From Geosiphon pyriformis uo1 (taxonomy: Eukaryota > Fungi > Glomeromycota), in contig JAAOMT010000299.1 of the NCBI GenBank assembly GCA_016748015.1, forward strand, positions 248,358 through 312,000: a DNA stretch of 63,643 bases. The letters are read 5' to 3'. The translations under genes and the position numbers were made by a program. This document shows positions 1 to 63,643 of this stretch, one piece after another. Below the pieces are notes generated by a model. It made no database searches. It saw only the letters and a list, made by a program, of their open reading frames with translations, and had not been told where the DNA came from. Position 1 is the first letter of the stretch. Every line of letters starts with the position of its first letter.

Positions 1-241
1 ATTTGAATTAACAGCATCAAAACAACAAACAATAAACCCCGAAAACTACAACAATCTCAAACAATATTTAGAGACATTAACAATCCCAACAGATTGGTCC
101 CCAGATGAAAAACATCAGTTACAACAACAAACCAAACAATATTTTCTACACAACAACATTATCTATCATCAAAATTTCAAAAACCCAACCAAACCACTCA
201 GATTAATACAAAAACAAGAAAAAGAGACCATTTTATACAAT

Positions 242-1365
242 ATGTACTCAGATCTTTCATCAGCACACTTTGGAAAAGATAGCACCACCCAAAAAACACT
301 AGAATACTACTTTTGGCCTCGAATGAGAAAAGACATTCATGAATATGTTGAATCTTGTGATAGTTGTCAAAGAAGAGAAGGAACTCGCCCTACAGAACCT
401 TTAAATCCAATCAAAGTTGGACAGCCTTTTGACAGAGTTGGTATCAATTTAGTTGGACCACTATCTATTACCACTCAAGGAAACCGTTATATTGCAGTAG
501 CTGTAGACTATCTTACTAAATGGCCTAAAGCCAGAGCCATTCAACGAGCAGATGCAAAATTAGTAGCAAATTTCATCTACGAAGACATCATTTGTAGACA
601 TGGATGTCCAATTGAACTTTTATCCAATCAGAGAACACACTTTGTAAACAACCTGATACAAGAAATTTGTGAACGATTCAGTGTCAAAAGACCTCTGTCT
701 TTGTCCTACCATCCACAAACAAACAGACTTGTGGAACGTTTTAACAGAACATTGTGTGAGTCCTTAGCCAAAGTCTCAACCGATTTTGAGCAAGAATGGG
801 ATCTCTTTATTCCATCAGTGTTACTAGCATATAAGACATTAAAACAAGATACCATGAAACACACACCATTTGATTTAACTTATGGAAGGATGGTAACATT
901 ACCAATTAGTTTTACAGTGGAAACATACCCAGCACAACCGATTGATGAAAACAATTTCTAAAAAACACTTCAGCAAAGAGCCTACACTCTGCTTAATACA
1001 TTGGAAGGAAAACGACAAATAGCAGCCACCCATATTGAACACTCCCAAGCTCAACAAAAAGAACGGCATGATGACAAATTGCCTTCAGTCACCAATAAAT
1101 TCAAAATTGGAAACAAAGTTCTCTTACACAAAACTAAAACTGAAAAACAATGAAGTGGAAAATTTGAAAATAAATGGAATAGACCATTTTTTATCCATGA
1201 AGTCCTAAGCAATGGATCATATAAGCTAAGACTTGATAACAAAATCCTAGCAAAAGTTACACATGGAGATCGTTTGAAACACTATTATTCCAGAAACAAT
1301 CTTGAACCATTAATTCCACAAATTGGTACATATTCCCTTTTGATCAGTCCCGAAGATATTCCCTG
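242..1365 (+). pseudogene. Gypsy A integrase (HHCC zinc finger, DDE core, GPY/F module), internal stops
   Basis: HFG...YYFWPRMRKDIHEYVESCDSC; VAVDYLTKWP; YHPQTNRLVERFNRTL; continues through stops to WNRPFFIHEVLSNGSYKL. Confidence 0.9.
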
Positions 1366-1532
1366 AAACTTAGAACCAATATTTGTCATTGAACAACCTT
1401 CCAACCTGAACACTTAATTTAATTTTACTAGTTATTCTCCTATAATTTAGAACAATCTCACAAAAACAAAACAAAAATAACATAAAAACCCATAAACCAA
1501 AAATAAATTTTTATTTTTTTCAAGTGCTTATA

Positions 1533-2252
1533 ATGACTATTCCTTAAAACATTCAACAATTATTCCAAAAACTAATGTTAGCTTTAAAAACAATACCTGA
1601 ATTATCCATTACTGTTACTGAAAACCACATAAATTATACCCAAACAGAAGTAGTTACAAATTTAGCCCCAAATTCACGAAAATATCACCCGTATAAAAAA
1701 AACACAAGAAGTTATACTGGAATTTACCTGCCAGAACTTTTAAAGCTTGCTTTAAGAGAAAACCTAATGCTCACTCCGATTAGTATTCCACCAAATGCTA
1801 CAAGTCAACAAAAACTTCAACTGTGTCTCAATGAGGAAAACACTGAATATCCTCCAATCTATAGATATTTTCACATTGGAAAAACACTTTACGAATGGAA
1901 ACTGGAACTTACAACAGCAAACCTCACAAAAGAAGCTATTCAGAAACAACTTCACAATAAATTCAAGACAATAGCTAGATCAACAAACAGTCGCTATAGG
2001 CTTAGAGCTGTTCTTAAACTTTATGACCTATTCCACACCTGTGAAAACATACTACAAAACCCAATTTTTCAACCTTTGAAGATTCAATACATTGGAAAGC
2101 TTACAGAACTGAAATTTCAACAATTTTCAGACCAAATTTCTTCAATAATTTTGGATTATTATCTGGAAATAACAGACAGTACTTGGACTTTGACGGAGCT
2201 CAGTTTTGAGGAGGAGGTTATGTTACCAGACAAAATTAGAGATATCATTTAG
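1533..2252 (+). CDS. Gypsy A ORF3 (unknown protein downstream of pol; open 1575-2252, probable original ATG at 1533)
   Basis: 225-aa ORF between integrase and LTR; in-frame ATG at 1533 followed by one TAA; aligns by eye with ORF3 of element C. Confidence 0.7.
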
Positions 2253-3199
2253 CATGAAACTATCTCATAATTCCTATCATTAATTAGCATATATTATCAT
2301 TTCAAATTATCACTTATTATATTAGCAAAAAATGTCCAAAATTATCATTTAATTAATAACCCAAATTGTACACAACACAAATGTAACCTAATTGCGAAGA
2401 TCAATTATGCAATACCCCGAACTATGTAACATTCAAAAGTTTGCCGAAATTCATAGAAATTTGCCGAAATAATTGATAGTTCACCGAAATATCTAATAGT
2501 TTGCAGAAATAACTTGTAGTTTGCCAAAATGTATCTTTAGTTCAGTAAAATTGTAGAAAATAGCAAAGTTCAAGTTCATAGAATAGTGTTATGACAAGTT
2601 GTATAAAAAAAGAGCTTCTCTCTTCGAGAAAATGTATCTTACTTTAGATTTATCTCTTAAAACCGTTCCTATACACACAAAAAGAAATAAATATCAAATA
2701 ATTCGAAAAACCAAATTCTTTAATTATTGTACTTGGAAAATCCCCAAAACCCAACTAACATTTCGAAATTGATTAGCTACCAATTTCAGTAAACTGTTAG
2801 TAACTTCAGGCCTGAATAGAAAACGTTTTCCTTGATAAAATTTCTATTTTTTTTTACATTTCTTTTATTTTTTTCTTTTATTATTATAATTATTAGGGTA
2901 GCCTACAGACAAGATTCCTGTAGAAGAGTTGACTTTCACAGCAAAATAACTACACACTTTTAGTAAGCTTTCAGATGAGCAATTCCTGAGAAAGAGTTGA
3001 CGTTTACTACAACATAACTACATAAAGTAACTGGCAAGAAATTGGCCATTCCATTTATAAGCCCAGCAGTTCAAATTATAGAAGATAATTTGAAGATAAA
3101 TTCAGTTACTGGAGGTTCAACCACATCCAAAAAACGTGAATTCACAGCAAATAAGTATTAACAACATTACAGAAAAGAGACCAAAAACCTCCGATAACA
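2221..3199 (+). repeat. 3' LTR of Gypsy A (~980 bp)
   Basis: TGTTA...TAACA termini, 3 nt after the PPT; tandem AGTTTGCCGAAAT-type units at ~2437-2560 followed by TATAAAA at ~2602. Confidence 0.85.
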
Positions 3200-4520
3200 G
3201 TGGATTGGTAATTTTTATGTGTGTTTTATTCTTGACAAACAGTTAGCATTAGCATTTTTGGTACTTTTTTTGTATTTGATAATATAATTATATAGTGCTA
3301 ACGTTTGTGACCATCTGGCATATTTTCTTTTTAGCACTTTCTTGTTATTTAACCAGACCAGACCTTTATAATCTGTGGTAATCTCAAAGGGTTGGTACCA
3401 TAAATATGTGTTAAAGTGAACACAACTTCAGACTACTGCTAAGCATTCAAGTTTGTGTGCTGCATAGTTTTGCTCTACTGTACTGAGACTTCTGCTGGCA
3501 TAAGCAATTACATATTCTTTTCCATTATCCTTTTTTTGTGACAGAATGGCTCCAAGTCCAGTTCCAGAGGCATCTGTGGCCAAAATAAATTTTTTGTTGA
3601 AATTTGAATAGATTATTATTGGTAATTCAATGAGCTTTTGTCTAAGGTACTCAAAAGCTTTTTGTTGTGCTTCAGTCCATTTAAATTTTACATTTTTGGA
3701 TAGTAGATAATTAAGAGGTTTGGCAATGTTTGAAAAGTTTTCTACAAAGTGGCAGTAGTAAAATGCAAGTTCTAAAAAGCTTCTAACTTCTGAAACATTT
3801 CGAGATACTGGAAAATTTTTCACTTTGTCTATTTTTGATAGATCTGGTTTTATTCCATCTTTTCCAACTATGTGTTCTAAAAATGCTAGCTTATTTTTCC
3901 CAAAGAAACATTTTTCTAAATTTAGTTTAAGTCCAGCATGTCTCAATCTCTTAAAAACTTGTTGTAAATGTTAGAGATAATTCATGAATTTTAACAAAAA
4001 AACATTTGTATTATCCAAGTAGACAACAACAGATTGCCACAGGATTCTGAAGTAAATTATGTCCATTAATCTTTGGAATGTTATGGGAGTGTTTATTAAT
4101 CCAAATGGCATTATATTAAACTCATAATTGCTATTTTGTGTTGTAAATACTGTTTTATGTCTGTCCTTTGGATCCATTTCTATTTGCCAGTACCCACTGG
4201 TCAAGTCCAGTATAGAAATCCATTTTGCTCCTCCAAAAACATTGAAGATTTTGTCAATTAATGGTATTGGGTATAAATCTTTGGTTGTTTTGCTGTTTAG
4301 TTTGTGATAATTGATGCAAAATCTAATTTTTCCGTTCTTTTTCCTTACTAAAACAACTGGTAAGGACCATGAGCTCATTGATGGTTGGATTATTCCTTTT
4401 TCTAATATGCTTTGAACTTTTTATCTGATAAAATTATGCTCCATTAGTGAAACATGATAAGTGTGTTGTTTTTCAGGTCTGGTGTCTCCAGTGGGGATTT
4501 GGTGTTGAACCAAGTTGGTT
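3200..4520 (-). pseudogene. Gypsy B reverse transcriptase + RNase H
   Basis: ORFs 3971-4378 (LDLTSGYWQI, MPFGL, VYLDN from YLDD) and 3428-3946 (TDASG, IAYASRSL). Confidence 0.9.
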
Positions 4521-5044
4521 CTTTCAAATTCACTATTTCATGAAAATATATCAGAGTATTTTAAAATTAATGCTTTTAATTGTCATTGTTAGTCAGGATT
4601 CATTGTTTCAATGTTTAATTTGGCCAATTCTTCTGGCATAAATTGATAGTATTCCAATAGTTGTTGCCAATTTATTGAAGTAAATTCACAGTAGAAGGCA
4701 ATTTCTGGAAAATTTAGAATTTCTTGTGGTGTTGACGTGTTTTCTAGTTCTGTTCTGAGATATCCAATGATGATATCTTTTGGAATGTAGACAGATTCTT
4801 CTGTGGTGTTTGCGATAAAAATTTTTATCTATTGAGCTTTATCAGCTGGAATAAAAAGGTTAGTAAGTCCTATAAAAAACTGTTGGCAAGTTTCTGGATA
4901 AGACTCAAATATTAGGTCTTTTTCTTTAATTGTCTTTTTTATTCTTATTTCTGATTTTCCATATGGTAGGAGCATGATGGACTGCTTAGTTTTAATTATT
5001 TCACCTTTTTCCACTATTGTTTTAGTGAAATTCACTTTAATTCT

Positions 5045-5460
5045 TTTTCCTGTTGATCTGAAATCAAAAGTTCCTCTTATTGTTTGTAACAATTCCTCAC
5101 GATTTTCCACTGGCACAAATTTCCCAATTTTTACCAATGGTAAAAAAATTGCTTGTGTAATTTTTTTCTTAGATTCAATAGTATAAGGCTTTTTTGAATT
5201 GTTCTGTAGCAAAACCATCAAATTTCCAGTGTATTCAGTGTCAATTACTCCTCCTTAAATGCTTATTCCTTTTTTCGCAAGGCTTGATTATGATGCTATT
5301 TAAATTATTATTCCTGGCAGAATTTCAACTGCTATTTTCAGGTCAATTTTGGTGATGCTTCTGGGTGGTAATGTTGTGGATTTGTCTTCCAGATAATGTA
5401 GATCAAATCTGGTGTCAGTTGGATGGGCTCTTTTGAGTATTATTTTTAAGTGCCCATTGT
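5045..5460 (-). pseudogene. Gypsy B dUTPase domain
   Basis: AHPTDTRFDL (motif 1), VIDTEYTGNL (motif 3), KITQAIF (motif 4), RGTFDFRSTG (decayed motif 5, RGxxGFGSTG). Confidence 0.85.
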
Positions 5461-6477
5461 CAAAATATCAGATGTTGATCACCTGTTCTAAGTCAGTATA
5501 GACTATAAATTTTTCTGACCCAGGACTGTCAGATAAGTCTTGTTGATTTATTAATTGATTTTGAGATTGTTGATTTTCAATTTCCATTTTTCTTTCTAAG
5601 TTTCTTTCATCTTGACACTCTTCACAGCACTGATTTTGGCATGAGATAAGACAGTTTTCGCAGAAGTAAGTGTTGATTTGGGTGAAATATTGTTCTTGTT
5701 CTTGTTGAGTGAACATAGTTGTTGGTAGTAGTCCTGGAATTCGTCCACTGGATCGAACATATTGTAGCTGGTGACTTTGTTGGCTACTTTAGCTGACTTT
5801 TTCCAATGTCATATTTCTTCAGCAGTTTTTCCTCTTACTTTGGCCTGTGCAGTGTTGTACAACTTGTCCTTGTCATATGAATAGTGTTGTAGTCTTTTTA
5901 ATGCTCTGTTGAACACTGCTTTGAATGGCATTCCTCTTCTTACCCAGTCACAGATAAGGATTGTGTATTGACAAGTTGTGTTATATATTACTCCTCTGTC
6001 TGCTATGTTATTCCAGTCACATCCTCTTGGTAATGGTTTTCCACAAGTGAGGCACAGTTCCTCATTCCATTTTCTGTGTCTTTCTAGGTAACCGTATTTT
6101 TCTTTGTTATAACAGTTACAATAGTAGTGGGTGGAGTTTCTTGGGTCTTTGTCTGATATGCTGTATGCAGTCATAGATGAGAGTTTCTTCTTGCAAACTG
6201 AGCATTCTAGCTTTGGTTTGTGTCGCTGGTGGTTTTTTCATAGACTTATTTGGTTCCATTCAGATCTTTCTTTGCTGGTCCACATTAGTATGGCTGGTAG
6301 TCCTGTTCTTTGGTCATCAGCCCAAGAGAGCTGATAGGTTTTAATGGCTGGTAATGCTGGATTTTTCTCAAATTTGAAGGTAGGTCTTTGGTTGGTGCTG
6401 GGTTTTTGGAAGTGGCCACAGATGGCTAGAATTCTGGCCTGGTGGCCATTATAATTGATCAAAAGCTCTTGAGTGGT

Positions 6478-6912
6478 TCAGTCTAGAGTAGCATTGGCTT
6501 TTGTTAGCCAGTTATTTCTTACTAACGCTTGATATTGTGTAGCATTTATTACTAATACTTTTGTAGGTATTATTATGTCATTAATTTTGAAAGGAAATGA
6601 ATCAATTTTGCCATAAGGCAGCTTTGTATTTCCATTAGCTGTTATGATTTGGGACATCGCGACATGATCAATTTTGAAACCCAGTTGGTTTACTAGTTGA
6701 AGCATTATGATGCTTTCGGCAGATCCGCTATCTAAGATAAGTTTGATTGGAGTATTGTTTACAGTGGCTTCTATATATATAGCAGTGATTGGGTGTTTTT
6801 TGTCCAATGCTGCTCCACTGAACATAGCCTCATTTTCCTTTAATTCAAAAGGAAAAATAGCTGCAAGACTGCTATCTTTGGTGGCAACTGCTGGTGGTAT
6901 TGTTTGGCTCAA
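6478..6912 (-). pseudogene. Gypsy B aspartic protease
   Basis: IKLILDSGSAESII...YQALVRNNWL (retropepsin D-S-G and decayed LIGNDWL motifs). Confidence 0.88.
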
Positions 6913-7259
6913 TTTGTTGGAGGAATTTTTGGTTTTGTTTATGTTTCTACCATCATTGTTTCTGATAATTAGATTGTCCAGTATATTAAGATAAGTTTGT
7001 TAATAATTTTGGTAGTTTGGATTGGTTTACTGACTGGTTCCGGCATGGTTTGAATTCTTCTGGACCAACACGTTCTGGTTCTACATGAGCTGATTTCAGG
7101 GCTTGGGATGCCAATTTGGGTTGGCTATCATGGGCTGTTGCTGGTAAGTTCTTTGATTTTGATATGTGGTGGGATATTGGCATAATATTAGAGTATACTG
7201 GTTTCTGGGCATTTGAAATTGCATGTAATAATTATTTTTGCATGCTTCCTGCATCATTC

Positions 7260-8900
7260 ACATTCGACATTGATTAATCAAATGTCCTATGCATTTGCAA
7301 AAATGGCAGACATGCATTTCTGTTCTGAATTTCTGATGTGATAAGTGATTATTTTAATTGTCACTGACTTCCTGGCTGCATTTTTAGAATGGTTGTTATG
7401 TATTTTTTCTTGGATCCGGGATGAGATAACTTTCTATTTTCCTAGAGAGTTCCTTCCCTAGTTGTATTACTCTTTTCTCTAATATTTCTGTCTTATTTTC
7501 TTCTATTACCATGTTAACTATTTGACTATAGTTAACTTTTTTCTCAGCCAATTCAAGGGCTCTGGCGAGCATAATGGCTTCTGATAAGAAATTAGGATGA
7601 GCAGGGCATATTCTTCCTAAAATGCTGCTTTTTAATCCTCTAATAAACTGATTTAAAACCTGAGGATTAGTGTAGTATCCTTGTTCAATTGCTTCAATCT
7701 GATGGCAAATTTAATTGAATCAAGCAAGGTATTAGGTGACAGTTTCACCAATATCTTGCTTGATAGTATTGAATTTGTTCTGTAGTTGGATTATGGTGTT
7801 TGAATTGCTAAAATACTCCAGAAGTGCATTTTTAAATTCAGCAAAGCTCATGGGTTTTGTTTTTAGACTTTGATATCATGAGTTAGCTGTGCTTTTTAGG
7901 AAGAAAAATAATGTTTGAATTGCTCTTTGGTTGCTCTAGTTATTTGCCTGGATGGCTTTTTGCACTTCTCTGAGCCATATGTGCATGTTTGTTTCTTCTT
8001 CCTCTTCTGAAAAATCTGTTAGTCTTGTGATGTATGGTGTGGCCATTTCATCACCATTTTTTGCTGATGGGCTTATTGGTCTAAGAGAAAGTGGGATGAT
8101 ATTTTCTTGAGCATTTCTAAAGGTGGCTTCTCTTATATTTGGTTCTTTTTTTTGATTATGAGTTTCTTTCTGGACTGGCTGTTTGTTCCAGTAACTGGTT
8201 TTGTGATTGTTTTTTCACTGGTCTTTTTTTCGGATTTTGATTCAGACTCTTCTTTATGGTTTTCAAACTCCATTCCAAATTTTGGTTAAAAAAAAGGGTT
8301 TTGGAATAGTGATAAATATCCTCTTGTAATTAGTATGTCTTTCCAGTTATGTTGTTTAATTTTATCAATATAACTAGGAGTTCTTGGCATTTGTGGAGTT
8401 GATGTTGATGATAATGCAGCTCCTAATAGAATTTGTATCTTATTTTCTGGTGAAAAATGATATGATTTATTTTCTGGTGAATAAATATGTTGTTTTTTTA
8501 TTGATTGAGTGACAGTTTTTTTTGGTGTTTGAGCAGGTGTTCCTAGTTTTTGCTGGTTACTTTCTTGATTAGTTTCTAAATTTTTTTTGGTTTTGTTAAC
8601 ACGTTCCCTAGTGTTTTCTGTGGATATTGGAAAATTTTCATTGGCATATTGCTCAATTTCTTGATGAATTTTAACAATAGTTGTGGCTATTACTGCTACT
8701 TCTTTTGTAATGTATTGTGATAATTTTTTATACAATCCAAGTTTTGCATCATGTAGTTTTTTTTCCTTTCCTATATGATAATTTATTCTGACATTGATAT
8801 AATAAGTGAGAACAGATTCTGCTGGACAACACCCTTCTGGTAATCCAAGATCACTTTAATTTTGTGTGTAAATAACATGGCAGAATTTAAGAACAATAAA
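7260..8900 (-). pseudogene. Gypsy B gag with CCHC zinc knuckle
   Basis: CHFCKCIGHLINQC (CX2CX4HX4C) at ~7265-7310; capsid-like QVLNQFIRGLKSSIL; fragment ORF 8286-8735. Confidence 0.8.
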
Positions 8901-8983
8901 GTTAAGAGTTTTTGTTACCACTTTTGTTTCTTCTTTTTTAGCAATGAATTATTGCTAATTATTATTTTCTTTTTGATTTTTTT

Positions 8984-9001
8984 TCCTCGTAGGGTTCACT
9001 A
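8984..9001 (-). promoter_or_regulatory. Primer-binding site of Gypsy B (TAGTGAACCCTACGAGGA, probably TGG decayed to TAG)
   Basis: Lies 2 nt (TT) after the LTR end TAACA on the minus strand, same spacing as element C. Confidence 0.65.
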
Positions 9002-9003
9002 AA

Positions 9004-9879
9004 TGTTATGGGATGGTTTTTTTGATATATTTAATTGCTAATATCCTGTCTTAATTGCAATTAGTCTCTTGTGAGTTCCTTAATTCTATTTGTGTGATAA
9101 TGTTACTGTTATATTGAAAGCTTTCTTTTTAATGTTATGATGTAAGTTATTTCTCAATTTTTGATTGTTGTGTGTGTTTATGTACTCCTTCTCAGAAACT
9201 GAACTGAAATCTACCCACTGTCTGAGGTCTTCTTTGAGGCTATCCTTGCAATTGTCTAATGTGTTTCTCTAATCTAAAAATACGGAATGTTAATGGCCTT
9301 TAGTGCTTTTCTTAATTCTCACAATAAAGCTTTTATTAATTAGTAAAAATGTAAATAATCTTGATCAGAGATTATTCTTTCAAGGAATTCAACTAATAAA
9401 TGATAGTTTCATTCAATAATTAACACAAGTGAGTTTCTTATTACTTTGGAGTTGTGATAATTCAGTTTTAAATATATTTTTTCATTTCTTTTTGATTTAA
9501 AGGTTTCTTGAGATATTTAATTTAAAGGTATGATTTAAAGTGGAGTTTGTTGAATAAATTGGATTTATTGCTTAATAAGTTATGATTTTTTTATTACTTG
9601 ATTAACTTTTTTCAATATTAAAGCTACTGTATATATACATGTTTGTAGTTCTATGAGAAAACACATTGTAATACTTTTTTTTTGATATTTCAATCTGATG
9701 TTTGCTGTTATCACCAGTTGGTGTTGATTGCTATTGTGAACTGGTGCTTGCCACTATTGCAAGATGGTGTTTGCTACTATGTTAATTATTACCTTTCTAA
9801 GATTATTATTATACTATATTATGATTAAATAGTTTATATTATTTTTATGATTCTTTTGCTAAATTCTTAAACTATAACA
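9004..9879 (-). repeat. 5' LTR of Gypsy B (~876 bp)
   Basis: TGTTA/TAACA termini; four ~23-bp tandem units (TGGTGTTTGCCACTATTGC-like) at ~9697-9785; TATATA at ~9630-9638; size similar to the other LTRs. Confidence 0.72.
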
Positions 9880-12800
9880 CCATTATTCGTTTTTCTTGCA
9901 CTTAGTGTAGTCACTGCCATTTCTCAAAACATTTCTACAAGTGGTTCCTGAGTTTTAACTGCGAAAGTAAGTGGCCTGGAGACTAATCTGAGAGTTCTAG
10001 AGAATTCAGTTAAGGCAATAATAGATAAGTTGGACTCTTTTGGTTTTGGCAGTAATGTGATAACCTCTTTTTTTTTCCAATGAGTAGCTTAACTTGGAAA
10101 ATTGCTACTTGTAATGTTAGAGGTATGAATGTTCCTGTTAAGCAGGATAACATTATTAGATGGCATATGGTTTTGAATAATAACATTTTAATAGTTACTG
10201 AGACTAAGCTTTGCTTCAGTGTCAAGTCTTGAATTGTAAATAAGTTTCCTGGTGTGAAAATGTTTATTTCGGGTCTGGATGCTGGGTTTTTGGGTGTGGA
10301 CATTGCTATAATTATAAATAAAAATCTAGCCAAACATGTTTCAAAAATTTTTGAAGTTCTGGATAAATTTTTGATGGTCTGTTTGCTATTCAAAAACAAA
10401 CAATCTGTTTCTGTATTGGGTTTATATGCAGAGACTTCTCTGAATAGGCATATAATTCAGACTGGTCTTGTTAATTCTTTTATAGCCAGAGCTTGTAATA
10501 AGAGTACTTTTGTTATATTAGGTGGTGATTTCAATAAGAACAGAAACAAACATAACTCTTGCTTTAGTAAATGTGTGGATTTAGGTCTAATCAATACATT
10601 AGTCAATAGTTTTTATATTAAGACTTCTACTTGGAAGAATTCCAGGAGTGTTGAGAAGACCATTGATTATATTTTTGTTTCACAAAATTTGAGTAATGCT
10701 TTAGTAAACGGGCATGTTGTGAATGTGAATGAGTTTTTCAGCATTGATTATAGTTCTGTTCAAATTACAATTGGTCTTAATAGAATTTTAGATTCTGTTT
10801 TAAGGGCCATTTGTGTTCAAGCCAACAAAGACAAGTGGAAATTTAATGTCAAAAATGCTGACAGAATTAAATGAAAGCAGTATAGAATTGCATCTCGTGA
10901 TAATTTTGCCATATTTTTTGATAAATTTGCAGATTGTCATTGTTTATCTGATCTGAACAGCATGTGGAGCATTGTTTGCAAAGCCATTTGTTTTTCAGTG
11001 AGTGAAGTTTTCTCAAAAACCTGGTCTAAAAATTTTAATGGTAGTTTACCAAGTGTTTTTCTCGTTATTATAGATTGGAACTTTTGGTTTCTAAGTTGGT
11101 GAAGGCTTTACATTCTGTATCATCTAATAAGTTTGTCTCCTTGTTGGATGTTTGGATGTTTTTGGATTTTGTTAATGCTTCTGCTATCAAATCTTTTTTT
11201 CTTTTGGGATTTCATTTTAATGCTATTAGATTAGCTTTGGTGAAGGCTAAAAAGTCTTATTGTTCTCTTAAGATGATGAAATCAAAACATGCTAAGAACT
11301 CTCAAATCAGGCTGGCAATTAACAAAAGGATGGAAACTTTTGAGTTAAATAAAGGCCAAACTATTAGAAGTGTACTTGAGTGGCCATTTCGCAAAGTTAC
11401 ATTGGATTATCTAGTTGTAAATGAGGATCTCATTTTGGAGTCTGGTTTGGTTAAATTTCACGTTGATAAAATTATGGAGAGCTGGACCAGAAAGCATGTG
11501 GTGGTTGATGATGTTTTAGATGAATGGCTTCACCAATTTCAACCCTTAGAGTATGTCTTTGATGATGCCTTTTCAAATGTTATACATCCAATTGAGATGG
11601 AAGAATTTTTTGGTGTGGTTTTGAATTTGCCTGATAATAAAGCTGCTGGCCTTTCTGGTATTACAAATAAGCTATGGAAGCATTGTGACAGATCTGTTCT
11701 GAATTTGTTTTTGATGTTTTTGAACTCTTGTTTAATTTGTAAATCTGTTCCAGATTCTTGGAAGGAGACCTGGGTGTTTATGATTCCTAAATCCTACAAC
11801 TAGGAGGGAGTTCTTACAAATACCCAACCCATAGCACTGATTGAAACTGCCTGTAAAATTTTTTCTAAGATCCTCTCTGATAGGATCTCTATGGCATATA
11901 ATAAGTATGATGTTTTTTGTAGTAACAACTTCTTAGTTCTTAAAGGTACAACAACACAGTCTTCTATTTTTGCTATTGGTTCAGTAGTCGAAGATGCTTT
12001 GGAAAAAAATTGTGAACTTTGGCTAGTTTTGTAAGACATGAGGAAAGCATATGATTCGATTGGTTGGGAACATTTGAGGAAAAGTTTGGTTAGAATTAAA
12101 ATGTGCAGTAGATTTATAAGATTTTTTGGGAGTATTTACAATAGCTATATGAACAAAGTGATGACCAATTTTGGGTTGATTGATCATTATAGTGTTCATG
12201 ATGGCTTGGATTAGGGAGAAGTGTTTTTATCTTTTCTTTGGCATATTTTTTATGACACTTTGTTGTGCAAGGTAAAGAGACAAGAGGCAGTGTATGGTTA
12301 TAGGCTGAATTCACATTATGTTGTCAAAACTGGTCGCATAGATCTCCAAGATAGTTTGACCTCTTTTCTTGCTGTAGATGTATTTGTTGATGATACTATA
12401 TGAGTTGGTTCTAGTTAGGTGGCTACACAACACATTCTCAATGTTGCCAGTGAATTTTTCAGAATGAATGATATCTTGATCAACAATGACAAGACTGTAG
12501 TAATCCCGATTAATTGTAGAATAGTGGCTTTTTTTTTATTTGTTAGTGGTGCTCCTATTTTCATCACCAAAAAGGGGGTGTTTCACTGATATTTGGGGTT
12601 TTTTTTTCTTCCAATGAATTGTCTAAGCCTAACTTGGCCAAAGTACATTTGAATGTTCGGTTTTTTGCCAATCTTGTTCTGAGAAAAGCAATTTTAAATA
12701 AACAGTTCTCTTACTTGGTTTTGGCAGTTCTTCATTTTATCATTGGTTACAAGACCCAGTTTAGCTTTGTTTCTGCTAGTGTGTGCCAAAAATGGGATGC

Positions 12801-14905
12801 TTTAATTTGGAAGGGCCTGAAATTGAAATTGGGTCTGTCTCTGGATTTTCCTAATAATGTTTTGTACTATTCTTTATTTTATGGCTTAAAGACTTTTGAG
12901 CAGGTCCAAGCCAAAGACAAAGTTGCTGCTGTGATATGTTTTGCTAACTCTGTTGAAATTTTGGGCCAATTGTTCATGCATAGGTCACACAACTTACAGG
13001 TTTTGAGTTGGTGTCCTGTGCATTTTTTGTATTCTCCAGTTTACATTAGTGTTAATCCTTTGAACAACTTCTTGGCAGGTATGGTTCAGGTCTTTCTTAG
13101 TTCCGGTTTATCTTTGGGTAATCTTATGTGTAATGCTTTTTGCTTCTGATATGGAATTTCTTTATCTGGTATCCTTGGTAAGTTGATGTATTTCAGGTGC
13201 CATTCTTTCCTTTATCATTATAGAATTGCTTTTGTTGAGCAGCTTTGGTGCTGGAATGATACTGTTTTTGACTGAAAGACTTTTAAGCAGTAGAAGAGAC
13301 TTGACCCATGTGGTTCTGTTTCTGTCTGGTTTGTTACTGCCACTTAGTATCTCCATGATTTTGGTTCTTTTAATGCCAGCTCTTTTCCTCTGGATGTTGC
13401 TGCTGCAAAAAACATTCTTGAATCTCATAAGTTTAGGTCAGTGCATGATTAATTGTCTGGCATTGGTGCCTCTGGCTTTTTTGTGTACACAGATGGTTTT
13501 CTTTGTAGCTTGAGAAGTGTTGATATAAAAGCTAGTACTGCTGTATTCTTTAAGAACATTAACTTAGGTTTTGGGGTAAAGGTGACTGGCATGGTGTTTT
13601 CTACATTGGCGGAGCTTCAGGCCATTGCATTGGCTCTTGAGTGTGTGCTTAGTTTGAGTTCAGTCTGTCTATTTTTTGACAGCCAAGCTGTTTTGAATAC
13701 GTGTAAAGCTGAATTATTGTTGTTGGTTCTGGATTTTTAGAACAAATATTGGATTGAACATTAACATATTGCTAATATCATACATAAAAAGAATTTGAAT
13801 GTTGGCTAATATAAAGTTAAAAGACACTCAGATGTTTCAGGTAATGATCAAGCTAACCTGCTTGCTAGTGTCTTTTCCCATTCAGGCAGGCTTTTTTTTT
13901 TCCAGCTCAAAAAATGTTTTGTTTTGGCTAATGGCAGTATAGTTTCTAAAAACTCTAGACACTTTGTTTGTGATATTTTTTGGTCTATCCATTGTGTATG
14001 CTGAAAATTAGGCTCTGGCACCAAAATTGTGAACAGTTGTCTGCTTACAGATATTGATTGGTTTAAATCATCTCTTGTTTGGCATTCTGACTCTCACATG
14101 GCTGTTGGCTTTATGAGTCACCACTTTGCTGGCTTTCATTCCTATTTTATGAAAGCTTTATACCATAGACTGTCTGTTGCTGTTCACAAACACCTCTATG
14201 ATAAATGTTATCCCAGTGTGGTGTGTCTATATTGTGGCAATGTTGAAATGTTGGACCATGTTTTTTCTTGTGCATTTAATACAGCTGCTTGGTTTTAACT
14301 ATTTGTTGATTTTGCTTCTGCTTGGAAAGCTATTTCTGGTCTTTCCCATGTCTCCTCTTGTGTGTTACAAATGTTATCTAATTGTTTGGGTGATTTGGGA
14401 CTGGTTGCTTTACTGTGCAAAGGTTTTGTGCTCGTAGATTGGTACCAAGAGACTGCTTCCTGCTTTGATGACTCTAAGACTACATCAGATAAGGTAGTTG
14501 AATTTGTTTGTGGTTTGTGTCTGTCTTTTAAAAATGATATTTGGCTGGTCTGCTCCAAGCATCATGCTTTTATGAAGAAACATGATCTGATCTCTCACAA
14601 TGGTTTGATCTTTGTCTCAGTGTCTGGTGGCATGTTGATGCTTTTGGTCCAAATGATTAGGTTGCTTGGTATTGATAATGCATTTGGTGTTAGTTTTGAA
14701 TTGTATAGTTCTTATTGGTTTTTCTCAGGTATAGGTAATTTGGTTTCTGTATATGTGAGTATATAGTGTAGTTTTGGTTGGCTTGAATGACTAGTCACAT
14801 GTAAAAAAAGCATGATTCATACTTAGTATAGATTATTATTTTGATGTATTGTTACTAGGCAGTATTTGAACTTTGTTCATTAAAATAATAATAATAATAA
14901 TAAAA
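9880..14905 (+). mobile_element. LINE copy 1 (ORF1 3' end, ORF2 10080-14766, 3' UTR, (TAA)n/A tail), degenerate
   Basis: WKIATCNVRGMN (APE start), ILGGDFN, IDYIFVS, RT with FVDDTI, RNase H VYTDG...AELQAI, C-terminal CLYCGNVEMLDHVFSC; tail 14881-14905. Confidence 0.92.
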
Positions 14906-16053
14906 ATTAACCAGAATTAAATTCTCAATAAGCAAAAATTTACTCTTTTTATATCTATTCTGAATTTTGTGTTAAGCATCCAAATTTATTCTCTGTAATC
15001 AATAACCAGATTTCATACAAAATTTAATTAATATATATAAATTAAAATATTATATTATTAATTTTAATTTTTAATTAATTTTTTTAATAAGTAATATATT
15101 GATAAACTTGGTTTTTAAATTATTTTTTTATTAAAATTAACTTAAATGTATTTTTAAAAAACCTTAACAAAAAAATAATTATTAACCAAAAAAAAATATG
15201 CTTTATAAATTATTAAAAACAGTTTTATGCTATTAATATTTAAAAAAATATTTTTAAACTATTTTGTTTAATTGTTTTTATATTAAAAAAAAATTTTGTA
15301 TTAAAACTTTATTAGTTATTATAAAAAATTTAATATTTATAATTTTTTATTTTTTGCTTTAATTATTATAAAAATAATAAAAAAAAAGTTATATTTATTT
15401 TATTTTTTAAAATTTTTATTAAAATTTATAATTAATTTTAAAATTTTAAGAATTATTATATTAATGTTAATTTTTATGTTAAAATTATTGGTTTTTTGGT
15501 TTTTTATTATTATTGTTAATTTTGCAATCAGTTTTAAATTGGTTTTTTAAAATTTGATTTGTTTATATTAATTGTATTAATTAAATTTATTGGTTTTTTA
15601 ATTGTTTTAATTACTAAATTAATAAGTATTTTATCATAATAATAAAAATTCTTATAATTAAAAAAAAATATTGATAGTTTTAAAAAATTAATAATTTAAG
15701 TAAAAATATAATTAGTTTTAAAATAAAATATGGTATAAATAATTTATTTAATAATAATAATCCAAATTTTTCTATTAATAAAAAATTTTATTAAGATAAT
15801 AATTTTTTTAAAAACTTTAAGCTTTTAATATTAAATTTAATACAAATAAAATTAACTAGTTTAAATGGTTAATTATTTTTAAAAAATATGTAAATTGTAT
15901 TTAATTTAAATTATTTTAATTATATATTAAATATTAATTGTATTTATTTTGTTAAATATAAAAAAACTTTTAACAATTAATAAACATATTAAAAAAATTG
16001 TTTTAGTTTTTATATTATTAATTTAATTTTTTATATTAAATAATATTATAATA
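14906..16053. other. Extremely AT-rich decayed repeat relic
   Basis: Almost no G/C; part is an inverted homologue of 31260-31460. Confidence 0.6.
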
Positions 16054-19000
16054 ATTTTTTTCTTGTTGATCCTCCAGTCACAACGAGAGCAAGATATTGT
16101 TGAAGAAAAAGTTTTTCTTACTTCTTATTCCCTTCATACTTCAACTATTTCTTTAGATGTATCTTTATTTGTAAACATAGAACTGGCAAGTCCTGTTACT
16201 GGTGGCTTTGGATCTACTTCTGCTGGTTTGGGGAACTGGCTTGATGCAAAAAAAAAGGGTAAATAGTGTATACTCTCACAGTACATCTTACAAAAAGCCT
16301 AGGAATCCTAAAATTGGCATCAGTGTAATTGACTTGTCTGCTGGTCTGTTGGGTCTGGCTAATATTGGAGACATTGACAGTAAGTTTTCAAAATCTTAGG
16401 ACAGTGAAATAGAAAGTAAAACAAATAGTGTAGATGGCCTGTCTGACTTAGAGAACATAAAAAATACTGTCACTGAAAAAACTAGTTATGCCAACTCAGA
16501 CAATTCTGTGATTGATGGCATGGAGGATGATACTACACCCAGAAAAATACATACTTGCATGTATGTGTTAGGTCAATCTCTGAAAGCTCCTTTGTTCGAT
16601 GTTTTGAGTGATAATGAGAATATGGTGGCTCTCCTGCCTCCCAAGTTTAAAAGTTTCAATCAGCTGCTGAGTACCAGATCACGTGTTTCAGATAAAAGAA
16701 AATTTGAGCCAGTAAAATCTTTTGTGCTTGATATTGAATTTTCTGCAGTGCCTAGCAAATTAGTTGGTAATAAATTGGTTTCAATTAAAAAAATTTTTTA
16801 TCAAGTAGATGGTTTTGGGGGAGCTTCTACTCCCTCAAAATTCCCAGAGATCATTAAATCCTCCTTTACTTCTGAGTTGAGTCTTAACAAGACTAAGGAA
16901 TTGGCAATTCGTAAGAAGATTTTTGTAAATAATAATGTTAGAAAATTGGGAAATAATTGTCAAGAAAATTCCTATAGATCTTTCCAGATCAGCAGTTGTA
17001 TCAGTTTTTTCCAAGTTTGGTAAGGTCGTGTCAGTTAAAATACAACTGATTGGTTTGTGGCAGAAAGCTTTGGTTGAGTTTGATTTGTCAGAGGTGGCTA
17101 ATTTGGTTGCATCTAAGTGGTCTGTTCTTATGCGAAAAAATTCTGTGCAGGTGGCATTGGCTGTTAAAGATAAACAATCTTGGGTGTTTAGGGATCAGCA
17201 TAGAACCTTGCTATATACTTTACCAGTTGGCATTACTGCTCATAATTTGTCTGGTTTGATTGAGTCATATAGTAGTAAGACCTGTTTTATTGGCCACAAT
17301 CTTAGTTCTTATGTCCATAACAGATGTGTTGTAATTTGTTTTGCTGATGAATCATCCAAGTTGGCTGTAATTGGATCTGTTCCAAATTTTAAGAATACAA
17401 GTTTGTGATGGGCTGATTTTTTCCTGGCTTGTTGCACCAAATATAAACAATTTGATCACATCTCTAATACATGTTTGTCTGGTGGGATTTCTGGAATTTG
17501 TGGGAAGCGAGTGGTGACTGATTAGAATCGGGTTTGTTTGGCTGGTATTTATAAGAAGAAACAAGCTCTTATTGCCTGTTCAGTTTTTTTTGGTAATAGA
17601 ACTTGGGCTCAGGTAGCTGGTGGTTTTTCATCTCAAGTGGCTTCTTTAATTTTTTTTGGTGCTGGTCTGTTTCTTGTTGCTGAGACCTCTCTATTTGCTT
17701 CTGCTTCATCTGGTGATTGTGACATGTATGGTCATTTGGTTTCTTTAGAATGCTCTTTGGAACTTTTGGCTGACCAGGTTTCTGGTATTTTGAAAAAATT
17801 GGGTTCCATAAAGTTGGTGCCTTTGGTGACTACATTTGATGCTTTTCCCTCAGCTGTTCTAGTGTCTGTAGTTTCAGGTTTGGATTTGGATATGGTTTTA
17901 AATAGTGCTTCAGCAATTTCCAATCTCTCTCCTCCTGTCATCAGTGGTACAGCTCCCATCATAAGTCCAAGTTCTTCTAAAGTTTTGACTACCAAAGTCG
18001 GTGGTTTAAAATCTAAAATAGTAGCTTTAGAGATTTCAGTTGAGTCTGTTTTGGAGAAATTAGATTATTTGTGCTCAGGTTTGGGTTCATCAGCTGCCTT
18101 TATTTCTCAATAAGTGTTTTGGTTTGGAAAGTTGTCATGTGCAATGTAAGGGACATGAACAATCCTGTGAAACAGAATAATATAATTCGTTGGTATAAAG
18201 AGACAAACAATTTAATTTTTATTGTTACTGAGACTAAATTAAAGGGTAAAATTCGCCCATGGATTATGAATAAGTTTGATAGTATTCGGGTGTTTACTTC
18301 TGGTTTGGATTCTGGTTATATAGGCTCTGGTGTTGCAATTGTTATGAACATTTCTTTGGCAAAACATATATACAGAGTTTCTGAGGTGCCTGGTCGGCTT
18401 CTGTCTATTAAGCTGCTTTTCAAGAATAAACTTTCTGTGTCTATTTTGGGGCTTTATGCTGATGCTTCTTTAATAGTTCAGTTTTCTCAGACTAGTGAAG
18501 TCAACTTTCTTATTGCTAAGGCTGTTAATAAATCTTTTTTTATTATTTTGGGTAGTGATTTCAATAAGAATGGTTTGTGTAAGAGTGCGAGTTTTAAAAG
18601 ATGTCTTGACTTGGAGCTGGTCAACTTTTTGTCAGGTAGCCTAATAGTAAAAAGTCCTACATGGGAAAATTTGAGAGGTGTGAAAAAAACAATTGATTTT
18701 GTGCTGATTTTATTTAATTTGGTTAATACAGTGGTGGATCACAATGTTGTGAATATGAGCAAACATTTCAATACTGATTATTGGGCAGTTTCTGTGTTTG
18801 TGGGCCTGGGCAGTCTGCTGGATACTCAGTTAAACTCTCTTCATAGGCAGGCTAATAGAGATTGTTGGAAGTTTGATTTTAGGGGTGCTAATGACAGTAA
18901 ATGGAAAAGTTTTAGAAATGTTACTTCAGCTAATGCTAAGATGTTTGCCAATAAGTTTGCTGCTGCTGTACAACTCTCAGATTTGGATGTCATGTGAAAT

Positions 19001-22000
19001 GTTTTGCACAAAATAATAACTTTTTCAGCAAATGAGATATTTAGGAAAAAATGATTCAAGGATTTTGATGGGGTTTTCACTAGAGATTTCTTGAGATTTT
19101 ATAGACTGGAGTTGCTGGTGTTTAAGCTGGTTAAGACTTTTCGTTTGGTCTCTAGTGTAGAATTTGCTTTGTTGTTGGATATGTGATGTGGGTTTGATGC
19201 TAATGGTGCATCAGTGGTAAAGTCTTTATTTCTTTTAGATTCCAATTTTGACACAATTCGCTTAGCCCTGATTAAGGTAAAAAAATTTTACCATTCTTCT
19301 AAATTGCTGGAATTCAAGCATGCTGAGGAAACAAGTATCAAGGCAGCTATTAACAAGAGGATAGAAAGTTTTGAATCAGATAAGGATCACACCATCAGGA
19401 GTATTTTGGAGCACTTTTTTTGCAAAGTGGTGCTGAATTATCTGGTTGTGGGTGACGAATTGGTATTAGAGCCAAGCCTAGTTAAATCTAAGGTGGATGA
19501 GATCATGGAAGATTGGACCAGGAAGTGCAGAGTTATGTCTAACATCTCAAATGAGTGGTCGTACCAATACTGGCCTCTAGAGTATGTTTTCAATAGTGCT
19601 TTTTCTGGTGTAATGTGTCCTGTTGGTGTTAATGAATTGCTTGGTGTGGTTTCTGATCTTCCTAAGAGTAAAGCTGTTGGTCTCTTTGGGATTTTGAATG
19701 AACTTTGGAAACATTGTGATAAATCAGTTTTGGTTATGCTTTTGGTGCTTTTAAACTCTTTTTTGATCTGTGAATCAATACCTGGTGCTTGAAAAAAAGC
19801 TTGGATATCAATAATTCCTAAGCTGTATGAATGAGATGGAATTCTCATGAACACCCAACCTATTGTCTTGATTGAAACTGCCTACAAAATTCTTTCCAAA
19901 ATTCTCTTGGATAGAATCTCATCAGTATGTAGTACTTTTGATGTTTTGTGTGGGGACAATTTTTTGGTCTTAAAGAGTACGACAACACAGTCACTCATTT
20001 TTGCCATTGGTTCAGTGATTGAAAATGCTTTAGAGAAAGGTTGTGAACTCTGGTTGGTTTTGCAGAACATGCGAAAGGCTTATGATTTGGTTGGATGTGA
20101 GCATCTTTAAAACAGTTTGGTTAGGATAAAGATATATAGCAGATTTATTAGATTTTTTGGTGGTATTCATAATGATTGCGTTAATAAGATTATGACAGAT
20201 TTTGGTTTGACAGATGGATACAAAGTACACAATGGGTTGGATCAGAGGAAGGTGTTTTTACCGCTTCTTTGACGCATATTTTATGATCCTTTTTTGTGTA
20301 AAGTCAAAAAACAGATGGATGGGTGTGGATATAGGTTGAATTCTTACTTTATTTCTGGATGTGGTCATGCTGAATCTCAGGCTGGTCTCTCCTCTTTTTT
20401 CATCACAGGTGCCTTTGTTGATTATACTATATGGGTTGGCAGCAGTCGAAGTACTACACAGTACATTCTCAATATTGCTAGTAAATTTTTTGATATTAAT
20501 AATATTTCAATTAATAATAATAAGACTGTGGCCATCCTCATTAATTGCAAGATTGCAGATCCTTCTCTGTTGATCAGTAAGTCACCTATTTTTATTGTCA
20601 AAAAAGAGGAATCACATCACTATTTAAGGATCTATTTGTCGACTAAGGGTCTTTCCAAACTTAGCTTGGCCAAAGCACATTCTGATGTCTGGTTTTTTGC
20701 TAATCTGGTTCTCAAAAAAGCAGTGTCTGATAAGCAGTTTTCATATTTGGTTTTGGCAGTCCTCTTTTTTATTGTTGGTTATAGAACACAATTCAGTTAT
20801 GTTCCCGTCAATGCTTGTAAGAAGTGGAACACTCTGATTCATAAGGGCTTGAAATCTAAGTCTGGCCTGCCATGTGACTTTCCTAGTGATGCAATTTATC
20901 ATCCTTCTCTGTATGATTTGAAGACTTTTGAGCAGATTCAGGCTGAGAATAAATCAGCCTCGGTCATTTTTTTTGCAAACTCTGTTGGTATTTTGGGTCG
21001 TTTATTCTCTTACTGGTCACATAATCTTTAGGTCCTTTGCTGGTGTCTATTTTATCTTTTGCAGTACCCAGTTCGTGTTAAAGTCAACTCTCTAAATAAT
21101 TTTTTGGCTGGTATGGTGCACATTTTTTCTGAATGTGATTTGTTCTTGGGTGGCTCTCTGACTGATGCTTTTTGTTGTCAGGGTGAAACCTTTATGTCTT
21201 GTGTTCTTGGTGAATCAACCTATTTTAAGTGTGTCTTTTTACTTCAGCATTATGGAATTGCCTTCATAGAATAGCTGCTGGACCAAAATGGGGCTATTTT
21301 TGATTGGAATACCTTTAAGCAATGGAAGTGAATGGACCTGTGTGGTCCAGTTCCTGCCTGGTTTGAGCTTTCTGTTCAATTTCTTAGTAATGTGTCATCT
21401 CTTTCTGTCTACTCCTTGCCTTTGGATGGTGGCAGCTCTTCAAATATTCTTTATTCTTGTGAGTTTAGTGCTATTAGTGCCAATTTGTTGTGTTCTGATG
21501 TTGGTTGCCTTTCTGTCTATATGGATGGATTCTTGAGTGGCTTGAGGTCTGTTGATATGAAAGCTGGGACTGCTGTTTTCTTTAGGGACATTAGTATGAG
21601 TTTGGGGGTGGAAGTTTCTGGTTTGATGTCTTCTACCTTAACAGAATTGTAGGCCATTGCTCTAGCTCTTAAGTGTGTCTCTTCTTCTTGCTCAATCAAC
21701 TTGTTCTCGGACAGTCAGGCGGCTTTGGATGCTTATAAGTTGGAGTTGGTTTTGGTTTGTCCAGATTTTAGAAATTGGTGTTGGATTGAATGTTGCCACA
21801 TTGTAAACGTTATTTGTCATAAGAATTTGGATGTTAATTGATATAAGGTCAAAGGTCATTTGGGTGTTTTGGGCAATGAGTGTGCGGATGAGTTGGCCAA
21901 AACTGCAGCTCTCTTTAGCTGAACTCTGCCCTATTCTATTATTGAGTGCTATCTTAGAGTTGGTGGTGCTGCTATTTTTGGTAATTCTAGGCATTTTGTT

Positions 22001-22931
22001 TAGGATGTTTTTCAATCAGTCTATTATGCACATTGGGAAATTGGTTCTGGTTTATGGATGGTAGTAGATAGTTTGTATGCAAATATTGATTGGTTCAGAT
22101 TATTGCTAGTGTGGTATCTGAATTCTCACATGGCTGCTGGCTTTACTAGCAAGTAGACTGCTGGTTTCCAGATGTATTTTATGAAGACATTGCACTTTCG
22201 GCTCCTTGTTGCCATGTGCAAATGGCTTTATAATAAAAGTTACCCTAATGTGGTGTGTTTGTTCTGTAGTAATGTCGAAGTCTTGGATCATGCTTTTTTT
22301 TGTTCATTTGATGCCAATGTTCATGCTCGTTTGTTGGACTCTCATGCATCAGCTTGGAGTGTGCGATCTGGCCTGAGTCATTCTTTCTTGGTTGTCTCAT
22401 AGCTGTTGTTTACTTATTCATTTGACATTTTGGTCAACACTGCTCTGTGCAAGAGTTTTGTTTTCAAGAATTGGTTTCATGAGTCTGTCTCTATTTTCAA
22501 GGATTCTAAAGTGGCAAGTCAGAACATTGTGGCCTTTGTGCATGAGTTTAGTCATGCTTTTGGGGAAGACATTTGGTTGATTTATGCCAAGCACCATGCT
22601 TTTATGGAGAATAATAGGCTTATTTTATGTGATGGATCTGTTTCTATCTCAATTTCTGGGCTTCCTTTAGTGTTATCAGTGGGCATGATTGGATTGCTGA
22701 GCATTGCTAAGACAATTGGTATTGGTTTTGGTTTTTGTAAGTCTTGTTTATTTTTTTCAAGCATAAGTAATGAAGTTTCTGTTCTTATAAGTATATAGTG
22801 TTGTTCTAATTGATCCGAGTGGCTAGTCACATGTAGAAAGTGCATGATTCACACCTAGTTTAGATCATTTGTATGATGTATTACACTAGGCAGTGTTTGG
22901 ATTTTACTCATTAAAGAAATAAAATAAAAAA
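16054..22931 (+). mobile_element. LINE copy 2, full length, degenerate (ORF1 ~16178-18113, ORF2 18110-22798)
   Basis: 5' hairpin, RRM-like ORF1 (VFSKFGKVVSVKIQLIGLWQKALVEF), APE/RT/RH/ZnF fragments, conserved 3' UTR, A tail; candidate TSD AATATTATAATA at 16042-16053 and 22932-22943. Confidence 0.92.
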
Positions 22932-23597
22932 AATATTATAATATAATTAGATATTAAAAACATAATTAACAAAAATTAACAAAAATTGGTTTTATTAAAC
23001 AATATAATTAAATATTAATTTAACAAATACATTGTTATAATCATTGTTTAAAATAAAATTAAACACTATAATTAATACTGTTAATACAAAATTAATAATA
23101 AAATTTTTTTATTTTCCAAAAGTCTTAAAATATTAATAATATTTTAAAAAATACCAAAAAATATTATTCTTTTTTAGTTTTTAGTTTTATTAATTATCCA
23201 ATTATATTTGAAAACAAAAATTTGTCTATTAACTTTTAGCTATTTTGATAAATATAAAAATAATCCTTTATAATTTATAAAAAAGAAAAAAACATATAAT
23301 TTTTAATGTTTCTATTTGTGGAAATGGTAGTCTGCAGAATTCAAGGGGCAGGATCCAGTTTTCATAATGCAAGTTTTTAAAAACTGCGGCTTTTTACCGC
23401 GTAGTTGGAAAGTTCTAAAGATCCAACATTCCCCAAGTTTTAAAAAATATTGATTTTCTACTATATTGTGACTTGTACTCCGTGTGTACACCAATCAATC
23501 ACCTTTAGCTTTTTCCAAGTTTAACGACTTGTTCTCTTTTTATTGAGAAGCCCTTGAATCGTAAATTTCTCGAGTTTAGTTTTATTATTTGTATTAA

Positions 23598-25023
23598 ATG
23601 GATTTTTCACAGTCGGCCGTTTTACTCTCGGCTTCTTCGCCTGCCTCACCTACTACTCCAACGACACCTCAAAGTTCTCACTATTCAATGTCGTTACAAC
23701 CGCCTTCACCAAACCCTGGAAAGATGAGCAGCAACACTTTTGTTCATAAGCTGTACAAGTATGTGACTTTCTGAGTGGAATGCCCTAACTTCCATGTTGG
23801 ACACTTTATGGTGCATCGCTGCAAGTTGATGTTTGCCTTTTTGTCAGTATGGTTGTAGATAAGCAATACCAACATCTCATTGCATGGAATTATACTGGCT
23901 CTTCTTTTATTGTTTGCAACATCATGGAGTTTTCTCGCGATGTCTTACCGAAACACTTCAAGCACAATAATTTCTCGAGCTTCGTTCGTCAGCTAAACAT
24001 GTAAGTATATTTTTGCTTTCCAATATAATAAACTATATGCGTATTGTATATTTCTTAATGAGTTTGTATTTTTTAGGTATGGTTTTCACAAAGTTAATAA
24101 ATCTCCTCGGGGACATCGAACACTAGCAGAAAATCAAATTTGGGAATTTTCTCATCCAAAATTTTTACGTGGACGTCCCGATTTATTAGATGATATTAAG
24201 AGAAAAGCGATGGAATCCGAAACTCTGAGACGTGAAACTGGAGATCTTCACGCTCATCTGGCAATGATGCAAGTTGCGCAAACTGATCTTTTGCAACAGA
24301 TTGCACAGTTGCAAGAAAACTTTCAGGAAGTTATGAGGGAATTAACAGAAACTAAAAACAAGCAAAATATGCAACAGCAATGGATGAAAGGAATGTGGGA
24401 CTTTATGCAAACTCAGAGTTCAGCCTCATCAAGTAAGTGGGTAACATGTCCTAATTGTAAAAATTTATCTTTTATATTTTTCCATTTTTTTTCAATTTTT
24501 ATTATGGTCTATGAATAACAAAAGTATAATTTACACACAAACTTTTGTATTTTATTTGTTTCAAACAGTTCCTTTTGAGCTCAACTTACCTGATAATTTT
24601 GACATAAAATCCGAACCCGAAAGACCACCAATCTACATCACATCACCTGACAATAATCATATGAATTTCGTATTCAACCCACCTTCAAGAACCACACCAT
24701 CATTGCAAATCAATACGAATTTAGCTGGTCATCACAGTAGTAGTAATTCTCCAAGTTCGCATGGACCAAGCCCAACTCATCGTGGTTTAAATATTCAGCT
24801 TCCACCAAATCCTTATTTAGGGGCTACCAGATTGAATCAAGCACCACCTCTATCCCCAAGCTCTCTTAGCTCCTATAATTCTGCCATAAACACCCCTTTG
24901 CCTCCTAGTCCTGCGCCTGGCTCACCAATGGGTAACATGATATCTGATGATGATATGGATGGTAGTACTTCGATTTATAGCCATGCGGGATCGGATTATG
25001 GTGAAGATTTTTATGAACTGTAA
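23598..25023 (+). CDS. HSF-type DNA-binding transcription factor, ~374 aa; exons 23598-23758, 23848-24000, 24077-24432, 24569-25023
   Basis: Spliced frame gives FVHKLYNMV...[13 protein letters not shown]...[30 protein letters not shown]...[22 protein letters not shown], then a coiled coil and a Ser/Pro-rich tail. All introns are GT-AG and phases match. Confidence 0.93.
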
Positions 25024-26543
25024 AATGTTTTCCTTTAATATGCAGTTGCACGCGTCCAATCCTTAAATTTTCGGTCCGGCCCAACGGGATGAGGAGCAGG
25101 AGACTTCGATTGATCAAGTTTACCTGTTTTTCTTCATCCAAGGCTTCTATTCCCTATACATTCTCTGATTCTCTCGTTCATTATAATTTTTTTATTTTTC
25201 TCTAAGCATCATCAGCTCCTCAGTATCAAAAACCTTTGCAATATTTAGACACAATATAGCATAAAATCGAAGGCTTAAGGATGATTATCGATCTGCGATC
25301 TTAGAGAAATTTAACATGACATCTTAATCCTTACAACCAACGACAACGATAAACGAATTTTGGAATATTCCCAAAGTTAATGTCGCTGTTGCATAATAGA
25401 AACATGGACCATACCACCTAAATGAGGATTCTAAGATTATGACTATAGAGGCAGCGGCGGGGGAGGGAACCTTTGTAGTATATATACATATATATAAAGT
25501 ATTACATAATCAAATATTTATCTTCTATCCTTTTTTTGACATCCACTCACAAAGTTGACCTGGAACAAGGAAGGTGAGGTCCCCTTATATTTCGAAATGG
25601 ATAGTTAGATGTCGTGTTCTTTAAAATATGATTTTCACTTCCATGATCGACAGGAATACCTCAATATTTTTATATTAGGCTTTTCTTCGTGTAATATACT
25701 TGGGCTCAAACTATTTCATCAACTATATAGTTTTTCCTCTTACTAAAGTAATTTCAAGAAGTACGTATTACTTCTTCACCATTAAAACCCTTTCATTAGG
25801 CAAATCGAAACTGCCCTCCCACCGTTGTATTTCCAAAGTTTCTATTAATTTTTCTGGTTTGTTTACTTGATCCTCGATTGATCTTTGAAATGCAATGTTT
25901 TTTATGATGGCTTCCCGCCATTGCAAATTTAATACCCTGCAATTTGCATCGGTTATCTTGAAATTTTCCGTTTCACAGGGTTTTTTCAAAAACAGACTTG
26001 ATAAACACCATATTCATATTATGATTATTTACCCAAACCCCTTGAAATCGAGAATTGATTTTCTATCACAAATAAAATCCTCGTCAATGTATACAAAAAA
26101 GCATTCATGCATTTGATTTACCCCAAATAGTGTTTGTATCATGAGACACGAATAAACAGAATCGGACAAAATTCACGTGACTTTATCTTAAATGCTTCAT
26201 TTTTGAATATGCTATTTCAGTCCTGCTATGGTACTTTTGTAAAATCAAATAAGTTTTAGAACTTGGGAACCCATGATATCATCGACTTAAGATCCTTGGG
26301 TTTTAAAGGTGCAAAAGAAACTGCACCAAAATTTACATGGAATTATTCATCGTAATCAACCAGAGCTAAACTTATATATTAATACTAATATAGTTTAAGA
26401 TATGGAAAGGGATCTAAGAAAGTTTGTAACTACAGGGGAAAATTAATATAAGTGAAGTAAGGAATTTAAATTTGGGCAAGTTAAGTAAGTTATTGATAAA
26501 GGAGCATGCAATAATTTTAAAAAGTAAAAGACGGAGAAATGGT

Positions 26544-28489
26544 TTACTCTTCGCTGCTTTCACCTTCATGTGCATCTGACATGATAACGTCACCGTTTGC
26601 GCTGGCACCACTGCTGCTTTTTTCTCCATTGTCTCTTGTTGGTGTTTGTACAGTGGTACCAGAACTGGAAGCCTTCCCGTTTGCAATCCCATTTCCATTG
26701 GGTCGTGCACCACCACGCTTTCTTCCGCCATTATTTCGGGTTTTCATCACCTCAAAGTTCTGAATTGTGTAATTTTTGCATTTAGACGCATTGGGCAAAT
26801 CTTGAATCATCTTTCGGATTGTTGCTTGAGAAAAACCGAAATAATCTGGACCGGACGCAGAGTTGGAATGGTCCCGATGACGGATTGCATTGGCTTCACG
26901 AACTACGGTGGTCCAAGCACCGGTAGCAGTGTTAGCTGTGATAGGTTTATTTGGTTGGTCTGCGGCTTCGATTACAAACTAATCGGTGTAGGAAGTAAAG
27001 TGTATGATAAGAAAAATATTCAAATAAGAATTGATTCAATCATTATGAAATTAAATTACCCTTGGTCCATCACCCCCATCTTCGATTTTGCAAGTATAAA
27101 TAGTTTGTAAATCGGCATTTATCATACTGTTGTAGGATCTGAGTAGGATAATCAAAGGTTAATTTCAATACAGAATGCCTTATAACAATCCATGGATTAT
27201 AAGAATATTATGGTAATGAAAATTTACCTTCTGACAGCATAGCCGACGGGCCAGATATACCTTTCGTTGTGGAAGGTGTCTCTGTCATGTACCACACTAC
27301 CAAGACTGATGACGGTTAATATACCAATTTGAACAGGTAATATGTAGTTTCCACGTTCATCTTTATCGACGTGTTGAACTTTCATTGTCTTGGTATTCAG
27401 TGGACGCTTGCTTGCGCGTTTTGTTGGAACTTTAGCTGTTGCTGTGTGGGTGATTGGGACCGTGTTAACAAGGTTATTGGCCGGAGCAGGAGATACCACC
27501 TTTTTAGTGGAAGGGCCTCGAGGACGTCCAGTTTTCTTAGCATTTCGCAAAGAAGGAATTAATGATGTATGAGAATTTCGTACAGAGGGAACTGATGATC
27601 CACGAGAATTGATGGCAGGAGATACTAGAATCGAAGAGAGAAGGATCGAAATTGAGTAATAAGTATTTGATTTAAGAAAAATTGATATTAAAGTTGTATC
27701 AATTGAAATTTGCCAAAAGCACTTAAGAATTTAGACAGCTGCAAGAGGGCAAATTACACTTACGTTCTTCAGAATCGTTAGATTCCATTGATGAAAGGTT
27801 TACAGACTTTTCGGAATCTGAAGAATCAGTGTCTTCATAGTGGCTAATGCGATCAAGCAGCCATCTATTGAATGAAATTTATGATTAGAGATTAAGAAAT
27901 TATTTAAATAGATATTAATTGAAGAATTGAAAATTAAAACATACTCTTTTTCACGTTTCAAAGTCCTGATTCGCTTACGGGCTCGATCGAGTTCAGTAAC
28001 AACGCGTTCGTTTTCCTGATTATGAGTATATTAAAAAATTATTATTGATCTTTTGATCTTTTAAATATATTGCATATCCTATTGAAAGTAATTTTTATAA
28101 GTTATCCCATTTTGCTAAAATTTCTTTAGTCTCAGAGAATTAAAAACAATGGTGTAGTAAAAAATATTTCTCTTATGTGTTGAGCAAACTGCTATATTTA
28201 TAATCGTGAGTTTGGTTAGTTGAACCTTTTACTCATGCTTAAAAGTGTTAGCAGGTCTTACTCTGGCTTCAATTTATTTTTATGTAAGTCTTTATATTTT
28301 TCAGATTCCCATTTTATACACGTTCCTTTATTTTTTTATTCCTGTGTCGTGACAAATGTAGTCAAGTTAAATACTTACAGTTTGGATCTCACGAACTCGA
28401 CGTTTAAGCTTTTGATAACGCTCCTGAGGAATGGTATCAACAGCAGAAGCTGCTTGGCGACGAGAGTTATGTGAATGGTTTTGAGCCAT
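26544..28489 (-). CDS. TBRG1-like chromatin protein (N-terminal coiled coil, AT-hook, FYRN-FYRC), ~397 aa; exons 28379-28489, 27945-28015, 27764-27864, 27228-27624, 27060-27138, 26544-26978
   Basis: RYQKLKRRVREIQTENERVVTELDRARKRIRTLKREKEWLLDRI; GRPRG; LPVQIGILTVISLGSVVHDRDTFHNERYIWPVGY...YTCKIEDGGDGPRFVI (FYRN); TGAWTTVV...SGPDYFGFSQATIRKMIQDLPNASKCKNY (FYRC). Five GT-AG introns with consistent phases. Confidence 0.88.
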
Positions 28490-29253
28490 TTGAAGTTATA
28501 TAGGTTAAATAAAGTTTTACAATTAACTTCAGATTGTATATAAACAAGTTTTATCGGTTCGAAAAAGACGTTTGATTTTGTATGTCGACAAATTAGGGAG
28601 AAGAGAAAGAAGTTGTTTATGTTTGAAAACTAAAGCTTCCGGTTAAATAGGTGTTGAGAGGTTGGGTGTGACTGATTTTGGGGTGGGAAAGAGTCACAAC
28701 AAAATCTTGTTTGCAGGTCTTAACTGAGAGTCAAGAAAGCCTAAATAGACAAAGCTTTAGTATAAGTGTGTATGGGAGTGCGTCAGTGTGTCAAGATGCG
28801 GAAAGGTATTTTCTGTGAGGAGGAAACTTTTTCGGTATTGATAAATATTTCACGGCAGACATAAACCAAGTTTGGGGGTGGTTGTGGTATCGTAGTATCA
28901 TAGTGCCGGTCGGTAAGTATTGGTTGGTTGGGTAAACGGTAAGTGTTGTTGAGGGGCTTTTAGTATAGCGGACGTTTCGGAAGGGCTTGTGTGTCTCTCT
29001 TTCAAAGGACAAAAAAAAGCCTCTGGCTTCAAGATGATGATTTCATGCTGTTTGAAACCTTTAATGACATTGATATGATTGGTTGATTTATTGATGTACA
29101 ACGTCAACACCATGCAATTTCTATCCAAAAATGGAACAACAAACTTGCAAGAGTCGGGGTGCCAATTTAATGAATTTGTTTTTCGACTACGTAACCATCT
29201 GATCAATACATTATACACAATTATTTATATTATTGTTTTAGAATAAAGAAATG

Positions 29254-29276
29254 ACACACACACACACACACACACA
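29254..29276. repeat. (AC)n microsatellite
   Basis: About 11 uninterrupted AC units. Confidence 0.95.
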
Positions 29277-31149
29277 TATTGGACGCCAATTCAAACAACT
29301 CTTTCCATGATTAAAAAGTCTTGTCTTGTGGTTCTTTTCCATGCTTCGGTTAGAATAGTACAATAAAAACCTTATATAATATTTTTCACTTTAAACCGGA
29401 AGAAAGAGAAGTGTAAAGTCAACAATTATATAAATAATTTTATTGTAAAAGGGGACGAAAGTTCTTTTTCTCATTTGATGATTTAAGAATATACTTTGAA
29501 AAATTTTAAATATTACCAAGAATAACAATATTAATAATGAAGACATGATAGAATCGGGAAAGACAGGAAAAAGGCAAAATATATTACATTCGAAGCTAGG
29601 TGTTGTTCCAAGTGCAAATGAAACGGATAAAAAAGGCCATGAGAAGAGAGATTTTATTGTATTCGGAGTTTCTTCAAACGATATTCAGCCAAGAGGTGTT
29701 TCTATTATTATCAATAATAAGAACCAATTGATTATTTTTCAATTCCCTTCTCGGTTTCTTGTCTCGTTAAATCTCTTATAAGACGAAAGAGCCAATTAAC
29801 AAAATCCACTTTCCTCTTTACGAACTTGGTTCACACGATGTGTATAAAAAACCCCTAAACAGGAATATTGATGATTATCAGACAGAATGTCCTTTCATTT
29901 GTGAAACCAAATGAGTTCGCTTTCAGAGATTTTCCGAATGAGTTGTTGGTAAATCCGATAAAACTCGGGATCACTTTTTAAAGGTACGCGATTTAGATGC
30001 TCTCGCGAAATTGAAAATAGACAAGATGACTACCATCTTAGGTCTACTTAATCATGTCATGTTGAACTCTAATGCTGTTGGTTCTATGAGAATTTAAGAT
30101 GCTTATTAAAAATTAAAAATCTTAAATAAAAAATCAATTTTCTGTGATAAATTGATTTCTTTTCTTATGTGTTGCCATGCGGTAAACTCGGTCTTTAAAT
30201 ACTGAAATCCCAAAGCAGAGAAGGCATTCAAAACTTCTTGCATAAGTTCAAACTTTCCAGTGTACCTTTGAGTGCAATAATAAAGTGCCCAAAAATTATG
30301 ATTAAAGGGGGTGTTAAAAATGATGATCCTATTAGGATTATCTAGGAGAATAATGAAAAAATTCCTTATTCAGACATTGCACAATGATTTTCACCATTTT
30401 GAAATTATTTCCAAGTTATTGGGCCCAAATGGTCAAAGATTTTTCCGGCCCATCTTTGTTCTTTGAAAAGTTGTAAAAAGAATACACGTGGGGAAATCCT
30501 GTGGATGTCGTGCACGAAAAAGAATCTCTATCAGCAAGCAGTAAATATGAGATTACGTGTATTAACGTCTGTCTTGCACACTTTCTTCGTCGCTCCATAC
30601 TTCTTTTGTCTCCTTGTTCTTCAAAGCCCGTAAAAAAGTAGGTATCCCACGAACTCACACTACGCAAACAACAACCATGACTTTGCCTTGACTTTGCCTT
30701 GAATTTGTCTCTTAAGAATACCAAAGCCCCCATTGGCCCCTTTTTTAGAACACTTTTCCATCAAATAACGAAAAAAAAAAATAGCACCTTTACTGACCAC
30801 ACGGCAAATATAGATGTCCCCTTACCCAAGATTTTCTTCCCTATATGGCGTTCTATCGTTCACGGCAGGCTTTTGAGACTTTCCACAAGCAAAAGCGAAC
30901 GGGTTTCGGATGATTGACCATTTGCCGAAACATTCAAGTTGTGGAACCTGTTACCTATGCTCGTTTCTGCAAGCTCCAAGTTCTCTGCCACCCTTAATTT
31001 GTAATTTGTTAATGAATTTTTTTAGCTGCTCCCAAACAAATAATGAATGAATAAATGAAATGAACTTTTATTATAAATGAAAATACGTTATCAATATTCT
31101 TACCTCCGTTTTAAATTCAGATCTATAGTTGGAAGCTTTTGCCATAAAT

Positions 31150-32985
31150 TTTTTGGGGTATCAATTTTGTTTTATATAAAAATTTTTTAACTGTAATGCT
31201 ATTTTTAATCTAACCATTATCCTTTTTCTTTTGATTACAAAATTTTTTTTATTTTAATATTTATAAAACAAAAAACAAATAAATTTAATAATAAACTTAA
31301 TTAATAATATTAATTTAATTAATTTTAATTATAAAAAAACCAACTTAAAACCAATTATAAAATTAACAATGCTAATAACAAGTAAAAAACCTAAAAAACA
31401 ACAATTTTAATATAAGAATATATTTTAAACTTTAAAATCTTAAAACTAATAATGAATTTAAAAAAATCACTAAAAAAAACAAACTTTTATACTTAAAACA
31501 ACATTAATATCTAAAAGTTTTTTATTAAATATGACTTTTTTTAAAGTAATCTTAATAATAATAATATTTAAATTAGCTTAAAAACCAAAAATAACAAATA
31601 TATATTTTAATTACCAAGATAAATAAAAAAACAAATATAATTATAAACTTAAAATCAACTTATTAATTTTAAGAACAGTATAATCAAAAAAATTTACCAA
31701 TTTAATTTTAAAAATATTTTTTAAATAATAATTTTTTTGATTTAAAAAAAATTTTTAATACTGTTTTTTTTTAATAAAAATTAATTAACAAGTTAAAACA
31801 ATATTTAAAATTTAAAATAAATAATATTATATTATTATTAACCAATAGATTTTAATTTAATATTAAAAATTTTATTAAAAACACTAATAATATTTTTAAT
31901 ATTATAAATATTAATTTAAAAAAAATCATTATAAAAAGCAATAACAGTAAAAATAAAAATAAAAACAGATATTATAAAAAATTTACAATCTTAAAAGTAA
32001 TAAAAAAAAATTAACAAGCAAAATTTTAAACAGTAATATTTAAAAAAAAACAAAAATTCAAACTTTATACAAAAAAACTTAATATTAGTTTTATATTAAT
32101 AAAATTATATATAAATTAAAAAACAGTCTTAATATAAGCTAGTTTAATTTTATTTAATTAATTATAAAATAATTTAATAAACTAATTTAATAAATTATAT
32201 GTAAAAATATAATTTTATTTTGCTTTTAAAATTAGTAAAGATTAATTAAAATTTATTATAATAAATAATATAATTAAAAACAAATTTAAAATAAAATAAA
32301 TTAATATATTTTTATTATTATTATTTAATATAAAAAATATTTTTTCATTTACAGTATTATTTAAATAGAAAACCAACTTAATTATAAAAAAACATAATTA
32401 AAATATAATAATATAATAATAAAAAATAATATACTATATAAAATAGTATATAATAATATAAAATAATATAAAATAATTAATAATAACATTAAATATTTAA
32501 TATTATTAAATTATATAAAATAATAAAAAATAATATAATTAACAAATTATAATTAATTATAACAACAAACTATAAAATAATAATAAAAATAATAAAATAC
32601 CAAATTTTAAAAATTATTTTATAAAACAAAAATTTAATTCTACTTTATTTTTTTAATTTAATAAAAATATTATTAAAATTCACAAATATATAAACTAAAT
32701 TTTATTAAAAAAATTTTTTTTTTATTAGACTATTATAATATTAAAGTATTTTTTTATAATTTTAAATTATTTTTTTATAATAATTAAATTATCAATATTA
32801 TTTGTACTATTTTCACTATTTTTAATTATTTATATATATACATATTTTTTGTTTTATAAAATAGATTTTAAAAATTTGTTATTTTTTATATTATCTTATT
32901 ATTGCTAATTATAATTTGTTATTTTATTATTATTTACTATTTAATAATATTGTTACAAATTAAAGTAACAAGTTAATGGAATAAT
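31150..32985. other. Extremely AT-rich decayed repeat relic
   Basis: Near absence of G/C, no ORFs; inverted similarity to ~15420-15610. Confidence 0.6.
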
Positions 32986-32997
32986 AAATCAATAAAT

Positions 32998-35900
32998 TTT
33001 ACCTAATCTTTCTCTTATTGATTCCCTGATCACAATGAAAGCAAAGATTTATCAAAGTTTTAATTAGTTTTTTTTCTCTTTTTTTTTGTATTTCTTCTAA
33101 TTATTTCTTCTGATTTTCTTTTTTTTATTGCAATGAATCCAGTAAGTGTGTTTGTTAGTAGGTCTAATTCAGGCTTGACTGGTTTGGAGATCTGTTTAAG
33201 TACTAAGAAAAAATGTGTGAAGAATGTTTACTTTTGAAGTACATTTCATAAAAAACTGAAGAAGTCTATTGTGAGTATTGGTGTAGTTAACTTGTCTGCT
33301 AGCCTTTTGGATCTCAGTAATATTGGTGTCTCTAATAGGAAGTCTGTGGTGTTATGGAGTAGCAAAGTTGGCAATGAAGCTAGTAATATTAGCAGTCTTT
33401 CAAACATGGAAAATATAAGAAATTTAGTTGCTAAGAAAACAAGCTATATTAATTCAAATAATTTGGTAGTAGATAACATTATGAATAATACCATGCGATG
33501 AAAAACTTGTACTTATATGTATGTGTTGGAGCAACTTCTAAAAACTCCTGTATTTGCAAATTTGAGTAATAACAACAATGTTTTGGCACTTCTGTCTCCT
33601 AAGTTTGATGGTTCCAAGTGGCTTCTATTGGCCAGATTATGTGTTTCAGAAAAATGGAATTTCAATTTAACAAAGTTATTTACATTGAATATTGGGTTGT
33701 CTGCCATTTTTGGCAAAACTTTGGGTAATAAATTGCTGTATATTAAAAGAATTTTTTATTGTGTGAATAGTTTTGGAAGAGCTTTAACTCCTTTAAAATT
33801 TCCAGATATTATTAGATTGTTATTTACATCTGAAATAAATTTGAAAATGACTAGAAAAATGGCAATTAGTAAGAAAATTTTGGTCAATGATAATCTCAGG
33901 AAAGTAAACAATTGTTTAGATTGGAAAGTGATTATCAAGAAGATTCCAATTAATCTTTCTAAATCAGCTGTAAAATCAGTCTTTTCCAAATTTGGCAAGA
34001 TTGTCTCAATCAAATTGCAATTAATTGGTCTTTAACAAAAGGCTTTAGTTGAGTTTGAATTATCTGATGTTGCCAGTTTGGTTGTCTCTAAATGGTCAAT
34101 GCTTATAAGAAAAAATTCTGTGTGTGGCTCTGGCAGTTGAGGACAAACAATCTTGAATTTCAAAAGATTAATATTGGGCTTTGTTGTATATTCTTCTGGT
34201 TGGCATAACAGCTCATGATTTGTCTGAATTGTTAGTATTATATGATGAAAAAACTTGTTTTATTGGCTGTAATCCAGTTATGTATGTTTATAATAGATGT
34301 GCTGTGATTTGTTTTGGTGATAAAGCATCCAGATTGGCTGCTATTGGTTCTACTTCTATCTTTAAGAATGTGAATTTGTGTTGGGCTAGTCTTTTTTTGG
34401 CTTGCTATGCTAGTTGCAAACAATTTAGTCATGTTTCTGTTGATTGTTCAGTGGGTAGAAATTCTGGTATTTGCAGTAAGTGGATGGTAACTTCTTAAGA
34501 TTAGGTCTGTCTGGCCAATATTTATAAAAAAAAACAGGTATCTATTGTTTGTTTAGTTTCTTTTAATGACAAAACTTGGGCCCAAGTTGCTGGTGGCTTT
34601 TCTTTTTATGTGGTTTTGTCAGATTTTTTTGGTGCTGGTTTGTCTTCAGATGCAAAATCTATCTCAATGGTTTCTAGTTCTCTTGATGTTTCTGGTTTAA
34701 CTGATCATTTGAATTCTTTGAAGTGTTTTTTAGAGCTTTTGACTGATCAAATGTTTGGTATTTTGAAAAAATTGAGTATTATTGGATTGGTGCTTTTGGT
34801 GTCATTTTTTCATACTCCCTCTTTGTTTATTTCTAAGTCACTGGTTTCAAGTTTGAACATGGATATGGCTTTGGATGGTGTATTGTTGTTATCTGCTCCT
34901 TTTTTCTTGGTTGTTAATAGTGCAATTACAGATTTTAGCTTAAGTAGTTCTAGGATATTGACCTCTAAGATAGGTGGTTTGAAGTTAAAAATAATGGCTT
35001 TGGAGGTGTTAGTAAATTCAGTTCTGAAGAAATTAGATTGTTTGTGTTCTGGTCTAATTTCATCAGCTCTTCCTATATCTCAATGAGTGGTCTAGTTTGG
35101 AAGTTTGCTACATATAATGTTTGAGGTATTAATGTCCCTACCAAGCAAAAAAATGTTGTTTGCTAACATGTGAGTTCAGATAATATGGTATCTTTTGTTA
35201 TGGAAATTAAATTGTGATCTAGTGTCAAATTATAGATTGCTAACAAGTTTGAGAGTGTGTGAATCTTTACATTCAGTTTGGAAAAAAGTTTTTTTGGTGC
35301 TGGTGTGGCCATTATTATGAACAATTCTTTGGCTTGTCATGTTTTTAAGGTAAAAGAAGTTCTTGGTTAGATTGTTTTGGTGTGGCTTCTGTTTAAGAGC
35401 AAGCTCTCAGTTATAGTTCTGAGTTTGTATGCTGGCACTTTATCCAAAGCTAGGTTTAAACAGGCTTTGAAAGTAAACTCCATCATTGTAAAGACTGTTA
35501 ACTCCAGCATTTTTGTGGTTTTAGATAGTAATTTTAATAAAAATAGGTTTGAAAAAAGTGCAAGTTTCAAGTTCTGTTTGGATTTGGATTTGGTTAATTC
35601 ATTTTTTGGTCATTATTTAGCCAAAGCTTCTATGTGAAGCAATTCAAGAGGGGTCAAGAAAACTATTGATTACATTTTTGTTAGTGGGAATTTGTCTTTA
35701 GCTGTTATTAGTTATAAGATTGGCTCTGTTTCTGGTTTCTTTGACACTAATCACAAAACTGTTATAGTGTCTATTGGCTTGGGTGGGCTTTTGGATGTTT
35801 ATCTAAATAGCTTGTACAAACAAGCTAACAAGAACTATTGAAAGTTTAAGATCAAGAATACAGATAGTGCCAAATAGGCAGAATTTAGAGAGTATTCTAT

Positions 35901-38900
35901 AGCTAAGTTATCAGCAGTAGAGAGTAAGTTTTTGGTGGCAGAGACCTATGATGATTTGGATACAATGTGAGAATTATTGGAGAAGATAATGGTAGGATTA
36001 GCTAATGAAATATTCTCTAAATATTGATTCAGTATATGTTAATGTTCGAAAAACAAACAATCTTCAAAATTTTCTAGATTAAAATTGCTGGTTGCCAAAA
36101 TTGTTAAAAAATTGGGCTCAGATGATGTTTTTGGTTTTGAGTATCTTGCTAGGAAATAGTTAATTCTGAATTTTAATGAGGCTCATAAGATTATAAACAT
36201 GATTCAATATAATAAAAAGTCAATGAATATTCTTAAGCATCTATCAATAGTTTGGAAAAAGTACAGAAAGTTCAAGCTTTATGAGTCAAAATTGGCTGAG
36301 AAGACATCTATTAGGAAGGCAATTGACAGGCACATGGAGAGTTTTTATTTGAATAAAAGGGGTATGATAAAAAGTATTTTGGACAAGTCTTTTTACAAGA
36401 TGGTTTTGGATTATTTAGTAGTAGATAATAAGTTGGTTTTGGAACCAAATGAGATGAAGCACAGTGTTGATAAGATTATAAAGAGTTGGACAAGAGTGCA
36501 GAAAGTGCTTTTGGTGTTGTCTGATCTCTGGACTTGACAATATATGTCATTGGATTATGTAAAAAATAATGCTTTTTCTAGTATAATGTGCTTTATTAGT
36601 ATAAGTGATTTGCTCTTGGTTGTTAATAATCTACTGGATAGCAAAGCTGCTGAATTGTCTGACATTCCTAATGAATTGTAAAAACATGGTAGTAATGAAG
36701 TTTTGGGGTGGCTTTTAATGTTGTTGAATGCATGTTTGACTGTTAATAGTGTTTTTATGTTATAAAAGAAAGCATAAGTTTTGATGATTTCTAAGCCTTA
36801 TAATTAAAATAGAGTTCTTACAAACACTTGGCCCATAGTTTTAATTAAGACTGCCAGAAAAATTCTTTCTAAAGTTCTGTCTAATTGTATTTTATTTGTA
36901 TGTAGCAAGTTTAGTGTTCTCTGTGATAATAACTTTTTGGTGTTGAAGAGTACATCTACACAATCTCCTGTATTTGCTGTTGGGTTAGTAATTAAGGATG
37001 CTTTCAAGAAGGATAGAAAACTTTGGTTGGTCTTGCAAGATATACACAAAGCATATAATTCTGTTAAATGATATTACTTAAAAACTAGCATGCAGCATAT
37101 TAGGATGTGTAACAGATTTATAAGGTTTTTTGGCAGTATACATGAGAATAAAATTAACAGAGTAATAACTGATTTCAGTTTATCAGATGACTATAGAGTA
37201 GCATAATAGTTTGGATTAAGATGAAGTCTTTTTGTCTCTTCTTTGGAGAATCTTCTATAATCCACTTTTGTGTAAGATTAAAAGACATAAGCAATTGTGT
37301 GAGTACTGAATCAATACTAAGTTTGTTTCAAAAATGGCCAGAATTAAGAGTAGTGGTGGAATAACTTCTTATTTTGTAGCTGGTGTTACAGATAATTATT
37401 TGAGGTCTCAAATCAAATAACAAACTCATAACTTGGTGCTCAATGTTTTGTTTGATATCAGTTGTTAGAAGGGTTATGAATCTAAAGGTTTTGTTAATCT
37501 GAAAGTTTGATTGTAGAGTTTTTTATATAATAGACAAAAATTCAATAGTTGTTTCTATAGCTTCCCAGAATTGTAATTTTGTCAAATTTCTTTCTCAGCA
37601 TGGTGGCCAGTAATCTTCCTGGTAAGCTATCCTCAAATTTATAAGTGTTTTACTCTTGTTTTACAGGTTTTTTACCAGTCCCTATGATGTCTATAACTCA
37701 GTGCTTAATTCTTAATTAATTAGTAAATTCAAAGAAATAACAAAAAGAAAAGTAAAACAAAAAAATAAAGAAATAAACAGAAGCAATTACAAGTTAGTAA
37801 CTCGTCAATAGCCATGATCAAGAGCTATTGTTCTAGTATAGTTAAGTATCAATTACTATTAACATGAAGTGTTGATAGTGGAAAGTGAATTGAGATATTT
37901 GAATAATTATTTATTTGTGATGTGGAAGGTTGCTTAGATCAAATCTAAACTGAGAGGTCTGTCTTTTCTACTTTTAATACTACCACTATATATACATAAT
38001 TGAGATTTCTCAATTCCTCAATTCTTTATACCAGAAATTCTGGAATTCCTGAAATCCTGCAATTTTTTTAAGAAAAATCCTGAAATTTTGAAATCCTGTG
38101 ATTTCTTGTACAAGAATCTTGAAATTTCTGAAATTCTGCAATTTTACTATGAAGAATTCTGGAATTCCACATTTACTACAGCTACTTCTAATTGGTTAAG
38201 TTATATGCTAATATATTTTTTATATTTTATGAGTAATACTGGCACATTTGTTGATAACACAATTTGGGTCAGAAACTGTCAGGCTGCCACTCAATATGCT
38301 TTAAACATTGCCAGTGAGTTTTTTAATATCAATAATATTTCCATCAACAATGAAAAAATGATGGCTATTCCCATTAATTAGGGAGTTAGGATTGCTTCTT
38401 TGAATATTAGTGGTCAGCTGATTTCAATTGCCAAAAAAGATAAAACACATTATTATTTGGGAATTTTTTTGTCTATTAAAAGATTATTCAAGCCAAGTGT
38501 TTTTAGGGCTTATTCTAATGTTTGGTTCTTTGTTAATGTTGTTTTTAAGAAGACTGTTATTAATAAACAGTTCTTGTATTTAATGTTAGCTGTTTTGCAG
38601 TCTATAGTTAGCTACTAAACTTAGTTCAGTTTTGTTTCAGCTAATATGTGTTGCAAATAGAATACCATAGTTAGGAAGAGGCTCAAGCTTAAAGCATGCC
38701 TGCTCCATGATTTTTTTAATACTACTTTATATCATCCTTCTTTGTATAACTTAAAATCTTTTGAACAAGTGCAATCTGAAAAAAAAGTGGCTTTTTTGGT
38801 GCTCTTTTCTAATGTCTTGAGCATTCTTGGGTGGTTATTTAATCATAGATTCTTAGATTTGCAAGTTTTAAAATAGGCTCCTTTGGATCCTTTGCAATTT

Positions 38901-40739
38901 TCTGTTAAATTATGTGTTAATCCAGTGAACAATTTTTTGGCTGAAATAGTAAAAATTTTTTTGGGCAGTAAGCTTTCTTTAGCAAACAATTTTTTTTAAT
39001 GCTTTTCATGGTTCTAATTGTTTTCTAATATTATTGATCTTTGGGAAGGCTTTGTACTTTGATTCTGTTCATTCTTTGAAACATTTTGGGATTGCTTTTG
39101 GCAATTGGCTTATTAATAAAAAGGGCAGTATATTGGATTGGAAGACTTTTTGTTATTGGAAAAAACTGGATCCATAAGACCCTGTTTCTCATTGGTTTGA
39201 AGTTGCATCTAAGTATTTGCTAAATCAAGTTTTATCTTCATTTGGCTGTGTTAACTTTGCTCAATCATGTGGTTTGAATGTTTTGAAGTCTGGCAAACTG
39301 TCTGCTATAAGAAATGGTTTGCATAAAGTTTGGTCTGGTTCTTTTGATATGTATACAGATGGTTCATTGAAGAGTGTTGGCTCTGCTGATGTCACTAGTG
39401 GTACAGTTGCATACTTTCCAGTTTTGGATATGAGTATTAGTGTTGCCATTGATGATTTTTTGTCTTTTACTATGGCTAAGTTGCAAGTTGTTGCTTTGTT
39501 CTTGGAATGTGTTCCATTTTCTAGTACAGTAATATTGTATCTCAACAGCCAAACTGCTATCAATACATGTATATCAGAATTGTTGTTTGCTATGCCTAAT
39601 TTTTGTAACCAGTATTAAATTAAAAGATGGCATATTTTCAATTTAAGAATTGGGTCAAGATTAAGAGCTATTCTGGAGTTACTGGTAATATAAAGACTGA
39701 TTTTGCAGCTGGAATGGCTGCACAGTCTTCTTTTTTATTATTGGCTGGTGTGTAGAAGCATTTTTTGGTGGCTGATAACACAGCTGTGTCTGGCAGTATC
39801 TGTTATTTTGTTAGAGATATATTTTGGTCTATTAATTGTGCTTATTGAAAAGCTGGTTCTGGTTGTGGTGTGGTTCCAGATATGTTGGTCAAGTATGTGG
39901 ACTGAATTTTTACTGCAAAGATATGGCACTCCAATTCTCATATGCTCACTAAATTTACTAGCTAGAAGTCTTCCAACTTGTGTATGTATTTGATAAAAGC
40001 CATGCACAGGCAACTTCTAGTGATGGTCAAAAAAAAGTTGTATGATAAAAGTTATTCTAGTGTGCTATATTTGTTGTGTAATAAAGTGGAGTTTTTAGAT
40101 CATGTATTCACTTGTGCTCAGAATGTTGTTGTTCATAATGAAATTTTGGTTAAAGCTTCTGTATAATAGACTGCTTTGGTTGGTATTCATAATTTGTTTT
40201 CTTCTGCTGTTTTGCAGATTATCTCTTAATGTTTCTTAGACACTGGTTTATATACTATTATGTGTAAAAGATTTGTGTTGAAATAATGATGTAATGAAAC
40301 TTTTGGTATTTTTAAGAATAGAAAGAAGACTGCTGTTAGGGTTGTTGAATATATGAAATTTGTTGTGGAATTGTATTGTGCTAAGACATGGTTGATAAGA
40401 TCTAAGCATAGAGTGAAAATAAAGAAAATTGGTTTGGCTTGTAATGATGATGTAGTTTCTGGGCTGTTTTATAGTATGTTATTGAAGTTATCTGATGAAG
40501 TGGTCAGGTTGCTTGATATTATTGAGTCTTTTGCTATTAGCTTTGATTATCACAAGCCATGTCATTTTTTTTCTGGTTTAGATGGTAATATATAAGTTAA
40601 TATAAGTGTATAGTATTGCCTTGTCTAACCTAAGTGGCTAGTCATATGTAGTAAATACATAAGTTGTGTTTAGTTTGGGTCACTTAGTTTGGTCTTAGCA
40701 GTTGGATTTTACTCTTTAAATACATAATAAATAAAAAAA
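32998..40739 (+). mobile_element. LINE copy 3, full length, heavily degenerate (ORF1 33133-35086, ORF2 35083-40613), interrupted by a solo LTR
   Basis: Same domains, 5' hairpin and 3' UTR as copy 2; candidate TSD AAATCAATAAAT (32986-32997) / AAATTAATGAAT (40737-40748), differing by two transitions. Confidence 0.9.
37384..38238 (-). mobile_element. Solo LTR related to Gypsy C, 4-bp TSD CTGG
   Basis: Reverse complement matches the element C LTR (T[G/A]TTACTCATAAAATATA..., GGAATTCC repeats, ATAGCTCTTGATCATGGCTATTGACG, ...TGTAACA); CTGG at 37380-37383 and 38239-38242; removing it restores the LINE RT motif AG-x-FVD-x-TIWV. Confidence 0.92.
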
Positions 40740-41241
40740 TTAATGAATAGTAAGAAAAAACAGAATTGTAGAGTGATAAAAGAAATCAAAGGAAATTTAA
40801 CTTTAAAAAATAAATTGAATAAGTATGAGTTCAATATGTGAAATTAGTCTCATAAAATATCTTAGTCACTATATTTTTCAAAAAATAACTAAAGAATCTA
40901 AAGGTAAAGAAATAGTTCATACTATTAACAAATAATTATACATTAGTATAATTTTATGCCTTATGTTAGCATTCTTAAAATTCAATATCAGGTATTAGAT
41001 GTACTTTTTAGTCACAATAATTTTCAAATACTACAATTACATGTTTCAAAAAAAGATAGGAAATAACTAACAAATAATCTTTTATCTTAAGATGTTTAAA
41101 TACTTGAAGATAGAAAAAGAGAAATTAGCAATAAGAGAAGGATTAAGATAAAAATTGTTATTTTATTTATTTAATTTCCTTAATTTCTGACATGTCATTT
41201 TACAGCTAAGAAATTTATTGCTTATATAGCTATCAAAAGTA

Positions 41242-41360
41242 GTTAATAATTAGGTCAACAACTAGGTCAATGATCAGGTCAATAATCAAGTTATTGATCA
41301 GGTTAATAATTAAGTTAATAATCAGATTAATAGTCAAGTTATTGATTAGATCAATGATCA
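41242..41360. repeat. Degenerate 12-bp tandem array (consensus ~GGTCAATGATCA, ~10 units)
   Basis: GGTCAACAACTA GGTCAATGATCA GGTCAATAATCA AGTTATTGATCA GGTTAATAATTA... Confidence 0.8.
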
Positions 41361-41502
41361 CTATCTAAAAATAGAGTAGCTAATTATATGACATTAGTGG
41401 CTAATACATGTAATAATTAATAAAAAGTATGGATTTTAACCATAACACTATTTTAATTATTGATAATTATTTTGTATTAATATATACTATTTTATATTAT
41501 TG

Positions 41503-44500
41503 TTTTTTTTTTTTTTTTTATTACAGTTTAATGAGTACAGCCTAATCATTACCTAGTATACAGAGTCAAAACTATGGACTCCAGCTAAATGTGATTCATG
41601 CATTTACTACATGTGACTAGTTATTTGGACTAATCAAAGCAACACTACACACTTATATGAACAGAAACTGCATCAGTCAAACCAGAGAAAAACAACCAAG
41701 ACTTACAGAAGCCAAAACTCACTCCAAAAGAATCATCAATACCAATTAACCTAACTACGTCATCTGACAAATCTTGCACTAAGCCACTATTTACTAGTGA
41801 TAACACCCCTAAATCTCCCACCAGATTGTCCTTTTCCATGTTAGCCCTAAACTTGGACCTGAATCCCCACAACTCAAAACAATAACATGCACTCACATTA
41901 CACACAAAGTCAACCAAAACCTGGACAGCCTCTTTGCAATTAACAAAAATCTGCACAGCTTTTTTATATCACCCTGCCAGCACAAAGTCTTTACAGAGAA
42001 AAACATACAAGCTGACATCAGACACACACAAGAGAAGAGATTCTGAGATCATGGAAGGAGCTGAAAGATGAAAACCAGCCAGAAACCTCCAAGTTAACAC
42101 ACACTCAAACAGAATTTTCTTATGGGAGATGGATTCCTTATTACAAGTAAACACATAATTGGAGAACTTAACTTCTTTACAATATAAACACAAAACACCA
42201 GGGTATTTACTGTCATAAAGCCTCTTCCTAATCATAACAGGCAGCCTGCTATATACTGCTTTCATGAAATAGGAGCACAAACCAGCTAAATGTCTACTTA
42301 TAGAACCTGAAAGTATACCTGAATCCAGATGCCAAATGGTTATGGTTCTAACCCAGTCAATGTCACAAATCGAAAAACCACCCAGAATCTTAGAACCAAT
42401 ACCAACTTCCCAATGCAATTGGTTCACAGATCTAAAAATGTCCCAAACAAAGTGTCAAATATTACCAGAAATTGGCATATCATTGGCCATTAAATAGCAT
42501 TCATGCACATTAGTCAGCAGAAATAGAGAGGAATGAACAGAAGTACACACCAATGCATCCACACAAACATTCCCTAGTACACCAGAGTGTCCTTTGACCT
42601 TTAATCAGCTTACAGAAATGTCTTTTTGAACAATTAAATTAGCAATATGCCTTCTTTCCATCCAGCAACAATCATAAAAGTCAGGACCACTCAATCTCAA
42701 ATCTGAAACACACACATCCAAAACAGCTTGGCTGTCCAAGCACACCTCTACTGAACAAGAAAAAGACACACACTCCAGCACCAAAGCAATGGCCTGCAAC
42801 TCAGCCATCATAGAAGACAATAGACCTACAATTCTAACCCCAATGCCCAATCCAATCTTAGGAAAAAATGCTGCAGCACCTCCAGCCACATCAGCAGAAC
42901 CAAATCCTTTTAAAGAACTGTTCATAAAAACAGAAAAAAAACCAGACCAAACCTCAAGCAGACCATTTTTAACAACAGAAAACTGATCCAAAAGTAAAAC
43001 ATTATTAACATCCACCAAAAAATCACTAACAGGTAGTGTTAGCAGAAGAATTTTATCATGCAAAAATCTTGACACCAATATAAACCAAGAAAGTACAAGT
43101 CCCCTGAGATCCAGTCTCTTCCAACGCTGGAATGTCTGTCAATTCAGGACTCTACCTCATTTGTCTAAAAGTCTATCACAGAAAGCCACACCAAATTTTT
43201 TCAAAGAACTAACCTGATCATAGTACAAAGAAGACCTCAAGACACCAGAAACAGGATAATTGTCAGGACTAAAAAAAGCACTAGGCAAATTGTTTGTCCT
43301 AAAAATCTTATTAATCAAAAAAATGCATACTATTTCAGCCAGAAAGTTGTTAGAAAGACCAACATGCAGCCTAATAGGAAATTGCAGGGGATTAAGAAGA
43401 GCCCAACCCAAAATCTGCAAATTCAGAAAATGGTGCTCAAAAAGCTGACCAACAATCCTAAGGGAATTAGAAAAACTCATGACAAAAGCAGACTTCCCTT
43501 CAGCTTGAACCTGTTTGAACATCTTTAGACCATAAAGTGAAGGATAATAGAGCCCCTCATTTGGGAAATCTTGAGACAAACCAGCTTTTGACTTGAAGTC
43601 TTTCTTAATCAACCCATCTTAGTGTTGACAAACAGCAGAGAACACAAAACTAAATTGAATATAATAACTAACAATGGGCTAAAGAACAGCCAATACTAAA
43701 TACATGAATTGTTTATCTGAAATAGCTTTATGCAATACCATATTAGAAAAAAACTTGATATCAAACTGGGCTTTAGCCAAGCTGGGCTTGGATAAACCAT
43801 CAGTTGACAAAAATATGCCCAAGTATCTATGAAGCACATCATGATTAGTGATTAAGATAGGCAATCCACTGATTTTGAGAACAGCATTTTGAACCCTCTG
43901 GTTGATGAAAATGCCCACCATTTTGTCATTATTAATTGAAATATCATTTATTGCAAAGAACTCACTGGCAATGTCCAATATAAATTGTGTGGCAGCCTAA
44001 CTACTCCCAACCCAGATAGTATCATCGACAAAAGCATCAGCCACAAAGAAAGAAGACAATCCACCCAGATTGTTTACTCTGCCTGATTTGGCCACAAACT
44101 TGGTATCAATCCAATAGCCATATATGTTCTCTTGTCTTTTAATTTTACATAGCAAAGGATCATAAAAGATCCACCAAAGGAGAGGAGAGAACACTTCACC
44201 CTGATCAAGACCATCCAATACTTGGTAACCATCCGAAAGGCCAAAATCTGTCATAACATGGTTCAATTTGTCATTGTGAATCCCACCAAAAAACTTAATA
44301 AACCTGCTACACATTTTGATGTGCTGCAAACTAGCCTCCAAATAGTGCCAGCCAACCGAATCATATGCTTTGTGCATATCCTGCAAAACCAACCAAATTT
44401 CTCTGCCTTTCTCTAAAGCATCTTCCACAACTGAGTCAACAGCAAAAATGGAAGACTGTGTAGAGATACCACAAAAAACAGAAAAATTATTCCCATGCAA

Positions 44501-47500
44501 CACTCCAAACTTACTGCAAGCAAAAGAAATTTGATCCAAGAAGATTTTAAAAAGAATTTTGCAAGCAGTCTCTAGTAGAGCAATAGGGCGAGTGTTCGTC
44601 AAGATACCATCCCAATTGTAAGACTTAGGTATCATAGAGACCCATGTTTTTCTCCACAAAGCTGGAACTTTGTCCACTCTTAGGCACAAATTCAGGAGGT
44701 CTAATAAATTTCTAAAAATGTCTTTACCACAGTGTTTTCATAATTCATTAGGAATACCACTAAGGCCAGCTGTCTTTCTGTCTGGCAAATATTTGACAAC
44801 CTGAGAAAGTTCATCAAAACTAATAACATCCATAACACCAGAGAAAGCATTATTATCCACATATTGCAAAGGAGCATACTGACAAGTCCAAGGAATAGAG
44901 AGAGATGTAAATGCTGACCACTTTCTGGTCCACCCTTCTATTAACACATTAACTTTGAATTTGATTTCACTAGGATCTAAGACAAGTTCATTGTCTATTA
45001 CTAAATAGTCAAAGACCACCTTGCGAAAAAATTTATCCAAAATACTCCTAATCATACCACCTTTGTTTGTGCAAAAATTCTTTATCCTTTTATCAATAGC
45101 ATGTCTAATTGCAGCAGATTCAGCAGCTTTAGTCTTGTGCATCTTGGAACAATGGTAACTTTTTCTAAATCTGAACAGACAAATGAAAATTTTCACACTG
45201 CTGGCACCACTACTTAACATGTTTTGAACTGCAAAAGCCCTATTTTCATCAACAATCAACCAAGCATTGAGAAGAGAACTAGATTTAGAAGCATCACCAG
45301 ACTGAAGAGACTTCATGACTTTAGCAACCAGCAGTTTCAGCTTAAAAAATTTAGAAGATTGTTTATTGGAATAACATTTGACCTCACAAAACCAATGTTT
45401 AAAAAATATCTCATCAGCTGAATCAACCAACACATTCACCAACAAAAACCACATAAAATCAAAATTCCTGCCAGTACTAGCGACCAAAAAGTCCTTAGCC
45501 ACAGCAGAAAATCTGACTAAAGAACACTCTTTAAAACGAGCCCATTTGGGGCTATTTGCATCTGCAATCTTGAACTTCCATCGATCTTTATTAGCTTGCT
45601 TGCACAAACTATTTAACTGAACATCTAAAAGTCCTCTCAGACCAACAGATACCATTACAGCCTTGTAATTGGTGTTAAAGTAATCAGATACAGAAGTAAC
45701 AATCTGACCAGCAACTGCTAAAGACAGACTGTCACTAACAAAAATGTAATCAATTGTTTTTTCAATGCCTCTTAAATTGTTCCATGTAGGAACTTTAACC
45801 AATGGATGAGCACCAAATGAGTTGACTAAACCCAAATCCAAACAAAACCTAAAACTTACACTCTTCTTAGAATCATCCTCATTGAAATCACCACCTAAGA
45901 CCACAAAAGTGCTGGAGTTTAAAGCTCTTGTAATAAAAAAATTGACTTCCAAAGCCTGGCCAAATCTAGTTCTAGAAGATGTACCAGTGTACAAACCTAA
46001 AACTGTGACTGAAAGTTTATCTTTGAATAGAAGATGTACTGAAATAATCCAACCAGGAATTTTCTTAACTCTAGAAACATGGTGGGCCAAAGAATTGTTC
46101 ATAATAATGGCCACCCCAATACCAAAAAACTCTTTGTTCAAACCAGATGAAAAAATTCTAATACCATCAAATTTGTTCATAATTCAAGATCTACAACCAG
46201 ACTTTAATTTAGTTTCAGTAACAATTGAGATCATATTCCCAGATTCCACATGCCAATGCACAATATTCTCTTGCTTTGCAGGATTGTTTATGCCTCTGAT
46301 GTTACATGTTGCAATTCTCCAGACTAGTTCACTCATTGAGAAAGAAGGAGAGCTGAAGAACCCGCATCAGAACACAGATGATCTAACCTTTCCAAGACTA
46401 AACTGATCAAGACCTCAAAAGCCACCATTTTTGATTCCAATCCACTCATCTTGAAGGTCAGAACCTTAGAAAAACTCAAGCTAGAATCATGGACCATGTT
46501 ATTCACAGCTGGGAAAAGAGAAGTGGAAGTCATTGTCATATCATTCAAAACCATATCCACATCCAAATGCAACACCAAAGAGATGAAAGTGGCTGGAAGA
46601 AGAACACTAGAAAGGGTTGCCACAGATTTCAGTTCCATACTACTTAACTTTTTCAATATACCAGACACTTGATCCATTAAGAGCTCCAAGGAGTGTTCCA
46701 AAGTGGCCAAATGAGCATTCAAAAAGAGAGTGTTGGTTGAAGTAAGAGGAGAATTACTGTCTGAATCTGAGGCACCAGAGAGAGAAAAATTAGAACTGGA
46801 ATGAAAACCACCAGAAGAACCAGCAAGTGTGACCATTTGGGCCCAATATTTGTCATCAAAGGCAGCAGGGCAAAATATTGGAACACTTTTCTTTTTGTAC
46901 AACTTCACCAACTGAAGACAATGTTCATCAAACACAACTTTTTTAAATGTTCTTAAAGGCTTAGGTGGGGACGCAACAAATGCATCACATTTCAGAGCAG
47001 AATGACTAAGCTTTCTGCATTTTTTACACCAAACTAGATCCATTCTCGTCCAAGAAAGTCTAATACTGCCAAGAATCAGCTCTGTATGAAAAGCAGATTT
47101 CAGATTATCATTAAATTCAAAACCGACTACAGCACAACGAATCCTATTACCAGTTTTCAGAGATCTGTTGATGATGCAAGTTTTCCCACCAGCCCCATCC
47201 AGAAGAGTCCTAAGATTATGTGCTGTTGTTCCTACTGGCAAAGTAAACAAAAGCACTTTGAACTGATCCCTTGATGCCCAAGTCTCATGATCTCCCACCA
47301 TTTTGACTATGTGCACAAAATTCTTACCAATCAAGAATGACCACTTAGAGGCTAATGAGTTAGCTTGGCTCAATTCAGCAAATTCCACCACAGCTTTTTG
47401 CCACATTCCAATTAGTTGAATTTTGATTGACTTAATTTCCCCAAACTCAGATACTGTAGCAACAATCATATCCTTAGAAGTATTTATAAGAATTTCTTTG

Positions 47501-48202
47501 ATTACCACAGCCCAATTTGACCTCATTCCTTGTCTCTTAAAATCACTGTTTATGTCGATCACATTTTTTCTAGCCAATGATGCAGCCACTTTTATGCTTT
47601 CTTTTGAAGTAAACATTAATCAGATGATTTCTTCAAATTTTGAAAGAGTAGTGGTCCTCTCAAAACCATTGACTGGTGAAAAAATTTTCTTAATTAACTG
47701 AGTTTTTGCCATTGCAGATTTCTCTTCCACAGCCAAGAGATTAATATCTAAAGCAAATGACCTCTTAACTGACACTTCTACAGAAGTTTTAATAATCTTT
47801 GGATCAATTCACTTTTTTTTCAGAGAAATAGGCAAGTGAGGAGAAAGCACAATTTCATCATCATCCATAATGAAATCAGGAGAGCCAAGTGGAGAGCCAA
47901 ACATTGTACCAGTATTAACACGTTTTGCCTTGGGAGTGGTTGCAGCTAAACCCAGAAGAGACTTTCTATTCACATCTGTTATGCCAACATCCTCATCATT
48001 ACCAGACAGACTATCCACATCAGAGTACACACTATTACCAGGCCCAGATTTACTCAAAGACATATTCTTTTCATCACCAGAGTATTTAACATTGCCAAGA
48101 ACCACCTTCTTTTTTTGAGCAAAAGAACTACCAACAGGACCATGGAAAGTACCTTTGGGCACCCTTTTTTTTGACATATCACTGTCTGAAGCAGTCTTTA
48201 AA
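41503..48202 (-). mobile_element. LINE copy 4 (ORF1 46333-48177, ORF2 41645-46336), degenerate, 5' UTR missing
   Basis: Poly(T) 41503-41519; ORFs 44738-46180 (APE), 43997-44689 (RT, QGEVFSPLLW, FVDDTIW), 42605-43078 (RH), 46333-47616 (ORF1 with CKKCRKLSHSALKC). Confidence 0.93.
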
Positions 48203-51200
48203 TTTTTTTTTTTTTATTTCATTTAACAAGTGAAGTTCAAACACTACCTAGTACAATACATCATTAAATAATCTAAACTAGGCATAAATCATGCCTTTTC
48301 TACATGTGACCAGCCACTCAAATCAGTCAGAACAACACTATGTACTTATATGGACAGAAACCTCCTCACAAGCACCAGAAAAAAATAAACAAGACCTATG
48401 AAACCCAAAACGAATGCCAATTGCATTAGCAACCCCCAACAATCTAATAACACCTGCTGAAAGACCCATGGAAAAACCAGAAACAGAGACAGGAATGGAG
48501 CCATCACGAGGAATTAGTCTACCCTTCTTCATCACTGCCCAGTGTTTCACACGAACCAACCAGATTTCATCTCAAAACACAGCACAAAACTCACGCACAA
48601 AGACCACTATGTTACAAGCTACCACCCTGGAATCTTTAAAAACAGAGACAAATTTACAATACCAATTATTGAAAATGAATCCTTTACATAGTGCCACTCC
48701 AACCACACAATTTAAAGTACAAGTGAACAGTAATTGTGAAATACACAAAGAAGAATGAGATAAATCAGAGTGTGCCTTCCAAACAGCCACATAAGTGTTC
48801 ATCAAATGCTCACGGCCAACAGCGTCAAAGGAGCAGGAAAAAACATGATCAGAGATCTCAACATCACCACAGAATAAGCACACTACACTGGAATAAAGCC
48901 TATCATATAGATGCTTATGCACGGCGACAGGAAGTTGATGATGCAGAGCCTTCATGAAATAAGTCCGAAAGCCAGCAGTATGCAAACTAGTGAAGCCAGC
49001 AGCCATGTGAAAATCTGGGTGCCACACTGAAACAGACCTGGCCCAATCAACATCACTTCACAAATTATCTACCAAAACTCGGGAACCAAATCCAACCTCC
49101 CAATGCACCTGATGAATTGACCGGAAGATATCATGAACAAAATGTCTTGAATTACCAGAAATGGCAGATTCACCAGCTCTTAAAACTGTTCATCAACCCT
49201 GTGCAGCAGCCACCAAGAAGATAAGGCAGTGACCCCTGCAAGTAAGTCAGCACATTTGTTGCCAGGAACACCTGAATGACCTTTTACTTTGATCCAATTC
49301 ACATCCAAATTCTTATTACGAATAATATTAGCAATGTAGTGATGCTCGATCCAACAACAATTCCTGAAGTCTGGCCAAGTCAGTAGGGATTCAGATTTGC
49401 ATGCATCCAAAGCAGCCTGGCTGTCTGAGAACAAATCCACCAAATGAAAAGAGGGAACACACTCGAGAGCCAAAGCAATGGCCTGCAACTCCGTAAGCAT
49501 AGAAGAAACCAAACCAGACACCTTTACACCCAACTCTGAATCAATGTCCTCAAAGAAAACAGCAGCACTAGTCTTCATACCAACAGTATCCAAACCATTT
49601 AAAGACCCATCCATATATACAAAGAGGCGAACAGCAGTGTCAATGTCCAACAAATTGTTACAAACAGTACCAAAATTGCGAGAAAGATGAATATCAGGAG
49701 AAGCATAATCACTCACAGGAAGAGAGCACACAGAAGAAGGAACAACACTACCAAGAAACTGAACAGAAATATCAAATCAAACAGGAACTGGGCCACGGAG
49801 ATCCAGCTTTTTCCAATGTTTGAAGGTTTTCCAACTGAAAGCAACACCATGTCTGTTATGAAGCTGTTCCACGAAAGCAATACCATAGTGCTTGAGCAAA
49901 AGGACACATTTGAGAAATCTTGGCTCACTTAGAACAAGAGACATAAGAGTGCCACTCCAGAGATGAAAAGCACTGGCCAGAGAAGCACCCAAAGATAAGT
50001 CACACCCAGAAAAAATATGAACCACACCTGACAGAAAGTTGTTTGAAGGGCTGACATAAATGTGGACTGGAAACAGCAAAGGGTGACAGGGATGCCAACT
50101 GATAGCCTGAAGATTATGAAACCTGTGAGAAAACAAATGACCCAAAATACCAACTGAATTTGTAAAAGCCAAAACAGCAGCCAATTTACTCTCAGCTTAA
50201 ATCTGTTCAAAAGTTTTAAAATTGTACAAAGAAGAATGATAAACTGTGTCATTGGGGAAATTGAGTGGCAGCCCAAACTTAGATTTCAAGCACCTGCAAA
50301 CCATAGAGTCCCACTTATTACACACACTAACAAAAATAAAGCTGAACTGAGTTCTGTAGCTGATGATAGGCAGAAGAACTGCAGAAGCCAAATATGCGAA
50401 TTGTTTGTCCGAGACCACCTTCCTCAGAACAAGATTAACAAAGAACCGAACATCTGAGTGAGCTTTAGCCAGACTAGGCGTTGAAAGACCTTCAAAAGAC
50501 AAAAAAATACCCAGATACTAATGAGGTTCACTCTTCTTGGCAATAGAGATAGGCGAGCTACTGATAGTCAAAGAAGGATTCACAATCCGGCTGTTAATAG
50601 GAATGGCCACAGTCTTGTCATTGTTAATTGAAATGTCATTAATCCTAAAAAATTCATTAGCAACATTAAGGATGTGCTGCATAGCAGTCTGGCTATCACC
50701 AACCCAAATAGTATCATCGACAAAAGCACCAGCAGCCAAGAATAATGTTAGCCTGGCCTGAGGCTTTACCTGGCCAGTTCTGGAAATAAAATGAGAGTTT
50801 AACCTGTAACCACACATGCTTTCTTGTCGTTTGACTTCACACAAGAGTGAATCATAAAATATACGCTAAAGAAGTGGCAAAAAAACCTCTTCTTGGTCCA
50901 GACCATTGTGAACATGGTAACCATTAGTCAAGCCAAAATCTGTCATTACTCTGTTGGTGTGACCATTGTGAATGTTGTCAAAAAATTTAACAAACTTGTC
51001 ACACATCTTAATCTTAACCAAACTCCTTCTGAGATGCACCCAGCCAATAGAATCATACACTTTTCACATATCTTGCAAAACCAGCCACAGTTTCCAGCCC
51101 TTTTCCAATACATCTTCTACCACAGAACCAATGGCAAAAATGGGCAATTGTGTCATTGTACCCTTTAATACAGAGAAATTGTCCCCACACAGAACATCAA

Positions 51201-53402
51201 ACCTGCTGCAGGCTGAAGAAATTCTGTTTGAGAGAATCTTAGAAAGAATCTTGTGGGCCATCTCAATCAATGCAATAGGATGGGTATTTGTGAGAACGTC
51301 CTCTCATTTATACGGTTTAGGAATCATTAACACCCAAGCTTCCTTCCAAGGTCCAGGTACAGATTCATGTTCCAAACAAAAATTCAGCAATAACAAAAGC
51401 ATATCCAAAATCTTTCTATCACAGTGTTTCCACAATTCATTAAAAATACCAGAAAGACCAGCCGCCTTACCATCGGGCAAATTAGAGACAACTGTAAGCA
51501 ACTCATCAAAACCAATCAAACACATTACTTCAGAGAAGACATCATTAAAGACATAGTTCAAAGGCTAAAATTGGCACATCCAGTCATTAGAAATATCCAG
51601 CACCACTGCACACTTCCTAGTCCAATCTTCCATGATCTTATCGACCTTAGATTTAACCAAATTCAGCTCCAGGACCAACTCCTCACCTGCGACCAAGTGA
51701 TTCAGTACCATCTTATGGAAAGGACGCTCCAGGACACTTCTGATGGTGCATCCCTTATCTACTTCAAAACTCTCCATCCTCCTCTCAATAGCCTGCCTAA
51801 CACAAGATTCCTCAGCACACTTAGACTCCATCATCTTTGAAGAGTGGTAAACTTTCCTTGCCTTAGCCAATTCAGAGTGAATAGCATCAAAACCAGAACC
51901 CAAAAGAAATAGAGACTTCACTGGTAAAGCGCCAACTAAGTTAAGCCTGATCCATGTATCCAACAAAGAAGCAAAATTCCCACCAAAAACCAGACAAGAG
52001 GCCTTAACCAGCTTAGACACAAGCAGTTCCAGTCTATGAAACCTAGAAGAAATCTTATTGAAAACACTATTATAACTCTTGAACCATTTTTTCTTGAATG
52101 TTCTACTAGCTGAGAGAATCAATATTTTGCGAACAATATCTCACATTGCATCCTTATCCAAAAATTTTATAGCTGCAACAAATGTGTCTGAAAGCATAGA
52201 AGCATTAGCAGCTGTAGCATTCTTAAACTCCAACCATTTTCTTTCACTGGCATTTTTAACATTGAACTTTCAATGATCTTTATTGGTTTGTTTGCATAGT
52301 GACAGCAGCTACACATTCAATAAACCACCCAGACTCACAGAAACAGAAACAGCCCTATGATCAGTATCAAAAAAATCCTCAACACCCACCATACCACAAT
52401 CCATGATTGCATTAACTAAACTAGAGGAAACCAACACATAATCAATCATCTTGGCAACACCACAAGAATTGCACCATGTCGGTAACTTCACAAAAGTGCT
52501 TCCACTTAGAGAGTTGACCAGACCCAAATCAAAACACTTCCTGAAACTGGCACATTTATGAAACCCATCTTCATTGAAATCACCACCAAGAATGACAAAA
52601 GAAGTCTTATTTACAGCTCTGACAATGAGAGAATTGATATCACTAGCCTAAGAAAATTAAACCACTGAAGACGCACCAGCATACAGCCCCAGAATAGACA
52701 CAGAAAGTTTATTCCCAAAGAGCAGTCTTATTGACAACAGCCGACCAGGTACCTCTGAAATCTTGCACACATGCTTTGCCAAAGAAGAGTCCATAATTAT
52801 TGCAACACCAGATCTCATGTGACCAGAATTCAGACCAGAAGTAAAAACATGAACACCATCAAACTTATTGGCAATCCACGGACGAACCATGCCTTTTAAC
52901 TTTGTCTCAGTAACAATAGAGACCAGATTGTTCATATCCTTATGCCAACATATAATGTCTGCCTGCTTTGCACAATTGTTCATACCTCTGACATTACACG
53001 CAGCAATTTTCCAAATTAAGTGAGTCATTGAGAAGACAGAGTAATTAACAAACCTGAACCAGAGCACAGAATATTTAACTTATCCAAAACTGAACCAACT
53101 GAGGCCTCCAAAGCAATCAATTTTGTTTCCAAACCACCCACTTTGGCAGTAAGAACTTTGGAACTATTAGAGCTGAGCTCAACAACAGCATCATGAATGA
53201 CGGAGGGAAGAGTACTAGACGAGACCAAAGCAGTATCCACAATCATATCAGAATCCACATCAGAAGTCAAAGTCTCAGAAACAGCAGGAAGAGAGCTCAA
53301 AGATGGGGTCACCACAGGAACCAAACTAATAGATTCCAGTCGAACCAAAATGCCAGAAATGCGGTCAGTCAAAAGCTCCAAAAAGCGCTTCAAAATTGCC
53401 AG
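48203..53402 (-). mobile_element. LINE copy 5, 3' part (ORF2 48338-53028, ORF1 end 53025-53402); ORF1 interrupted by Gypsy C
   Basis: Poly(T) from 48203; WKIAACNVRGMN, AGAFVDDTIWVG, VYMDGSL...FSDSQAA...KVKGHSGVPGNKCAD, CLFCGDVEISDHVFSC. Confidence 0.93.
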
Positions 53403-53406
53403 CTGG

Positions 53407-54259
53407 TGTTACTCATAAAAATATAGAAAATATATTAGTTTAATTATTAGCCAATCAGAAGTAGGCATAGTAAATGTGGAATTCCAAGATTCCTCTCAAG
53501 AATTGCAGGATTCCAAAAATTTCAGGATTCTCTGATGAGAAATTGCAAGATTCCAGAATTCCTGGATTTTTTTCAAAGGAATCACAGGATTCCTGTCGTG
53601 AAGAATTGAGGAATTAAGGAATCTCAATTATGTATATATAGCAGTAATGTTAGAAACAAAAAAGACAGAATCGATACCACAGAATCTTTAGCCTAAAAAT
53701 GCAATCATTAAATAAATAATTATTTTATATTTCAATCTACTTCCCCATTATTAACCCTTCATGTTGATAGTAATTGATACTTAACCACACTGGAAAAATA
53801 GCTCTTGATCATGGCTATTGACGGGATACTAATTTGCAAATTGTCTTGGCTTATTTCTTGGCTTTCTTTATTTTCTTTTATTTCTTTTTTTTCTTTGTTT
53901 TATTTTGATTTGTTGTTGTATACTAATTGATTAAAGATTAAGTGCTGAGTTATTGACGTCAAGGATAGCCTGGTAAAAGACCTAGAAATATGGGTAGGAT
54001 TTTATATATTATCGGATAGCTTACTAGAAGGGCACGACTGCCAGACTAAATCTGGCCACCATGCTAAGAAAGAAATTGGGAAAACTCTTGGAAAGATACA
54101 TCTACTATCGACACTATTGAATCTCTGTCTATTATACAAAGAACTCAACCAAAACCTTCAGATACAACATCTTTAAAACATCATCAATGGCAATAGCTTT
54201 TGAGCACCAAGTTACGGATTTGTTATTTAATTCAACAGCAGAAATAATTACCTGTAACA
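53407..54259 (+). repeat. 5' LTR of Gypsy C (853 bp)
   Basis: TGTTACTC...CTGTAACA; direct repeat of 62653-63521. Confidence 0.95.
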
Positions 54260-54261
54260 TT

Positions 54262-54278
54262 TGGTGCTTCCTGTGAGG
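54262..54278 (+). promoter_or_regulatory. Primer-binding site of Gypsy C (TGGTGCTTCCTGTGAGG)
   Basis: TGG start 2 nt after the LTR; resembles the complement of a tRNA 3' end (identity not determined). Confidence 0.85.
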
Positions 54279-54289
54279 TATAATCCTAC

Positions 54290-56110
54290 AGAGAACCAGC
54301 ACTGACAACACCAAACCAAAAGTGGCAGAATCAGAAAACATAGGAGCAAATCATTTAGGATTCACAAAATCTTTATTTCAATACTATTGTTAATACTTGG
54401 GATTAAACCACAATCATATGTTTGCCAAATCAGCCTTCAATTTCTATGTCAATGAAAAAATTTTCTCTTTATTAGGAACACCAGTGAATACTGAATCAGC
54501 AAGAGAAACTTTTTATAAGGAATTAATTCAAAACACCAACTTACCAACAAATCATAATTTCGCATCCATTATCACTGAGATCAACAAAGAAATTAAACAT
54601 CACCTCAACAAAGATATCCAATTACATATGCTAGCGAAGGCAAGAAAAAATTACAAACACCAGCAATAACACCCAGAAAAATACAGCCACCTGCTTGGAA
54701 GAAAAACAGAGTTGAAACTCCAAGCAATCCATTCTACCACTATACACCTGGAAGCGCCATCAACATATTATCAACAGACGCGTTTCCATCAATTGTGATA
54801 TCAGCATTTGGACGATTCCCATTCCAAAGTAGACAAAGGAAAACAGAATTGCTAGAACCATATGGCGAATACTTTGAGAGATTTAATTTACAATCATCAA
54901 CCTCATCAGGACTTCGATCACTACTGCCTCCACCAGATTTCAGAATCTCAGATCCGTGGGAAGTGGCAGAATCAGAAAAAAAGGAAGAAGAATCAGAGGA
55001 TCAAGAATTCACTTACCAAAACTCAATCACTGAAAACCTTAAAGGTGAAACCCCGAATCTTCAAGCTCAGCAAAAATTAAATATAGAAAATTCGGAAATC
55101 GGAACTCTGAATCAGCAAAGACAGAACAATCCAAACTGTAAATTAATTAATCAGCAAAACTTACCTTTGGTAATTGTCATCAATTAACTGCCAATTAATT
55201 CAGTAGCTGAACCCATACAACAGCCACTTCAACTACCACCTCAACACCCAGTACAACAACAACTGCTTTAACAGCCACCACAACTATCTAACTTAGATCC
55301 AATGGCCTATGCACCAATTGCAAAACTCGACAACTTTACTGGCGAAGAGAATGATGCTCAAGTATGGCTGAACAATGTAGAAAAAGCCATTGCAGCCAAT
55401 GGATGGAATGATGCTTGAGCAATGCAAGCCATTCCCTACTTTTTCAAGAATACTACCAATTCATGGTATCAGAGCTTAGTTAATAAACCACAAGATTTCA
55501 ATGCCTTCAAAGCAGAATTCCTAAGATACTTCAGCAACAATAACAGCATCAATTGTCTAGTCAATACATTCACCACCATGAAACAAAGAGAAACTGAAAC
55601 AGTTATCACTTACCTGGGACACTTCCATCAAAACTTGTGCCAAATTCAAGTAATTGATAATGACTATTTCACAGCACCACAGATACTCAACCAGTTTATC
55701 TGTGGCCTACACAGCAGCATCTTGCAACATGTACATCCATTGCATCCTGGCACACTTCAAGATGCAGTCACACACGCCAGAGATTTTGAATCCGCTGAAT
55801 TAGAAGCTAACCATGCCCAAGCCATTAATCTAGTAATGAACAGATTATCTGAATTGGATTCCAAATTGGAGAAGTTCAGTGAATCAATTAATAAAAGATT
55901 GGAAGGATACTTAGCTGACAATCACACCATTTATCAGCCTTCACAACGACGCAATAATCAAGGAAATTCCAATCGTGGCCAAAATTAACCACATCTATCT
56001 TCATTAACCAATCAACAGTGGCAACAGAAAACACGTATCTGCCACTATTGTGGTAACCAAGGACATATCCAAATTGATTGTCACCAGCATTTAAATAACC
56101 AACAATCGGG
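54290..56110 (+). pseudogene. Gypsy C gag with CCHC knuckle
   Basis: PIAKLDNFTGEENDAQVWLNNVEKAI...QILNQFICGLHSSIL; CHYCGNQGHIQIDC at 56040-56081. Confidence 0.85.
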
Positions 56111-56393
56111 AAATTAATATCGAAACTCCAATTGCCAGTTCCAAACTCCGAATCACTATCCAAATCAAGGTTAAGACCAATATCAAAATAATTACCTGCC
56201 AATGACACAGCAACCAATCTATCAACTGCCAGTATATCAACCTCCAATTTATCAGCCGCAGCCACAAGTAATATATCAACTGCAGCCACAAATCATCTAT
56301 CAACCCCAACCAATTCAAACACCACCCCAGAACCCAGCACAAATGACATCAGACAACTCTTGATCCAGAGTTATTCAAAACTGAAGATCGGCG

Positions 56394-56999
56394 ATGGTTG
56401 TTTACCAACCAATTCCCTGTTTGCTAAACTCACCATTAAGATCATGCACCCAGAATTTGGATACCAGTCGCATCCAAAACCCAAATTCCCAACATTATTT
56501 AAGTCTCTTGGTTACTCCAGAAGATACCACATCCAATTACACAGAATCCAATCAGCATGTACCTACCAACATGATTCCACCAGCAACTATATCTAGCAAT
56601 GAATTCCTAGCAGCCATCTTTTCTTTCAAACTCAAAGAAAACACACCAATACTATTATTCAGTGGAGCCACTCTCGAAGAGAAACCCATAACAGCAATGT
56701 ACACGGATGCCAAAGTTGATGGTCACTCCATCAAACTCATCTTAGATAGTGGATCAGCTGGCAGCATAATCACAAGACAGCTCATGAATCAATTAGGTCG
56801 CCAAGTTGATCAAGCTGCCAGCGCTAGAATTATCATTGCTGATGGCACCACCAAAACACCTATCAGTGAGATAGATGATTTCCCTATAGAAATTAACGGC
56901 ATCATAGTACCCATTAAAGTCTTAGTAATAGACACCACCCAATATCAAGCCCTAATTGGTAATGACTGGCTGTTTAAAACCAACGCTGTGCTCGATTGA
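56394..56999 (+). pseudogene. Gypsy C aspartic protease
   Basis: IKLILDSGSAGSII...YQALIGNDWL. Confidence 0.9.
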
Positions 57000-58299
57000 A
57001 TGACCTAAGAGTTAATACTCAGCCAGAATGGAAGACACACATGAGTACCAGCAACGTGTGACCACTTCAAGGCTATCAACACCACAGCACCACTAATTGA
57101 CTTTGACAAAGAGAAACCGAAGCCTACCTGAAAAGCCTACTAAATGTTGTGGGCTGACGAAAAGCACAACGAATTGCCGCCAATACTCTTCTGAGACAAC
57201 AACAACAAGGGAAAAGGGAAACAAAAGAAAGAACTTACCTGGGAAACCAATAATCTGACATGGACTGACAACAACGAGAGCAAACCAACTTCAAGCTGGG
57301 AATGGGAAAAGGACAAAAAAAATAAAAGAAAAGGGAAAGAAAAAGAGACCACCCAAACCACCACCACTTATAATACCTACACTATCCCACAACAATCTAC
57401 TTATCATCGACCTAAGCTTATATGCATCGATTGTGGCAAGAAATTGTCGTCAATAGATATATGCTGTGGGGATGATGAGGAATACCACACCGCAACAAAG
57501 TTCTACTGTCGTCCATGCTTACTTGAATGCTTTGGAAGACCAAAAAGGCAAGGAAAATAGAATAACCAACCTTGTCTCACTTGTGGGGAGACCCTGCTAG
57601 ATGAAAGGATGTGGAATGACATCTTAGAACGTGAAAGAACGTGCGACATGTCATGTTAATACACAATTCTAATAAGCGACTGGGTAAGGAAAAGAACCCC
57701 AATAAAAGCAGCCTGGTGAAGAGCCGTACAGTGACTGGACAGTTGTCCACATGATGATAACAAAATTTGGCGAATGGCACTTGCCAAAATCGAAGGAGCG
57801 ATATCAGAAGAGATAAAAATGATCAAAGACAACCCCCCAGAACCTTTAGAGCTTGACTGGGACGCAGAACCCATCATAAATCTTCTGGATCCGGAACAAT
57901 TCCATGAACACTACCAAGAATTAGCACCCACAAGGGAAGAACAAGAACAACAATTAGAGCAGTTGAATGCTTGACTATGTCAACACTGCCTAATTCCCTG
58001 TGACTTCCAGTATTGTGATAAGTGTGACCTCATTTACAATCTACCACTATGCATGATTTATGCAATCTCTGAAGAAGAAAAACCAATCAGCAGCTACACA
58101 TCAGAATCAGAATCGCCGATTAATCGCGATTCAAACCCCGACAATGATGACGACAATAATGGTTCAAGCTCCGTTCAAAATGACAATGACAACGACAATG
58201 ATTCTAACTCAGATTCAAACTCCGATTTAAACTACAAACAATACATTGCACTACCAGATCTCTCCAAGAAACAAGAGTTGAAATAGTATAGTGACAATG

Positions 58300-58710
58300 G
58301 GAAAGGTATTATACCAGAATGTGTGCATAATACTGATGTAGGGTTTGATCTGAGATACCCAGGAAAAAATGCCATCAAATTGGAACCACATTTATGCACC
58401 TGCATTGATCTGAAAATAGCACTAGAAATTCTGGCAACAACAATGGTTCAATTAGCATCTAGGAGTAGTTTAGCAAAAAGAGGGATTAATATAAGAGAAG
58501 AAATAATTGACGTGGGATATGTAGAAAATATTATTGTCATGCTACAAAATGACTCAAAAAAGGCCTATATAATAGAGCCCAATAAAAAGATAGCACTGGC
58601 AATATTCCTGCCTCTGGTTAGAGTAGCTCAATTAGTATCAGTGGGAAATAGAGAGGAATTAGGAATAACAGCAAGAGGGATACAAGGATTTGGATCAACA
58701 GGTAGAATAG
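58300..58710 (+). pseudogene. Gypsy C dUTPase domain
   Basis: TDVGFDL, ASRSSLA, IIDVGYVENI, KIALAIF, RGIQGFGSTG: the five trimeric dUTPase motifs. Confidence 0.92.
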
Positions 58711-59273
58711 ATATACCAGTTAATATGGCTGAGGAAGAAATTGTTGGCCAAGGAGAAATTATCTCAACCAGTTAAGCTATTTCCATCTCACCATATAACC
58801 AGTACATGCTAGCAATAGAAAGGAAGGAAAAAGAGCAAGAACAAATTTTTGAAGCTGAAGCAAACCTTTGTGAATCAGGAGAGATTGGGTTGATCAATCT
58901 CCACATACCAGCCAAAAGCTATAACAGCATAAAAATTCCCATCTACAACAACACTGGCAATATCATCAATATACCAGAAGGAACCACCATTGGATATTTA
59001 ACCACAGAAATAGAAAACCAACCACCAAATCCCATTCCAGACTTTCCACAACTTTGTGGATATGTTGACATCACATCACAAACAATCTATGGACGAGATA
59101 AATGTTATTTGCTCCAACCAAAACAATTGGAACAAATGAACATGGGAAACTTGGATCCACTCCAATGTATGCAGCTCAAGATGTTATTTAACCAGTTCAA
59201 TGACATCTTTGCCAGCGAAAATGAGTTTGGCCGAACCAATATCATCCAGCATTAGATCAAGACTGGAGATGCA

Positions 59274-60536
59274 ATGCCAATTAAACAAAGAGCATACAGA
59301 GTGCCACCAGCCAGCCACAAAATTATTCATCAAGAGATAAACCAAATGCTTGACAACAGGCTAATTCAGCCATCAATGAGCCCATGGTCATCACCAGTGG
59401 TACTCGTCCGTAAGAAGAATGGAAAGATCCGATTTTGTGTGGACTACAGAAAACTCAATGGTGTAACTCGTGAAGACAGCTATCCAACTCCACGGATACA
59501 GGAATTATTTGATGCTTTTGGTGGAAACAAATGGTTCTCAACATTAGACTTAGATAGTGGTTACTGGCAAGTAGCCATAGATCCAGCTGACAAAGAAAAA
59601 ATGGCATTCACCATGAGAGAAGGAAATTTTGAATTTGAAGTAATGCTATTCAGTTTAACCAATACACCAGCCACTTTTCAATGGCTAATGGAAATTGTCT
59701 ATACTGGCTTATTGTGAAAATCAGTAGTTGTATACTTGGACGACACCAACATATTCTCAAAGACATTTGATGATCATCTTTATCATCTTCAACAGATGTT
59801 CAAAAGACTAAGAAGAGCAGGACTAAAGTTAAATGCAACAAAGTGCTTCTCTGACAAGACAGAACTAAAATTCTTGGGACACATAGTCAGCAAAAACAGC
59901 ATTAAAACAAATCTGGAGAAAATTGAGATAGTAAAGAACTTTCCAGTGCTGACCAATATAACAGAACTGAAATCATTCTTGGAATTTGCCAGCTATTATC
60001 AACGTTTTATCAAGAACTTTTCCAAGATAGCACAGTCACTCAACCAACTGCAAAACAAAAATACAAAATATGAATGGACAGAAAATCAACAAGAAGCTTT
60101 TGATATTCTGAAAAGAAAGCTCATCCAAGCTCCAGTACTGATCTATCTAGATTACAGCAAACCATTTATTATCACTACTGATGCATCTGGCCAAGCATTG
60201 GGAACAGTATTATCTCAGAAAAGACCAGACAGCAGAGAACACCCAGTAGCATATGCCAGCAGAGGTTTAACACCAGCTGAAAAGAACTATGAAACACCAG
60301 AACAAGAACACTTAGCAATATACTGGGCAGTCATAAAATGAAAAGAATACTTGAGCCAGAAGTTTGAAGTGCACACAGATCACAAAAAATTAACATCACT
60401 CCAAAAACAAAAATTTGGAGATGGAAGACAGTCAAGATGGAAAATGGCACTTGCACCATACAATTATACTATACATTACAAAAAAGGAAAAGACAATAGA
60501 AATGCTGACGGTTTGTCGCAAATGAGACAAATCTAA
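59274..60536 (+). pseudogene. Gypsy C reverse transcriptase + RNase H
   Basis: SPWSSPVVLVRKKNGKIRFCVDYRKLN, LDLDSGYWQV, YLDD, TDASGQALGTVL, VHTDH, NRNADGLS. Confidence 0.93.
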
Positions 60537-60739
60537 GAACATTTCAGCCCAAAAATATAACAAAACCAGAACAATACCAACGAAAAATATTAACAATTGC
60601 AACATTATATAAACACTCAACAGTTCAAGAAGAATTTATCTTAAACAGAACAAAAGAGTATCAAACAACAATCAAAATATTTTATCACTTACCAAAATAT
60701 ACTTTATTGAAAAAATAAAAAAGATTCAGATCAACCAAC

Positions 60740-61892
60740 CAGAGTAATTACAGAGCCAGAAAAAGAGACAATATTATTCAACATGCACTCAAATCCAACA
60801 GCAGGACATTTTTACAAAGAAGCAACCATGGAAAAAACCAGAAAAAGATACTATTGGCCATCAATGTACCCAGATATCATTCAATATGTTCAAAATTGTG
60901 ATGCTTGTTAGTAAAGAGAAGGAACAAGACCCAGTGAACCATTAAGACCAATCAAAGTGAGACAACCATTTGACCATATTGGAATTGATTTAGTTGAACC
61001 ATTAACAATCACCAGCAAAGGAAACAGATACATAACAGTAGCTATGGACTATCTTACTAAATGGCCAGAGGTGAAAGCAATTCAAAGAGCGGATGCAGAA
61101 TCCGTGGCCGAATTCGTTCATCAGGATTTAATTTGTCGACATGGATGTCCAAAAAAATTATTATCAAATCAAGGAACTTATTTTGTGAACAGAACATTAA
61201 CAGAATTAAGCCAAAGATTTGGAATTAAGAGACCATTATCATCATCATACCATCCACAAACCAACAGATTAGTAGAAAGATTCAACAGAACATTGTGTGA
61301 AGCAATAGCTAAACTCAGTCAAGAAAACCAGAACAATTGGGATTTGTTGATACCATCAGTACTATTTGCTTATCGGACAATAAAACAAGATACTACACAA
61401 GCAACACCATTTGAATTAGTATATGGTAGAACAGCAACACTACCTGTAGAAATAGAAGTCAGCACATACCCAACCAAACCAATAACAGAAGAGAATTTCA
61501 AAAATACATTGTTGAGAAGAACATATGACTTAATAGAAACATTAGAAAACAAACAACAAAGAGCAGCTGATAATATACAAAAGTCACAAGAGAAACAAAA
61601 AAAAAGACATGATAACCAACTGTTAGATAAACCAGTTGAATTCAGAATTGGAGACAAAGTATTACTACATTGTACCAAAGCAGAAAAACAGTGGAGTGGA
61701 AAATTCAACCCCAAATGGAACGGACCATTTTACATAAAAGAAATTCTAGGAAATAAAGCTTACAAATTAAGATTGGATAACAAAATTTTAACCAAAGCAG
61801 CACATGGAGATCGACTAAAACCATACCACAACATCACACTACCATCTACCAGTAATATTCCACAATTAGGGGTACAGAGAATACTAGTTTGA
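60740..61892 (+). pseudogene. Gypsy C integrase (HHCC, DDE, GPF), no chromodomain
   Basis: MHSNPTAGHF...YYWP...CDAC; IGIDLV; YHPQTNRLVERFNRTL; WNGPFYIKEILGNKAYKL. Confidence 0.93.
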
Positions 61893-61979
61893 TCAGATGA
61901 GATTCCACGAGATCTGGAACCAATTGTTATTATTAACAACAACACGTTAAATTGATCCATCCAAAGAATATATAAAAAC

Positions 61980-62639
61980 ATGGTAGATGTGACAGGAAAT
62001 ATCAGAAAAATAGAAATTACAAACAACATTTACTCACTAGCACAACAACTCTTTCAATTAATCCAACACCAGGAAATGAAGATTACAATCAATCAACAAA
62101 CCATCCAATATCAAGATACTAGAAAGACATTTCAACTCAGAACACAGAAGAAAACTAAAAATACTGTGGACAAACTTATTGCAAAAGTAAAATTAGCAAT
62201 AAAAGAGGTGACAAAAGAGTCACTATATCAAGAATTGACTAAAGAAACTTGGAATTGGTGGATACAACAATTTTCATAAAACTATTGTTATTTTTACTTG
62301 GGACAACATGTAAATATCCAGAATCTATATATGGATAAAACAAAATGATTATTCGACAAAAAAATACTACAACAATTAGAACATTTTGTGGGAAAGAACA
62401 ACTTATCCACACAGGCCTGAGCCATATACTGAATACACACAGTATTTCAGGATAGACCAGAAATATTGCTTAACAAAGCAATGGATATGGTTACCAGTAA
62501 TCAATTGGGAAAAATCACTAATGCTCAATTTGAAGAATTACAAACCCAAATAACACAAGTAATTCTTGAAAATAAAATCCAGGAAATACTTCAAAAGAGG
62601 GAATTACATGAATTGGATTTTGACGGAGCTCAATATTAA
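61980..62639 (+). pseudogene. Gypsy C ORF3 (219 codons in one frame, 4 internal stops)
   Basis: Single frame from ATG 61980 to TAA 62639; internal stops are TAA and three TGA, each explicable as CAA/CGA C>T; similar to ORF3 of element A. Confidence 0.75.
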
Positions 62640-62652
62640 AAGAAGGGAATAA

Positions 62653-63521
62653 TGTTACTCATAGAAATATAGGAAATATATTAGTTTAATTATTAGCCAA
62701 TCAGAAGTAGACATAGTAAATATGGAATTCCAGGATTTCTCTCAGGAATTGCAGGATTCCAGGAATTTCAGGATTCCTTAACGAGGAATTGCAGGATTCC
62801 AGAATTCCTGGATTCCTCTCAAAAGAATCACAGGATTCCAGGAATTCCAGGATTCCTGTTGTGAAGAATTGAGGAATTGAGGAATCTCAATTATGTATAT
62901 ATAGCAGTAGTGTTTGAAACAGAAAAGACAGAATCGATACTACAAAATTCTTAGCCTAGAAATGCAATCATCAAATAAATAATTATTTTATATCTCAATT
63001 AACTTCCCCACTATCAACCCTTCATGTTGATAGTAATTGATACTTAACCATGCTGGAACAATAGCTCTTGATCACAGCTATTGACGGAATATTAATCTGC
63101 AAATTATCTTGGCTTATTTCTTGGCTTTCTTTATTTTCTTTTATTTCTTTTTTTTTTTGTTTTATTTTGATTTGTTGTTGTATACTAATTGATTAAAAAT
63201 TAAGTGCTGAGTTATTGACGTCAAGAATAGCCTGGTAAAAGACCCAGAAATATGAGTAAGATTTTATATATTATTGGATAGCTTACCAGAAGGGCATGAC
63301 TGCCAGACTAAATCTGGCCACCACATTGAGAAAGAAATTGGGAAAACTCTTGGAAAGATACATCTACTATCAACACTATTGAATCTCTGTCTATTATACA
63401 AAGAACTCAATCAAAACCTTCAGATACAATACCTTTAGAACATCATCAACAGCAATAGCTTTTGAGCACCAAGTTACAGGTTTGTTATTTAATTTAACAG
63501 CAGAAATAATCATCTATAACA
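62653..63521 (+). repeat. 3' LTR of Gypsy C (869 bp), preceded by PPT AAAAGAAGGGAA (62638-62649)
   Basis: TGTTACTC...CTATAACA. Confidence 0.95.
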
Positions 63522-63525
63522 CCGG

Positions 63526-63643
63526 TCATTCAAATGAGAAACGGTAGGAGAATCAGTCGTCATTGAAGAAAAAACCAAACCAGAATGCAAACTAGCACCA
63601 ACCAAACCAGAGGGAACCACACAAGAAGGAGAGCCACCAGCAA
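63526..63643 (-). mobile_element. LINE copy 5 ORF1, continuation beyond Gypsy C
   Basis: Translates AGGSPSCVVPSGLVGASLHSG...VSHLND, matching ORF1 of the other copies and joining RLAILKRFLELL at 53402. Confidence 0.9.

What the first reader, a model, noticed from the sequence alone, without database searches (positions are those of the whole stretch)
53403..63525. All LTR insertions have 4-bp target sites centred on CpG (NCGN): possible (methyl-)CpG-directed integration
Seen: C has TSD CTGG/CCGG, and the host LINE codon context (GAC CGG CTG = DRL) supports CCGG as the original. The solo LTR has CTGG/CTGG (37380, 38239). The single visible flank of A is GTGG (3200) and of B is CCAT (9880). In all four independent insertions the central dinucleotide is CG or its deamination product TG/CA, although the host TEs are CpG-poor. 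All four landed inside other TEs, none in the gene island. Known: fungal chromoviruses usually make 5-bp TSDs. Inference: the integrase, or an accessory reader such as the Cys-rich domain or ORF3, prefers CpG, possibly methylated, as a chromodomain-independent way to target silenced repeats. n=4, and two sites are one-sided.
Basis: partly seen in the sequence, partly recalled or inferred. Interest (0 to 1): 0.78.

Follow-up and report, generated by a model that had tools for sequence, protein, structure and literature searches.

The report
Fungal retrotransposons with Ginger1-like CCGG targets
These decayed jumping genes, likely from a mycorrhizal-type fungus, duplicate four host bases when they insert, and those bases look like intact or decayed CCGG, a target so far described for Ginger1 DNA transposons, so their integrase likely reads that sequence itself, while sensing of methylation remains untested.

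Summary
C is flanked by CTGG/CCGG and the solo LTR by CTGG/CTGG, and 4 bp is the only duplication length that fits both. A's and B's single flanks are GTGG and CCAT. Four of four centres being CG/TG/CA has a chance of about 6e-4 (post hoc). All four also fit the tighter pattern NCGG/CCGN after decay.

Out of sample, 4 of 85 related loci gave a usable LTR flank: CCGT, CTGT, CCAG, GTAG. Three of the four fit (p about 3e-4). The integrase profile also retrieved two complete Ginger1-type DNA transposons with perfect CCGG duplications.

The elements are chromodomain-less Ty3/gypsy retrotransposons with a YPYY/GPY-F integrase. Their closest named relatives are Rhizophagus integrases.

The 'accessory reader' idea is not supported, because relatives with no detectable Cys-rich domain or ORF3 show the same flanks. 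Methyl-CpG sensing is neither shown nor excluded. A generic flexible pyrimidine-purine centre, known for 4-bp integrases, explains part of the signal. Read data were confounded, and one row disagreed.

Verdict: likely an intrinsic CCGG-like target preference, a new variant of a known kind, resting on about eight sites.

The parts
53403..53406 (.). left TSD copy of element C, CTGG (decayed)
53407..54259 (+). 5' LTR of element C (TGTTA...TAACA), followed by PBS-like TTTGGTGCTTCC
55419..55988 (+). gag capsid-like segment of C (stops and frameshifts elsewhere in gag)
   Evidence: Pfam Retrotrans_gag, Ty3_capsid
56706..56996 (+). aspartyl protease of C
   Evidence: Pfam gag-asp_proteas
57399..58067 (+). 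Cys-rich insert between protease and RT; also in B; not found in the 99 related loci searched
   Evidence: (no Pfam family)
58287..58772 (+). dUTPase of C; also in B at 4985-5467 (-)
59256..60460 (+). reverse transcriptase and RNase H of C
60580..61860 (+). integrase of C: degenerate YPYY-like motif, H2C2 zinc finger, DDE core, GPY/F SH3-like end, no chromodomain
61977..62639 (+). ORF3 of unknown function; distant homologues in A (1548-2222) and L005
62653..63521 (+). 3' LTR of C, preceded by a polypurine tract
63522..63525 (.). right TSD copy of C, CCGG (intact)
37380..37383 (.). TSD copy of the solo LTR, CTGG
37384..38238 (-). solo LTR of the C superfamily, inside a LINE RT region
38239..38242 (.). 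TSD copy of the solo LTR, CTGG
2..1294 (+). integrase of element A with clear YPYY-like motif (67% identical to C's)
2221..3199 (+). 3' LTR of element A
3200..3203 (.). single visible flank of A, GTGG, lying just behind B's RNase H stop codon
3204..9003 (-). internal region of element B (protease, Cys-rich insert, dUTPase, RT, RNase H), interrupted by A
9004..9879 (-). 5' LTR of element B
9880..9883 (.). single visible flank of B, CCAT (ATGG on B's strand), start of host LINE ORF1 homology
48200..53402 (-). host LINE of element C; continues at 63526-63643
23000..31000 (.). gene island with preserved CpG (o/e 0.85; HSF and FYRN domains); no LTR insertion

Best explanation
These are chromodomain-less Ty3/gypsy LTR retrotransposons, likely of a Glomeromycota-type fungus, whose integrase makes a 4-bp duplication and likely prefers, by reading the DNA sequence itself, a CCGG-like palindrome with one outer base free (CCGG, CCGT/ACGG, GCGG), the target described for Ginger1 transposases. 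Shown: the 4-bp duplication at two sites, the flank letters at eight sites, the domain layout, and the same flank pattern in relatives with no detectable Cys-rich insert or ORF3. Inferred: the two-fold symmetric intasome bends the target at the flexible central C-G step and favours the outer C/G pair. After insertion the two copies lie in methylated repeat DNA and decay independently (CG to TG or CA, occasionally on to TA), giving the CTGG, CCAG, GTGG, ATGG and CTGT seen today. Nesting in other TEs likely reflects repeat abundance and selection against insertions in genes, not a methylation reader.
For: Window: 4 of 4 sites fit NCGG/CCGN after one decay step (background 6.7%, p about 2e-5 post hoc). 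C keeps one CCGG copy, and LINE paralogues carry CAT at that codon. Between C's LTRs 66 of 69 differences are transitions and 6 of 9 CG-containing positions differ.

Out of sample: the pattern was noted before any relative's flank was read. Of 85 AMF-like loci, 4 gave a homology-defined 3' LTR end with host flank: CCGT, CTGT, CCAG, GTAG. Three of 4 fit (p about 3e-4) and 4 of 4 are C-YR-N or N-YR-G (p about 2e-5). These relatives fall in different subclades of the fungal integrase tree.

Outer C1/G4 occurs at 11 of 16 positions against 4.8 expected under a generic not-T-YR-not-A rule (p 0.002; relatives alone 5 of 8, p 0.03).

The same profile retrieved two complete TIR elements with CCGG on both sides: L099 9113-12557, with PHD and a weak Ulp1 match, and L096 about 8575-13130. 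Ginger1 TSDs are CCGG 75% and CCGT/ACGG 24%, and Ginger1 shares YPYY and GPY/F motifs with some Gypsy integrases (PMC2836005, passages).
Against: Only eight sites, six of them one-sided, and only two still hold CG. The centre alone hardly separates CpG from any YR step: 1 TA of 8 has p 0.15, and 2 CG of 8 has p 0.047. GTAG needs two decay steps.

In contigs of the one run that holds this family, the 7 flanks starting with C have the majority letters CTAA, and summed depth past 63523 equals only 1-2 contigs. Exact CCGG or run-through CTGG flanks are therefore rare there (6 of 13 rows shown).

Two matrix-only ends, not counted, disagree with each other: L007 TCAG fits and L029 ATAC does not. The tree gives no supported link between the fungal clade and the Ginger1-like group.
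Confidence: 0.62

Rival explanations
1. Generic bendability: like other integrases that make 4-bp duplications, this one only prefers a flexible pyrimidine-purine step (CG, TG, CA or TA) in the centre and avoids T first and A last. TG and CA would then be the original targets, not decayed CpG.
For: All four 4-bp retroviruses analysed enrich central YR and disfavour T at position 0 and A at +3 (PMC4422553, passages). 8 of 8 counted sites are YR-centred and obey that rule. GTAG (L030) and the CTAA read row fit without extra steps, and the solo LTR has TG in both copies.
Against: That enrichment is modest (about 63% above a 22% background in PMC4422553), not 8 of 8. Outer C1/G4 exceeds this rule (11 of 16 vs 4.8, p 0.002). 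Two intact CG centres in CpG-poor DNA (p 0.047), and related TIR elements with perfect CCGG.
Confidence: 0.2
2. Methyl-CpG-directed integration: the integrase itself (or a host factor) favours 5mCpG within CCGG, steering insertions into silenced repeats without a chromodomain.
For: 0 of 4 insertions lie in the gene island, although it now holds 206 of 354 CpGs and 84 of 136 CGG/CCG words of the host DNA counted (nominal p 0.02-0.03). TEs of Rhizophagus irregularis are generally CG-methylated (bioRxiv 10.1101/2021.03.30.436303, passages). Cytosine methylation created strong target sites for an avian retrovirus in vitro (Kitamura 1992, seen only as cited in PMC11054761).
Against: The island comparison is confounded: host TEs held more CpG when the elements arrived, and insertions in genes are purged. 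No methyl-reader or chromodomain family matched integrase, Cys-rich insert or ORF3. Relatives with no detectable copy of those extras show the same flanks. A CGCG target exists in Drosophila (PMC5408687), which has almost no CpG methylation (recalled).
Confidence: 0.12
3. Chance or boundary error: a post-hoc pattern in four sites, two of them one-sided with assumed LTR ends.
For: n is small, A and B lack a second flank, and metagenome contigs can be chimeric at repeat ends.
Against: The ends of A and B are supported without reference to the flank letters. The pattern recurred out of sample (p 3e-4 to 7e-3).
Confidence: 0.05

Closest known systems
Ginger1 DNA transposons (Bao, Kapitonov, Jurka 2010; PMC2836005, passages read)
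   Same: 4-bp TSD of CCGG or CCGT/ACGG; TGTNR termini; integrase with YPYY, zinc finger, DDE and GPY/F motifs. The window integrases are 33-46% identical to the Ginger1-like rows recovered here, versus 25-34% to the other non-fungal integrase rows (L089 37-38%).
   Different: The window elements are LTR retrotransposons with gag, protease, RT and RNase H, no TIRs and no Ulp1/OTU tail, and are fungal. That paper found Ginger1 only in animals, and no Gypsy lineage grouped with it at significant support.
ZAM subgroup errantiviruses of Drosophila (PMC5408687, passages read)
   Same: Ty3/gypsy LTR elements with a CG-containing 4-bp palindromic target (CGCG) and a heterochromatin bias.
   Different: AGT...AnT termini and an env gene. 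The target is CGCG, not CCGG, and heterochromatin targeting there is attributed to 5'-UTR repeats binding HP1a.
4-bp-TSD retroviral integrases PFV, MoMLV, PERV, XMRV (PMC4422553, passages read)
   Same: Central flexible YR step; T first and A last disfavoured. PFV integrase is the second-best solved relative after Ty3.
   Different: The preference is weak and not CCGG-specific.
Fungal chromoviruses (5-bp TSD, chromodomain; recalled)
   Same: Ty3/gypsy domain order; elements found among silenced repeats.
   Different: No chromodomain here, and a 4-bp TSD.

Membership tests
Ty3/gypsy LTR retrotransposon (Metaviridae) | Two LTRs with TG...CA ends, PBS and polypurine tract | tested here: met
Ty3/gypsy LTR retrotransposon (Metaviridae) | gag, protease, RT, RNase H, integrase in that order | tested here: met
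   best solved relative Ty3
Ty3/gypsy LTR retrotransposon (Metaviridae) | Placement in a named lineage by RT phylogeny | not tested
   no reference set was on hand
Chromovirus | Chromodomain at the integrase C-terminus | tested here: not met
   only SH3_Tf2-1 in A and C
Chromovirus | 5-bp TSD (recalled) | tested here: not met
   k=4 fits both two-sided sites, k=5 does not
Ginger1 | TIRs of 40-270 bp and no RT | tested here: not met
   direct LTRs and RT present
Ginger1 | 4-bp CCGG or CCGT/ACGG TSD | tested here: inconclusive
   7 of 8 counted sites fit NCGG/CCGN with at most one decay step, 2 intact; most are one-sided
Ginger1 | YPYY motif upstream of the zinc finger, and GPY/F motif | tested here: met
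   by eye against the paper's text definition: clear in A and relatives, degenerate in C
Ginger1 | C-terminal Ulp1 or OTU protease domain | tested here: not met
   absent in A and C; weak Ulp1 plus PHD in L099
Ginger1 | Integrase groups with Ginger1 transposases | tested here: inconclusive
   Ginger1-like rows group at 0.92, but their attachment has 0.30-0.65 support; no Athila/Tat or chromovirus rows
Errantivirus (ZAM subgroup) | AGT...AnT termini | tested here: not met
   TGTTA...TAACA
Errantivirus (ZAM subgroup) | env as third ORF | tested here: inconclusive
   ORF3 has no significant Pfam match and no usable Atlas hit
Methylation-directed integration | Preference for methylated over unmethylated target | not testable with these tools
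   no methylome, whole genome or assay

The most novel reading that the evidence does not exclude
A widespread Glomeromycota lineage of LTR retrotransposons has an integrase that directly senses methylated CCGG and so targets silenced repeats without a chromodomain. It would burn out its own targets as they deaminate, and would be the Gypsy lineage from which Ginger1 DNA transposons took their CCGG-specific transposase.
Probability: 0.12. Interest if true: 0.8.

Novelty: new variant of a known kind. Interest (0 to 1): 0.5.

Why it matters
A CCGG-type target is described for Ginger1 DNA transposons. In six literature searches (listings only) I found no LTR retrotransposon, fungal or other, reported with it. 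Repbase entries, subscription journals and supplements were not searched.

An RT-bearing lineage that shares Ginger1's motifs and apparently its target is a concrete candidate for the Gypsy relative that Bao et al. could not identify. It makes the Gypsy-Ginger1 question testable with a behavioural character as well as a tree.

It also predicts that CpG decay removes this family's landing sites in old repeats. Practically, 4-bp decayed TSDs are likely to be missed or mis-scored by LTR finders. If methylation sensing were shown, it would be a new route to heterochromatin targeting.

Tried and rejected
No whole genome is held, so the genome-wide TSD logo could not be made.

An exact LTR motif found 0 stretches in metagenome contigs. 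Viral contigs gave 0 of 19 and 4 of 29 distant matches. Five contaminated MAGs held no further LTR copies.

Sequencing runs: one holder with 53% of the words; no RNA holder listed. Loose ends behind the LTR 3' end had majority letters TTGG (37 contigs), ATGG (28) and TA|TTGG (11), with CTAA for the 7 C-first contigs. G at position 3 cannot come from C's PBS (TTTGG) and suits NYGG flanks. But shared letters further out show the pool is mixed with internal sequence, and single flanks are not shown, so I did not count these rows as support.

An automatic HSP-end screen was swamped by coding matches. Most of the 85 fungal-type loci are collapsed assemblies in which the LTR runs into the PBS, or are too short. 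Of 28 loci scored by the end matrix, only L007 and L029 had both a located LTR start and a fair score; they were left out of the main count.

IQ-TREE timed out and FastTree was used. ORF3 of A had no usable Atlas hit. No tRNA gene lies in the window.

Rejected: the chromovirus comparison, an accessory reader as a requirement, and 'none in the gene island' as evidence of targeting.
Full report
OBSERVATION. The window is a stack of AT-rich, CpG-depleted LINEs and LTR elements around an 8-kb gene island that keeps its CpG. Element C spans 53407-63521 with LTRs 90% identical, flanked by CTGG and CCGG. The solo LTR at 37384-38238 (minus strand) is flanked by CTGG and CTGG. Only a 4-bp duplication fits both sites. 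A's 3' LTR ends at 3199, chosen by a matrix trained on 24 other LTR ends, and is followed by GTGG. B's 5' LTR starts at 9879, where LINE ORF1 homology resumes, next to CCAT. In host TEs 15.9% of 4-mers have a CG/TG/CA centre, so four of four has p about 6e-4. The tighter NCGG/CCGN pattern with one decay step has a 6.7% background, p about 2e-5. Both figures are post hoc.

WAS IT CpG? At C one copy is still CCGG, and three LINE paralogues have CAT at that codon, which is what an Arg CGT codon decays to (genuine His cannot be excluded). Mutation here is almost all transitions: 66 of 69 LTR differences. Six of 9 CG-containing positions differ, and CA/TG also decay to TA (14 against 87 unchanged). 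Contigs differ from the window copy mostly by C>T and G>A. So CCGG is the likelier original at C. The solo site and B's site fall on free third codon positions and cannot be polarised.

WHAT THE ELEMENTS ARE. C encodes gag, protease, a Cys-rich insert, dUTPase, RT, RNase H, integrase and an ORF3. Neither A's nor C's integrase has a chromodomain. The named close hits are Rhizophagus integrases at 48-50% (1133 hits, best 120 listed). The best solved relatives are Ty3 and PFV integrases. A and most relatives show the Y-P-Y-Y pattern before the zinc finger and a GPY/F motif, judged by eye against the text of PMC2836005 (passages). That paper reports 4-bp Ginger1 TSDs as CCGG (75%) or CCGT/ACGG (24%), and finds no Gypsy lineage grouping with Ginger1 at significant support.

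INDEPENDENT SITES. No whole genome was available. I noted the NCGG/CCGN pattern in the same batch as the scans that fetched relatives (best 80 of 507 confirmed metagenome matches, and 45 genome loci). Of 85 fungal-type loci, four had a 3' LTR end defined by homology and followed by unique DNA. L017 (CCGT) and L059 (CTGT) were defined by their own 5' LTR. L051 (CCAG) and L030 (GTAG) were defined by PBS-adjacent ends of relatives. Three of four have a CG/TG/CA centre (p 0.007) and fit the tight pattern (p 3e-4); four of four are C-YR-N or N-YR-G (p 2e-5). Two further ends rest on the matrix only and disagree (L007 TCAG, L029 ATAC); they are not counted. The same profile retrieved two complete TIR elements with CCGG on both sides, L099 and L096. 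L099 has a PHD finger and a weak Ulp1 match, as described for Ginger1. In a FastTree of 49 rows, A and C group with L005 (0.99), the flank-bearing relatives lie in other fungal subclades, and the Ginger1-like rows form a group (0.92) whose position is unsupported. Sampling is biased by the query and lacks reference lineages.

READS. One run holds 53% of the element's words. Loose ends behind the LTR had majority letters TTGG, ATGG and TA|TTGG in 37, 28 and 11 contigs, but these pools are mixed with internal sequence. The 7 C-first contigs read CTAA, and only 1-2 contigs ran through CCGG. This is inconclusive and partly against a uniform CCGG/CTGG flank, although multi-step decay in an old family could produce it.

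MECHANISM AND RIVALS. The best reading (0.62) is an intrinsic CCGG-like preference of the integrase, followed by decay of the two copies. The generic rival (0.20) comes from PMC4422553 (passages): integrases with 4-bp duplications enrich a flexible central YR step and avoid T first and A last. All eight counted sites obey that rule, and the centre alone barely separates the models (1 TA of 8, p 0.15; 2 CG of 8, p 0.047). The outer bases do: C1/G4 at 11 of 16 positions against 4.8 expected (p 0.002; relatives alone p 0.03). The methyl-CpG rival (0.12) has one hint: the island holds 206 of 354 present CpGs yet none of four insertions. It also has a precedent, methylation-enhanced targets for an avian retrovirus in vitro (cited in PMC11054761, passage; original not read), and AMF TEs are generally methylated (10.1101/2021.03.30.436303, passages). 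But the hint is confounded by past CpG content and by selection. An accessory reader is not needed: no homologue of the Cys-rich insert, dUTPase or ORF3 was found in the flank-bearing relatives, although L030 and L051 do not reach far upstream of RT. No reader family matched these parts.

COMPARISON AND NOVELTY. The elements are Ty3/gypsy members, not chromoviruses and not Ginger1, but they likely target like Ginger1. Four-base TSDs are common among Drosophila Gypsy families, mostly TATA or ATAT (PMC3276498, passages), and CGCG in the ZAM subgroup (PMC5408687, passages). Searches (listings only) showed no LTR retrotransposon with a CCGG target. A recent AMF TE survey has no TSD mention in its main text (PMC11952901, term search), and the Troyka paper (PMC12440569, passages) added nothing on this. 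Repbase, subscription journals and supplements were not seen and could hold such a description. An unreviewed note on another piece of this genome reports the same NCGN pattern (e1-10582392); I could not check it and do not count it as evidence.

VERDICT. A real feature; first reading partly supported; new variant of a known kind; interest 0.5.

Noticed in passing
window 3216-3218 (-) and 60533-60590 (+); alignment A1: pol looks split: B and C have a stop just after RNase H, and most database relatives are stand-alone integrases of about 420 aa starting with Met. This agrees with earlier notes e1-10606126 and e1-10606155. A inserted about 15 nt behind B's stop.
   Followed up: partly
window 57399-58772 (+) and 4985-6222 (-): A Cys-rich insert plus dUTPase lies between protease and RT in C and B, and was not found in 99 related loci.
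   Followed up: partly
window 61977-62639 and 1548-2222; L005 2456-3115: ORF3 behind the integrase is shared by A, C (22% identical) and the closest metagenome relative; no family match.
   Followed up: partly
window 53407-54259 vs 62653-63521: 66 of 69 LTR differences are transitions, most outside CpG (14 CA/TG-to-TA pairs against 87 unchanged). Cytosine decay here is not limited to CpG.
   Followed up: partly
window 62653-63521: Summed contig depth over the LTR reaches 1e5-1e6 against about 100 per contig, which suggests a very abundant family; not a copy number.
   Followed up: no
L099 9113-12557; L096 about 8575-13130: Complete Ginger1-type DNA transposons with CCGG duplications sit in contigs filed as bacterial MAGs, which implies eukaryotic contamination of those genomes; host not identified.
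   Followed up: partly
L098 2681-7879: A complete LTR element with integrase before RT and a 5-bp GGGTC duplication, also in a MAG contig.
   Followed up: no
window 15000-16060 and 31150-32900: Very AT-rich (8-16% GC) low-complexity tracts next to LINE ends, similar to each other in both orientations.
   Followed up: no
window 23000-31000: A sharp CpG boundary (o/e about 0.85 against 0.0-0.3 outside) marks a gene island with HSF and FYRN domains.
   Followed up: no
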